Positions 1 to 64,000 of a DNA stretch of 64,000 nt are shown here, piece by piece (positions within the stretch are counted from its first letter, which is position 1; the number at the start of each line of letters is the position of its first letter). The translations under genes were made by a program, and so were the position numbers. The DNA is from Mobula birostris (lineage: Eukaryota). The notes under the pieces were generated by a model that was not told the DNA's origin, searched no databases, and saw nothing but the letters and a program-made list of their open reading frames with translations. The DNA lies in assembly GCF_030028105.1 (NCBI RefSeq), contig NC_092393.1:21927825-21991824 (forward strand), read 5' to 3'.

Positions 1-396
1 CTTTCTACCCAATTACCGAATATGTAAACATTGGCCTAACGAGTCCATGGCAGGTGAAAATGGGCTATTACTAATTGCACTTCCCAGTTCTCGGTCTATT
101 CTTTCCAGTAGTTTGTACACATGTGACAGATCAAGTGACTATCCATGAACTTTTTAAAATGTGATGAGGGTTTCTGTTCTCACCAGCTATTGAAGCAGTG
201 AGGTCTATACCCTTACAACTCTTTGGCTGAACAACTTCTCATAATTCTCAAATTCTTTTGCAAATAATCTAACAGTGTAAAGCTTTTCCACTAATTTCGT
301 TACCTCTTTATTACAGTAACTTCAACTTTTTCTATATGTTCTCCAGGCCTACCATAAACTCAAGAGTATCATATAGCACCTGGTATCAGTTAAAAA

Positions 397-490
397 CAAC
401 ACGCACAACACGCTGGAGGAACTCAGCAGGTCGGGCAGCATCCATGGAAATGAACAGTCAACATTTCGGGCCGAGACCCTTCATCAGGGT
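397..490 (-). mobile_element. 94-nt Penelope-like pLTR mini-insertion with hammerhead motif
   Basis: Minus strand reads accCTGATGAAGGGTCTCGGCCCGAAATGTTGACTG...GATGCTGCCCGACCTGCTGAGTTCCTCCAGC; 13-bp TSD tatcagttaaaaa at 384-396 and 491-503. Confidence 0.85.
456..487 (-). ncRNA. Minimal type I hammerhead ribozyme motif (CpG-decayed)
   Basis: CTGATGA core, stem II GGGT-CTCG-GCCC, GAAA core, then TGTTGAC (inferred consensus CGTCGAC). Confidence 0.7.
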
Positions 491-1279
491 TATCAGTTAA
501 AAATCAGTTAGAAAGATTTATTCAAATCCAAAACATACTTTCCTTTGATAACAAAATCTTGGCCTATTGATAAAAGCAAAGATATGTTTTCAGACTACAA
601 CAAAACAGCTGAAAATTTCAGGCTTTGTTTGTTGGCTGACAAAGTACACTAAAATTTGGCATCCATATATAATCAGACAAATGCTTTACATTATGATGAC
701 ATGAATCTATTTAAGAAAAACCAATACTTCGCATTATCCAGTTCTATATTTTAACTTAATTGTGACATCAATCCATAATTCCTATATAATTATCAATTGG
801 CAAACCTTTCTTTTATTCCTCGATTTCCCTTCCATTACAATTGGCACCCTATCGCAAAAATTTCCAAAATAAAATGGAAAAAAAATCCAAATTGAAATGA
901 CAAGGTCAGTGAACATGACTTGATTTCAAATTAGATTTTAAAACATGCATAAAATATTCCGGATCAATTTACTTGGCCTCATATTTCTTAGTTAACTTGA
1001 TGGCTCTATTTTTCATTTAACATTAGAATAGTTTTACCAACAATTACTGTGTCCCTCTGGACTACATGACCAGACTGTGCTGAAAGGAATGAAGTCTAAG
1101 CCTTTGCTCATTTGAAAACTAAACATTTAATTCTGCAGCTAGTTCAGAAGATTTTCTGTTCCTTCCAAAACAGACACTGCTTTCATTCCAACCCCATTTT
1201 CTACAGATGAAAAGCACCTTCCATGCCCCATACAATGTAAACATGCCTCTCATTAGCACCACCTGCAGAGGCTTCATCT

Positions 1280-4079
1280 TAGTCCGTAAGCCAGGATGCC
1301 AAATTTGGGCCACTGGTACCATCTGTGGGGAATAATTCTTATAGTGATTTTTGGCAAGGTATATACTCCTAGTGCTAGAACATAAGTGATAGCATTGCAG
1401 CAGTGGTAGCTTTCTGTGAGGGAGACTGGGAGTGGCACCTCCACGCTATAAGAACCATGATGCCATGGTGCTTTGTCTATGATAAGATGAATTCTGCCAG
1501 GTACCTGTCCCCTTACTTTGCTCAGATGATGAACCTCCCAGAGAAGAAACCTTCTGTGAAACCTTCAAGACAGGCCAATTCTCAGTGCAGCTGTCAAGTA
1601 ACAACCCCTTTGGGCAGATCCCTGTGGACCAGGCTATTGAAGCCACAGTGAACAAAGACACACTGACTCCTGGAGGCACATCACGGTTCAGCCTGAATGC
1701 TGGAGCTATCAAGCATTACTACATAACAGCTGAGCACCACAGTACATTGCTGGGACAGTTAAGGGAGATGGTGCAAGGCAACAAATCAGAGCTTTGTCAT
1801 GCGGAGCTACAGCGGCCGAAAATCCAGAAAGATGAGGAAGCAGTTTCAGCAGTGGTTAGCCTCATACATGCATGGGTCAATCCATTTGCTGAGAAGCAGG
1901 ACCTCATTAGCATCTCTACGGCAAAGGCAGTCCACAAGGACATTGCCTCCGACCTGATGAAGGCATATGAGATTGGTGAGCAATGCTATGCAACCTTCAA
2001 CGATGAGAGACTAGAGGAAGACCCACTAGCAAAGAATTTCCATGACACAATGAAAACCAACAAGTTGAAAACATTCAGGGATATGTGTAAGAAGAGAGAA
2101 GTGAAATCAAATGAGAGGGCGATCATCTTGAAAGCAGGCAAGTCTTTGTTTGAACACATCATAGTGATGGGCACAAGGGCGCAGTCTACGTATGGAGGAT
2201 ATCCTTTCTCATCTCCTTGGACCATTGCCCTGGGCCCTGTCCACACCAGAAGGATTGCTGAGAAAGACAAATAAAGCTACTTTAGCCACAACCTTGCTGA
2301 AAAATGTAGCAGTAGAAGAGCAACACTAAGGAAAATCTGCTACAGTGATTGATGGAATGACTTGGTCCAAAGGAGAAAGATGATCAAGTTACTTTCAGAG
2401 ATGTTGCCACAACAATTCTGGGTATGGCTCTGAGGGAAGGCAGTCAGAGTAGCAGAATAGATGTTGTGTTCAACACATACAAGGAGAACTCTATCAAGAA
2501 TAGTGAAAGATCTCTACGGGGTGAAGAGATTGGTCATGAGTTGCAAGGTATCACAGGCACACAGATGGTGAGGCAGTGGAGGAGCTTCCTGACCAAAGTC
2601 AGTAACAAAAATAGTCTCATTAGCTTCATAGTCCATGAATGGAGCAAGGCAGAGTACAGAGCAAAGCTACAGGAGAAGATTCTGTATGCAACTGTGAATG
2701 ACAAATGTTACAGAATCGCATCTCAAGACAGTGAGGAGGTATCAGCTCTTCAGTCTCAACAAGAAGAAGCAGATGGCCATCTACTTCTCCATGCTGCCCA
2801 TGCCACAAAAGATGGATACCAGTCTATCGTGATCTGCTCAGAAGACACAGATGTCTTTACCATATCTTTAGCATTTTTGTGACAGATTGAGGCCCCATTG
2901 TTCTAGAAGTGTGGCACTAGGACCCGTACAAGTCTTTTAGACATCAGGAAGGTTGCTGTCACTGTTGGCATAGAGGTTTGTAGGGCTCTCATTTGGTTGC
3001 ACGTATATACAGGATGTGACACTGTAAGTGCTTTTGCAGGCAAAGGGAAGACAAGTACCCTAAAACTTCTGACCAGCAACAGGGAAACTCAGGACACATT
3101 CTTAGAGTTGGATCAGGAATGGGACCTCTCCCCAGAACTGATGGACAAACTGGAGGCATTTACATGACTCCTGTATGCCCCAAAAGTATCGACCACCAAG
3201 GTCAATGAGCTCAGGTATCACCTTTTCTGTGCCAAAAAAGATGAAATCGAAAGTCATCAACTCCCACCATGCAATGACTGCTTAACAAAATATGCACAGT
3301 GAGCCAACTACCAGGCTGATATATGGAGAAGATGTTTGGAGAAGGACCCACAAGTGTCAAGCCCTGTTGGCAGAGGACGGAAGATGGAGAGAGAAGAGGA
3401 AGCTGAACAGTTGGTGGTGCATTGAATGGAAGGCCAGCCAGCACCTAATGCCATCCTGGATCTACTGGCCTGTAACTGACCAAAAAAATGTTCACTCCCA
3501 AGATGTATGTGTGTTGCAAATGGCCTCAGGTGTACTGACATGTTTAGACTGGCAGACTGTGAGAACCAGGCATCCACCTCAGAGAGTGTGCAAAGTTCAG
3601 ATGAAGACGTGGAAGACTTGGAAAATTATTATGATTATTAATAGGTTATGAAAGTATGGAAAACAAAGTATGCAAAGCAGTCTTTGATTAAATATATTCA
3701 CTTCACAACCAAATGGGGCCTAGATTATGGCCGTGTGGAACCCCACATTTGAATTATTGTACTGTAATTCTATATGCTATGACAAAAGCTTAAGATTGTT
3801 TTGATTTGATACAATATGGAAAATATCATGACATTGATAAAACTCCAGAAATCTCTCCAAATGAGGTTTTACACCTTTTGGAGGGTGGGGTAACATTTTC
3901 TGCTGTACTGATGTTAATATGGAATACTGTATATACAAAAAGTGATTACTTACCTGAAGTAATAAAGCTACCACTGGTGGAATGATTTTCTAACTCTAGA
4001 GATGTATACCTTGCCAAAAATCACTATGAACATTATTCCGCTCAGATGGTACCGACCATCCTCACTGGCTCACGGACTA
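1280..4079 (+). mobile_element. AcademX DNA transposon, internally deleted non-autonomous copy 1
   Basis: Imperfect TIRs 1280-1413 and 3964-4079 (TAGTCCGTAAGCCAG...CTGGCTCACGGACTA); 3-bp TSD tct at 1277-1279 and 4080-4082; coding remnants of transposase, XPG nuclease and Cys-rich finger. Confidence 0.85.
1414..3640 (+). pseudogene. Disrupted Academ protein (C-terminal transposase part, XPG/FEN1-like nuclease, Cys finger)
   Basis: Across frames: EGDWEWHLHA, NSARYL, DQAIE, QEEADGHLLLHAAHA, SEDTDVF, GCDTVSAFAGKGK, CN*PKKCSLPRCMCVANGLRCTD; several frameshifts and stops. Confidence 0.85.
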
Positions 4080-4454
4080 TCTCATTAAATGATGACAACT
4101 ATCTGCTCCATTCCAAGTTTTCTTTGCACATCAGGCTGTGAAATAAATCATAAAATCGGAGAGTTTGGGCTTTGCTTTCAAAAAGTGGCAGCAAAACCCT
4201 GTAATTCGTGTATGTATGTTGCTTCTGAAAATGGGTAAGCTGACATGCCAGACAGTCTTGTTCCAGGTGTTGAGAAAGACTGGTGCTCCCAAACTGCCAT
4301 CATCTTAACTGCAGGAATCTACCTGACAGAAATGATAGGTCAAACTCTGCACATGTAGCAAGCAGAAGTTTTGACTAAGCCACGCTCCATGGCTTAACCC
4401 GTTGGCAATACAGTCAGAAATTGTGATTATTTCTGAAAGTCTCATTTTTATATT

Positions 4455-4760
4455 TGTTTATGGGATGTTAATGTCACTGGCATGGCGAATATTTATTATC
4501 TCTCTCTCTCTGCCCTTTAGATGAATGGTTGGTTAAGCCTGTAGGTCTGAAGTTATGTATTGATTGGACTAGGGAGTGATAGTAGATTTCATTCTATGAA
4601 GGACACAATGAACCAGATGTCTTTAACAATCACCATTTCTATTGGTGGTTTTGTATCCCAGATTCACTGACTTAAGTTCGTCTAAATGCCATGGTGGAAT
4701 TCAATGAATGTCTCTGAATTAATATTCTAGGAATCTTGACACTAGTCTATGAATTTAACT
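4455..4760 (-). mobile_element. Old tRNA-derived SINE (possibly Meta-type)
   Basis: Shares the catctggttca...gtcctt motif and 3' tail with 26110-26395; family name recalled, not searched. Confidence 0.45.
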
Positions 4761-6139
4761 GGGAAGAAGCTACACTTTTGGGAGAGCATTAGTGGTGACT
4801 AAGATGCCAGACAGCAGTTGTCTCATGCAAACAGCAACAGTATAGACCTTGTCGAGCTAACATTGAGCAAGGTCTATAGACCAAAACCTAATTTCACAGT
4901 TCCAATGTTAGAAAATAGGAACTGTCAGTGCTTTAAACAAGAGGCTCCTTTTATTATTTGTACTTATGCCTAACAACCAGGCTAAAATAAATGCCATGTG
5001 ATTTCTGACGTATTACAGAACAGCTTCAGTTCCATATATGTTTAATTTCACAATGCAAACTAGCCCCCTGCTATCTTCCCTGCTTCCTGTTCTGAGAAGA
5101 GCACTTAAAGGTGAAGAAGATGAATTAAGGTGTCGTCATTATCTCCTGACAGTGTAGTTTCAGTATGATATTAAGCTCATCACAAGCATTAGTGCAGAGT
5201 GCATTCTCCCTCAATAGCAAAGTGTTCCAGAAAGCTTCCTGGGATTTGTTCTTACCCAGCGGGAGCTGCTGTTCCTATCCTGTCATGGTACTAATCAAAG
5301 TAAAGCAACACTGTCAGAGATGTAATCAAATCATTGACAAACTGCACCATTTATAACATCATGTTAAAACCTTAGTGTTAGTGTCTTAACCACTTGCAGA
5401 GGATGAGTCTTACTGGCTATTTGAAAATTTAGGACATGCTCAGGCACACTTATATTTGAAAAATTGGATAAATTATATTACAACATTGATTATGTACCCC
5501 TACATCAGTTGCATAGAAGCATGAAGAAAGCTTCAAGATTTAACGTACTGCTTTATAAAATTTTGTTGATAGAAACCATTTTCTTTTAGAATTGGCACAG
5601 GAACAGACTTATTATGATTCTATTCCACAAGCCTTCTTAATACTTCAGTTATTGATGAAATGTTACATTGAATCAGATAAAATCTGTAGTATAGATATTT
5701 GGTCCAACTAGTCTACGGTAGTGTTTATCTTCTTTATCAGCTCTTCACATTCTAATTACCTGTTTTCTTTCTGCACCCACAATTCAATTCATTGTTATAA
5801 AAGCATTAAGTTTCTCCTTAAACACATAAGCATCATTTGTCTAACCATTCAATAGGATGGCGATTACCATATTCTCACCACTACCTTTCATAGAAATTTT
5901 ACCTAAATGTCCTATTTGATTCACTATTGGCTATCTTATTTCTTGGCCTCAATTGGCTAGCAAAACTACACTATCAAATCTCTTTGTAATTGCTAACAAT
6001 CTGCAGAAAAGAAACACAGCCTGTTTGATCCTTTCTAATAGTTACATCTTCTAAATTTTAGCAACAGGATTATATATCTTTTCATTGTGCTCTCTTAAGT
6101 TTTGGAATTATCTACTGTAAAATCATGTGGTACATATAG

Positions 6140-6420
6140 GGTGAACATGTGCTGTCTTTTTCCCAGAGGAGAACTAGAATGCAAAGGGCATAGGTTTAAG
6201 GTCGGAGGTGAAAATTTAGAAGAGATCTGAGGGTCAACTCTTTCATCATGAGAGTGGTGCATACATGGAATGAGCTGCCAGACAAAGTGGCTGGGGCAGG
6301 TACAGTCACAACATTTAAAACACATTTAGATTAGCACATGGGTAGAAGGTGAATATGACTAGCTTGGTGGACACTGTGGACAAGCTGGCCAGAAGGGCTT
6401 GTGTCCATACAGTATAATTT
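6140..6420 (+). mobile_element. CR1 LINE 3' fragment
   Basis: gggcataggtttaaggt...tggaatgagctgcc...acatttaaaa, the typical CR1 ORF2 C-terminus and 3'UTR. Confidence 0.7.
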
Positions 6421-6859
6421 CTCTTGAGTATAGTCTTTTTCCCAGATACATTTTACATTTACTTCTGCAGTCTGCTAAGCCAATTATTCTTGATTGTTTT
6501 GCTCTTTAGTGACATATATTTCTTGTAAACTCCTTTTTAAATATTGTCTGTACTGTCAATATTTTGTTTCCTGTTTAATATATTCAGCTTGTTTTCATAT
6601 TTACACAGTTTAACTTTGGATCTTTGAGCTACCTCTTCCACAATCTTTTCCTTGAACCTTATTACACTGCAATCATTATCCATGTCTTTCCCCTCTTGAT
6701 TTATTCTTGTTCTTATTGCTGTTCATTTCCCATTAATATCACTCATCACCTGCTTTTTTCTGCAATTTTTACAAGTCAAAAATTGCAGAGGTATTGGCTA
6801 CTGTCTTTAAATTCCTGTTAGATAATACAGTAATGCTAAATGCTTGGAAGATTACAAGC

Positions 6860-8200
6860 CTTATTCAAATGATAAAAGACAATTAACCAGGCCAATTGCA
6901 AGACATTCCAGTCCTGAGGTATGAAAGCTTTATAAGAAAATCAACAGAGACTTGGATAAGTATTGACTAATAAGGAGAAGACACCCCAGTAGAGATCAGT
7001 ATTTGACAAATAGTGTTTGATGAATGTCATTATAAATTTTTGACGTAACTGTAAGGGAGGATGATACAATGCATTTGATACTGTATATGTGGACTTTCAA
7101 AAGCATCTTACTATACATTGCAAAATAGGTTTAGTAATACAATTGAGGTTTTTAGGTCAGATGGAGCATGGAAATAAAATTGACTAATGTATATTAAGGA
7201 GAATTGGAATAAAAGAATTGAAGGAATGGAGGACAGTAAATGGCTGAGTTTTCAGTTTCAATGCTGTTCCCTCAGCTGTTTTCCATTTACAATCATGACT
7301 TGAACCTGAGCAGTTCAGGACACAACTTCAAACTTTGCTGATGAAGTGATATATTGACAATTAGGAAAACATCAATAGATTCAAAAAGAATATAGATAAT
7401 TCAATGGGATCAATGTGAGAACTTAAGAAATGGAAACAGGTATAGTCCACTCAGCCCCTCATGGCTATGATGCCATTCATGTTTGATCTTTTGTACTGCA
7501 TCACTTTCATGCAGAATACAGATTCCACATAAATTCCAAAAACTTATTGAACCCAGCCCTCGGAGAATTTGGAAGATTTGCTATATTCTGGATTTACTAC
7601 ATTGAACATAGAAAAGTATGAAAAACTAATGAGCAGAGGCAAAAAATAAACTAATTTGCACCATTTCAAAAGGATCCAAACTTGCAGGTGCAGATGTGCA
7701 AATCTTTGAAGAAGCAGAGTGAGTTTCAATATTGTTTCCAAAGCCGAGAAGAACTCAGGTTTTATAAACAAAAGCACGCAGTACAAAAGCCAGGACGCAA
7801 AGCTAAACCTACTTAAAATATTAGTTTGGTCCCAGAAGTATTGTGTTCAATTCTGAGCATCACACTATAAGAAGGATGTGAAGCTTTTCATGAGGAGATT
7901 TACTGGAAGAGTTCTAGGCATTGGGGATTACATTTATGTAGAGAGAGTGGAGAGCTAAGGTAATGATCTTACACTAGGCAAAGATTAGATCTGTGTTTAA
8001 AAATTATGAAGGATTTTTATAAAGAAAACATCTGCTATCAATAGCTAGAGCGTTGTGAGGATGCAGATTATAATTGATTGACAGAAGGAAGGTGACTGAA
8101 AAATATTTTTTAATGTAACAAGTAGTTCAGATTTGGAATTAACACTAGGTGTATGTGGTATAAGTGGAGTACAGTGAAGGATCTGGGGTGTGGGTGGATT
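6860..8200 (+). mobile_element. Highly decayed CR1 ORF2 (RT)
   Basis: Remnants of YVDFQK (about 7085), FADE/FADD (about 7335) and YCVQF (about 7838). Confidence 0.65.
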
Positions 8201-8253
8201 GTTCTTCTAAAAAGATGCCACAACTTCAGTGCAATAGTTGTGTTACACTACCA

Positions 8254-8872
8254 GAATCAGGTTTAATATCACCGGCATGTCATGAAAATTATTAACCTTG
8301 CGGCAGCAGTACAATGCAATACATGATAACAGAGAGAAATAAAACTGAATGGTGGATGGCAGCTTTCTGAGGCAGGGCTCCTTGAAGATGTCCTGGATAC
8401 TATGGAGGCTAGTACCCATGATGGCGCTGACTAATTTTACAACTCACTGCAGCTTACTTCGATCCTGTACAGTAACCCCCAGCCCTCCATACCAGACGAT
8501 GACGCAGCCAGTTAGAATGCTCTCCACAGTACGTCTCTAGAAATTTGTGTATGTTTTCGTGATATAACAAACCTCCGCAAAATCCTCATGAAATATAGCC
8601 ATTGTCTTGCCTTCTTAATAACCGCGTTGATATACTGGGTCCAGGTTAGGACCTCAGAGTTATTGACACCCAGGAACTTGGAATTGCTCACTCTCTCCAT
8701 TTCTGATCCTTCTATGAGGACTGGTTTGTGTTCCCTCACCTTGCCCTTTCTGAGCTCCACAGTCAGTTCTTTGGTCTTACTGACATTGAGTACAAGGTTG
8801 TTGCTGCAACACCTCTCAACAAGCTGATATATCTTGCTCCTATATGCCCCTTTCATCACAATCTGAGATTCT
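8254..8872 (-). mobile_element. Rex/Babar-type LINE 3' portion
   Basis: ORF 8512-8859 NNLVLNVSKTKEL...KFLGV...KKARQWLYF; gattct-type tail at 8254. Confidence 0.8.
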
Positions 8873-9967
8873 GTGACAGGAGCCTTGCACGTAATAAAGT
8901 CACCATGTTATTCCTTGGAGATGGAAGATTAATGGAAGAGGTAACACCTCAACTAGTAATTTCAAACTTTATACTCACTTTATATTTTAGCACTAATTTT
9001 TGTACTAGTTGATGATCTGTAAAGGTCTTCCAATAACATGGCCATTTTCTTCATGTGCTTTATATCAACCCATGTAGAATCTGTTTGATTGCATAGTTAT
9101 TTATGTCTAATCTCATTATGGCTATACTATTCTTTCATTTAATATGATGAACACCATCTACCTTCCTTTTTAATTCCTGATACGCAATAACAATATTTAA
9201 TTGCCAATCATGATCTTTCAGTATTCATGTTTGCATTATACCTTTCACCTGCTTACTTTAAATAATGATAGATATTGCCCCATATTGCTGACGCTCAATA
9301 CATTGTTATACATGAAACTTAATACAATTTTTCATGAATGTTATTTTTCATCATGCCAGCTTTATTTGCAAATGTTTTGCTATTACCTGGAACCATTCAA
9401 ATATCTAAAAATGCTGATTTCATCATTTTATTCTTCACTATCTTTTATTCTTAGCATTTCTTTCTCTTAACTTTATAACAGGTCAGTCTTGCTCAGTCCA
9501 ACCTTTTGCTCACACAAGTTCAAGCTCATGTTTATTATCATTCAACCTTTGACATTTAAAAAAATAATTAAAAATACATTAAACTACTTTGATTTAATGA
9601 AAAATGTGAGTAAAGCAAAACTTCAAAAAAATCGAAAATCTTAATATGTTCATTTCTTTTTAATGAAGGTCAACAATGCCATTCAAATACATGGGTGTAT
9701 TGTAGGGATTGAGTGAAGCAAAGTGGATCTCGCCACTCAGTTCAGTATGGTGCTCAATTGTTACTGGACCCAGAGAGGGGTTCAATGGTCGAACAGGAGG
9801 TGAGCTGCACCAACATCCAATATCTGGCACATTTCCAGTCCTGCACTACAATGCACAGAAGAACAAGCTGCATATATATTGAAAATCAATTCAAACTATC
9901 ATATCAAAAAAGACCCACCTACTTCTTCTGGTCAAATTCTACCACCTTCATATGAGGCAAGCATCAG

Positions 9968-10290
9968 GGTTCAAAGTAAGCTTATTATCAAAGCACATAT
10001 ACGTCTCCCTATACAACCCTGAGATTCGTCTTCCTGTGGGCATACTCAGCAAATCTATAGAATAGTAACTATAGCAAGATCAATGAAAGATCAACCAGAG
10101 TGCAGAAGGCAAACCGTGTAAGTCGCAATAATCTTGTACCTTCTATCGGATGGCAGCAGCAAGAAGAGAGCATGACCTGGGTGGTGGGGATCTCTGATGA
10201 TGGATGTTGCTTTCCTAAGATAGTGTTTCATGTAGATGTGTTAAATGGTTAGGAGGGCTTTACCCATGATATACTGGGCTGAATCTGGCA
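9968..10290 (-). mobile_element. Rex/Babar-type LINE 3' fragment
   Basis: Tail gacgaatctcagggttgtata...tttgataataag...ttgaac, shared with 21295-22068 and 28255-28850. Confidence 0.7.
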
Positions 10291-12034
10291 CCTCAGTACA
10301 CTACTTCAAATCAAGTACTTCGATACACTATTGTAAACAAATTCAGATGTTTTAGTCTGTTTATCCAGAAAAGCTGAGGTAGATGTTGCATTAAAAATCA
10401 ACTTCTGCTTATTTCTGCTGGAAGAGCAGGTTTCAGTGGTTGAGAACTGCCTAAGTCATTAGTTTTTAAAGTTGGTGTAACACTCAAATTGGTTGTGGTA
10501 CAGTAAAATTTGGGTTGTAATCTCTGCTTCTTCAAAGAAGTGCTGCTCCATAAACTGGGGATCTTATTATTGTCAGGTTGCATAGACGAATCACTTGGTG
10601 AAAGTGGATTGCCCCCCAAAAAAACTCGAAAGCCACTGATTTTGGAAAAGTTAATTGAATTAATTAAAACACACTTTAATGCCAAGGTTAATCTTCTACT
10701 GTGGAGTGAGTGTCTTTATAATGAGCTGCTGCTTTTATTGCCATTCAAATATAGATGCAATCCCAAGCCCTTACATGGAGGAGAAAGTGTCAGATGATTT
10801 ATATCGAATACTCAGTTGAATCACGTCATTAACTGGGATTCTAAAATTGAATAGAAGGATGATTATAAATTTGATTAAAAGTTGCAGCATTTTAAAAGCT
10901 CTTTTCTTGACATAAGCTGCATTTCTGAATATTTTTGACTTTTAAGACTTGATTTCCAAATCTTGTTCAGCTTGCAAAATATTTGTAAGTTGCCTGTGTC
11001 CCGTTGGGATCAATAAATAATCAAATTTTAAAAGTTCTTATTTCCCATTGTGTGAACCCTAATTACAGCTTCACAGGTGAGTAAATTATTGAATCTTGAT
11101 CTCCAAAATACATTCTTTTTTCTGAATGACTCATAAGTTATGTTTGTCCTCAATGTTCTAGATATCGTGGTGTTGTGATCCTGGCAAAATTGGATAACTA
11201 ACTGAAGGTATCTGGTGTCACAATCGCTACCGGGACATCAAAGAGGCAGAAGGTTGTCAATGTAGCATTCAGATTTGATTTTGCAGAGAAAGGGAATGAG
11301 CCTGACATACAAGACAGAGAATGCAATTAAACAATTCTGAATGTTTTAATTATTTGGCCGTTTGATTAATTCCTACAAAATACTGTAAATTCTAGAATTA
11401 AGTCACCTTCCCTTTTCATTTCTAATTATACTTCTGGACTTGGCAAAGGCAGGTTGACAGTCCTATCTGTTCAACACCTACACATAACCAACACATGAGA
11501 TGCACGTGAATTCATACAATTCAAGGCATGCAGATTGAAACTCAAGCCTTTGTAGCTGTCTCCACGGGAAGGCACTCCCCACGGCAACAACAGATGGAAC
11601 CAGATAAGAAAAAAGCAGGGAATGATGAAAACAGATGACTGATTTGAAAATATGATTGAAGAGCACTAATTGCATTAATGAGTGGATTGGTATGATGTTT
11701 GCAATCTGAAGGTCAGCAGACAGATTACAGGTCACAAAGTATCTGTACATGTCTCATCACTTTCTCACTGTCTCCTCAGTTTCCTCGTCTCTGGCTAATG
11801 ACGTCAAAATTTTCAATCTTCCCATTCCACCCCATGCATAATGTTGTTCATATCTGAAGATCAATGGTGTTCGCAGGGAGTTGGCAGAATGGAATATTGT
11901 TTCTGTGCTCAGTCCTGTCATCAGCACTAGTCACACATGAATTGTTGAACAGACTCTACAGGATAACAGTAAGACGTCTACACAATAGCATATGCTGAAA
12001 TGTGTTTCCATGCAAGAGCATAGGAAATCAAGAC

Positions 12035-12200
12035 AACAGGAAAATAGAAACAGGAGTAGGCCACCACACCCACCCAGCCTGTTTCGCTATTCAAAAGAAT
12101 CATGGCTAATCAATATCAACCTCTGCTGAGCCATTTCTCCACAACCAACTATTCTTCAATCTATCAAATATTCATCCACCTCCACTTTAAATGTGATCCA
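12035..12200 (-). mobile_element. CR1 3'UTR fragment
   Basis: aggagtaggcca...atcatggct, similar to the 3' end of the CR1 at 22069. Confidence 0.6.
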
Positions 12201-13918
12201 TTGTCCATGAGCTCATAGAGGAAGTCAGCCAGGCTACAAATTGATGGGGGAAGGGAGTGTTGAGTGAGGTGTAGTATTAATGATCAAGAGGGCAGAGGGA
12301 ATATAAATGTTCAGACCGTGGCACCGAGGAGAGGGTGACTGGGTCAGACGAAATGGGTCGGGGGAAGATGAAAGAGATTGTTCAGTTTGGAGGAGATGGG
12401 GATTTGAAAGGCACTGTGGACCATGAAGAAATAGTTGGGTTAATGTTTTCTTGAGAGTGGGTTGATCATAGATGAGTAAAGACACGGAATGTAGGTGAAG
12501 AGCAAGAGGAAAGGCCTACTTGAAATAAGGGAAAATGAGAAGTTGATAGGAGCTACAAAGAGGTAGTTACTCCTAAGCTGCAGGAGGCAGGTAGCTGGGT
12601 GACTGTTGTGTGAGGAAAAGGGAATATGCAGCCAAAGCAGAGTACCTCTGTGGCCATTCCAGTCAAGAGTAAATACACCACTTTGGATACTGTTGGGAGA
12701 GAAGTCCAACTGGGGGAATCCGCGGTGGTTGGCTCTGAGCCTGGCTCTGTGACTCTGAAGGGAAGGGGGAGAAAAGGAGTGTAGTAGTGAAAAGGATTCC
12801 ATAGTTAGAGGAGCAGATAGGAGATTCTGTGGATGTGAACGAGACACCTGGATAGTATGTTGCCTCCCCAGTGCCAGGGTCAGGGATGCCTCTGATCGAT
12901 TCCATAGCATTCAAAAGGGAGAGAGTGAGCAGCCAGAAGTTGTGGTACATATTGGTACCAATGATATAGGAAGGAAAAGGGTGGAGGTCCTGAAGAGATG
13001 GTATAGGAAGTTAGGTAGAAAGCTGAAAAGAAGGACCTCCAGGGTAGAAGCCACTCATAATAAGATGATTTAGGAGATGAATGTGTGGCTGAGGAATTGG
13101 TGCAGGGGCAGGTTGCAGGTATCTGTGTCATTGGGGTCTATTCTGTGGATGGTGTGACCTGTACAAAAAGGACGAGTTACACCTGAACCCAAGGGGAAAC
13201 AATATACCCATGGACAGGTTTGCTAGAGCTGTTGGGGAAGGTTTAAATTAATTCAGCAGGAGAATGGGAACCAAAGTGAGAGGGCTGAGGATGGGGCAGT
13301 TGGCATACAAGTACATGCAGAGTGTAGTGAACCAGTGGGTAAGGACAATCAGGTCATATGGCAAAATTGCAGTCAGTCAGGTGAGTTACAGTGTAACATG
13401 GGGGCAAAATCGAAAAGGGTGATGATACAGGACTGAATGTGTTATAAATGAATGTACGCAGTATACAGAACGAGGTAGTTGACTTTATAACGCAGTTGGA
13501 GATTTGCAGGTATGACTTTGTGGGGATCGCTGAGATATAGTTGAAAGAAGATCATTACTGGGAGGTTACCATTCAAAGATACACATTGTATTAAAAGGAC
13601 AGGTAGGTAGGCAGGGTGGGGTGTGGTGGCTCTGTCAGAAGTCTAACCCTTAGGAAAAGATGACATTGGATTGAAAGATGTAGAATCATTATGAGTAAAG
13701 AAATTGCTATGATAAAAAGACCATAATGGGAGTTATTTACAGGCCTCCAATCAGTAGCCAGGATTTGGGATACAAATTAAAATCGGAGATAAAAAAGTCA
13801 TGTCAAAAAAGGAAATGATATTCATCATGGGTTTCAATATGCACATAGACTCAGAAAATTAGGTTGGTGCTGGATTCCAAGAGAGGGTATTTGTAGAAAG
13901 TCACAACTTGGCTTTTTA

Positions 13919-14105
13919 CCAACACACTCAAAATGCTGGAGGAACTCAGCAGGCCAGACAGCATCTAGGAAAAGAGTACAGTCGATGTTTCAGGCTGAAA
14001 CCCTTCAGCAGGACTCTTTTCCTAAATGCTGCCCGGCCTGCTGAGTTCCTCCAGCATTTTGTGTGTATTGTTTGGATTTCCAGCATCTGCAGATTTTCTC
14101 TCATT
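13919..14105. mobile_element. Fold-back Penelope-like pLTR insertion nested in CR1
   Basis: Inverted arms about 13921-13977 and 14013-14066; hammerhead remnant in the loop; repeated target tggcttttta at 13909-13918 and 14111-14120. Confidence 0.8.
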
Positions 14106-14979
14106 TGAGATGGCTTTTTAGAGCAGCTTGCGGTTGCACCCACGAGGGGAAAGGCAATTCTTGATTGGGTGTTGTGTAATCAGCCATATTTGATAATGGA
14201 GCTTAAGGTAAAGGAATCCTTATAAGACAATGATCATAATATGGTAGAATTCACCCTGCAGTTTGAGAAGCTAAAGACAGATATATCGGTATTATAGTGA
14301 AGCAAATGGAATTACAGAGGTATGCACGAGGACCTAGCCAAATTTGATTAGAAGGGGACATGAGCAGGGATAACAACAGAGCAGCAATGGCGGGAGTTTC
14401 TGGGAGCAATTCGGAAGGCGCAGAATAGATATATCCCAATGGTGAACAAATATTCTAAAGAGTGGATTACGCAACTGTGGCTGATGAGGTAAGTTAAAGA
14501 CAACATAAAAGCAAATGAGAGGGCATATAATATCGCAAAAATTAGAGGAAAGTTAGAAGATTGAGAAGCTATTAAAAACCAACAGAAGACAACCAAAAAA
14601 AACATAAGGAGGGAAAAGATGATGTATGAAGGTCAGCTAGCCAATAATATAAAAGAAGATTCCAAGAGTTTTTTTTTTACATATATAAAGAGTAAAAATA
14701 GTTGTGTGAGCAGATATCATACTGCTAGGAAACAATAAAGACTGTTAATAAGTATTTTGCATCAGTCTTCACTGTGGAAAACACAAGCAGTATGCCAAAA
14801 ATTCGAAAGTGTCAGCGGGCAGAAGTGAGTGTGGTTGTTATACTAAAGAGAAGATGCTTGCCAAGCTGAAAAGTCTGAAGATAGATAAGTCACCTGGACT
14901 AGATGGAGTACACCCGCAGGGTTCTGAAAGGGGTAGCTGATGAGATTGTGGAGGCATTTGTAATGGCATTTCAGAATCA

Positions 14980-15272
14980 GAATCAAGTTTATTGTCACCG
15001 GCATGTGCCATGAAATTTGTTAACTTAGCAGCAGCAGCAATACAATGGAATACATGATAATATAGAAATCAATCAATCAATTATAGTAAGTATATGTATG
15101 TATTTTGAATAGATTAAAAATAGTACCAGACAGAAATAATATATATTTTTTTAAAGTGAGGTACTCTTCCTGGGTTCAATGTCCATTTAGAAATCGTATG
15201 GCAGAGGGGAAGAAGCTGTCCCTGAATCGCTGACTGTGTGCCTTCAGACTTCTGTACCTCCTTCCTGACGGT
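14980..15272 (-). mobile_element. Rex/Babar 3' fragment nested in CR1
   Basis: (gattct)n tail; aatca repeated at 14975-14979 and 15273-15277; CR1 sequence resumes afterwards. Confidence 0.75.
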
Positions 15273-17100
15273 AATCACTATATTTTCAAATGGTTTCAGA
15301 GGACTAGTAAAGTACAGATGTCACTCCACTTTTCAAGAAGGAGACTTCAGTGGTTGGGAAGATGTTGAAGTTCATTATTAAGGATGAGTTTATAGGATGC
15401 TCGGAGACACATGTTAAAGTAGGCCAAGGTCAGCATGGTTTCCTTCAGGGGAAATCTTGCTTGATAAACTTGTTGGAATCTTTTGAAGAAATAATAAGCA
15501 GGATAGACAAAGGAATGTCAGTGGATGTTGTATACTTGGATTTTCAGAAGGCCTTTGACAGGGTACAGCAACTTAACAAGATTAGATCCTCTGGAATTAC
15601 AGGCAAGGTACTGTACTTGCATGGATAGAAGACCGCCTGACTGACTGGCAGGAAGCAAAGAGTGGGAATAAGGGGGGATAAGGGTGGCCTTTTCTGGTTG
15701 GCTGCCGATGGTAGAGGTGTTCCGTCGTTGGGACCTATTTACACATCAATGATTTGGATGACAGAATTGATGGCTTTATGGCCAGGTTTGTGAATGATAC
15801 GGAGATGGATGGAGGGGCAGATAGCATTGAGGAAGCAGAGGGTCTGCAGAAGGACTTAGACAGATTGGGAAAATGGATGAAGAAGTGGCAGACGGGCAGG
15901 TGGGATATAGTGTAGGGAAGTGCAGGGTCATGCACTTTGGTAGAAAGAATAAAGGCATAGACCATTTTCTAAATGTAAAATTCAAAAACTCAGAGGACTA
16001 GAATAAGCAAAGATGTAATGCTGAGGCTTTATAAGACATTGGTCAGACTGCACTTGGAATAACGTGGCAGTTTTGGGCCCCTTATCTAAGAAAAAAATGT
16101 GCTGGCATTGGCGTGGTTTCAGGGGAGGTTCACAAAAATGGTCCTGGGAATGGAAGAGTTAATGTGTGAGGAGTGTTTGATCACCCTAGGCTTGTATTCG
16201 CTAGAGTTTAGAAGAACGAGGAGAGATCTCATTGAAAGGTGTTAAATTGTGAAAGACCTAGATAGAGTGAATGTGGAGAGGATGTTTCCTACAGTGGGAG
16301 AATCTAGGACAAGCAGACACAGACTCAGAATAGAGGGATGTCAATTTAGAATAGAGATAAGGAGGAATTTCTTTCGCCGATGGAATTCATTGTGGAATTC
16401 ATTGCACAGGCAGCTGTGAAATGATTGGGTATATTTAAAGCGGAGTTTAAAAGCTGCTTGATTGTCCAGATCAAAGGTTACAGGGAGAAGCTTGCGCAAT
16501 GGGGTTGAGAGGGATAATAAATCAGCCATGATGAAATGGTGGAGAAGATTCGATGCTCCAAATGGCCTAATTCTGCTCCTATGTCTTATAGTCAATGGTA
16601 TAATGGTTTATAATAGATGGTAAATAGAAGATACCTTTCACACCCAGCAGGTTTTCAGTACCCTGCCGTGTACGCCTTCAGGGCTGATGTCTTGCAAGGG
16701 TTACACACTCTTAACGGATGTTCTGATGTTGGCATCCAAGTGAGAGATCACAGAGTCATCAGGCACTGTGGGGTTTTGCACTGTTGTAGTTTTGTTCTCT
16801 CTTTCAAAGCATGCATAAAATACCCACAGCTACTTATCACCTAATGCACACAAATGTAGAAGCAAATCGTATTCACTTCTGGCTGGGATTCTTTGGAAAG
16901 ATACCAGAAACATCTTCCGTATGGAGGCTGACGACGTTGGCTTACGTGCCTGTGCACGAAATGGCAGATGTCAGCTGGAGATCAGGTATGACTGAGGCTG
17001 ACCCCCAGCTCCACTCAACCCTTTTCTTTTTCTGTGGTTGCTTACCAGATTACTGACTATTTCTAGCAATTTCTCTTTTTGTATTTCACATTACCAAAGT

Positions 17101-17406
17101 AAAGGCATCCGTTAGTCTTGCGAGACCATGGATTTGCGCCTGGAAAGTCTTCACTCTCCAGGGCGCAGGCCTGGGCAAGGTTGTATGGATGACCAGCAGT
17201 TGCCCATGCTGCAAGTCTCCCCTCTCCATGGCACCAATGTTGTCCAAGTGCATTAGGACCCATACAGCTAGGCACCAGTGTCATCACAGAGCAATGTGTG
17301 ATTAAGTGCCTTGCTCAAGGACACAACACGTTCCCTCAGCTGGGACTCGAACTCACGAACCTCAGGTCGCTAGTCCAATGCCTTAACCACTTGGCCATGT
17401 GCCCAC
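17101..17406 (-). mobile_element. tRNA-derived CORE-type SINE
   Basis: A box tggccaagtgg, B box gttcgagtcc, CORE-like gtgtccttgagcaaggcacttaa; TSD-like cacattaccaa / cacatttccaa. Confidence 0.75.
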
Positions 17407-17714
17407 ACATTTCCAACATCCACAATTTTCATTCTGATGTTCAGAAGTGAACCCATTTGTGAACACAGCCGCAAGCTGAGAGGTTAGGTGAACTACAGCT
17501 GGCAAGGTTAGCTCCAGTCCCCAGTCACTGACCTTGATATAGCGTCCAGCATCTGGTATTTTTTTAATTTTCTGTATTTCACTTTATTGTTGTGTACTTA
17601 ATTTAATTTTTGGTAATGGCTTATTATTGTGTCCTTTTATAACTGTCTGTTTTAAGTCAGTGATATTCTGGGGTTCCACCAGAGATCTACAGAATGTGCA
17701 TGTTTCATAGAGGT

Positions 17715-17935
17715 TGCACAACGTTTCATAGTACCAGCAACCTGGGTTCATTTCCCACCGCCTTCTTCAGGTCTCTCCATGACCAGGTGGGTTTCCTCCG
17801 GGTGCTCTGCCCAAAGATGTATTGGTTGGTAGGTTAATTGGGCATTTTAAATTATCCCGTGATTAGACTAGGTTAAATTGGGGCTTGTTGAGTGGCCAGC
17901 GTAGTTTGAAGGACTTATACTGCACTGTAAGTTAA
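17715..17935 (+). mobile_element. V-SINE (HE1-like), decayed
   Basis: gtgggtttcctccgggtgctc...ccaaagatgt...ggtaggttaattgg. Confidence 0.7.
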
Positions 17936-18467
17936 TAGTTATTTATTATTTCATAGAACAAAGTAAACATTAAAAATACTTCTACATTATGCAAATTAAA
18001 ATGGCAGTTTACTGAAGATTATGGGTGAGACTTATTCCAGAAGAAGTCAACAGCACTGTAGTCTGAAGATGCTACTAAAGTGAGTCCATTTTCATATTTT
18101 TGGGAAGATGCATTAATCCAGTAATTATAAAATGACTTAAAGAAAAACCTTGGTGTGTAAGTCTGCACCACATTGAAAGTGATAACACAGGTGGACAAGG
18201 TTGTAAATAAAAACAAGTACGTGGATTGGAAAGGAGTAGAGGGATTTGGGCCCAAGGTATGCAAATGGGATTAGCTAAAATTGCCATCATGTTCATCAAG
18301 GATGGTGGAGGCTGAATGGTCCCAATCTGTGCAATATATTTCTGTGATTCTATGACGATCATCTGGAGGCAGGGAAATCCATGTTATTTTGAGATGCTGA
18401 AGCTCCTAGCCCTATGCAAAAGTACGTTAGCTTCACTGGACTGCTATCAATAGCGCCAGCCTGCACC

Positions 18468-18845
18468 GGCAGCATGGTAGCGTAGTGCTTAGCACACACT
18501 TCACAGTACAGGCGACCCAGGTTCAATTCCCACTGCTGTCTGTAAGGAGTTCGAGTTTGTACATTCTCCCCATGACCACATTGGTTTCCTCCAGGTGCTA
18601 CGGTTTTCTCCCGAAGTCTAAAGCTGTACCGGAAGGTAGGTTAATGTGTCATTGTAAATTGTGCTGAAATTAGGATAGTTTAAATCAGGGATTCAAGCAA
18701 CACACATCAAAGTTGCTGGTGAACGCAGCAGGCCAGGCAGCATCTCTAGGAAGAGGTACAGTCGACTTATCAGGCCGAGACCCTTCGTTAAATCAGGGAT
18801 TGCTGGGTCTATTGGGCACTGTATCTCAATAAGTAATAAATAAAT
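18468..18845 (+). mobile_element. V-SINE (HE1-like) interrupted by a 94-nt insertion
   Basis: tRNA head ggtagcgtagtg / ggttcaattccc, V-domain ggtttcctccaggtgct, aataaa tail. Confidence 0.8.
18694..18787 (-). mobile_element. 94-nt Penelope-like pLTR mini-insertion
   Basis: 14-bp TSD ttaaatcagggatt at 18680-18693 and 18788-18801; sequence matches pLTR 36009-36096. Confidence 0.85.
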
Positions 18846-19837
18846 TTGGCTGTGATCACTGACAGTAACACACAGGTAACTGTTTGTTTAATTTTATTCA
18901 TTCACTTTATGTTACATTTTGTTGTATTTTTTTTAATAACTGTAACCTTTCATAAGATCCACTTAAATGGTGTCACAATGTCTCTCCTGTCAGCTATATG
19001 TGAAATCATGAAAACAGGCCATTTATTAAAAAGCCACCGAGACAGGACCTCAAATTCTGCTGTTGCCCATATTCCTCATGGGATGGCTGCAGTCTCAGAT
19101 CGCCAGATTCATCCACTTGTGAGGACGTTGCGGTAAAGGTAAAATTGGCAAATGGACATCAGATCCACCACAATTCAGCTCCGTGACTACGCACTCCACT
19201 TCTGACCAATGAATAGAGGAATGGGTTCAAGATATTGCTGAGCAGAAACTAGATAAAGTAACATTCCAGATGAAGTAACGTTGCCAGATAATATTGTGTC
19301 CCTAATCCAAATAGAAGCCCAAAATTTGGATGAATGTTGAAAATACAGCTGAAACTTGTTGGAATGTTATTGTGTTAATCAAGTACAATTTACACTGTCT
19401 GAAAGTAATGACATGCAGTTCGATGTGAGTCATTCCACCAACTGCCTGGTCTCCATTGTTATTTGTGGAATTCCCTTCTGGAAATGATAGTGGGGGCTAA
19501 AGGCACTAAATTACATGGTAAGGATGCTATAGGTTATCCAACATATTTTTCATCATCAACACCTTTGCAAATTTAGCGCATAAGAGCCTTTTACCCCCTT
19601 CATTCAATTGTTTGCTTTTTAGCTTCAAACTCTGCGCACGTGTTCCTGGCCGTAAGTATACCTAATGTAGCGGAAGTGGAATGGAGAACTAAAGGGAACT
19701 ACAGACCAGCACTACTGATAACAGAATGATTAATTGCTCTGCAGTAATCAGCAGAATATAAACAATTTCCGAAGAGATAATTGGTGTTTAATTTGAACTA
19801 GATGGTGCCTAGATCATTTCCACTATTTAGACTTAGA

Positions 19838-19932
19838 TCCACCCGAAGAAGGCAATGGCAAACCACCTCTGTAGAAAAAAAATTGCGAAGAGCAGTTATG
19901 GTCAAAGACCGTGATTGCCCACGTCATACTGC
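19838..19932 (+). mobile_element. RTE-related 3' tail fragment
   Basis: gaagaaggcaatggcaaaccac motif resembling RTE/BovB-type 3' ends. Confidence 0.5.
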
Positions 19933-19934
19933 TA

Positions 19935-20230
19935 TAGTAGCGTAGTGGTTAGTGCAATTCTATTACAGCTCAGGGCATTCCGGAGTTTGGAGTTCAATTT
20001 CAGCGTCTTCTGTAAGGAGTCTCTATACCTCCTCCCTATGGAACGTGTAGGTTTTTTCCAGGTGCTCCAGTTTCCTCCCACAGTCTAAAGATGTACCGGG
20101 TAGGTTAGTTGGATATTGGAAATTGTCCCTGTGATTAGGCTAGGGTTAATAGGGCTTTTCGGGGGTTGCTGGGGCGGCGTGGCTCAAAGGGCCAGCAGGA
20201 TCTACTCCGTGGCTTATCACTAAAATAAAA
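19935..20230 (+). mobile_element. V-SINE (HE1-like)
   Basis: gtagcgtagtggttag, gttcaatt, ggtgctccagtttcctcccacagtctaaaga. Confidence 0.75.
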
Positions 20231-20606
20231 TATTTTTTTAAAAATGATGATGATGGATCTGCCTTAACATGATGGTAATATCCATCAGGAGAATCTATGC
20301 TTGTAATCAGTCTAATTCCAGAGGCAAACCAGGGCTTAGATGAACCTAACAAAAAGAAAATGAATAGGTGGTTATCATTTGATGTAAAGGGTCTATCAGT
20401 TATTCAGGATGACCATGATACTTCAACATCACTTCTACCTTCCTGCTCTTATCTAAGTCATGATCACACATCAGACGAGATTCCAGGACCACTACACTGT
20501 ATAGTGAATATCAGCACTGCCTGACGGGGCGCAGTCTGATACACCAGGCTGTATTCTGAGCACTCATTGGTTTTCGTACACACAAGATCAATGAAGTGCT
20601 CATTTA

Positions 20607-20692
20607 CGGACTTGACTCGAAATGTCGACTGCTTATTCCCTGCCATAAATGCTGACTGACCTACTGAGTTCCTCCAGCATTTTGTATATTGG
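20607..20692 (+). mobile_element. Old short Penelope-like pLTR fragment
   Basis: cgaaatgtcgactg...atgctgactgacctactgagttcctccagcattttg. Confidence 0.65.
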
Positions 20693-20917
20693 TATTAGTG
20701 CAACAGGGTCAGGAAGAGAAAGCACTAAAGATTCTTAATCCAGGGTGTTAATTTGTTGACTCATGTTCAAAAGAAATTGTTGAAGTGGAGAGCATCACAG
20801 CAACAAACTAAGTTCATACTAACAACTCTGGTTGATTATTTGGAGAAACTTTTGCCTTCTAAAGTGCACTGCAACACTCATTATCTCAGGAGAGGTGTAA
20901 AGAATCTTTACTTAAAG

Positions 20918-21281
20918 GAAATAAGAAATAAAAGCAGGAGTAGGCCATCGGGCCTGTCGAGCCTGCTCTGCCATTCAATAAGATCATGGCTGATCTGGCC
21001 ATGGACTCATCTCCACCTACCTGCCTTTTTCCCATAACCCTTAGTTCCCCTACCATGCAAAAATCTATTCGACCTTGTCTTAAATATATTTACTGAGGTA
21101 GCCTGCACTGCTTCATTGGGCAGAGAATTCCACAGACTCACCACTCTCTGGGAAAAGCAGTTCCTTCTCATCTCTGATCTAAATCTACTCCCCCAAATCC
21201 TGAGGCTATGTCTCCTAGTTATAGTCTCACCTACCAGTGGAAACAACTTTCCTGTCTCTATCTTATCTATCCTTCTCATAA
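20918..21281 (-). mobile_element. CR1 3' fragment
   Basis: ORF 21007-21279 KLFPLVGETITRRHSL...FSQRVVSLWNSLP. Confidence 0.8.
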
Positions 21282-21292
21282 TTGATGAATTA

Positions 21293-22068
21293 GACTTCTG
21301 GTTTAAGATGGCACTGGTGAAGCCCAGTGACTACTTATTGGAAGCAAACAAAACTAAGAATACAACTAAATGTTTCATTAATAACACATTTTCTGGAAAG
21401 ATTTATGGTAAACGATCACTGCAAACAATGTGGAGGCGAGCAAAGGCAAGACTGAGCTGAGGGTCGAAATGTGTGGATGTGACGCGAGGCATATTCGAGG
21501 CAAAATCAGGGTGAGCGGAGTGGAGGAGAGGCAGAATTGAGACCTGTCCACCTAAAGTGAGAGCGGGGTTTCATCAATCTAAGTGCCAGACCGATTTGGA
21601 AGGGTTGGTTACGGGGTGAAACAAGGCGACAGATTCCAGGCCCAGGGCATATCGATGTGACAGGGCCCGAGACCTAGAGTGAGGGAGAACCCGGTGTTTG
21701 GCTGATTTAAACACTGGGCCAGATGGATTGAAAGGCAGAGCCTTGGGATCAGAGCGAGGATCAGGCTGGTTCCACTCGCTGTTCCGCGACGTTTACTCAG
21801 ATTTGCGCCGAACTGAGGCTGAGGCTGCGTCCTGCTCTAGCTGCTACAGGATTCATGTCGGTGGACACACTTTCATTCTGAATGCTATTTGCTTACTTTT
21901 TATTGTTTGCATGGTTTGTTTTTTTCTCGCTCTCTGCACGTTGGGTGTTTGGCGTTTTTTTTAATGGGTTCTTTTGGGTTTCTTTGGTTTCTGGCTGCCT
22001 GTAAGGAGACGAATCTCAAGGTTGTATAACGTATACATACTTTGATAATAAGTGCACATTGAACTTTG
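21293..22068 (+). mobile_element. Non-coding retroposon with a LINE-like 5' end and Rex-type 3' tail
   Basis: Starts ggtttaagatggc, ends gaatctcaaggttgtata...ttgataataag...ttgaactttg; homologous to 43268-44273. Confidence 0.7.
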
Positions 22069-25000
22069 AACATAGAAACATAGAAACATAGAAAATAGGT
22101 GCAGGAGTAGGCCATTCGGCCCTTCGAGCCTGCACCGCCATTTATTATGATCATGACTGATCATCCAACTCAGAACCCTGCACCAGCCTTCCCTCCATAC
22201 CCCCTTACCCCCATAGCCACAAGGGCCATATCTAACTCCCTCTTAAATATAGCCAATGAACTGGCCTCAACTGTTTCCTGTGGCAGAGAATTCCACAGAT
22301 TCACCACTCTCTGTGTGAAGAAGTTCTTCCTAATCTCGGTCCTAAAAGGCTTCCCCTCTATCCTCAAACTGTGGCCCCTCGTTCTGGACTTCCCCAACGT
22401 CGGGAACAATCTTCCTGCATCTAGCCTGTCCAATCCCTTTAGGATCTTATACGTTTCAATCAGATCCCCCCTCAATCTTCTAAGTTCCAACGAGTACAAG
22501 CCCAGTTCATCCAGTCTTTCTTCATATGAAAGTCCTACCATCCAAGGAATCAATCTGGTGAACCTTCTCTGTACTCCCTCTATGGCAAGGACGTCTTTCC
22601 TCAGATTAGGGAACCAAAACTGCACACAATACTCCAGGTGTGGTCTCACCAAGGCCTTGTACAACTGCAGTAGTACCTCCCTGCTCCTGTACTCGAATCC
22701 TCTCGCAATAAATGCCAGCATACCATTCGCCTTTTTCACCGCCTGCTGTACCTGCATGCCCACTTTCAATGACTGGTGTATAATGACACCCAGGTCTCGT
22801 TGCACCTCCCCTTTTCCCAATCGGCCACCATTCAGATAATAATCTGTTTTCCTATTTTTGCCACCAAAGTGGATAACTTCACATTTATCCACATTAAATT
22901 GCATCTGCCATGAATTTGCCCACTCACCCAACCTATCCAAGTCACCCTGCATCCTCTTAGCATCCTCCTCACAGCTAACACTGCCACCCAGCTTCGTGTC
23001 TTCCGCAAACTTGGAGATGCTGCATTTAATTTCCTCATCCAAGTCATTAATATATATTGTAAACAACTGGGGTCCCGGCACTGAGCCTTGCTGTACCCCA
23101 CTAGTCACCGCCTGCCATTCTGAAAAGGTCCCGTTTATTCCCACTCTTTGCTTCCTGTCTGCTAACCAATTCTCCACCCACACCAATACCTTACCCCCAA
23201 AACCGTGTGCTTTAAGTTTGCACACTAATCTCCTGTGTGGGACCTTGTCAAAAGCCTTTTGAAAATCCAAATATACCACATCCACTGGTTCTCCCCTATC
23301 CACTCTACTAGTTACATCCTCAAAAAATTCTATGAGATTCGTCAGACATGATTTTCCTTTCACAAATCCATGCTGACTTTGTCTGATCATTTCACCGCTT
23401 TCCAAATGTGCTGTTATCACATCCTTGATAACTGACTCCAGCAGTTTCCCCACCACCGACGTTAGGCTAACCGGTCTATAATTCCCTGGTTTCTCTCTCC
23501 CTCCTTTTTTAAAAAGTGGAGTTACATTAGCCACCCTCCAATCCTCAGGAACTAGTCCAGAATCTAACGAGTTTTGAAAAATTATCACTAATGCATCCAC
23601 TATTTCTTGGGCTACTTCCTTAAGCACTCTAGGATGCAGACCATCTGGCCCTGGGGATTTATCTGCCTTCAATCCCTTCAATTTACCTAACACCACTTTC
23701 CTACTAACATGTATTTCGCTCAGTTCCTCCATCTCACTGGACCCTCTGTCCCCTACTATTTCTGGAAGATTATTTATGTCCTCCTTAGTGAAGACAGAAC
23801 CAAAGTAATTATTCAATTGGTCTGCCATGCCCTTGCTCCCCATAATCAATTCACCTGTTTCTGTCTGCAGGGGACCTACATTTGTCTTTACCAGTCTTTT
23901 CCTTTTTACATATCTATAAAAGCTTTTACAGTCTGTTTTTATGTTCCCTGCCAGTTTTCTCTCATAATCTTTTTTCCCCTTCCTAATTAAGCCCTTTGTC
24001 CTCCTCTGCTGAACTCTGAATTTCTCCCAGTCCTCAGGTGAGCCACTTTCTCTGGCTAATTTGTATGCTTCTTCTTTGGAATTGATACTATTCCTAATTT
24101 CTCTTGTCAGCCACGGGTGCACTACCTTCCTTCATTTATTCTTTTGCCAAACTGGGATGAACAATTGTTGTAGTTCATCCATGCAATCCTTAAACGCTTG
24201 CCATTGCATATCCACCATCAATCCTTTAAGTGTCATTTGCCAGTCTATCTTAGCTAATTCACGTCTCATACCTTCAAAGTTACCCCTCTTTAAGTTCGGA
24301 ACCTTTGTTTCTGAATTAACTATGTCACTCTCCATCTTAATGAAGAATTCCACCATATTATGGTCACTCTTACCCAAGGGGCCTCTCACGACAAGATTGC
24401 TAATTAACCCTTCCTCAGTGCTCAAAACCCAGTCCAGAATAGCCTGCTCTCTAGTCGGTTCCTCGACATGTTGGTTCAAAACACCATCCCGCATACATTC
24501 CAAGAAATCCTCTTCCTCAGCACCTTTACCAATTTGGTTCACCCAATCTATATGTAGATTGAAGTCACCCATTATAACTGCTGTTCCTTTATTGCACACA
24601 TTTCTAATTTCCTGTTTAATACCATCTCCGACCTCACTACTACTGTTAGGTGGCCTGTACACAACTCCCAACAGCGTCTTCTGCCCCTTAGTGTTACGCA
24701 GCTCTACCCATATCGATTCCACATCTTCCCGGCTTATGTCCTTCCTTTCTATTGCGTTAATCTCATCTTTAACCAGCATCGCCACCCCTCCTCCCCTTCC
24801 TTCATGTCTATCCCTCCTGAATATTGAATATCCCTGAACGTTGAGCTCCCATCCCTGGTCACCCTGCAGCCATGTCTCTGTGATCCCAACTATATCATAA
24901 TCATTAATAACAATCTGCACTTTCAATTCATCCACCCTATTATGAATGCTCCTTGCATTGACACACAAAGCCTTCAGGCGCTCTTTTACAACTCTCTTAG

Positions 25001-25099
25001 CCCTTATACAATTATGCTGAAAAGTGGCCCTTTTTAATGCTTGCCCTGGATTTGTCGGCCTGCCACTTTTACTTTTCTCCTTAGTACTTTCTCCTTAGT
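22069..25099 (-). mobile_element. Young 5'-truncated CR1 LINE
   Basis: (tctatgtt)n 3' octamer repeat at 22069-22092; APE endonuclease and RT ORFs in one frame; aacat on both sides. Confidence 0.95.
22170..24968 (-). pseudogene. CR1 ORF2 (APE endonuclease plus reverse transcriptase), one in-frame stop
   Basis: NARS, ITETW, GDFN, SDHN; NYRPVSLTS, YLDFQKAFD, QGSVPGP, FAEDTK; the 278-aa and 650-aa ORFs share a frame, separated by TGA at 24132-24134. Confidence 0.93.
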
Positions 25100-25594
25100 A
25101 ACATCAGAGATCGAAACACATCACAGCAAGGGTCAATGCGATGATGAGGAGAAGACACTGAAGCTTTTTGCCCTTCACTTCCAGCTTTTACACTTTATAC
25201 AACGCACCTGAAATCCAATTGATTTAACTATACTTAGAGTCAATTCCCAAAAGCGTGTTGGTTCGAACTGCACATTGCATTCTCTTTTGTTATGACTGAA
25301 TAAACAACTAGCTCACACCAATACTGTTTGAAGTTTTCTTTTTGGTTACAATACCTTATGGATTTGATTATGTGTGTGTTTATTCAACTTGTTTTTTTTG
25401 CCACAGTAATGTTGAAGAACAGTTCCAAGATGTGTAAGTTAAATGAATATTAATGAGCGAATGTCAGCTGCTTTTAATTGCAAGTGCTTGTAAAGTTTGA
25501 AAATTGGCCTGTTGGGATTCAACAGTCTGATTGCTGTTTTTTGAAAATTACCATTTGGTTGCTCTGTCATCTTTGAATCAAAGGTTATTGCTGC

Positions 25595-25722
25595 AAATTA
25601 TCTGATCACTCCCTCATTGTTATTTGTGACAGTCTGTAATGGGCAAATGTCCGACAGTGACCACACTTCAGAAATATATTTAATGTGATGGATGAGGCGT
25701 AATACGAACATAATATATTCAT
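25595..25722 (+). mobile_element. Ancient Deu-type SINE 3' fragment
   Basis: attatctgatca...cattgttatttgtg...acagtgaccacacttc resembles the reverse complement of 60080-60180. Confidence 0.45.
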
Positions 25723-26109
25723 TCTAATGACACACAGCTGAAGAGATCATTCGGGAGTCTGCTAGCCTTCATGCATTCGTATACATCCGGTGAATTATGT
25801 GTACCGCACTCCACCCCTACCACTTTACACTCATACTTGAACAAAATACCGTCACTTGCCATTGATGGTCTCAAGTGAATGTTGTTCACCTGATTAAGAA
25901 AACAGAAGGAGCATGGACAGGAAGCCAGCGTATTCCAGAGAGATGAGAATGAGCCTACTAAAACTAAACTAAAATAATGAAAACAATTTAAATATTTCAG
26001 TAGTCAGGGTTACAAATCTGAATGTGCCAGTGCATCTTTAGCATTCAGAAATATGTGCTTTTCAAGTACATTTTTTAATGGAGCAGTAGCATGTTGTGAA
26101 GTTACAAAA

Positions 26110-26395
26110 GCCAGAGTTCTGGTCCATCTGACCGACCCATGTTAAAATTGCACCAAAGCAGAAATGAAATAAAATGTGTAATTTAGTAAAACCCGGTGTT
26201 TCTACCTTTAGCCGTGAAATTAGCAGGCTGTTGTAAACACCCATCTGATTCACTAACGTTCTTTGAGGTAGGGTTTCAGGTAGAACCAGTATGAAATTCT
26301 AGGTCTAACAATCTGGTTGGCCTTTGGCAGCCTCCTCATTTCAAAGTGGTGATGCATGCCAAGATTGCTAGTGACCTCCATGTCTTGTGAATGAA
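26110..26395 (+). mobile_element. Old SINE (possibly Meta-type)
   Basis: gttgtaaacacccatctgattcactaacgttcttt; related to 4455-4760. Confidence 0.45.
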
Positions 26396-26429
26396 GGCAG
26401 AAGATTATGCGCAGAACTCTCTTAACACG

Positions 26430-26700
26430 CTCACTAGAGCTGTTATCTCACAGTAAGCCTGTTTCAATTCTGACTCCTCTGGTGCTGTTGATGTGGCATG
26501 TCCACATTCTCCCTATGACTGCAAGAAATTCATCCATATCCCCGAAGACATGGCTGGTATGTTATAAGTAGTTCCTAGTATGGGTGATGGTAAAATCAGG
26601 GGGAAATTGGTGAGATTAGTACAGGACTGGTATAAATGGTTGCTTGGTAGTCAATGTTGGCTCAATAGAGTGCATGACTCTCCAAAGCTGTGTGACTCTG
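26430..26700 (+). mobile_element. Decayed V-SINE
   Basis: tgttatctcacag...cacattctccctatgactgc...catatccccgaagac. Confidence 0.5.
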
Positions 26701-27837
26701 TAACATCATGACTTCACAATCTCTCACAAATTAATCACCTTCAGTATTTCAGGATGCTTCAAGCAAAAGTAGAACATTGATGGATCTGTTTCTATTGAAG
26801 CTTATCTCCTGAACCAGGACTTTGCCAATTTAATCATTTAACGTTAAGCAGGTCCTTCTAGAACCATGTGTTCAACCTCCAACAAGTTGATTTCAGCACC
26901 AATGAACTTTGTAAATATGAATAGAAATCACAAAAGTTCAGAAATTAACATCTATTGCAAGGTCGAGTGCAGAATGCCCCAGGCATCGATGAATAATACA
27001 ATTAAGGAATCTCAAACTGCACCTGGTGCCTTCATGAGTGGGGTAAGAATAAGCTGGGGTGCTGGCTACACAATGGTTAATCACCCGTTGACTGTCATGA
27101 CACACTTGCTACAATCTCCAGGCCTGGAACTGAGCCAGGTGAAAGACTAACGCACACCCACCCTCACCACCGTCATCGCAGACGTCTGAGTCATGCTGCC
27201 TTCACACCTCCCTTTGCAGTTATCTCTTGAGCAAGCCTCTGTTCATGTTGGTGGGTATAAATTGGATGAAGGAGGGAGCACAGAAAGGACAGGTCTCTGT
27301 ACCTCTATGCCATGCCAAACATCACTTTTCTATTGGAGAACAGCTCATAATTAGCCTCCCTATGCCCACTAACAGCACACTTGGAAATGTTGAAGCAAAT
27401 TTTTCCAAGCCGTAAGAACCTTTGACTCTATCTTCTCAATTGGCATCACCCTACTCAATGCCATCACTGATCTGTTCAAGAGTGTCATCATTCTGCTAAA
27501 TTAAGACTGTGTTAGTCCTTGGAGGCCTCTCTCTGTTTCTGTAGAACTTCAAGTTGCTCCTATGTGGCAGAACTGAGACCTATCACTGTAGCCTGCAGAG
27601 AGGACGAAAGACATGACGGGGCATCCTCCCACCAGCTGAAATCAAAACCCGTGGATCTGTTGCCAATTGTTTAGTAATAACCACCAGAATGGAGGTCGTG
27701 GCCTCCTGATTCCATGGCACACCCCTCCAGAACATTGAGGTGGACTCCATCCTCCTCACCATTTCCTGCAACAGGCCGGGCAGTTATGATGAGGTACCTG
27801 CCATCCCAGAGTGATCTTCATCAACCTTATTATGGAG

Positions 27838-27916
27838 CAGGGTTTCCCAACCTTTTTATGCCAAGGACCAATGCCATTAAACAAGGGCTCTGTGGACCCT
27901 ATGTTGGGAACCCCTG
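27838..27916. mobile_element. 79-bp hAT (Charlie-like) MITE
   Basis: TIRs CAGGGTTTCCCAAC / GTTGGGAACCCCTG; 8-bp TSD ttatggag / tcatggag. Confidence 0.85.
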
Positions 27917-28254
27917 TCATGGAGAGTCCCAAATGTGGATCTTATATTGGACATCTGTGGTAATGTGGATGTGTGCACAAGTACTGCCCAGTGTACTATC
28001 CTGTGGCATACTTCACTCTAATCTGTTCACCTCTCATGGTGCAGTGCCTGAGCTGGTGCTATGTGATACAATATGTTCATTATCATCATCCCTGTCCTTT
28101 TCTGTCCTGCTCCAGCTCCTCAGCTCTGGGAGGTGGCATTTAGGTGGCCTCTGCTGATAGGCTGCAAAGATTAAACAAAAGATAAGCATACTTATAGGCA
28201 TCATCCAAAATATCTGTGATGCAGCTACATTATTGGTAATGAAGGCGAAAACTA

Positions 28255-28850
28255 AGTTCAAAGTAACTTTATTATTGAAGTATGTATATGCCACCATACA
28301 CTATTCTGAGTTTCATTTTCTTGTAGGTTTTCACAGGAAAACAGATGAAAACAATAGAATCAATGAAAAACTACGCACAGACAAAGATGAACAAACAACC
28401 AACGTTCAAAGGAGGACAAACTATACAAATACAAAAATTGAAAAAAATAATATTGAGAATATGAGTTGTCGAGTCCTTGAAAGTGAATCCATAGGTTGTG
28501 GAGTCAGTTCAGTGCTGGGGTGAGTGAACCTATTCATGCTGAAGATATTAACAGTTCCTAAACCTGGTGGTGAGGGACCTCCTTCTCAATGTCAGCAGTC
28601 AAAAGAGAGCATGGCCTGGATGGTGGGGGTCTTTGGTAATGGATGTTGCTTTCTTATGGCAGTGCTCCTTGTAAGTGTGTTCAATGGAGTGGAGGGTTGT
28701 TTCCTGTGATGACTGTATCCACTACCTTTTGTAGGCTTCTCTGTTCCTGGGCTTTTGTGTTTCTGCACCAGGCTGTGATACAACCAGTCAGGATATTCTT
28801 GACTGTACATCTATACAGGTTTGTCAAAGTTTTAGATGACTATAAATCAA
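28255..28850 (-). mobile_element. Rex/Babar LINE 3' portion
   Basis: YRCTVKNILTGCITAW-like remnant near 28770-28820 plus 3' tail. Confidence 0.75.
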
Positions 28851-29271
28851 ATAGTTTGTGTCAAATCATATAGTTTAGAAACTCTAAATCAAATCAGTGA
28901 GTTTGTAATCATTATAATGAGGTACAGATAGTCAGCTTATCTGACAAGATTTCTTATATCTTCTGCTCTTGAGATTGTTAGGGACTTTTACTGAAAGGAA
29001 CAGGGCCTAGTCCAGGTTGGTGAAGTGGTGAACTTGTGAAGCCCTCACTCTATATGGGTGGTTTCTCTCCTATCCTCATGCTGCGTTACCCTGAATGGTG
29101 GAAGTGACATCGATTGTCATGTCTTTGGAGGTTTGATGTTGGAGTGGAGGGGCTAAAATGGTGATGTAGCTGAATGGAGTAATGTTTAGTGTGAGAGCGT
29201 GTGAGTGTGTTTCCATAGAGTTCATGCCTGAATAAGTGTCTCAATGTGAGAAAGCAGTATCTCCAGTGGTC

Positions 29272-29370
29272 TTACTTACCTTGTGAAATCATGACATTTC
29301 CTATGGCATTCTTCTACACCACATGGAATCCTTCCCCAGAAACTGATCACTCCAGCCACCTTCCACCAAG
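29272..29370 (-). pseudogene. Myb/SANT-like exon remnant, probably from a Harbinger transposon
   Basis: WWKVAGVISFWGRIPCGVEECHRKCHDFTR followed directly by the splice donor AG|GTAAGT. Confidence 0.5.
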
Positions 29371-29514
29371 TCTCCACACCCTCATTCAGCTACCTCCACA
29401 CTTGTGTTATTAAGCCTAGCTTGTTTTCTGGTTTATCATGGACATTCTCTTTTCCTTTCTGCCCTATCCACTTATCTACTGCATAAAGCATGCACCCACA
29501 TGGCTTCACCCCTC

Positions 29515-30165
29515 GCAAACAAGAGAACATCTGCAGATGCTGGAAATTCAAGCAGCACATACAAAATGCTGGAGGAACTCAGCAGGTCAGGCAACATCTA
29601 TGGAAATGAATAGATAGGCAACATTTCAGACCAAGATCTTTCTTCAGGATTGAGAAGGAAGGGAGAAAATGCCAGAATAAAAAAGCGGAATTAGGGGAAG
29701 GTGGCTAGCTGGAAGGTAATAGGGGTGAAGCCAGGTGGGTGGGAAGGTCAAGAACTAGAGAAGAAAGAATCTGATTGTAGATGAGAGTGGACCATGAGAG
29801 AGAGGGAAGGAGGATGGGACCCAGGGGGAGGTGGTAGGCAGATGAGAAGAGGTAAAAGGTCAGAGTGGGGATCAGAAAAAGGGGGAGGAAATTTGTTGAC
29901 CAGAAGTAGAAATCGATATTCATGCCATCAAGTTGAAGGCTACCCAGACGGGAATATAAGGCATTTCTCTTCCACCCTGAGGGTGGCCTCATCTTGGCAC
30001 AAGAAGAAGCCATGGACTGACATGTCTCAATGGAAATGGGAATGGGAATTAACATGTTTGCCCGCAGGGAAGTCCCGCTTATTTGGATAGTGCAGAGCTG
30101 TTTGACAAAACAGTCTATTTGCGACAAGTCTTACCAATGCAAAGGAGGCTGTATCGGGAGCACAT
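29515..30165 (-). mobile_element. Penelope-like element 3' portion (GIY-YIG C-terminus and pLTR), decayed
   Basis: LGSLQLDGMNIDF; degenerate hammerhead CTGAAGA...GAAATGTT at 29617-29650. Confidence 0.8.
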
Positions 30166-30811
30166 TTAACTAACTAAAATTAAGGATGCACTCAGTACTA
30201 GCAGAAAAGAGAAGAGAAGAAGTTGCAATATCCTCTATTCCTTAGCTGCTTTGATTTGTTCCAAGTTCTAGTATACAGTACAGTGCCATTTGTGAAAAAG
30301 GATATGAGGATTTATCATGGTGAGTGATTATTAATATTCACAGGCATGCCTGTTCTTGAAAAGTGAATAACCTAGGTAATATTTGCCTGCTTCACGTTAA
30401 AAAAAAATATTGATACAAAACATTCACGGAGTCTTCGGCTGCCAATTATATACATTGTTTTTTCATTTGTTGTGCAGCTTTAACCATTTTTCAGTCTGTA
30501 AACTATAACATGGAGCACTAAGTTCTCACAGTGATTCAAATGCACCACTTCCACATTCCCCAGGGCACAGTGTTACCGCAATGCTCAATGGAGCATTGCT
30601 TCTACAGCCCACGTACACAGTGAATTCAGTGTGAATCTCACTGTGAGTGGAACTGATCCATGGCTCTGATGGCATTGTCGGTCAGTTTGTCGAATCATTG
30701 GACAATTAAATTAAACGCGTGCTTAAATCTCATTTATTGCTGCATGTATTTTTGATTATAAGAGGTAGTGTGCTTTTGTTGAGTGTTTTAGAAGAGGGAT
30801 ACCCTAAAGCT

Positions 30812-31020
30812 TGGCCGTCTGGTGTTGTATTGGCATCCACATCGGACTTCAAGGTGAATGGTCCTAGGTTCAAATCCAGCTGGCTCCTTGAATGCTTTCC
30901 ATCCTTGCTGGGTTGAGCATCGAGCTAGCCACTCCGCCTCATAAAAAATAGACAAATGCTAAGGAAATGGCAAGGTTGCTGCCCGATGTGCCATGAGGCA
31001 CGGAAAGGAACAACAACTGC
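30812..31020 (+). mobile_element. tRNA-derived SINE with (aac)n tail
   Basis: B box ggttcaaatcc; tail aacaacaac; TSD aaagcttgg at 30806-30814 and 31021-31029. Confidence 0.7.
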
Positions 31021-31984
31021 AAAGCTTGGGTGTCTCTGGCGATCTTAACGAAGAAGGTTTTGGGTATGTACAGTATGTATTTATAACTTAAACTACAATG
31101 AAATATGTACCATCATCATAGTTGCGATTTTCTTTCCTATATGCTTACAGCTAACCCTTCAACTCCAAGCTTCTAAACCACATCAGCCTGACCAAGAGCA
31201 CCAATTTCTACAGACAGTGCTGATGATCAAATCCAACAGCACTCAATTATTTGCAGGAAAATGGACAAAACTGTAGAAATTATTCAGCACTGGCAAAATA
31301 TCACAATTTCAAATTAGGAAATAACGAATCTGAGGAATTTGGTCACAACAGGAAACATCGCCCTGTTGATTTACCTTGAGAGAATTGCATATTCGTCAGC
31401 TGTGGCACTAAACCAGTATCCCTTTAAACAACATGCTCACTTCCCATTCTAACTTTTGCATTCATGAATGACAGATTAGATTATGCCTTTCATCAAAGTT
31501 AACCTAGTATATTTATTTTATATATCCATCTTATTCTTCACTCCTTCTTGGATAGAATGAACTATATTTAATCCCTGCCATTCTCACCTGTTCGCGGTGG
31601 ATGGATAATCTTGTTTATCTCTGGGTTCAGCATCCAAACGAACATTCTGAAATGGCCTCTAGGAAATGTTCACTGACATTTTGATACTTAATTTACAGCT
31701 GTGCTTTATTAGCCAGCTGATTCATTTGGATTTATTTGATGAAAATCTTCTAAGAACATATTCCCTAGCATTTTTTTTCTATCTTCCCCTGAAGGTACTG
31801 ACTCATCGCTCTCCGATCTCCTATGCAAGGCAGTGCTTGCAGGTGATAGATTCACAGTAGGTATTAGAACGTATACTGTACTCAATGGGAATGCTTGCTC
31901 TGTCAGCAATGAAAACATAACACTTTTATTTCAAGTGCTTCCTATCTTGGTTACACTGAAGTCAATTATAATTCCACCTTTAAT

Positions 31985-32300
31985 CACAAGAACACAGAAA
32001 ATGGGAGAAGGAGTGGGGCTTCCTATGCACGATCGTTAAATAATGGTCCCAGTATATTGTGGCTATGCCTCCTTGTTTGAGATTCTCCTTCGAGAGTAAA
32101 TAATTTGACATCTATCCTGTTATGCACCCTCATATGCTCTACTAAGAACATTCCTTCTTCTACTAAAGAATACAAATCTAGTATCTTCAGCCATTCTTGG
32201 TAGGACAACACTCACATTTCTTGTATGTATCATGCTAGTGATTCTCTCCTGTATGAGTATATCCTCATTTAAATAACAAGGTGTCATCGTCAAATAAGGT
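31985..32300 (-). mobile_element. Old CR1 3' fragment
   Basis: ORF 32023-32211 LDLYSL...KLFTLEGESQTRRHS. Confidence 0.6.
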
Positions 32301-32756
32301 ATTACAGAAATAGTGGTAAATAGTGGTAAACCAGAAACTTCGGAGTTCAAATCAATTTGTGGGTATTTATACAATTAAATACTATAACATAACTGTTGTA
32401 ACTATGAATGACTGCAGATAATGAAAACTAATGATTTGGATCTTTGTCAATGTAAAGAAACAAGTAATCCTTTCTGGTCCAGCGTATGGATGTAATTCCA
32501 GTCCTTATCATTACAGGTTTGATTCCCAATTGTTCGGAGATGTTCCACAAGTAGAGTGGGGTAAGAAGTCTGGAATTGTTGGTATGTTTTGTATGCAAAG
32601 AATCAAATACTGGGGCTAGTCTTCTTTGGTCTTGCAACCTTTTAGAAAAATTCCAAAATGATATGAAATAGTAGTCCAGCCAATTTGTAGGTCTTAGCAA
32701 ATGCAGTCATTGTAGGAATCAAACTACTTTCTTTTAAAACAATATTCCTAATTATT

Positions 32757-32850
32757 GTGTCCTGACGAAGGGTCTTGGCCTGAAACATTGACTATACCTC
32801 TTCCTACAGATGCTGCCTGCCCTGCTGCATTCCACCAGCATTTTGTGTGG
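32757..32850 (+). mobile_element. 94-nt Penelope-like pLTR mini-insertion with hammerhead motif
   Basis: gtcCTGACGAagggtcttggcctGAAACATTgac; 13-bp TSD attcctaattatt at 32744-32756 and 32851-32863. Confidence 0.85.
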
Positions 32851-33139
32851 ATTCCTAATTATTAACAGACTGTTCCTGAGTCTTGTACGCTTTACTCCTA
32901 CTTCCTGTGAATCCAGTGTATCCACAGCTTTTTTGACATTCTTTCTATATTATTGAAAAACATTCAGGTGATCGACCACACGCAGGAGCGGAAAAGAGGA
33001 AACTGTGTGATAATGGATAAATGATGCGTAGCTTTGCTTTTCAAAACTTGTTGAGCTGTGGGAGGACTGATGGGACGAAGAATTCAAGAAGAATGAGTGC
33101 TATACTTTAAACAACCCTCCGTGGTAACAAAGATTCAGG

Positions 33140-33745
33140 AAATCACTGTTGCAAGCCTCCTGTCCATGGCTTCTACCCCACTGTTATAACATTATTGTAT
33201 TGCATGGTATGATAAGAAAATCTGTTGACCTGATAATGTACCTTGTCCTGACCTTGCACCTTATCGTTTGCTTGCACTGCACTCTCTCAGCAACTATAGC
33301 ACTATATTCTGCATTCTGTTATTGTTCTTCCCTTGTACTACCTCAATGTACTAATGTGATGAATTGATTTGTATGGACGGTATGCAAAACAAAGTCTTTC
33401 ACTGTACTTCGGTACGTGCAACCATAATAAACCAATTTACCAATTTCTTCTTTCTATTTGACCGTCAAGAAATTAATGAAAACTTTAGAATCAGATTTAA
33501 AATCACCAGCATATGTCGTGAAATAGGTTAACTTTATGGCAGCAGTACCATGAACTACATGATAAATAAATAGAGAGAAATAAAACTGAGTTACATTAAG
33601 AATATATAAGTCTATTAAACAGAAGTATGCAAAATAACAGAAATAAAAAAGTAGTGAGGTAGTGCTCATGGGTTCAATGTCCATTTAGAAATCAGATGGC
33701 AGAGCAGAACGAGCTGTTCCTGAATCAGGGAGTGTGTGCTTTGAG
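33140..33745. mobile_element. Two tail-to-tail Rex/Babar 3'UTR fragments (plus 33140-33445, minus 33487-33745)
   Basis: aataaaccaatttaccaattt tail; agaatcagatttaaaatcacc tail like those at 8254 and 14980. Confidence 0.6.
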
Positions 33746-36008
33746 AAGAAAATGACTAATAGTTTTGATTCCAAAGGATTGCCCAGAAATTCATTCATTC
33801 TTATTGGCTGAAAAATCACAGTAATGCTTGTAAATCTAATTCTTGCCAACTATCGTCTGCCAGCCCTTGTCTCACCCTTTCATCTCACCTCCTTGTACTG
33901 GTCATTTCCCCAATAGTGTCTCAGTTCCAGAATCTCAACCCAAAATCGCAACTATCGCTTTGCCTCAGCAGATGCTGCTTGACTTGTTGAAATCGTCCAC
34001 ATGTTTGCTTTCTGCTCAGGACTCTGGCATCTACAGATCCTTACACCTCCACCTTATATCTGAACCATTTTCCCAAATTACATGTCAGGTTGAAATCTTC
34101 ACATGATGATGGAGATGATTTCAGGGGAAAAAAATCTGCTCCAGTGAATACAAACAACCAGGTCAACACTATATAAAGAATTCTTTTAAAATTATAATTC
34201 AAGGAAAGTGCAGATCAAAGAATTGGAAATAAACACATAATTCTAGCTTTTGTAATACAAACATTTATCACCCATGCCTCTCTGGTAAAAAGAAATCATA
34301 TGGTACACCCAACAGTTATCTACAACAAATCAGTCTGCACTTTCAATAAAATAAACCATGTCTGACCTCTTTACTTCCACTGCTGAAGTGTTTGAATGGA
34401 TAATACTACTTTCCCTAAAAGCATGATGAAATGTTCACTGATTTACACATCATTAATCTGGCAATCCAGACGTTCCAACAGCCCACACTGCAATCTACAC
34501 TCCCACCACACTCCCACCCATTGGTTAAAATTGACAGCCTTAGTGTTTAGAAGTAGTACATTTCCATCAGATTATATGACATTTCTAAGAACAAGTATTC
34601 ATTCAGCCATTTATCTGGACTGTGCATGCGTGCATTCGCTTTATCTGAAGAAATTCATTGTACACTTGTGGATTATATCTCTGTCTCTACAAGACAGTAG
34701 AGATATGTTCAAATGAATTCTGCCTGGTAGCAGAGCTTCAATAACTTCTGTCTATTTCAGGTTGGCACCTTGCCCAACTTGAAACTTGAGGTAGCTGTTA
34801 ACAAACTACCCATTTGCAACGTGGCCCATTAACATGTTTTTAATGACCACAATTAATGCCAACTAATATTGAAGGATTTATTATTCTCCTGTTGGCTAAT
34901 ATAACCAACTTGCATAAGATGTGTCAGAAACAAGCATGAATTATTAAAACAAAATACATATTTTATCACTGCTAATTCTTAAGATTCCTTGATAAATATA
35001 TTGTTTATTGAATTATTCTTTGCATGAGAATTGACTCGATAGGTTATTGTAGAATTTACTTAAGTACCCTCTTTATTTGACTGTTTTTCTTTGGAATACT
35101 GCAATTATATCTGCAGGATAATGGCTGATAATGGTTTTCAAGTGAGCTATGCTTTACAGAGGTGCCATCGAGTAACAAGAGCAAAGCACTAATATTTCAC
35201 CTATAACTTGAATGCATGTGTTCATTGCATTCTCATTGACCTTTCGTTGATTAACATTTTCTGCAAGGTACAGGTTCTATTTGCCTTAGTCGCCATTTGT
35301 CCATCTTTCCTTACTCACCTTTCACCCTTCTTTTTTAGAAGATGCTGATTATTGATGGAGCTTGACTCTGGTGCCTGAGATTATTATCGTGCATTGCCAC
35401 CACTTTAGTCATGACCTGAACATTTTAAGTAATGCAATGAAGGACAGACTGAGCTCAATCTCAACAAAGCATTTCCCATTAATTGATTACTGCATAGCAA
35501 GTGAAATGATAAAATCTAACCTTTGAAATACTCGGCAACACACAAAAAATGACGGAGGAGCTCAGCTGGTCAGGCAGCATCTATTGAAGTGAATGAACAG
35601 ACAACGTTTTGGGCAGAGACCTTTCTTCAGGGCTGGAAACAAAGGGTGATGACGCCAGAATAAAAAGGTGGGGGGAGCAGAAGGAGATGAGCTGGAAGGT
35701 GAAGGTGAAGCCAGGTGGGTGGGAAAGGTCAAGAGCTGGAAAATCTGATAGGAGAGGAGAGTGGATGGTAGGAGAAAGAAAAGGAGGAAAAGACCCAGGG
35801 GGAGGTGATAGGGTGAAAAGAGGTAAGCGACCACAGTGGGGAATAGAGGAAGCGGGAGGGGGAAGGAAATATTATTTTACTGAAGGAAAAATCAATATTC
35901 ATGCCATCAGGTTGGAGGCTACACAGATGGAATATAAGATATTGCTCCTCCACCCTGGAGTGGGGGGGGAGTGCGCGGGGGTGCTAATCCAGGCACAAAA
36001 GGAGGCCA

Positions 36009-36682
36009 CACACATAAAAGTTGCTGGTGAACGCAGCAGGCCAGGCAGCATCTCTAGGAAGAGGTAAAGTCGAAGTTTCGGGCCGAGACCCTTCGTCAGG
36101 ACTAACTGAAGGAAGAGCTAGTAAGAGATTTGAAAGTGGGGGGGGAGGGGGAGATCCAAAATGATAGGAGAAGACAGGAGGGGGAGGGATGGAGCCAAGT
36201 GTTGGACAGTTGATTGGCAAAAAGGATATAAGAGGATCATGGGACAGGAGGCCTGGAGAGAAAGAAAGCGGGGGGGGGGGGAGCCCAGAGGATGGGCAAG
36301 GGGTATAGTGAGAGGGACAGAAGGAGAAAAAGGAGAGGGAGAGAAAGAATGTGTGTTTATAAATAAATAACGGATGGGGTACGAGGGGGAGGTGGGGCAT
36401 TAGCGAAAGTTTGAGAATTCAATGTTCATGCCATCAGGTTGGAGACTACCCAGACAGAATATAAGGTGTTCTTCCTCCAACCTGAGTGTGGCTTCATCTT
36501 TACAGTAGAGGAGGCCATGGATAGACATATCAGAATGAGAATGGGACGTGGGATTAAAATGTGTGGCCACTGGGAGATCCTGCTTTCTCTGGCACACAGA
36601 GCGCAGGTGTTCAGTGAAACGATCTCCCAGTCTGCGTCGGGTCTCGCAATTAAAATGTGTGGCCACTGGGAGATCCTGCTTT
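36009..36682 (-). mobile_element. Younger Penelope-like element (GIY-YIG C-terminus, pLTR, hammerhead)
   Basis: ETRRRLGDRFTEHLRSV...PVATHFN...LEEEHLIFCLGSLQPDGMN; pLTR with hammerhead. Confidence 0.85.
36068..36103 (-). ncRNA. Minimal type I hammerhead ribozyme motif
   Basis: agtc-CTGACGA-AGGGTCTCGGCCC-GAAAC-TTC-gact: stem I agtc/gact, both core boxes intact. Confidence 0.75.
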
Positions 36683-37639
36683 GACCGACATGTCAGAACG
36701 GATATGGGAATAGAAATTAAAATGTCTGGCCGCCAGGAAGTTGGGGTTTTGGAATTGATCAGTGCTGTTGGAATGATCAGCATTAATGCTCAGCATTTAA
36801 TACTGATCTACTGATCATATACATTATGTATACGATCATGAGCACTGTGCATGAATATTAGGCTACCTCGTGTCAAAAAGGTTCACAAATTGCTTTAGTG
36901 TTTGTATAGGTGTTACTGAGGGAGATTGTGGGTAAATGATGTGGAGGGGGCAGGGAGGGAATGCACTTCACCGCTCATGCTATTTCCCAATTGAAATAAA
37001 GGAGACTACAACATCAGGAACCAGTGCTTTTTGGCATTGTTTCTATCATTCTGACCACAACATGTGTTTGAAAAGAGAATGAGCACTTGCAAACAAGTAT
37101 TTCAAAATGAAAGTAGAACTGTAATAATGCTGGATTCTGACTTCAGAAGTATTTTGCCTATAAGCATTATCATATTTGTCTTCGGAACTGCAGTGCAAAA
37201 AGAATTCTGGGTCACAGCGATTTTCAGTGCTGTGAACAAGTTTTTTTTGAAAAACAGATCTATGAATACTGTTCCATTGACATCAACAAGTTCTAAAACT
37301 GCATCTCTCTGTGCAAAGTCATTAAATCATGAGCAGTTTTCAATTCCAAACTGTTCAACTGATCAGTCAGAAGCTGTGAAAATTACACTGATGTACCATT
37401 CTTCATTATCTGTGTTCTCTAATTATATAAAAAAGCTGTGGCTAAAAACTTGAGGATGTTGACATTGAATAGTCAGTGAAGTGTTTACTTTTAGGAATCT
37501 AGGACTGAAAGCTGTCAACCATTGGGTGAGCTACATGGAAACTAAGTGAATAACTGCATTTAAAGGGAGTTGGCTATGTACCTGTGTCTCTTTAAAGATA
37601 TTTTATGCAGGTGGAATAGACATGAAGCAGTTACTGAGG

Positions 37640-38100
37640 TCATTGAGAGATTAGTAGTGGAAAGGGTGAGCAGCTTCAAGTTCTTGAGCATCAATATCTC
37701 AGGGGATCTATCCTGGACCAACATAATGATGCAGCTATGAAGAAAGCACACCAGAGGCTCTACTTCATTTGGGATTTGAGGAGAATTAGCATGCCACCAA
37801 GGACAAGGACTCTGGCAAATATCTACAGATGTAACATGGAAAGCATTTTGACTGGTTTTATCACCGCCTGGTATAAAGGCTCAATTGCACAGGATCAAAA
37901 GAGGCCACAGAGTGCTGTAGACTCAGCCAGATCCATCATGGGCACAAACTTCCCCACAATTGAGGACAATTTCAAAAGGCAGTGTTTCAAGAAGGCATTA
38001 TTAAATCCCCTCAGCATCTAAGACACTTCCTCTTCTCATTACCACCACCATGAAGGAGGTACAGGAGCTTGAAGACCCACTTTCAATATTTTACCAGGAT
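37640..38100 (+). mobile_element. Rex/Babar LINE 3' portion
   Basis: ORF 37737-38021 KKAHQRLYF...YRCNMESILTGFITAWY. Confidence 0.8.
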
Positions 38101-38229
38101 TTACAAAGGAGGAATCTTCTGATGAAATGTTGTCTAACTGTACCACCTATAAATCCCATTTTATTGTGATCTTATGCAGACTTCATGCATTTATGGAATG
38201 TAAGGGTTGTTTAAAGGCCAGCATGTACT

Positions 38230-38660
38230 TTTCACTCTATTTGTCCTCGAATAAATGGTCTTGAATTGCTGGTGCATGCTGAAGATACTTACACCGTATC
38301 TGGGTCAGGATCTCAAATTTACATGCTGCAATGAGAACATATTTCAAAATCAGAATTGTGTGTGAATTGGAAGGAATGTGAGAATAAAGTTAATCCAGTT
38401 CACCTACTGCTTTTGAACTCATTAATGGTCAAGGTTGAGAGTATGGGAGGAATTACTGAAGAAGCCTACATACTTACAGGTGGATAGAGTATCAATCAAG
38501 TGGACCTTGTTGGAACTGCATTTGTGCAGGCAAGTGGAGAATCTTCCCATGTTCTGACCTTGTGAAGCTTTGGATATCAGGAGTTGAGTCACTCACTCTA
38601 GGATGCCCAGAATTCATCGTTCTCGTGTATCCATTGTATTTACAGTACATCCACTCTGTC
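38230..38660 (-). mobile_element. Ancient LINE 3' remnant
   Basis: catatttcaaaatcagaattgtgtgtgaattggaaggaa resembles an old shark CR1/L2-type 3' region (recalled). Confidence 0.4.
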
Positions 38661-39194
38661 AGCCATACTTCTGCTTTTTACTGATGCTCGATCCACCAAA
38701 CTTTGTCATTTTATTGGCCCATATTGTGCTTCCCTTCTATAGAGGGCAGCTGGCTGAAAGCATTGCATGGGTCAGCATGCTTCTGTACATCACAGTATGC
38801 CTATACAGCACGCTAGGTATGATTCAAGACAGTGGACAGTGTTACAATTTATAAACCATTAACTTCATTCTTACTTGGACTCTTTGCTCCCACTATTTGA
38901 ATGGGATAGGAATCAACCAGAATGGAAAAAGTTCTCTTTCAAAATTATTTCAATAAATTTTATTTTATAGATGTGTATTGAAAAATTCACTATTTTTTCT
39001 TAATTTTAATATTTTTAAATTAATTTAATTTATTTCAACTGTCTGCCTGTCTTATTATTGCATTCATCATGAGCAGTCTGTTTAAATGTCACCAGGTTAA
39101 ACTACTAAGTGATTGCGTAATCCTTTTAGATATGTTGTTTTTTGCAAAATTTCAGTTGTCCCTCCTTTTCATCTCTCATCTTGTTTCATTACCT

Positions 39195-39490
39195 GGGGTG
39201 GCATGGTAACGTAGTGATCAGCACAACGCTTTACAGTACCAGTGACCTGGGTTCATTTCCTGCCACTGCCTATAAGGAGTCTGTACGTTCACCCCGTGAC
39301 TGCTTGGGTTTCCTCTGGGTGCTCTGGTTTCAAAGGTGTACCAGCTGATGGGTCCAAAGACATACCGGTTGGTAGGGTAATTGGTCTGTAAATTGTCCCA
39401 TAATTAGTCTAGGGTTAAATCGGGGGTTGCTGGGCAATGTGGCTCGAAGGGCCAGAAGGACCTACTCCACACTGTATCTCAGTAAATAAA
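39195..39490 (+). mobile_element. V-SINE (HE1-like)
   Basis: ggcatggtaacgtagtg, gggttcattt, gggtttcctctgggtgctc, aaataaa tail. Confidence 0.8.
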
Positions 39491-39959
39491 AATTTTAAAA
39501 CATGTGCATGAAGGATGTACATATAAAATAAACAGGAGTGCTTCTTTCAAATCCTTAGTTGTAATTGACTTCTAATTGGTAAAAACAAGCAACTCGCATG
39601 GCAGATATTTGAACTTAATACACAGCTATTCTCCAAATTACAAAAAGGGAAGTGCTTCTGAAAAATATTTCTTTGAACAAAATTTTGTAATAGAAAAAGG
39701 GCTGGGTGAAATGAATTATGGCTATTTTGGTGCAGTGTATTCCAGTCAACAGAGGGTGAGGTGTTCATTCATTATGACAAGGAATAGATTTATTGCTCAA
39801 GGACTTGTGCCACGCAGAGGCATCATATCATATCACCCATATATAAATTTAACTTTTGTAATTTAAAGAATAGTGATTAAAAAGAGATGGGTGTGCGTAT
39901 CATACCTGTGGTTGCCATTTAGCAACAAATGGTTAAAAAAAATGCTACCCACCCACATC

Positions 39960-40385
39960 AAATTCAATTTCAAGTTTAAGTTTATTGTCATTCAACCGTA
40001 TACATGTATACCGCCAAACGAAACAATGTTCCACCGGACCAAAGTGATACAACACAGTACATAGAACTCAGACATAGCACATAAGGTAATATTACCACAA
40101 ATAAATTAACAAATAATAAGATGCATTTATGACACAAGTAAACATTATAAACTACTGGTGCTTCACATGTAATGAGACCTTGGTAGTGGCAGCATTCAGT
40201 ACTCTCATGCCCAAGGAGAAGAAGTTGTTTCCCATCCTAACAGCCCTTGTCCTAATGCTGCGGTACCTCTTGCCTAATGGTTAGGGATCAAAGAGATTGT
40301 TTGATGGATGGGAGGGAACATTGACAATGTTAAGGGCCCTACGCATGCAGCGCTCCTGATAAATATCTCAGATAGGTGGAAGAGA
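39960..40385 (-). mobile_element. Rex/Babar-type 3' fragment
   Basis: ttcaagtttaagtttattgtcatt tail; gaagttgtttc...gtacctcttgcctaatgg. Confidence 0.6.
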
Positions 40386-43267
40386 TCCTCCTTCCCCCAA
40401 CTTGCATTTGTGCAAATTATATTGTATTTATACTGCAAGACCTCTCTGAACACAATGAGCATTTTGGCATTGATGCACAAAATTATTCAAGAACCTCAGA
40501 CCTTATCATTAACATTAGACTCAGCTTGCATGTGGAGTCATGCATGGGGAATCAAATTGCTAGATTATATGGGGAGAGCTGGTGTATTTACATCACTACC
40601 CTCGCCCCGTAAAGCCAGAATATATACTAGATAGAAATACCATGCTGCGTTTGGAGAGATATGTCACAGCATATTACCTCAAAACTGCTTATTACTATTT
40701 CACCAGCATGCAATAAATTCAAAAGTGTGCTGCTTAAAAGGACAGGACTATCATATGATGGAATGAATGGTGCATTACAATGCCAATGAAATGTGGCTAT
40801 GTATTACGAAATTGTTTTCTGTAATGCAGCAAGGGACAATTGTTAGGTCCCCTTTAGGTCATTTAGAGGTTAATTGCTGTTGGGGAAATTCTCAGATTAA
40901 TTAAATGGTCTGGCTGAGTCTTAAGGAGACTCAGATAATTACAGTAGATGTTACTTCCAGTTTCCCTATAGATTTGAATTGCCTTTACTTAATTCCAATT
41001 TCTCAAGGTGTGACCAAACTCTGCATGTGAACTATGGCTTTTCATGACAGTTTTATGCTACTGCTGCTGACCACACACAGCCTTTAATGCAGAACTTAAT
41101 TAAACGTATGTGATTATGGCAAGAGCCGCACTTTAGGATTTGAAATTGTAGTACACACTTCAAAGTAAACATCGAAGTGGAATCTCAACACATGCAATTA
41201 GCTGTGTAATTCGAACTTGGTTTGGCTAGAAAGATTTGATTAGTGAATATTCTTAATCCATTTATGTCTATTTAATTAGATATAATTCAGTAGATACATT
41301 TTGTGCAATAATCTCAATCCAGTTATAAAAATCTGTTATAAATGTAAATGCAATTTTTGCATTATTAGTTTCTGGATAATGGTCAATTAATTTGCATGGA
41401 CCATTTAATTTGTGGGTACTACTTATAGTTAGTTTTCTATAAATTACAGTGCATATCTTGTATATCTAAGTATGGATTTTGGTCTGAAAACAAAATATGA
41501 TTTTTTTAATGCTATCTTGAAAATTCTTTCTCATCTCTCAGTAGGCCACCATGTCAGTATGAAATGATTTGGGAAAAGAAGATTATGATGGAAGGATAGT
41601 CTACGGAGTCGAGTCTAATGAGAGAACCAGAACAGACAGCACATTTACAATACCTGCCTGGATACTTTCACATTGGTAATCCAAACATATGGCAGAGCTG
41701 ATATTCATTTGCCGATCCCTTAGATACATCCTCAGGTTTAAATCCATTGGGAAGTGATTTTGGTCCATAGTGGGCATCACACTTGTGGACAACTTATTTT
41801 TTTTAACATTGATAGTTCAAATTTCAGAGTTCAAAGTACATTTATTATCTAAGTATGTATACATTATGGAACTCTGAGATTTCCCTCTTTTTTTAGTGGC
41901 TCCCTATATGGTGACTGAGGACCTGAAAATAGTGAGCATCAGAAGTTCACCCGGACTTCTGAGATCCTTGCGATCTTGCTCTGGGCCTTCAATTCAGCCG
42001 TGTTTTTCTCTGTCTTTTGGTAAGTGTGGCTGCTTTTCAGTTAACCCTCTGATATTCTGGATATCAGAGTAATAACTCACTTTAAGAACACAGTCTTAAA
42101 TTTTTTCTCTCTGCAAATAATCCAAACTATGCATTACTGGAACTGATTTGCAATTGTGCTAGCGAGACTTCTTTCTACAGGCAATTGCCTAAATGCTAGT
42201 TTCCAAGATAGAATAAAGACCTAATCCTCACAGAATTATATCTACAGCTTTTCTAAGCAATATTGCGCCCTCCTTATCAATTCTGTTTGCACCTAGGTTC
42301 ATAATACATAATTTATGCATACTTTGTTTACTACTCCAGCAGCTCTCATCATGGTATAGACCAGGTGTCTGTTTACATTAATTTTTACTGAAGTATATAT
42401 TGGACACCTTGATTTTCACTATTTTAATACTGCTATTTGAAGTTAAGTCCCATTATAATGTTACTCAAAACTCTGACTTTACTAGGATCACACTGTCTTT
42501 ACCCTCTTGGAAATTTCCTATGTTGTGATGAATGAAATTACTTGTTGAAATGTTGAGATTTGCAATTTTCTGTGTAAATCTTTAATAAATAAATAATAAT
42601 AAAAGTTCTCTCACTTTGACCTTAAAAGACACATTGAGGCAAGCCTTTTATTGAAGATGATGTGCTAAATAATGTCTCACCATCATCCTTTCCAAAGGAA
42701 GGATGTAGGCAACTACCAGAAATCTACAGGAAAATAAAGCATTTGCTACTGAGGAAAATGAGATGTGAACCTTCAGGAAAACACAATGGAATGGTTAATG
42801 TCTTGAGCTGCTTGATAGATACATGACTGCTGCTGATGAAATCAAATTTTAATCCTGATATACTGAAAAATTGTGAGAGCAATGCAAAATTATTGTCTAG
42901 TTACCATCCCATTACTAGTGTTGAGAGCTTCACAAAACACAATGGGTGACTAGTAAAGAGTGCAGAGGTGCTTACTGAAAAAAGTTGCTCATGCTTCATG
43001 GATGTGCTGCTAAGAAAATAATGTCTGCAAATATTGGAGTAGTCCGGAATTGAGTAGTGTGGGTTGTAAATTGATGTTGTTGTCCTGGGATTTACTTTTG
43101 ATTAGTAAAAGAAATTTGATAAGAACTTTCGTACAAGTTTTCCCTCTGGGTTGTTCAGCTTTACTTCTGACATAGTCATCTGATTCAGGCATTTTCAACG
43201 CATTGGGCAGGTTATGTACCTGGTCTGCAAAGACACGATGCTTGATAGCAACTTCTGGCCCAACATG

Positions 43268-44273
43268 AACCTCCGCGGTTTAAGATGGTGCTACTGAAGG
43301 CGTGCAACAGCTTACTAGTAGTTGGAAAGCAAAGGAATTTGATTAAAAACATTACTAATAACACTTTTTTTGAAGTAAATTGTGGTAAACTATCAAATCA
43401 AACAATGAAGACGTGAGCGAAAGCAAATTCGCAAGATGCACTGCAAAATCAACGCACTTGGAGTTGGAGCCGTGCTAGTTGGAGTGAACGATTCAGACGG
43501 GGCAGGATAGGACAGAGGAGCTCCGATGCCCATCCAGCATCGGGTAAGAGGGTAGATCATTCCAATTGATTTGGAGAGGTCAAGAATGCCTTCTTTAACA
43601 GCGAAATCTAGGTCCAAAGAGAATCACTTGGTAGCACGTTCTGGACCTGGAGTGCTTCGGCACAGTGAGGCCGGGTCCTAATGCGAGGTACAATATGCTG
43701 TTTGGACAATCTAAATGCCAGCCAGGATAGACTGAAAGGCAGGATGTCGAGTGAAGTTGGATCACTCTGGGCACCGAGCTGATTTGGAGAGGTCAAAAAC
43801 ACATTCTCCGACAGCGGTCTAGGCCTGGAGTTATTCACCACAGTGGGGCCGGGTCCTATTGTGAGGTTTGGACAATCTAAACGCCGGCCCAGATAGTCTG
43901 GGGGCTCCTCTCTTCATGATGCTAAGGCTGTGAGACTGCCCCTGGCTGCTGTGCTTCGTGTCTGCGAACTTTACGGCAGTTTGCCCCACTAATATGATGA
44001 ATTGAGTACCGTGGCTTTGGGCCTACTCTGGGCTGCTCCAGGGATTTGGACCTAAGGACTCAATTTGGAATGCTATTGTAGTTGCTTCTTGTGCTTACAT
44101 GATTTGTTTTGTGTTTTTTTCTCTTTCTCTGCAGGCACTGGAGGTTTGTCTTAATTCTTTTTTAAATTAGGTTCTTTTGGGTTCCTGGTTTTGTGATTGC
44201 CAGTAAACAAACAAATCTCAAGGTTGTATAATTTATACGTTCTTTGATAATAAATGCACTTTGAATCCTTGAA
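43268..44273 (+). mobile_element. Non-coding Rex-tailed retroposon, copy 2, with internal duplication
   Basis: Starts ggtttaagatggtg, ends aatctcaaggttgtata...ttgataataaatgcactttgaa; homologous to 21293-22068. Confidence 0.7.
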
Positions 44274-44479
44274 TGTAATGAAAAACATTAAAGGGAACAT
44301 GTTATGGGTTACTTTTTCCCAAAATGGCCCCAAGTAGCATTTGTTGACAAAGCATGGACATTAGTTCTAATGATCTTATTAGTATTAAAATTGGGAATTT
44401 ATTGGGGTGTAAATGGGTCAGATGAATGTGCAGAGTAAAATTCAAGATGGAGATTTTCAGAATCGAAGAGTCATACAGT

Positions 44480-44680
44480 GCAAAAGCAAATGCTTTGTCC
44501 CACTGAGTATTCATCTTTGCTAATTACATATCCCAACACTCGGTCCATAGCTTTATATGTCTGGACAATTCAAGTGTTTGCCCATATCCTATTTAAATGT
44601 TCTGAGAGTCCACACATCCACGACCCATTCAGTCAATGTATTCCATTTTTCAACAACCCTCTGGACAAAAAAAGATATTA
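44480..44680 (-). mobile_element. CR1 3' fragment
   Basis: FFVQRVVEKWNTL. Confidence 0.6.
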
Positions 44681-46913
44681 TTGACCCAACAACATAGAAC
44701 CAATACAACTTTAAGGCATCTTTTATCTTCATCACAGCAGTTTCTGAACAATCCACTTTAAGGAAGAGAACATTTGTTAATTTTAGGAACATGCTGCTAC
44801 AGCAGGGTTATACCATCGTGAGGTACCAGCATGTTACAAGGATCATTTGCTAAGATAAATGTGCATCTTTCCACTTTCTGAAGTTATATTTTTAAAGTTC
44901 CTGGTTGGTTGTAGTATTGGTTGATTCCAGCTCCAAAACTATTACTGTTCCACCAATATGAATTTAGATCTAGCAATGCAACATTCCACTGGCACAGATC
45001 ACCCAGGGCAATTTGGTCATTTAATGCCAATTTGCATCAGTTTAATAGAAAATGTTCCTGCTGTGTGTTCGCAGCCTGTGGGAATTAGACCAAGACTTTC
45101 TAAACTTATCTCAGGTAAAATCTTTTCAACTATCACAAAGCCTTCCCAGACATAATTGTAATCTGAATATGAAATCATGAAATATTTTGGTTGCGTTATT
45201 TCTGGTTCTAATATTGGAAAAGAAAACCAGTACTGCGATAGGTAATTACACAATAAAATGCAATTGTTTCTTTTTATTTTGATTCTGGGAGGCAAGACAA
45301 GCTTTGTAACTTCAGTGTGGGTTAAAAGCCCTCATTTAGTATTTCTAAATGTGGGAACATCTTAATCTGAAGAATTATCTTTGAATCATAATCTTTATTA
45401 ACTATTAACTGGAGTAGAATTATAACATTGCCACAGTTAACTAAACCTAATTTGTTTTCCATATCACCAAAAGATCTTCTTATATAATGTGAGCATTAAA
45501 AAGGGTTGAAGTGAGTAGTTTTACCACCAACTCTCTGAGAGCTCCAGACTTGACCTTTACATATAAGCCTTAATGTTTCAACCTTGAGGAATACTAGATT
45601 GCAGAGAACATTACAGATGAATCTGATTATGTTTAGTATTCAACTTCCATAACTTCTGGCGTAAGATATGGAATAACCAACAGAAGCAGTAATATCTGCC
45701 TCCTTATCACCTCTGCCTCCTGGGATCACTACCATTATTAGCAACGACCACCGTGCCAACATGAAAATAAAGGTTGGATCAATCTTTTGAAGAGCCATTT
45801 AATGATTGATCATAAATAACTTATATTGACCTCATATACCTGATGGTAAACATTCCAAAATTAAAATCAAAAGAACATAAATGTATTTTTTTCCATTTTC
45901 TTTGAACACATTGAAATCATTTTTTGTTCAACCGGCTGAATTTTTGTATGATCTAATTTCCTGTGCTTCTCACACCAAAGGGTGATCTAAAGTTTGCGTT
46001 GTATGCCACAACTCTCCCTTCAAGAAACTAGTGATAGGTCCTGATGTTTACATTGGTGGTAACACTGTGAGAAAATGTGAGAAAATGTCTGCCCACCCTC
46101 CCCAATTATCCCTGCTCCCAGTATCTAATTTTACATGTTCCTGCTTATGATTTGCTATTCTCACTCAATATGTTTTAAACAGTTAATCAGTCATTATAGT
46201 ATTGTATTCTGTGATAACCATCTGATTTGGCAAAAGTAGTTAGAAAGGTTTCCCTATTAATGATGATGAAAGACAAAGATTTATTGGTCAATGCTATTTC
46301 ATCAAATGTGCCTACAGAATTGTAGAAAACAGTCAGTAGTAATCTGCAGTCCATTGGAGAAAAGAGCATTCTATGCCCCCTGAGTTACAAGGAGTTCTGT
46401 AGGGCATGCCACCATGAATCCTGGAAATGTAGTTTCCACACACTGACTTTAACGATCCTCATGCTGATTACATATTTTTTTTTTATTGCCAATTGATGGT
46501 GATGTTGCCCTAGACAACAGTCAAACAAAATTGTTTTATTACATTGTATTTTCTTTATCATTTTGACCGCATATATTCTCCATGAACCTTGGAGTACAAA
46601 GAATCACTTATTCCTGCGATACCAAGAATAATTTAATATTTGGGTTCGGAGTTGACAGAAATAATTCCATGATCTGATGCTCTCAGGAGAAACTTATGTC
46701 TCGCTTTACCTGTCTCCCACCTATCTGTTGCCCATCTCCACTCCTCCTACTCCCCTACTTGGTTTCTTCAGTCTGTATCCCTTCACAAATCATTAGCCCA
46801 CTGCTACTTCACAGCCCGCTCCCCACTTTACTCTGGGAACTTCCCTCTCCACTCTCAGTATTGATATTGGGCTTGAACCTGAAATACTGAAAATTTCTTT
46901 CTCTACATGCTGG

Positions 46914-49364
46914 TAGTCCGTGAGCCAGGACCCCAAATTTGGGCCACTGGTACCATCTGGGGGGAATAATTCTTACAGTGATTTTTGGTAAAGTATATAC
47001 CACTAGTGCTAGAAAATATGTGATAACATTGCAGCGGTGGTAGCTTTCTGTGAGGAGGACTGGGAGTTGCACCTCCATGCTATAAGAATCATCCTTTGCC
47101 TATGATAAGATGAATTCTGCCAGGTACCTGTCCCCTTACTTTGCTCAGATGATGAACCTCCCAGAGAAGAAACCTTCTGTGAAACCTTCAAGACAGGCCA
47201 ATTCTCAGTGCAGCTGTCAAGTAACAACCCCTTTGGGCAGTTCCCTGTGGACCAGGCTATTGAAGCCACAGTGAACAAAGACACACAGACTCCTGGAGGC
47301 ACATCATGGTTCAGCGTGAATGCTGGAGCTATCAAGCGTTACTACATAACAGCTGAGCACCGCAGTGGATTCCTGGGACAGTTAAGGGAGATGGTGCAAG
47401 GCAACAAATCAGAGCTTTGTCATGCGGAGCTACAGCGGCCAAGAATCCAGAAAGATGAGGAAGCAGTTTCAGCAGTGGTTAGCCTCATACATGCATGGGT
47501 CAACCCATTTGCTGAGCAGCGGGACCTCATTAGAATCTCTACGGCAAAGGCAGCCCACAAGGACATTGCCTCCGACCTGATGAAGGCATATGAGATTGGT
47601 GAGCAATGCTATGCAACCTTCAAGGATGAGAGACTAGAGGAAGACCCACCAGCAAAGAAACTCCATGACCCAATGAAAGCCAACAAGCTGAAAGCATTCA
47701 GTGATATGTGTAAGAAGAGAGAAGTGAAATCAAATGGGAGGGCGATCATCTTGAAAGCAGACAGGTCTTTGTTTGAACACATCATAGTGATGGCACAAGG
47801 GCGCAGTCTACGTATGGAGGATATCCTTTCTCATCCCCTTAGACCATTGCCCTGGGCCCTGTCCACGCCAGAAAGATTGCTGAGAAAGACAAATAAAGCT
47901 ACTTTAGCCACAACCTTGCAGAAAAATGTAGCAGTAGAAGAGCAACTCCCAGGAAACTCTGCTACAGTAGTTGATGGAATGAACTCGGTCCAAAGAGTGA
48001 AAGATGATCAAGTTACTTTCAGAGATGTTGCCACAACAATTGTGGGTATGGCTCTGAGGGAAGGCAGTCAGAGTAACAGAATAGATGTTGTGTTCGACAC
48101 AAACAAGGAGAACTCTATCAAGAATAGTGAAAGATCTCTACGGGGTGAAGAGACTGGTCATGAGTTGCAAGGTATCACAGGCACACAGATGGTGAGGCTG
48201 TGGAGGAGCTTCCTGACCAAAGTCAGTTACAAAAATTGTCTCATTAGCTTCATAGTCCATGAATGGAGGAAGGCAGAGTACAGAGCAAAGCTACAGGAGA
48301 AGATTCTGTATGCAACTGTGAATGACAAATGTTACAGAATCACATCTCAAGACAGTGAGGAGGTGTCAGCTCTTCAGTGTCAACAAGAAGAAGCAGATGG
48401 CCATCTACTTCTCCATGCTGCCCATGCCACAAGAGAAGGACACCAGTCTGTAGTGATCTGCTCAGAAGACACAGAAGTCTTTATCATGTCTTTATTATTT
48501 TGTGACAAGATTGAGGCCCGATTATTCCAGAAGTGTGGCACTAGAACCCGTACAAGGCTTGTAGACATCAGGAATGTTGCTGTCACTGTTGGCATTGAGG
48601 TTTGTAGGGCTCTCATTTGGTTGCACGCATATATAGGATGTGACACTGTAAGCGCTTTTGCAGGCAAAGGGAAGACAAGTGCCTGGAACTTCTGACCACG
48701 AACAGGAAAACTCAGGACACATTCTTCGAGTTGGGTCAGGATCCACTGGCCTGTAACTGTCCAAAAAAATGTTCACTCCCAAGATGTATGTGTTTGCAAA
48801 TGGCCTCAGATGTACTGACATGCGTAGACTGGCAGACTGTGAGAAAAAGGCATCCACCTCAGAGAGTGTGGAATGATTAGATGAAGATGTGGAAGACATG
48901 AAAGACTTGGAAAATTATTATGATTATTAAATAGGTTATGGAAGTATGGAAAACAAAGTATGGAAAGCAGTCTTCATTTTACAACCAAATAGGGCTTAGG
49001 TTATGGCCGTGTGGAACCCCATATTCGAATCGTTGTACTGTAATTCTATATGCTATGACAAAAGCTTAATTTTATTTTGATTTGATACAATATGGAAAAT
49101 ATCATGACATTGATAAAACTCCAGAAATCTCTCCAAATGAGGTTTTTTACCATTTGGGGGGTGTGGTAACATTTTCTGCTGTACTGTTGTTAATATGGAA
49201 TACTGTATATACAAAAAGTGATTACTTATTTTAAGTAATAAAGCTACCACTGGTGGAATGCTATCACATATTTTCTAACTCTAGAGATGTATACCTTGCC
49301 AAAAATCACTATGAGCATTATTCCCCTCAGATGGTACCGACCAACCCTACTGGCTTACAGACTA
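46914..49364 (+). mobile_element. AcademX DNA transposon, non-autonomous copy 2
   Basis: TIRs 46914-47047 and 49240-49364 (TAGTCCGTGAGCCAG...CTGGCTTACAGACTA); colinear with copy 1; inserted in an old pLTR (46700-46913 and 49365-49420). Confidence 0.85.
47208..48695 (+). CDS. Academ-derived open frame (transposase C-terminal part plus XPG/FEN1-like nuclease), 495 codons, probably non-functional
   Basis: DQAIE, VVDGM, VVFDT, QEEADGHLLLHAAHA, SEDTEV, GCDTVSAFAGKGK. Confidence 0.6.
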   Translation: MQLSSNNPFGQFPVDQAIEATVNKDTQTPGGTSWFSVNAGAIKRYYITAEHRSGFLGQLREMVQGNKSELCHAELQRPRIQKDEEAVSAVVSLIHAWVNPFAEQRDLIRISTAKAAHKDIASDLMKAYEIGEQCYATFKDERLEEDPPAKKLHDPMKANKLKAFSDMCKKREVKSNGRAIILKADRSLFEHIIVMAQGRSLRMEDILSHPLRPLPWALSTPERLLRKTNKATLATTLQKNVAVEEQLPGNSATVVDGMNSVQRVKDDQVTFRDVATTIVGMALREGSQSNRIDVVFDTNKENSIKNSERSLRGEETGHELQGITGTQMVRLWRSFLTKVSYKNCLISFIVHEWRKAEYRAKLQEKILYATVNDKCYRITSQDSEEVSALQCQQEEADGHLLLHAAHATREGHQSVVICSEDTEVFIMSLLFCDKIEARLFQKCGTRTRTRLVDIRNVAVTVGIEVCRALIWLHAYIGCDTVSAFAGKGKTSAWNF

Positions 49365-52087
49365 CGAGTTCTTCCAGCAGTTTTTTTTTGCTCCAGATTA
49401 CAGAATCTACAGTCTCCTGAGCCTCCATATGTAAGGGCATGAGGGGTAGGAGGATGAAGTGAATTCTCTCTCAGCTCTTCAACATGTGTACTTTACCCAG
49501 AATCACATTTACAAAATTACCCGAATGCTTAGTTGCCTTAAATCCAGAGATATATCTGACTTCATAATGCTTATTTCTGACATTTGTGTATTTCAGACAT
49601 TTGCCTGCACTGGAATATTATAAATACCAAAATATAACAAATATAAATAGTATATAGAGCTGCACAACAAATGCTTTATTGACAATGTCTTTCATGAATA
49701 TATTGCTAGGTGAGAATATAGATAAGAAATCGAGAATAAAAAGCAGTCAGACATTAAGCAGGATGTCACGTCACCTTATTTAGTACTTTTTACTGAAACA
49801 GTATCTTAGTAAGTTTGTTTACTTTAATTTTGTTACATGTTCAGGTAATGGTTGAATTACATAGATTTTATGTTATTATTAGAATTTTACAAATGTCATT
49901 GCTTAGCACATCATCAAAAATATTCTGTTTTCTATATCATCTGTCAAATTATTTACGTTCCATAAGATAAAGCAGTGCAATTGATTTGCACTGGAAATTC
50001 TTATTATCAATTAATCAGGTCATTTGAGCCCGAAGGAATTAGATAGGTTAGAGAACTACTTTGGGATTGATCACTGGTTTCTTATTTACTATTATTTGTC
50101 ATCATAAATTTGAGGGAACAGGTACGTGTATATTGTTTCTGGAAAGCGATAGCCTCAATTCATCACAATTTGTTCCTTCACTTCATAAATAAACAGTAGC
50201 TTTTAAATAGCTTCTTTCTCTCACTCAGAATGACTCATTTTGTGTGTGGCTTTTGCCATATGGAAGGTTTATTTTTTTTAATTATTGGTGGCAGCTTGTT
50301 CAGGGAAATTGAATATTTCCTGGTGTGAAATTATTAGCTGGTTTTATTGGACATGGCCTACGGTGGCACCTATGTAATTGCCAAGGACTGAAATGAGAGA
50401 GGAAACAGGGTTAGGATATGATATGCTTTGCTATGATAAATTTTAATGCCACAAATCATATGTAGAAATGTAATTGATACTAGAATGTCAAAATGTGGCA
50501 AAACCTATATGTATATACCTATACAGAACAAGTCCTGTCAAAGCCATTATAATTTTAGTACAATACTTTGGCTTTGAGTGTTGTAGATTTATGAGCAGAG
50601 ATACTTCTGAGAGGTCAGCTGCTTCCAGCTGTGTCAGCAACCCTGTTGCAATGAAAAGGGTTGATAATTTCCTGGTTTTGCATCATTTTTGCTTTCCTAA
50701 ATTCTAATGGAAACAAGGTGCTGAATTATGACATCATCTGACCTAGGACACCACAGATGGAACAAGGAACAGGGATTCGGGTTATGATTTAAATTATTGA
50801 TTAAATCTACATACATCTCAACAGAGGCGTATATGAATATTGTTGTTGTGGAAACACATTTAATTCATTTAAAAAAATATGAGAATGTCAGAAGTAATTT
50901 CCAGCGCAAGTCATGAAAATGCCTTTCATCAGTCTGGCCTTGAGATAGTTCCTGTTAAAAGTTTGCATTTGTATTCTGCTGTAAGTTGGCAATTTGGTGG
51001 ATGTTAAATAATTAAATTGGTTCTTCAGCCAGTTTGGTAATTTAACCACTCGTGACACCAATGAATTAAAACGAAAATCTACCTCACTTGCTGAAAACAG
51101 TTCTGAATGTTTTTCAGTAGGGTAATACGTATCTCATTGCCCATTCAAGGCTTTATGCACTAATGTCAACAGTTATTACTCAATTACTGTATAACAATCC
51201 TGATGTTTAGTAATACAATGCAGCATAAGCCCATACTGCCATAGTGTATACAGTACATTGTGTATGCAATATTGAATATGGGGAATTATTCACAGAAATA
51301 GTGCAGGTCAAAAAACACCTCCAAACACAATAAACATCAATTGTAAGAGTACAGTAATAAGTGGCTTTTATGAATATTTTGTACCCTGTAACTATAATTC
51401 CTATAGGTATATCTAAAACAAATGTATAAATCATGGCTTATTTACTGGAAATCGAGCAGCTTCGGCTATGGCTTATATATATGAATCTAATATAGATTTT
51501 GATGAATGAAAATTAAATATTTTTCAAGACAATATAATTTAGCCTGGAATGGACAAAATTAAGCAAGCTAACTTGGATTAGTGTTTTCTTTTAGTGTATG
51601 CTGATTTAATGTGCTAAATCCCCAGAACTTTCTATTTTTGTTTTGTACTTATTATTTTTCTCCTGGCCTTTAGGCTCTGTTATGTCTCACACCACTTCCT
51701 GCTTGAGGGAATAGTTCCACTAGCTGGAACCTGGTCTCTTTCCCCCATGTTGTTATGTAATGAATTGCTCGCAGGTGCAGTACAGCTGCTCCTCTCGTGT
51801 GCTCATGAAGCACTTCAATATCATGGGTAGTTTGGGATGAACGCAGGAACTTAACTTTGATTGGAGTCTTGGTTGTGAGCCTGAATCTTGCTAAATAAAG
51901 AATGTTCTTTTGAAACAGAGTGAACGATGATAGAATCACAAAGTCATACAGAACAGAAACAGACCCTTTGACGGACCATATCATTATTCCTATATAATCT
52001 TATTTTCTCAACCCATCGGCTTCACCCCCATCCCCTGATTGTACCAGTGACCTATATATTTGGGGCACTTGGAGGCACACAATATAA

Positions 52088-53290
52088 CAGGCCAAAGTCA
52101 GCATGGTTTCTTAAGGGGAAATCTTGCCTGATAAATCTGTTGGAATTCTTTGAAGAAATAACAGGCAGGATAGACAAAGGTGAGTCTGTGGATGTTGTTT
52201 ATTTGGATAGAAGGCCTTTTCACAAGGTGCTGCACAAGACGCTGCTAAATGAGATAAGAGCCCACGGTATTACAGGAAAGATACAAGTATGGACAGAAGA
52301 TTGGCTGACTGGCGAAAGGCAAAGAGTGGGATTAAAGGGATCCTCTTTTAGTTGGTAGTCCGTGACTAGAGCTGTTCCACAGGGGTCCGTGCTGGAACCT
52401 TTTCAAATTACGTCGAGGACCTGGAGGACAGAGTTGATGGCTTTGTGGCCAGATTTGCATATGATACAACAATAGGAAGAATGGCGGGTAGTTTCGAGGA
52501 AGCAGAGAGGCTGCAGAAGGACTTGCATGGACTAGGAGAATGGGCAAAGGAGAGGTGGATGGAATTCAATGTAGGGAAGTGTATGGTTATGTATTTTGGA
52601 AGAAGGAATAAAGAAGGAAGAAGGAAGAATAAGTATAGGCTGTTTTCTAAATGGGGAGCAAATTCAGAAAGTGGAGGTGTAAAGCAGCTTGGGGCATTAG
52701 TGTAGGATCCCTAAATGTTAACTTGCAAATTGATTTGGTAGTATGGAAGATAAATGTAATGCAGGCATTCATTTTGAGAGGACTAGAATATAAAAGCAAG
52801 GATATAATGCAGAAACTTTATAAGGCATGGTCAGACCATGTTTTAAGCATTGTGAGCAGTTTTGGACCCTATACTAAGAAAGGATGTTCTGGAACTGGAG
52901 AGAGTCCAGAGGCATTTTACTAGAACGATCCTGGGAAAGAAAAGGTCAACATATGAGAAGAATTTGATGGTTCTGGGCCTGTACTTGCTGGATATTGAAA
53001 GGCCAAGATAGAGTGTACTTTCAAAGGATGTTTCCAATAGTGCGAGATTCTAGGAGCAGAGGGCACAGACTCACAAGGATGCCCTTTTAGAACACAGTTA
53101 AGGAGGAATTTCTTTAAGCAGGGGGTGGTGAATCTGTGGAACTCATTGCCACAGGCAACTGTGGAGGCCGAGTTACGGGGTAAAGGCAGGAGAATGAGGC
53201 TGAGTGGGAAAATAAATCAGCTGTGATTGAATGGCAGAGCATTCGCAATGAGCAGAATGGCCTAATTCTGCCCCTATGTCTTGTGGTCTT
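52088..53290 (+). mobile_element. Decayed CR1 ORF2 (RT) and 3'UTR
   Basis: GKSCLINLLEFFEEIT, RFAYDTTIG, W.MEFNVGKC; 3' end ggcctaattctgcccctatgtctt. Confidence 0.85.
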
Positions 53291-53294
53291 GAGG

Positions 53295-53482
53295 ACAACT
53301 TGCTGTGGCCAGTTTACAGACCAACTGAGCATCTTTGGGATATGGAAGGAAACGGAGGCACCTGTGGTAAATACACATTGATAGGGTAAATGTGAAATCA
53401 CAGCACAGACAACACAGATTTGAATTGAACTTGGCTTTATGAAGCTGTAGGCAGGAACTCGGATATCTCTGCCATTGTGCCA
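53295..53482 (-). mobile_element. Decayed V-SINE
   Basis: catctttgggatatggaaggaaacggaggcacc. Confidence 0.6.
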
Positions 53483-53744
53483 TCCTAGTTCGCCAGCATC
53501 CTCAGAAAAGTCTACAATACACCAGAACTAATTCTGTTTAAATATTTTATTTGGAAAGGCAGTGGACATGAAGGGTGGATTAGTGGATGAATAAATAATT
53601 GGTGGAGTGATATTATGCTGCCTGTATTATGCGATAAACTATCATAGGGATGATGAAGATAGCCTATGCGCCACTGGCCTGTATTTTGTGGGAAAATGCC
53701 AACAATATTACCAGAAATCCCCTCAGTTAGTGTCACAGTTAATA

Positions 53745-54050
53745 AAGCAGCTGCCTCACAGTGCCAGAAACCTTGGGACCAGCCTATGTAACCACCCGAC
53801 ACATGTATTTCCTTAGAGTGCTCCAGCTCCCTCCCACATTCAGAAAAAGGGCAGGTTGCTTGGGTAATCGGCACTGTCGATTGTCCCTTGTGAGTAGTAA
53901 GTGGTAGAATCCGGGGTAAGTTGCTGAGAATGTGGTGAAAATTTATTTTTTAAAAAGTAGGGGTATTGTATGATTAGAGCACATAGGTGTTTGATGATCA
54001 GTGATTTGATGATTTTCTAAAGGATCTGTTTCGTGCCATATAATTCTTGG
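53745..54050 (+). mobile_element. Decayed V-SINE
   Basis: gctgcctcacagtgccaga...gtgctccagctccctcccacattc. Confidence 0.55.
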
Positions 54051-54104
54051 GTTCTAAGTCTGTATACTCCCAACATATAGGCAGAGACTAAATACTACAC
54101 CAGT

Positions 54105-55620
54105 TGTGACAACCAAGAAGGTATGGTCAAGGGAAGCAGAGGAGCACTTACAGGACTGCTTTGATTTGATAGACTAGACAATATTCAGGGATTCATCGTT
54201 GAGTCTGAATGAATATGTCGTAGTTGTCACCAACTTCACCAAGACCTGTGTAGATGAGTGTGTGTCTTCGAGAACATGTCAGACATACCTAAACCAAAAG
54301 CTGTGGATGAACCAGGAGTCTGAGGGCTAGATTTGTGGCATTCAAGACTGGTGATCCAGAAGTATACAAGCAGTCTAGATCATGGCTTGAATCAACTCCT
54401 GCCTAAGCAAGGATCTGGACCCACTGCAATTTGCCTATTTCCACAATAGGTCTACAGCAGATGCAATCTCACTGGCTCTCCACTTGGCCTTGTATCACCT
54501 GGACAATAGTAATACCTACACCAGGCTGCTATTTATTGATTACAGCTCAGTGTTCAACACAATCATACCCTCAGTTCTAATCAATAAGCTCCAAAATCTG
54601 GGCCTCTGTACCTCCCTCTCCAGCTGGATCCTCTACTCCTTCACCAAGAGACCACAGTCGATGTGGATCAGAAATAGCATCCCCTCCTTACTGACAATTA
54701 ACATTGGTGCACCTCAAGGATGTGTGCTTAGCCCACTGCTCTACTACCTCCAAACCCACAATTGTGTGGCTGGACACAGCTCAAACGCCTTCTATAAATT
54801 TGCTGAAGATACACCTATTGTTGGCAGAGTCTCAGATGGCGATGAGGAGGTGTGCGGGGCTGAGAGAGATCAGCTGGTTAAGGGGTTTCACAGCAGCAAC
54901 CTTGCACTCCACATCAATAAGACCAAGGAATTGATTGCGGATTTCAGGTAGGGGTAGTCGAGGAAACACGCATCAGTCCTCATTGAGGGATCAGAAGTGG
55001 AAAGAGTAAGCAGTTTCAAGTTCCTGGGTGTCAACATCATTGAGAATCTATTCTGGGCTCAACATATTGATTACAAAGAAAGCACAACAGTGGCTATATT
55101 TTATTAAGAATTTGAGGAGATTTGGTATGTCACCAAAGACACACAATTTTCTACAGCTGTACCGTGGAGAGCGTTCTAACTGGCTGCATTACCATTTGGC
55201 ATGAAGGGGCTAGGATTGGAAAAAGCTGCAGAAATTTGTAAATTCAGCCAGCTCCATCCCGGACTCTAGCCTCCACAGTATCCAGGATGCCTCAAAATCA
55301 ATAGGGACCCTCACCACCCAGGACATGCTGTCTTCTCATTGCTACCATCAAGGAGGAGGTACAGGAGCCTGAAGACACACTTGATGGTTCAGGAGCAGCT
55401 TCTTCCCCTCGGCCATCAGTCCTCTGATTGGACAATAAATCCATAAACACCACCTCAGTATTATTTTCCCCTCTCTTTTTGCACTACATATTTAATTTAT
55501 ATTTTAAATATACTTATTGTTATTTATAGTTCTTATCATTATGTTTTGTAATGTACTGCTAACGCAAAACAACACATTTTACAACCTATGCCAGTGATAT
55601 TAAACCTGATTCTGATGACT
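54105..55620 (+). mobile_element. Rex/Babar LINE with RT remnant
   Basis: [48 protein letters not shown]; tail attaaacctgattctgat. Confidence 0.85.
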
Positions 55621-56377
55621 CTGTGACTCTAAGTTTTGAGGAAATGCGAGCAGGTATGCAATTCTGTCTGTAAGCGTGCTGCAAGTTTGGCAATCGCGTG
55701 TGCGCACACTTGAGCATAAAAGTTGCAACTGATTGTTTGCACTTCGCAAATTAACCCTTTCTCGACTGCAGTACTCACAGATGAAAACAAAATCATTTGA
55801 ATTCCTAAAAGAATCAAACAGCCAAACCTGTGCCATATTAATGCAGGTCATAATTAATAATTTGAATAGAGAGACAATGTAAGTATAACATAATTTAAAA
55901 CTTTTTGAATTAATTGTGATCACTTAGATATTTATTAGTTGTATTCATGTGTTCTACAATTTTGTTCATTTTTTTCATATTTAAGTATTATTAATAGGAT
56001 TAGAGATGTTCAATAAAATGTTAACTGCATTTTAAAATGTTTGAATATTTTAGGTATTCAGAAACAGTCAATGTTTTTGTCAACTTAGTCAGCTGTCAAA
56101 GATCTTTTCAAGACTGTGTTTTATACTAGCCATGTCATATCACACAACAGTATTTATACGCACAAGGCCTTGCTACCATACTGATTTCCATCACTGAGGA
56201 TCAGACCATACTCTGCCAGCAGAAAATCAGGCTCACGATGTACATCGGCAATAAGTATAGCTTAATGTTGGCTGGAAATCCTGAAATATTTCATGCAAAA
56301 CCATCTTTGCAACAAAGATTGTGATTTAGTCCTTGCAATGAAACATCACAGTATCCTGAATATATTAAGATGATAAT

Positions 56378-56643
56378 AACACACAAAAATTGTTAGAAGA
56401 ACTCAGCAAGCCAGACAAATCTATAGAGGGGATAAACAGTCAATGTTTTGGGTTGAGACCCCTCATCAGGAAGGAGGCAGAAGTCAGAGTAAGAAGATGG
56501 GAGGAGGAGAAGGTGTACAAGCTGGCAGGAGCTAGGTGAGAGCAGGTGATGGGGAAAGTGAGTGGGTGGAAGAAGTAAGAAGCCCGGAGGTGAAGGTGGA
56601 AGAGATAAATGACTGAAGAAGAAGGAATCTAATGGGAGAGGAT
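56378..56643 (-). mobile_element. Penelope-like pLTR fragment
   Basis: CTGATGAggggtctcaacccAAAACATTgactg hammerhead remnant at 56436-56469. Confidence 0.7.
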
Positions 56644-57096
56644 GCATATTATCTTCAATTGTGGTGGAAACTGGAACTTCTTAATGTCTAGTGTAAGACA
56701 CCTCTTATTTATTATTATTTATCCTCACTATATGAAGTAAAACTAGTCGGTAAATTGCTTGATTACTGTGCATCAACACAAGAGTGAAAAATTCTCTTTT
56801 GCATGCCGTCCATACAAATCATTCATTACATCAGTGCGTTGAAATAGTACAAAGCTAAGCAATAACGGAATGGCACATGGATGATGGTGAAATGGAGGGC
56901 TATGTGGGAGGGAAGGATTAATCTTATGGTAGGCTAAAGTTCGGCACAACATCACTGGCTTAAGGGCCTGTACCATACTGTAATATTCTATGTTCCAATG
57001 AGTACAGGCAAACAATAAGGTTGGTTGTGAGGCCAAGAGTCCATCTTATCACACTCATGCTACTATCTCGAGGGTTGATGCATTTATGCTATTATT

Positions 57097-58036
57097 ATGC
57101 CTCAGGGATCTGTTCTGGGACCCTTACACTTTGTGATTTTTATAAATGACCTGGATGAGGAAGTGGAGGGATGGGTTAGTAAATTTGCTGATGACACAAA
57201 GGTTGGAGGTGTTGTGAATAGTGTGGAGGGCTGTCAGAGGTTACAGCAGGACATTAACAGGATGCAAAACTGGGCTGAGAAGTGGCAGATGGAGTTCAAT
57301 CCAGATGTGTAAGGTGGTTTATTTTGGTAGGTCAAGTATGATGGCAGAATGTAGTATTAATGGTAAAACTCTTGGCAGTGTGGAAGATCAGAGGGATCTT
57401 GGGGTCTGAGTCCATAGGACGCTCAAAGCTGCTATGCAGGTTAACTCTGTGTTTAAGAAGGCATACGGTGCATTGGCCTTCATCAATCGTGGGACCATGG
57501 TCAGACCCCACTTGGAGTATTGCGCTCAATTCTGGTCACCTCGCTACAGGAAGGATCTGGAAACCATAGAAAGGATGCAGAGGAGATTTACAAGGATGTT
57601 GCCTGGATTGTGGAGCATGCCTTATGAGAAAAGGTTGAGTGAACAGCCTCTTCTCCTTGGAGCAATGGAGGATGAGAGATGACTTGATAGAGCTGTACAA
57701 GATAATGAGAGGCATTGATCATGTGTGTAGTCAGAGACTTTTCCCCAAGGCTGAAATGGCTAGCACAAGAGGGCGTATTTTTAAGGTGCTTAGAAGTAGG
57801 TACAGAGGAGATGTCAGGGGTAAGTTTTTTATGCAGAGAGTGGTGAGTGCATGGAATAGGCTGCTGGCGGTGGAAACGATAGGGTCTTTTAAGAGACTCC
57901 TGGATGGCTGCATGGAGCTTAGAAAAATAGAGGGATATGGGTAAAGCTTAGATAGTTCTAAGGTAGAGACATGTTCGGCACATCTTTGAGGGCCGAAGGG
58001 CCTGTATTGTGCTGTAGGTTTTCTATGTTTCTATTT
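57097..58036 (+). mobile_element. CR1 ORF2 3' portion
   Basis: PQGSVLGP, KFADDTK, RPHLEYCAQFW; tail ttctatgtttctat. Confidence 0.9.
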
Positions 58037-58339
58037 TCACTGAAAATGTGGAATTTTTCACTACCTTCCCTGGAGTTTAAAACTATATGTGCTGAAAAGT
58101 TGCATTTTCTCTACTACAAAATATACATCCTTTACAGGATTCCTACTTTGAAAGGATGACTTCAACTGTTTATTAGGGGAGTACAGGAGGAGGTTTTGAT
58201 GAAAGGAACATTGCATGTTTGATATTGATGCCCTAGTAGGAGCACCTTCTTAATTGTGGGTAATTGGCCACTAACCTGCGTGGTACTAAATTAGACTTGA
58301 GACGAATGCATGTATAAATTAACTAATGCTCCATTGATG

Positions 58340-58955
58340 GTCAGTAAAATCAGAGATCTGGAAAACACCTTAAGCTCCAACATGCAGAAGAGGCATTGAG
58401 GTGAACGCAGAAGGTGAGCGAGAGACTGCCTGCCTTTTGGTCGCCAGTGGAGAAGGAGTCCATCAGTGGCCCTATTGCTGTGTGGCTCGTGGCGGCAGGC
58501 GGGTAGGCCTCTCTGCCTCCTGTGGTATCCCTCTCTTTCAACCAATGTTGTTGACATTGTAGCATTGGTATCGTAGTTCTGCGTTTATGGATTGGATGAT
58601 GGCATTTATGGACTGTGGACTTTTTCAGACTTATGGCTTCTATATTCTGTGCCTTCTATTGCCTGTTCCTCTTCCATTTTGTTGTCCAAGGGGAGGGTGG
58701 TTAGGGGTTGATATTCTGTTATGAACTGTTACTTTTTTGTGTGGGGGAGGGGTTGATTTTTGGGGGTTGATGTTCCTGTCCCATTTTGTGTGGGGGAAGG
58801 GGGTTTGATGATCGGGATGCCATTCTTTTTTGTACAGAGGGGGGTGCTGTGTTTGATTTTTCTCTCTGAACAACTTTCATGTTCTTTCTTTGTTTCGTGG
58901 CTAACTGGAGAATACTAATTTCAGATACGTGCTTTGATAATAAATGAACTTTTGA
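58340..58955 (+). mobile_element. Non-coding Rex-tailed retroposon-like segment
   Basis: Ends ttgataataaatgaactttt; GT-rich 3' part like 21850-22068. Confidence 0.45.
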
Positions 58956-59204
58956 TCGTACATTTGGTAAGAGCTAGAATGATTGCTTGTTTGGAAGATG
59001 GATTCCTTGGAAGCAAATATTTGAGATCAGTTGGACATCAAAATAGCTCAGCTCAGGAAACTAGTAGTCCAAGCAAATGAGATCTAAGTGATTCCATTTT
59101 GTAGTTAGGTATTCTCTCATTCTATGCTGTATATCTTTCCCTCATTTGTTACTAGCAAAGTTAGTATCCCAGTTTCTAGTTGCCTACCAGGTAAATTATT
59201 TATA

Positions 59205-59510
59205 TAGAAATACAGCAAGGAATATGCCCTTTGAGCAACCCCTGATAACCACAATTTAACCCTAACCTAATCACAGAACAATTTACAATAACTAATTAAC
59301 CCACCCAGTATGCCTTTGGACTGTAGGAGGAAACGGGAAGACCTGGGGAAAACTGGAGGACCTGGAGAAAACAGGAGGACCTGGAGAAAACCCACACATT
59401 CTACGGGAAGGACATACAGGGACAGCTTACAGAGGATGCCAGGATTGAATTCTGAACTCTGATGCCCTGATCTGTAACAGATTTGCTCTAACTGCTACAT
59501 TACTGTGGCA
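59205..59510 (-). mobile_element. V-SINE with an internal 19-bp tandem triplication
   Basis: ctttggactgtaggaggaaac followed by about three copies of ggaggacctggagaaaac(a) at 59335-59391. Confidence 0.7.
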
Positions 59511-60079
59511 CTGGGAGATGTGACAGAATCAGTAACTCACCCAGGGTGCCATGTCAGGCCCTGAAGCCAACTTTGGGTTTATTTGGAGCAGATATTGGTA
59601 CCACTGGGTCTGCATGAAGGCAGCACCACTAAGCCAAGTTGGACATTAATGGATTTTTACCTTGAGATATTACATGCATTCCAAATAACACATGTGGCAC
59701 GTTTTTAACCTGTACAGCTTCTCCTGTGAATAGATCAATGGTTTAAAGTTAGTAATAGACATATCCTGAGAACAATATTTTCAAACTTTTTTGCAACCCA
59801 CTGAGGACATCTATGTACGTTGGCCTAAATCATTGCAGGAGATGGCCACAGATAATTATGGCTCTGTTTCTATTCATGAAAAACATATCTCCCTAGTTCT
59901 CCAATTGTTGACCTATGGGCCTTAAGCAAAGTGTGCTCCAGTGACAGAGTATATATATATATATTTTTTTTTTCTCTCTGCACGTACCCAAAGTGGATAA
60001 CATCAAGAAAGATATGTATTTATGTAATCACACATGCATTTCTTTCAGGAGATCCCAAACTTATTTACAGCAACCATGT

Positions 60080-60438
60080 ATTCCTGAAGAGTAGTCAGAG
60101 TTGTAACATAGGAAAGAAGGCAGCCCATTTATATGCGGCATGGTTACACAAACTGCAATGTGATATGAAGCAGATAAACTTTTATTTTCAGCTCATTGAT
60201 GGGGAGGCAGATGTTGGTCCAGTACAAGTGATAACGCCAAGATGAAAGGTGTTATATCTTACATATTCACTTGGGAAAGCAGAGTATGCTCTTGATTTAT
60301 TATCTTATCGCAACGACTGCGCCACTCTTTCATGAGCATCGGCCTGGACTTCGGCACTCAAGACTGTGAAGTGGGACTTGAACCCAGATTCTCCTGACAG
60401 AGGCAAGAGTGCTCTCAACTGTGAGCCACAGCTGACAC
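60080..60438 (-). mobile_element. Ancient Deu-type SINE (SacSINE1-like)
   Basis: Head gtgtcagctgtggctc...gcactcttgcctctg...gggttcaagtcccac; 3' part atcacattgcagtttgtg...ggctgcc...tttcctatgttacaac. Confidence 0.65.
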
Positions 60439-61699
60439 TACTTGAGTCATTTTATATAGTGAGCCATTTCCTTCCATACCCTGTTATTTGACGATGCAAT
60501 TGCCATTACAATTTCACTGGGAAGAAACACAATCTTATAAATAAGCAGAAGATATGCAGGAAGTGAAAAATGTTGGTAATGTATTTGAAAGATCAACTTT
60601 TAACCTTGAAAAATTTTCCAACCATTTGGTGTAAAATGCATTTCCCAGTAATAAAAATCTAATCAGTAAAATCTAATCAGATAAGATGAGTTATTCGTCG
60701 AACTTATGACTAAATTAAAATCTAAATAAAGAATCCTATATGTCCACTGTCACTTTACAATGAAATTCTATAGTGAATTGCTAGACTACAGTATGAATCG
60801 TGAGTTTCTTCAGCTTTGCATGTGTACTGTGACTATAAGCAATCAAGTTGCTAGAAATCATAAATAATTAATTCTTATTGTAATAATGTTTTAAACGTTG
60901 AACTTCATACTTACACATTCATATTCTCTGGAGAGTTTTCCTCTGGAATTTATACAATGCACCAAATTGCTATTCCAAAATGAAGTCAAATTTATCTGAT
61001 TATATTTCTCGTCATAATATAGATCTTCTAAAATAAAATAAATCTTCAAAATCTTAAGGGGTGTTTAAAAATGAGAGTAGATCTGGGATGGAAAATATAA
61101 TTAATGCTATCTTTTTCTTTCTAGCCTAGATTTCATTTCATTCTGACAAAACTCTAGATCATGTCAATATGGAACAGTTGATTTGAATGTATGTCATAAA
61201 CTTACTGTGAGTCATTATGGACATAAAGGCTCAATGAAACAGTATTATAGATAAATATTTAACCTCAAAATTGGTTTTAGAGGGGTCAACAAAGTCTGAT
61301 ATAGACACCACCAAGGTTGCTTATTTTGTTCCCACAGTATTATTTTACCCATGTTGAATTATTCTAAAGCTTAAAACTATTTATTCAACCAAAACTCTAA
61401 TAGAATGTTTGTAATAATTACTTTGACACTTGAGTCTTAGAGGGAGAATTTCCTCCCTGATTGTTAGAGCTAATTTAAAGTAAATGAAACTGAATGTGTC
61501 CAATTGTTTGATGGTGCCTTGTGTTTAGTGCTTATGACCAAAAAAGATCCTAGTAATGGCAGCACAAGGGCTTGATATTCAGGGCTATAAATAAGAAATG
61601 AAATGTAACAGATCTAATAAATTTCTTGACCAAATGCTTCTGCACTGATGAATATTGAATTATGCACCTTTACCAAAATGGGACCAGACACCCCTACAT

Positions 61700-62440
61700 T
61701 CAAGACTCTGGACTCAAGATTGTATAATGTCATTTCCAAAACACAAATAAAAAGGAGAATGACATAAATTTTATGGTACGAAAAGAAACACAATAAGATA
61801 AAGACACAATATAAAAAATGCAATATAAATGCATAAGATAGCTTATATACATAGATTGATTTTATGTCTATAATGTGACGTTAGGCACAGGAGTGTCTGT
61901 ACATAAGGTGACTCTGGTGGTGAGGGTTGGTTAGTGGGTGAAGGTGTTTGTCAGCCTTACTGCTTGGAGAAAGTGGGGAAAACAGTCTATAATCAAGGGG
62001 GGTAGTCTCATGATATTACTGGGCTTTCCTCCAGCATCATTTTGTATATATTTCCTTGAAGGCAGATAGGTTGGTGCTGGTGATGCATTTGGCAGTTCTA
62101 GCTACCTTACCGTCTGCTGCAGTGCAGTTTCTGTACCATGCAGTGATGTGGCATGTTCAGATGCTCCCTCCTGCGCATCTGTGGTCTATTGAGTGTGGAG
62201 GTCCATAGTGCAGCTCTCGTCAGCCTCCGCACAACGTAGGAACTCTGGTGAGCTTTCCTGATTGTGTAGAATGTATTCTGGGACCATGAGAGCTTGTGCG
62301 AGATGTGCACTCCCAGGAGTTTGAAACTGCTTGCCGTTTTCACTGCTGTGCCGCTGATGTAAAGAAGAATATGAATGTTGCAAGTTCTGCTGAAGTCAAT
62401 GACTATCTCCGTTATCTTGTTGATATTGAGGAAGAGGAAT
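61700..62440 (-). mobile_element. Rex/Babar LINE 3' portion
   Basis: SSFKLLGVHISHKLSW...RKAHQ. Confidence 0.75.
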
Positions 62441-62889
62441 TTGCATTAAGAACATAATGTAAAGAAGATAGAAAGAATGGTGTATTTTGTTCAGATTAGA
62501 CTCTCATAAATCTCACCACACAACCTGTTTGAAGTGCTTTTTTATGAAATTTTGTGATTCTAACAAAGTAACAATGGAGTTGGATTTCATTCTGAGTAAA
62601 TATTGCACGGCAGTTGGACTTGCTATTGCATATTTGAGTTTTTTTTGTGACTAAGGGCTGAAAACATTGAAATAAGAGAAATATCACCTTAACCAATTTG
62701 ATTAAAGAAATATAAAATCAATTAACACAAGTTCTATGAAAGAATTTCGGTCAGAACAGGTGGATTTTCAGTTTCCTACCTCCATTTCAGGGAAAAGTAA
62801 CCACTACGGCTCTTGACTATAAGTCCTCTCAAATTACAATATATCCAAAGTGGACTCCATTGTACCTGTTTTGAAGAGGCCACCATCCA

Positions 62890-63392
62890 CACAGTGTTTC
62901 TGAACACTTCTACAAATGTACCATAGAGACCATTCTGACTGGCTGCATTACCGTCTGGTATGGTGGGGGGGTGGGGAGTGTGGGGGCAACTTCACAAGAT
63001 TGAAATAAGTTGCAGAAACTTGTAAAATTAGTCAGCTGCATCTTGGGTACTATCCTTTACTGTATCCAAGACTTCTTCAAGGAGCGGTGCTTTAGGAATG
63101 CGGAGTCCATCATTAAGGAACCCCGCCACTCTTCTCATTGTTACCATCAGGAAGTAGGAACAGAAGCCTGAAGGCACATACTCAGCAACTCAGGAACAGT
63201 TTCTTCCCCTCTCCCATCTGATTTCTAAATGGATGTTCAACCCATGAACACTACTTCACTACATTTTATTTCTAGTTTCTTTTTGCACTACTTTTTGTTC
63301 TCCATATCTATTTATCATGTATTGCATTGTACTGCTGCCCTAAAGTTAACAAATTTCACAACATATGACAGTGATAGTAAACCTGATTCTCA
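62890..63392 (+). mobile_element. Rex/Babar LINE 3' portion
   Basis: FYKCTIETILTGCITVWYG; tail agtaaacctgattct. Confidence 0.8.
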
Positions 63393-63835
63393 TATATCTT
63401 ATTTTTTTTCTCAATTGTAAATTCTTCTCTCATATTGTCAACAATCTCCCAAACACACCCTTCCATTTCCCATAGTTTTGCTTTTACCTCCCACAAAAGA
63501 AACACAAACCCCTTACTATTCCACTATTTTCTGCACCCCATTAATAATCAGCTACAATTTTCCATACTTCCATGAAAAGGTCAACCTGAGCACACCTTCA
63601 TTGTATCCCACATTCAACTTTCCAAAGGTCCCATTCCCTTTGGGGCTCTTTGCTTTGCTCTTCCGTATCTATGAATAGACACTTCCCTTCCCATATCACC
63701 ATTCTTGCAGGGACAGGAGACTCAATGTTTTTCAGAACTGCAAGCACTCTTTCCATGAGAAACAGTGACTGACTTGTACTTTTACTTTTCTGTACTCACT
63801 TCTCATGGTGTGATCTTCTTTTCCACACTTTAGAG

Positions 63836-63906
63836 CAGGGGTTCCCAGCCTGGGGTCCACAGTTAATGGTAGGGGTCAAAGGCATAAAAAAGGGTGGGAA
63901 CCTCTG
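63836..63906. mobile_element. 71-bp hAT (Charlie-like) MITE, related to 27838-27916 in opposite orientation
   Basis: TIRs CAGGGGTTCCCA / TGGGAACCTCTG; TSD ctttagag / cgttagag. Confidence 0.8.
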
Positions 63907-64000
63907 CGTTAGAGCTGAATCCTGATTCACTAGTCACTTTCGGAAACCTAGAGCTTCCAGTGATCCATCAGTCATATTCCAATTCTAACCTCCTTGTCCT

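Follow-up and report, generated by a model that had tools for sequence, protein, structure and literature searches.

The window is a stretch of 64,000 nt from the genome of Mobula birostris (contig NC_092393.1, positions 21,927,825 to 21,991,824), and 11 profile matches to one Penelope-like element (PLE) family are found in it. Three of the 11 are short inserts, here called a, b, and c. Each measures 94 nt and lies between perfect target-site duplications (TSDs) of 13, 14, and 13 bp, respectively, as the first-pass annotation had described. Positions are counted from the C of CTGANGA (0), which places the predicted hammerhead cut between +27 and +28, and 3' offsets are measured from the end of CCAGC. 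Sites A and B are the two sites at which the 3' ends of copies cluster. The coordinates are collected in Table 1.

Table 1. PLE-derived features of the window, with strand and the basis of the call where given.
Feature	Position	Strand	Basis
TSD copy 1 of insert a (13 bp)	384..396	.	sequence
Insert a, 94-nt PLE end of the older subfamily, running from the hammerhead front edge (5') to site A (3', 397)	397..490	-	
Hammerhead remnant of insert a; CTGATGA 487-481, predicted cut 460/459	456..487	-	sequence, family pattern
TSD copy 2 of insert a	491..503	.	sequence
Head-to-head insertion of the same PLE family, 192 nt, 10-bp TSD	13919..14110	.	
TSD copy 1 of insert b (14 bp)	18680..18693	.	sequence
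Insert b, young subfamily, site A	18694..18787	-	sequence, survey
TSD copy 2 of insert b	18788..18801	.	sequence
Old short PLE fragment, TSD not found	20608..20690	+	
Longer 5'-truncated PLE copy of the older subfamily, started at B and extending into the endonuclease end	29518..30159	-	
TSD copy 1 of insert c (13 bp)	32744..32756	.	sequence
Insert c, site A; element homology begins at 32759 (position -3), after 2 extra 5' bases	32757..32850	+	
TSD copy 2 of insert c	32851..32863	.	sequence
Longer 5'-truncated PLE copy, older subfamily	35524..35957	-	
Longer 5'-truncated PLE copy, young subfamily, start A; last 66 ORF codons	36005..36643	-	
Old 5'-truncated PLE copy	56375..56641	-	

One arm of the head-to-head insertion runs from A to a stop at -4, and the other arm starts at B. 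An Rfam match to Plastid-psbJ-4 at 13940-14051 (37.5 bits, below gathering) is an artefact of the fold-back of this insertion. The window also carries two copies of an unrelated repeat of ~2.5 kb (1280-3984 and 46914-49260), which are 85-97% identical and have short inverted ends near 1315-1413 and 49240-49338.

Read from the sequence, the 5' ends of the inserts lie at -3 (a), +4 (b), and -5 (c) relative to CTGA, the 3' ends lie 15, 21, and 11 nt past CCAGC, and all three inserts include 24-33 nt 5' of the predicted cut, in agreement with the original description. The length of "exactly" 94 nt, also claimed there, holds only if each ambiguous base is assigned to the TSD, and the edges are ambiguous by 1-4 nt. 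Insert b has 1 nt at its 5' edge and 2-3 nt at its 3' edge in common with the element, so that 94-98 nt may be element-derived. In insert c, two leading bases match neither element nor target and the final base is possibly a mutated TSD base, which gives 91-94 nt. Insert a likewise begins with 1-2 bases foreign to both. The CTGA-CCAGC spacing is 76, 77, and 78 nt in a, b, and c, and identity to the nearest reference copy is 82%, 97%, and 91%; as judged from these sequences, the inserts are of different subfamilies and ages. In a control with mismatched flank pairs, a TSD score of >=9 was reached in 2/195 and of >=10 in 1/195. TSDs of such quality in three inserts are not due to chance. A SINE with its own master would have fixed ends and its own diagnostic sequence, and neither is seen in the inserts. 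The view that no single SINE master is involved is upheld, as the ends vary, the subfamilies differ, and short copies grade into long ones.

The parent of the inserts is an abundant EN+ PLE, assigned by sequence to the Neptune/Nematis type under the criterion of Craig et al. 2021 (PMC8557442), a Cys-x4-Cys-x2-Cys linker motif that was read in translations of long copies. The Penelope-like origin and the minimal hammerhead region proposed for the inserts are both supported. The host genome is 4.0 Gb. A sample of 1.02 Mb (1.024 Mb, chosen regardless of the element except for the block of the window) gave 198 profile matches, a density of roughly 190 copies per Mb. Across the genome, an exact 31-mer of the hammerhead motif occurs 6,759 times and a 29-mer downstream of the motif at least 45,340 times. 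Upstream in long copies are the 3' UTR, the GIY-YIG end, the linker, and the RT. Pfam RVT_1 matches two long copies just below its curated cut-off of 29.6 bits (L278, E=2.7e-6, 27.7 bits; L277, E=1.4e-4, 22.1 bits), and GIY-YIG (PF01541) matches a third, L132, at 22.6 bits, equal to the cut-off. The 66-aa ORF end from the window alone gave no PF01541 match.

L278 (302-4000; G000:C6:192404761-192408760) is a near full-length copy. It is composed of a repeat, an ATG at +163, a broken ORF, and a second repeat, with a unit of 3513 nt and the core at 391. The ORF is frameshifted, and the RT domain lies in one long broken ORF. The repeat at both ends places the hammerhead, A, and B in the 5' leader and again at the 3' end. 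The 5' hammerhead is preceded by 85 nt of 3' UTR, and an inverted 303-nt piece of the RT region stands ahead of that stretch. The family has the traits of EN+ PLEs, namely a partial tandem pLTR (L278), 88 inverted events, and an A/B tail of ~36 nt.

The full minimal hammerhead pattern is present in 63/190 spanning copies, and the pairs are retained in 72-96%. Pair changes in the 190 copies are G-C to G-U only, with no double covariation. At the family level the sequence fits the minimal motif of Cervera and de la Pena 2014 (PMC4209133), with cleavage predicted. Calling the 94-nt copies "ribozyme inserts" is an overstatement, as none of the three retains an intact motif. Insert a has no 5' strand of helix I and a mutated C15.2; insert b is without CUGA, and its GAAA has become GAUA; insert c has a changed G16.2 and a broken helix III palindrome. 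Monomer folds of a, b, and c yielded no hammerhead, and an Rfam search of the window gave no hammerhead match.

The survey of the family pooled five sets. Set R is the 1.024-Mb sample, and set T is 695 kb around listed downstream-anchor matches on contig C1, covering the first 7.8 Mb of one contig. Sets P, J, and Q are search loci, J being selected on the 5' junction and Q on likeness to insert c. Together they hold 633 unique matches, 225 with a TSD score of >=9; TSD length has its mode at 13-14 bp (133/225). The 3' ends of these 225 are bimodal and ~36 nt apart, at ~+12 to +19 (site A) and ~+48 to +55 (site B), and loose-end peaks at both sites also occur in contigs of runs X1 and X5. The simple TSD-flanked inserts number 44; of these, 22 have site A as their start, 19 have site B, and 3 start elsewhere. 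Internal priming, one of the origins first suggested, is supported by these ends.

The other origin first suggested is a length ruler, in which a cDNA or RNP footprint of ~94 nt sets the length wherever priming starts. This would have been new for a retrotransposon. In its favour, all three short simple inserts of the window measure 94 nt with offsetting ends, and the chance of three identical lengths within the class is p=0.0036 (p=0.063 for a range of <=2 nt). Finding three short stubs in one window has a p of 0.001-0.007. Exact-triple windows are expected in 0.26-1.5 of 62,729, a low figure if only ~83 windows of this genome are considered, and the exact 94-nt triple does not recur outside the window. 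A further 94-nt insert starts at A in L131. Of 80 TSD-flanked B arms, 8 have lengths of 89-99 nt, which counts against the absence of a ruler, and 12 have lengths of 125-135 nt.

The sample as a whole does not bear out a fixed length, and insert length depends on the start site. The sharp 94-nt peak that had been predicted is absent, since 1/41 simple TSD-flanked inserts outside the window is of that length, and this one (L131) conceals 6 nt of microhomology. A inserts outside the window measure 61, 92, 94, 98, 99, 100, 100, 102, 102, and 108 nt, followed by 138-1071 nt; the short class of 92-108 nt is a small sample (n=9), in which one insert, in L256, comes with an inverted partner and is possibly a miscall (the 98-nt insert may belong to an inverted event). 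B inserts measure 62, 70, 127, 130, 131, 134, 134, 140, 149, and 159 nt, followed by 226-1244 nt. None of the 19 simple B inserts falls at 71-126 nt, and six fall at 127-140 nt. The co-variation of 5' and 3' ends that had been proposed is also absent, with a rho of -0.02 for 32 A arms at the edge (window block excluded) and a length SD of 5.5 for these arms against 5.7 expected under independent ends.

Under a ruler, B copies should have their 5' ends displaced by 36 nt; no such displacement is seen, and the ruler fails. For 5' ends in -30..+60, A and B agree (KS p=0.89), whereas A shifted by 36 differs from B (p=2e-4). Young arms of sets R and T (253 counted, 38 unclassified arms excluded) stop in -7..+5 in 19/85 A arms and 18/130 B arms, while only 7/130 B arms stop in the ruler-shifted window +29..+41. 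At the edge, arms stop at a rate of 0.020 per nt, versus 0.005-0.007 on either side. In set J, 21/30 central copies stop at the edge; of these, 15 end at B and 6 at A. With outside A stubs of 92-108 nt, short B inserts of 127-140 nt, and 94s that are themselves ambiguous, a ruler is highly improbable. The identical 94s are most likely a coincidence, even if an unlikely draw. The verdict on the inserts is that they are real, that their origin is ordinary, and that the ruler is unsupported.

Length in this family is probably set by an internal start and a shared stop at the hammerhead edge, the latter likely an RNA 5' end. The stop is sharpest at -2 to -4, where 30/143 young copies with an intact core end, and copies that start at A and at B stop preferentially at this same edge. 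The pile-up spans -7..+5 and holds ~1/5 of young copies, which counts against a run-off. Given the position of the edge in the leader of the near full-length copy, the stubs are likely run-off cDNAs of uncleaved linear RNA. The stop is then likely the 5' end of that transcript. The sequence around -4 fits the initiator consensus YYANWYY. The preferred stop predicts a transcription start within a few bases.

In the proposed mechanism, an RT-endonuclease protein, probably a dimer, would nick both DNA strands, and cDNA would be primed at A and/or B. As template, an uncleaved linear transcript with its start near -4/-3 would serve. Priming on the 5' copy of the repeat would end in run-off after ~95-100 nt (A) or ~130-135 nt (B), and priming on the 3' copy would give long, randomly truncated copies. 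The 94s of the window would be a chance draw from the A-type class, with a mean of ~94-100 nt and an SD of ~5.5 nt.

A stall of the RT on a longer RNA, at a protein, a pyrimidine tract, or a structure, would keep the starts at A and B and explain the pile-up differently. A stall at bound protein or structure would give a similar 5' pattern, ~4/5 of young copies pass the site (102/143 are not truncated within -1..-9), and the pile-up is several nt wide with a pyrimidine tract just upstream. Against this, helix I should already be unwound once the polymerase arrives at its 5' strand, and the 5' repeat copy of L278 sits at the leader. The junctions also point away from a stall. In 100 listed junctions classified by eye, G precedes the element in 26/45 with non-element flanks (p=0.02), T precedes that G in 18/26 (p=3e-5), and other junctions repeat a few core bases; small extra pieces of this kind are expected at a template end. 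A stall is on balance unlikely.

In the junction lists, classified by eye, 5' junctions at -3/-4 often bear G, TG, (C)TGA, or ACGA. These pieces may result from stutter or re-annealing at the template end, or the G may be cap-templated. L1 provides a parallel for a cap-derived G. Here the excess of such a G is modest, and it is confounded by inverted-arm homology and stutter. Near 5040-5101 of L261, an inverted junction contains ~38 nt of leader and ORF start downstream of B, contents which identify the template as the 5' copy of the repeat. At ~605-669 (-) of L081, a 61-nt TSD-flanked insert has +28, the predicted cut, as its 5' end (microhomology, 2 nt), and is possibly a trace of cleaved RNA. 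A few clean cases end at +28, inverted junctions included, an enrichment that is doubtful, and most nearby calls are alignment limits in old copies.

A 3' splice junction at the 5' stop is very unlikely. The acceptor would lie before helix I, as in Drosophila virilis, where the intron end is described as the 5' end of helix I (PMC4209133). A branch-point-like motif, a pyrimidine tract, and two AGs do precede the motif in all long copies (window 36100-36130 (-)). However, an upstream exon common to the junction lists was not found, the TSD-flanked stubs begin 0-3 nt from element homology, and none of the 15 joints listed, of 138 in the run contigs, is GT..AG. D. virilis, by the account in PMC2377424, has 46 nt before the intron.

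Three related candidates were rejected. A short spliced first exon, suggested by GTG in front of TCCTGA, is an artefact of searching with insert c, and this GTG is found at ~15 of ~72 truncated junctions (100 listed, by eye), as composition predicts. A model with a host exon or a distant TSD fails on 40 unpaired front-edge arms, which have neither common upstream sequence nor an informative distant TSD. The joint 4181-4501 in the run contigs ends in CA..TT and is not a splice; most likely it reflects the different 3' UTR of the older subfamily.

The first-pass annotation held that the template was uncleaved or religated into a circle. The uncleaved part is supported and the circular part is disfavoured, since a circular RNA offers no end at the front edge of the hammerhead (-3). 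Stubs copied from religated circular RNA, as a separate retrozyme-like family, would account for inserts that span the predicted cut site, and circular RNAs have been proposed for PLEs (PMC4209133). L278 runs 85 nt upstream past the edge of the 5' repeat, and to account for this a circle, a multimer, or a template jump is required. But the three inserts are single, TSD-flanked, of different subfamilies, and without an intact hammerhead; the element's short copies form a continuum with its kilobase copies; and hammerhead cleavage is dispensable in vitro in the work described in PMC11167929. A circular origin of the stubs is extremely improbable, though a circle could still serve long copies such as L278.

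Inverted events follow a pairing rule. In 82/88 an A arm is paired with a B arm, and neither A+A nor B+B is observed. Across sets R, T, P, J, and Q, exact TSDs of 13-14 bp are present at 59 sites, and the flanks on either side of the TSD favour T at positions 3, 7, and 8, counted outward (31, 37, and 34 of 50 flanks for 13-bp TSDs; 38, 49, and 43 of 68 flanks for 14-bp TSDs; background 0.29). With this pattern the target preference is two-fold symmetric, as expected of a dimeric endonuclease. According to Frangieh et al. 2024 (PMC11167929), the Poseidon_Ac element of the green anole (PAc) has its tail defined by two internal RT starts, uses mainly unprocessed RNA as substrate, and shows nicking and extension of both strands. 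A dimer that nicks both strands here is in line with that both-strand activity and with the predicted dimer.

Retroviral minus-strand strong-stop DNA is a short cDNA in the terminal repeat, made by priming near the RNA 5' end and run-off. The stubs may likewise be fossils of a strong-stop step in PLE replication, a wider reading that is held tentatively and is, as a whole, rather doubtful. A dimeric RT-endonuclease would cut a symmetric target 13-14 bp apart, and priming, close to the capped RNA 5' end, would use site A for one strand and site B for the other. The cDNA would run off at the transcription start, and a full element would need a jump to the 3' repeat. Failed jumps would leave stubs of ~100 and ~130 nt, and a successful jump would build the pLTR tandem. 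If the run-off holds, the likeness to retroviral strong-stop lies in a short cDNA, fixed in extent, within a terminal repeat. Unlike in retroviruses, the primer would be nicked target DNA with no tRNA site, the product would be integrated directly, and strand transfer is hypothetical.

The element type, the hammerhead, truncation, inversion, the tail, and internal starts are already in print. No literature report was found of a PLE strong-stop or run-off class, the A+B rule, or the symmetric target; the supplements of PMC11167929 may show short copies.

Several known systems resemble the family in part. Like the minimal type I hammerheads of metazoan PLEs described by Cervera and de la Pena (PMC4209133), its motif has a CUGANGA core, a short helix I, an extra base before helix II, a G10.1-C/U11.1 pair, and a palindromic ACGU in place of helix III, while the three inserts, unlike those hammerheads, bear only broken or truncated motifs. 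Non-LTR retrozymes, as presented by Li et al. (bioRxiv 10.64898/2026.07.22.740005), are likewise short, hammerhead-bearing, derived from PLE pLTRs, and non-coding. Retrozymes are tandem units with complete motifs, whereas the inserts are single, TSD-flanked dead ends and do not belong with them.

Canonical EN+ PLEs of the Neptune/Nematis type (PMC8557442, PMC3846280) share with the family an RT, a Zn-finger-like linker, and a GIY-YIG at the C terminus. Heavy 5' truncation, a partial tandem pLTR, an inverted 5' copy, a tail at one end, and TSDs are also as described for them. Craig et al. 2021 (PMC8557442) and Arkhipova et al. 2013 (PMC3846280) attribute the tail to endonuclease resolution and inversions to self-priming. 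In contrast to that account, the counts here are better explained by a single primer on each strand, at A and B.

How PLEs integrate is poorly understood, and PAc is among the closest comparisons. Like PAc (PMC11167929), the family has two internal starts 30-40 nt apart, downstream of the hammerhead and near the ORF start, and appears to use uncleaved RNA and to have both strands nicked and extended. PAc belongs to the Penelope/Poseidon clade and starts in an AC-rich stem-loop inside the ORF, whereas the starts here are GU-rich and precede the ATG. In its main text, the PAc study reports no genomic short run-off class, A+B inversion rule, or symmetric target. The family offers two starts, one per strand, together with a symmetric target staggered by 13-14 bp, and its in vivo counts fit and extend the single in vitro study.

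Follow-up and report, generated by a model that had tools for sequence, protein, structure and literature searches.

A short palindromic insert in a decayed CR1-like LINE of Mobula birostris is a miniature of the known architecture of Penelope-like elements (PLEs), and the best explanation for it is that both target strands served as primers. The origin of the inverted pLTRs and one-sided tails of PLEs is stated as open in the accessible text of the relevant papers (PMC3846280, PMC8557442, PMC11167929). Miniature palindromes of this kind reduce the problem to two arms with readable ends. The insert lies near 13909-14120 of the window, by which we mean the whole stretch of 64,000 nt that was analysed.

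Layout of the insert and its target site

Read along the top strand, the locus passes from target to an arm without tail, then to the hammerhead loop, the tailed mirror copy and again target. The features are as follows.

13433..13918, plus strand: CR1-like LINE endonuclease region, upstream part of the decayed host (tblastn with the window's young LINE, residues 40-211)
13905..13918, plus strand: left copy of the target duplication, 13-14 bp, with the exact core at 13909-13918 and the outer 3-4 bases changed
13919, no strand: single base, differing from the commonest next element base and from the next target base
13920..14015, minus strand: minus arm, a tailless pLTR stub of 96 nt; it begins at the 5' edge of hammerhead helix I and reaches the proximal 3' end
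13980..14015, minus strand: candidate decayed minimal type I hammerhead, read from the sequence, with the predicted cut after 13984; fills the hairpin loop
14013..14015, no strand: joint, ACT common to both arms
14013..14107, plus strand: plus arm, a pLTR stub of 95 nt from 6-9 nt past the predicted hammerhead cut to the distal 3' end
14071..14107, plus strand: tail of 37 nt (up to about 41), in the plus arm only; also in the copy 29514-29700
14107..14120, plus strand: right copy of the target duplication; 14107 is readable as element or target
14109..14441, plus strand: CR1-like endonuclease region, downstream part of the host (tblastn residues 203-315, E 2.6e-17)

The inverted-repeat arms 13920-13977 and 14013-14070, of 58 nt each, are 91% complementary, are spaced 35 nt apart and constitute the sole inverted pair within 13000-15000. 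Folded as DNA, the hairpin reaches -64.9 kcal/mol (z = -11.4), a stability equalled by none of 200 shuffles. The insert measures 188-189 nt, the distance between the target-duplication copies being 202. Because the two arms are identical at 53 of 58 positions, match the eight other window copies less well (45-51 matches over 59-68 columns) and have in common a 12-base start variant found in none of those eight, the comparison of copies shows them to be, by all appearance, derived from one source. The plus arm starts at element position 39, six bases past the predicted cut. Both arms include the ACT at 14013-14015; by chance, about 5% of joints would show a microhomology of at least 3 nt. GACT at 14012-14015 is also identical to the first four bases past the predicted hammerhead cut. 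At 14071, the mirror of the single base 13919, the commonest letter among the aligned contigs is C.

The CR1-like endonuclease frame is interrupted near 13918 by the insert and picks up again at 14109, at D-G-F-L. The tblastn query was the young LINE at 22170-25094, and Pfam matches to Exo_endo_phos and RVT_1 support the identity of the host. An exact 10-base duplication, TGGCTTTTTA, is present at 13909-13918 and 14111-14120. Contigs of other CR1 copies connect 13898 to 14108 in all four runs, forming empty-site joints (9 among the 15 joints listed of 1,525). The one such row with its letters displayed has 8 letters between 13898 and 14108; this places the return to target sequence at 14107-14108 and gives a duplication 13-14 bp long, with 2-3 mismatches at the outer end of its left copy.

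A sequence-only reading of this locus had described two opposed pLTR pieces of about 94 nt each, joined through ACT, with a hammerhead remnant in the loop of a hairpin and duplicated CR1 target as flank. Most of this description holds: the minus piece, 13920-14015 with 96 nt, stands exactly as given, and so do the microhomology and the motif that fills the loop (14015-13980 on the minus strand). The plus piece begins where proposed, at 14013, but its end had been placed at 14105 (93 nt) and runs to 14107 (95 nt), with ambiguity up to 14110. The hairpin exists, with a stem of 58 bp in place of the proposed 55 or so, and the flanking duplication in CR1 is real, at 13-14 bp and not 10.

Several observations concern the surroundings. 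About half of the ten bases at 13899-13908 in the left flank differ from other CR1 copies, far above the rest of the flank, and this stretch loosely resembles the reverse complement of the distal end of the element (7/10, by eye). The young CR1-like LINE at 22170-25094, on the minus strand, retains long open frames for endonuclease (320 aa) and RT (653 aa), with a AACATAGA repeat at 22069-22098. Two similar copies of a further element, possibly a DNA transposon, are found at 1486-3651 and 47109-48695, the second with a 528-aa frame that gave no Pfam match at E 0.01. Fragments of one other non-LTR family occur at 8512-8907, 37647-38021 and 54391-54951, two of them with RVT_1 and ALKBH8_N Pfam matches.

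Contigs of four runs were aligned to 13720-14319 (101,670-112,945 per run). Loose ends cluster at 13920 (968-1219 contigs per run), at 14066 (787-1029) and at 14101 (772-1081, where the consensus continues for a few bases), all among the 24 rows listed of 2,673. Positions 13920 and 14066-14070 are the proximal 3' end of the element, and the distal end lies just beyond 14101. The gap of 37-41 nt between the two ends equals the known PLE tail. Clusters at 13967 and 14026 were rejected as ends, the alignment breaking there and the consensus going on as element. The outer end of the minus arm falls on the proximal cluster and that of the plus arm on the distal one.

The joint between the arms is bridged by a contig of another organism (X17 record 18), aligned over 13962-14066 with 14 other letters and 3 gaps in 108, or about 50 letters on either side of the joint at 84-87% likeness. 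This argues against an assembly artefact, and the contig may represent the same locus in a related species. Among the listed contigs of the four runs, none covers the whole insert stretch. Another contig of another organism (X10 record 9, 13740-13943) reaches only 24 letters past the left joint, below the bridging rule, and gives a weak hint: it either inherited the same insertion or carries a different one in this CR1 position.

Among the joints listed are six others of the head-to-head kind (13957-13967 to 14026-14042), supported by 0-7 contigs per run, and they show that inverted joints recur at varied positions, as expected of separate events. One of them, 13965-14039, is a plain skip, with 18 letters between in X10. 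Of the 12 rows listed (of 800) that have letters between, 7 go back within the pLTR part, and six of these are tandem 3' pieces with periods of about 31-65 nt.

Identity of the element

Stubs of the pLTR are dense in the window, at about ten in 64 kb, with eight further clear copies of its sequence plus a few faint ones. One copy is longer:

36008..36682, minus strand: longer copy of a related subfamily, with the end of a PLE frame, a pyrimidine-rich UTR, a hammerhead and the proximal 3' end

This copy, whose subfamily is about 81% like the minus arm, is what appears to link the stubs to a coding element. Its 81-aa frame end (36403-36645) matches 10 of 30 candidate proteins, the best at 91% identity (E 5.5e-41), and the best matches are annotated in rays. 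GIY-YIG was detected in 5 of 6 scanned matches at E 0.0005-0.002, below the Pfam cut-off, together with RVT_1 in one. The frame fragment of the window itself gave no Pfam match, and the ESM Atlas returned unnamed clusters plus a weak GIY-YIG lead. The closest protein match, P0001, has a CX4CxxC linker and two cysteines inside GIY-YIG. According to the accessible text of PMC8557442, a CX2-5CxxC linker before the endonuclease, together with GIY-YIG cysteines, marks Neptune and is common to Nematis. Because P0001 has both the linker motif and the cysteines, we call the element a putative Neptune-type PLE, a name given by motifs rather than by an RT tree. The arrangement of endonuclease-bearing PLEs, with RT followed by a C-terminal GIY-YIG in one frame, is seen through the matches of the related subfamily. 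The optional tail of 30-40 bp at one end corresponds to 14071-14107, and an inverted 5'-truncated copy lies, as in such PLEs, within a single target duplication.

The pLTR is predicted to hold a minimal hammerhead, a further mark of endonuclease-bearing PLEs. Its core, helix I and palindromic helix III are readable in an alignment of 10 copies, and in this insert two positions are changed (CUGCUGA for CUGAUGA/CUGACGA, and GAAACAUC for GAAACGUC). Minimal hammerheads of this kind have been described for metazoan PLEs (PMC4209133, accessible part). An Rfam search found no hammerhead; a match to Plastid-psbJ-4 was rejected as a generic hairpin (37.5 bits vs a cut-off of 55.2). Six pieces folded as monomer RNA did not surpass their shuffles and did not take the hammerhead shape.

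The younger-looking copy 36008-36682 sits inside the frame end of an older copy of another subfamily (35536-36750), in the same orientation, and no duplication was found around it. At the 5' end of the long PLE copy, an exact 34-nt repeat (36553-36586 / 36649-36682) with a period of 96 nt was seen as a single case; it looks like a jump back of the RT by about one unit length, and a 3-base microhomology may explain it. Faint, old pLTR-like pieces are present at 33886-34039, 46823-46912 and 49366-49412, two of them with tail-like sequence, their ends being too decayed to measure. Outside the window, a pattern scan gave 0 and then 35 matches in metagenomes and 4 in prokaryote genomes; these 39 loci were dropped as chance 20-mers, none aligning to the element over at least 30 bases. 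Viral contigs, scanned twice for the element, gave 0 matches.

Probable priming on both strands and its alternatives

We consider it probable that the insert arose from a single retrotransposition event of a Neptune-type PLE by dual priming, a judgement that covers the steps below without any fixed product length. A GIY-YIG endonuclease would have nicked both strands of the CR1 copy 13-14 bp apart, the distance that the duplication records. The 3' end of the top strand would have primed a cDNA on the pLTR RNA, beginning at the proximal start site. The 3' end of the bottom strand would have primed another, beginning at the distal start site, which lies 37-41 nt further in the 3' direction. Because both cDNAs copy the same 58 nt, the templates would have been either separate RNA molecules, two in number, or a single RNA with two copies of the pLTR. 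Both cDNAs stop after about 94-96 nt, as the arms show; their 3' ends would then have met at ACT/AGT or bluntly, and fill-in would have fixed the palindrome. The steps are given in their presumed order.

Dual priming is favoured by the 37 nt of the second arm for which the first arm could not have been the template. The two outer ends fall on the two 3'-end clusters of the element, as expected if these are start sites, and one duplication, of the same length as in the solo stubs described below, surrounds the whole insert. A snap-back product would hold nothing in its second arm beyond the first, and here the plus arm has a 37-nt extra tail. Twin priming of the L1 type would leave little overlap between the arms and an internal deletion, and here 58 nt are present in both. 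The label "fold-back" given to the insert by the sequence-only reading is therefore wrong, the tail being only on the arm that would have been the copy, which is impossible for a self-folding target-primed cDNA. The bottom strand offers no way around this: a cDNA from the right nick that continued on an antisense template would again need a second product. The proposal of the sequence-only reading that both nicked strands primed fits the geometry better than its own title does, and its part on unit-length products is only partly borne out. A simple fold-back of a target-primed product is ruled out by the insert, which points to both strands as primers.

Some points weigh against dual priming. 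The case is one locus, with no spanning reads and no empty allele of the insert locus seen, and the 2-3 mismatches of the left duplication copy lie within a 10-base stretch diverged from other CR1 copies. The likeness of the arms could come from later gene conversion, and a hairpin intermediate cut asymmetrically yields the same final layout. The in vitro work is on PAc, of another clade, and the accessible text reports no inverted products (PMC11167929).

The asymmetrically cut hairpin leads to the way in which head-to-head pLTRs (PMC3846280) and the tail (PMC8557442) have been interpreted in print, as far as the accessible parts of these papers go: self-priming, in which an antisense template or a free cDNA folds to a hairpin and staggered cuts by the endonuclease, before or during integration, leave a one-sided tail. 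Here, at the point where the plus arm begins, ACT finds a pairing partner in an AGT of the minus arm, as self-priming would have it. A target-primed snap-back, however, cannot put the tail on the second arm only, and with a free hairpin the cuts would have to hit both start sites, which are read as RT starts in the accessible text of PMC11167929. Self-priming also leaves solo stubs with the same duplication length unaccounted for, and we regard it as unlikely. The density of stubs, and the nesting of one copy in another at 35536-36750, would suit two separate insertions at one spot; a solo copy might also have undergone a later inverted duplication by replication template switching. There is, however, no second duplication at the joint, both arms have the same rare variant, and the left end falls on the start-site cluster and lacks microhomology for a template switch. 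Taken together we judge these two origins quite improbable. With its length of about 190 bp, its inverted arms and its target duplication, and with a similar joint in X17 record 18, the insert also resembles an element of a MITE-like family, in which the finished palindrome would itself be the mobile unit. The inverted repeat, however, is not terminal on the right, where the 37-nt tail lies beyond it, and the arms are pLTR pieces. Few contigs cross the joint: in run X1 the summed depth, which is no copy number, is 4,252 at 14022 vs 1.07 million at 14034. A high-copy MITE family has no support among the contig rows listed and a small one is conceivable, the whole explanation being to our mind very improbable.

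Dual priming, which we prefer, is allowed by in vitro work in which, in the accessible text, it is not tied to genomic inversions (PMC11167929). About 100,000 contigs per run match the 600-base stretch of pLTR and CR1, so that one assembly would give thousands of cases.

Arm length and relation to known systems

Three solo stubs in the window bear on the length of the arms.

397..490, minus strand: solo pLTR stub, 94 nt, with 13-bp exact duplications at 384-396 and 491-503
18694..18787, minus strand: solo pLTR stub of another subfamily, 94 nt, with 14-bp exact duplications at 18680-18693 and 18788-18801
32757..32850, plus strand: solo pLTR stub, 94 nt, with 13-bp exact duplications at 32744-32756 and 32851-32863

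All three of the duplication-flanked solo stubs in the window thus measure 94 nt between the longest exact copies (periods 107, 108 and 107), and they belong to different subfamilies. They start 8, 1 and 10 nt before one anchor and end 20, 26 and 16 nt from another, so that starts and ends shift together. When starts and ends were simulated as independent, equal lengths arose in 0.5% of cases and lengths within 1 nt in 3%, the ranges having been chosen after seeing the data. The palindrome, at 188-189 nt, is twice 94-94.5, its arms being 96 and 95 nt if ACT is counted twice. A scan for direct repeats (12 in 13 bases, period 40-600), whose threshold the duplication of the palindrome itself does not reach, gave 55 hits; the three solos are among them (periods 107, 107 and 108), and no other family of stubs emerged. 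All seven longer, older or unflanked copies lack an 11-bp duplication, even with one mismatch allowed, barring element-to-element or chance matches. Clear 13-14-bp duplications are found only at the solos and the palindrome, and none at the longer copies at 29510, 35536, 36008 and 56378; this difference could come from age or from a different pathway.

These lengths suggest, tentatively and short of what we would call probable, that the unit cDNA is about 94 nt long, counted from where priming occurs and independent of any RNA landmark. As part of the same tentative reading, one primed strand would give a 94-nt solo with a 13-14-bp duplication, and a dimer with both strands primed would give a palindrome of about 188 nt, the origin of inverted pLTRs. 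Such a ruler might have its physical basis in the geometry of the protein or in how much RNA-DNA hybrid a tethered enzyme can extrude; 94 bp correspond to about nine turns of B-DNA. If true, a product length fixed relative to the priming site would be new among target-primed reverse transcriptases, as far as we know. The ruler would also explain genomes strewn with short hammerhead-bearing stubs.

The lengths may also follow from the RNA. In this account, which is compatible with dual priming and which we take as a possibility still some way from likely, there is no ruler and hammerhead landmarks set the 5' ends. One cDNA would stall on reaching the 5' edge of helix I, while a hammerhead-cut RNA would let the other run off its end; the 3' ends GACT/AGTC, which are the strands of helix I, would anneal, with a loss of 5 nt between the ACT repeats, and the arms would be similar since the hammerhead (32 nt to the cut) is about as long as the tail (37-41 nt). 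The minus arm does run from the helix I edge, the plus arm does start 6-9 nt past the predicted cut with GACT at the joint, and all three solos start inside a 10-nt stretch at the hammerhead. The account, however, requires the extra 5-nt deletion, leaves the joint shift of solo starts and ends to 94 each time unexplained, and finds no RNA-seq reads ending at the hammerhead cut in the accessible text of PMC11167929. Fixed RNA landmarks explain the lengths nearly as well as the ruler.

The ruler has its own difficulties. The sample is three solos and one palindrome, and there are four far longer copies, at 29510, 35536, 36008 and 56378. A copy of about 76-90 nt at 20619 lacks a duplication, and the head-to-head joint 13965-14039 implies arms no longer than about 87 and 73 nt, provided that its centre was not deleted later. 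Multiples of 94 do not fit the copy at 36008-36682, taken as 641 or 675 nt, and the in vitro product length of PAc tracks the RNA 5' end (PMC11167929, accessible text). The palindrome had been put forward as independent support for the ruler. Its total of 2 x 94 and the solos at 94 agree with this, but only the plus arm is a new test, because the minus arm shares landmarks with the solos, and the start of the plus arm 6-9 nt downstream of the predicted cut gives the rival explanation for its length. The palindrome is consistent with the ruler and gives weaker independent support than had been thought.

The relation to the inverted pLTRs of PLEs suggested at the outset was right, an inverted pLTR with a one-sided tail being a known PLE layout. 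Inversions in endonuclease-bearing PLEs come with a duplication of 8-10 bp and a tail of 30-40 bp at one end (PMC3846280; PMC8557442), and a curation guide lists inverted pLTRs and short extensions for PLEs (PMC8969392), in the accessible parts of these sources. The nearest likeness is Pen2a_Av, with a head-to-head inverted 5'-truncated copy, a single duplication around the whole and a one-sided tail (PMC3846280; PMC8557442). Its inverted pLTR falls 37 bp short of the full ones, its optional tail has 31 bp and its duplication 9 bp (PMC3846280). Unlike Pen2a_Av as described there, the present insert consists of just two stubs of about 95 nt, lacking both a reading frame and a direct pair of pLTRs, and its arms are equal in length and offset by the tail. 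The accessible text has the authors favouring self-priming on an antisense template (PMC3846280), whereas the present locus fits dual priming better.

PAc, the Poseidon element of Anolis carolinensis, cuts and extends both target strands in vitro, with a dimer predicted, and has two internal RT start sites whose spacing equals the tail (PMC11167929). The insert resembles it in the hammerhead within the pLTR, in two start sites that define the tail and in the use that could be made of both strands; it differs in clade, and the accessible text reports neither a fixed length nor an inverted product for PAc (PMC11167929). With L1 twin priming and with the proposed "dual priming" it has in common antiparallel cDNAs from two nicks, an internal join and one duplication (PMC2837659). 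L1 twin priming uses one RNA and leaves an internal deletion, whereas here 58 nt are copied twice, as dual priming would have it; for L1, dual priming was proposed but could not be shown, according to the accessible text (PMC2837659). The insert also differs from L1 in having no poly(A) tail and in its enzyme. As in the accessible descriptions of PLE minimal hammerheads (PMC4209133) and non-LTR retrozymes (bioRxiv 10.64898/2026.07.22.740005), the motif is of type I with a palindromic helix III and is dispersed across the genome far beyond full elements; unlike the head-to-tail repeats of retrozymes, the stubs are shifted windows on a linear pLTR and not permuted units. The literature searched, which held few subscription papers and was partly accessible, reports no fixed product length for PLEs and does not apply twin or dual priming to PLE inversions. 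Set against these systems, the layout is known in kind and the length is a possible novelty.
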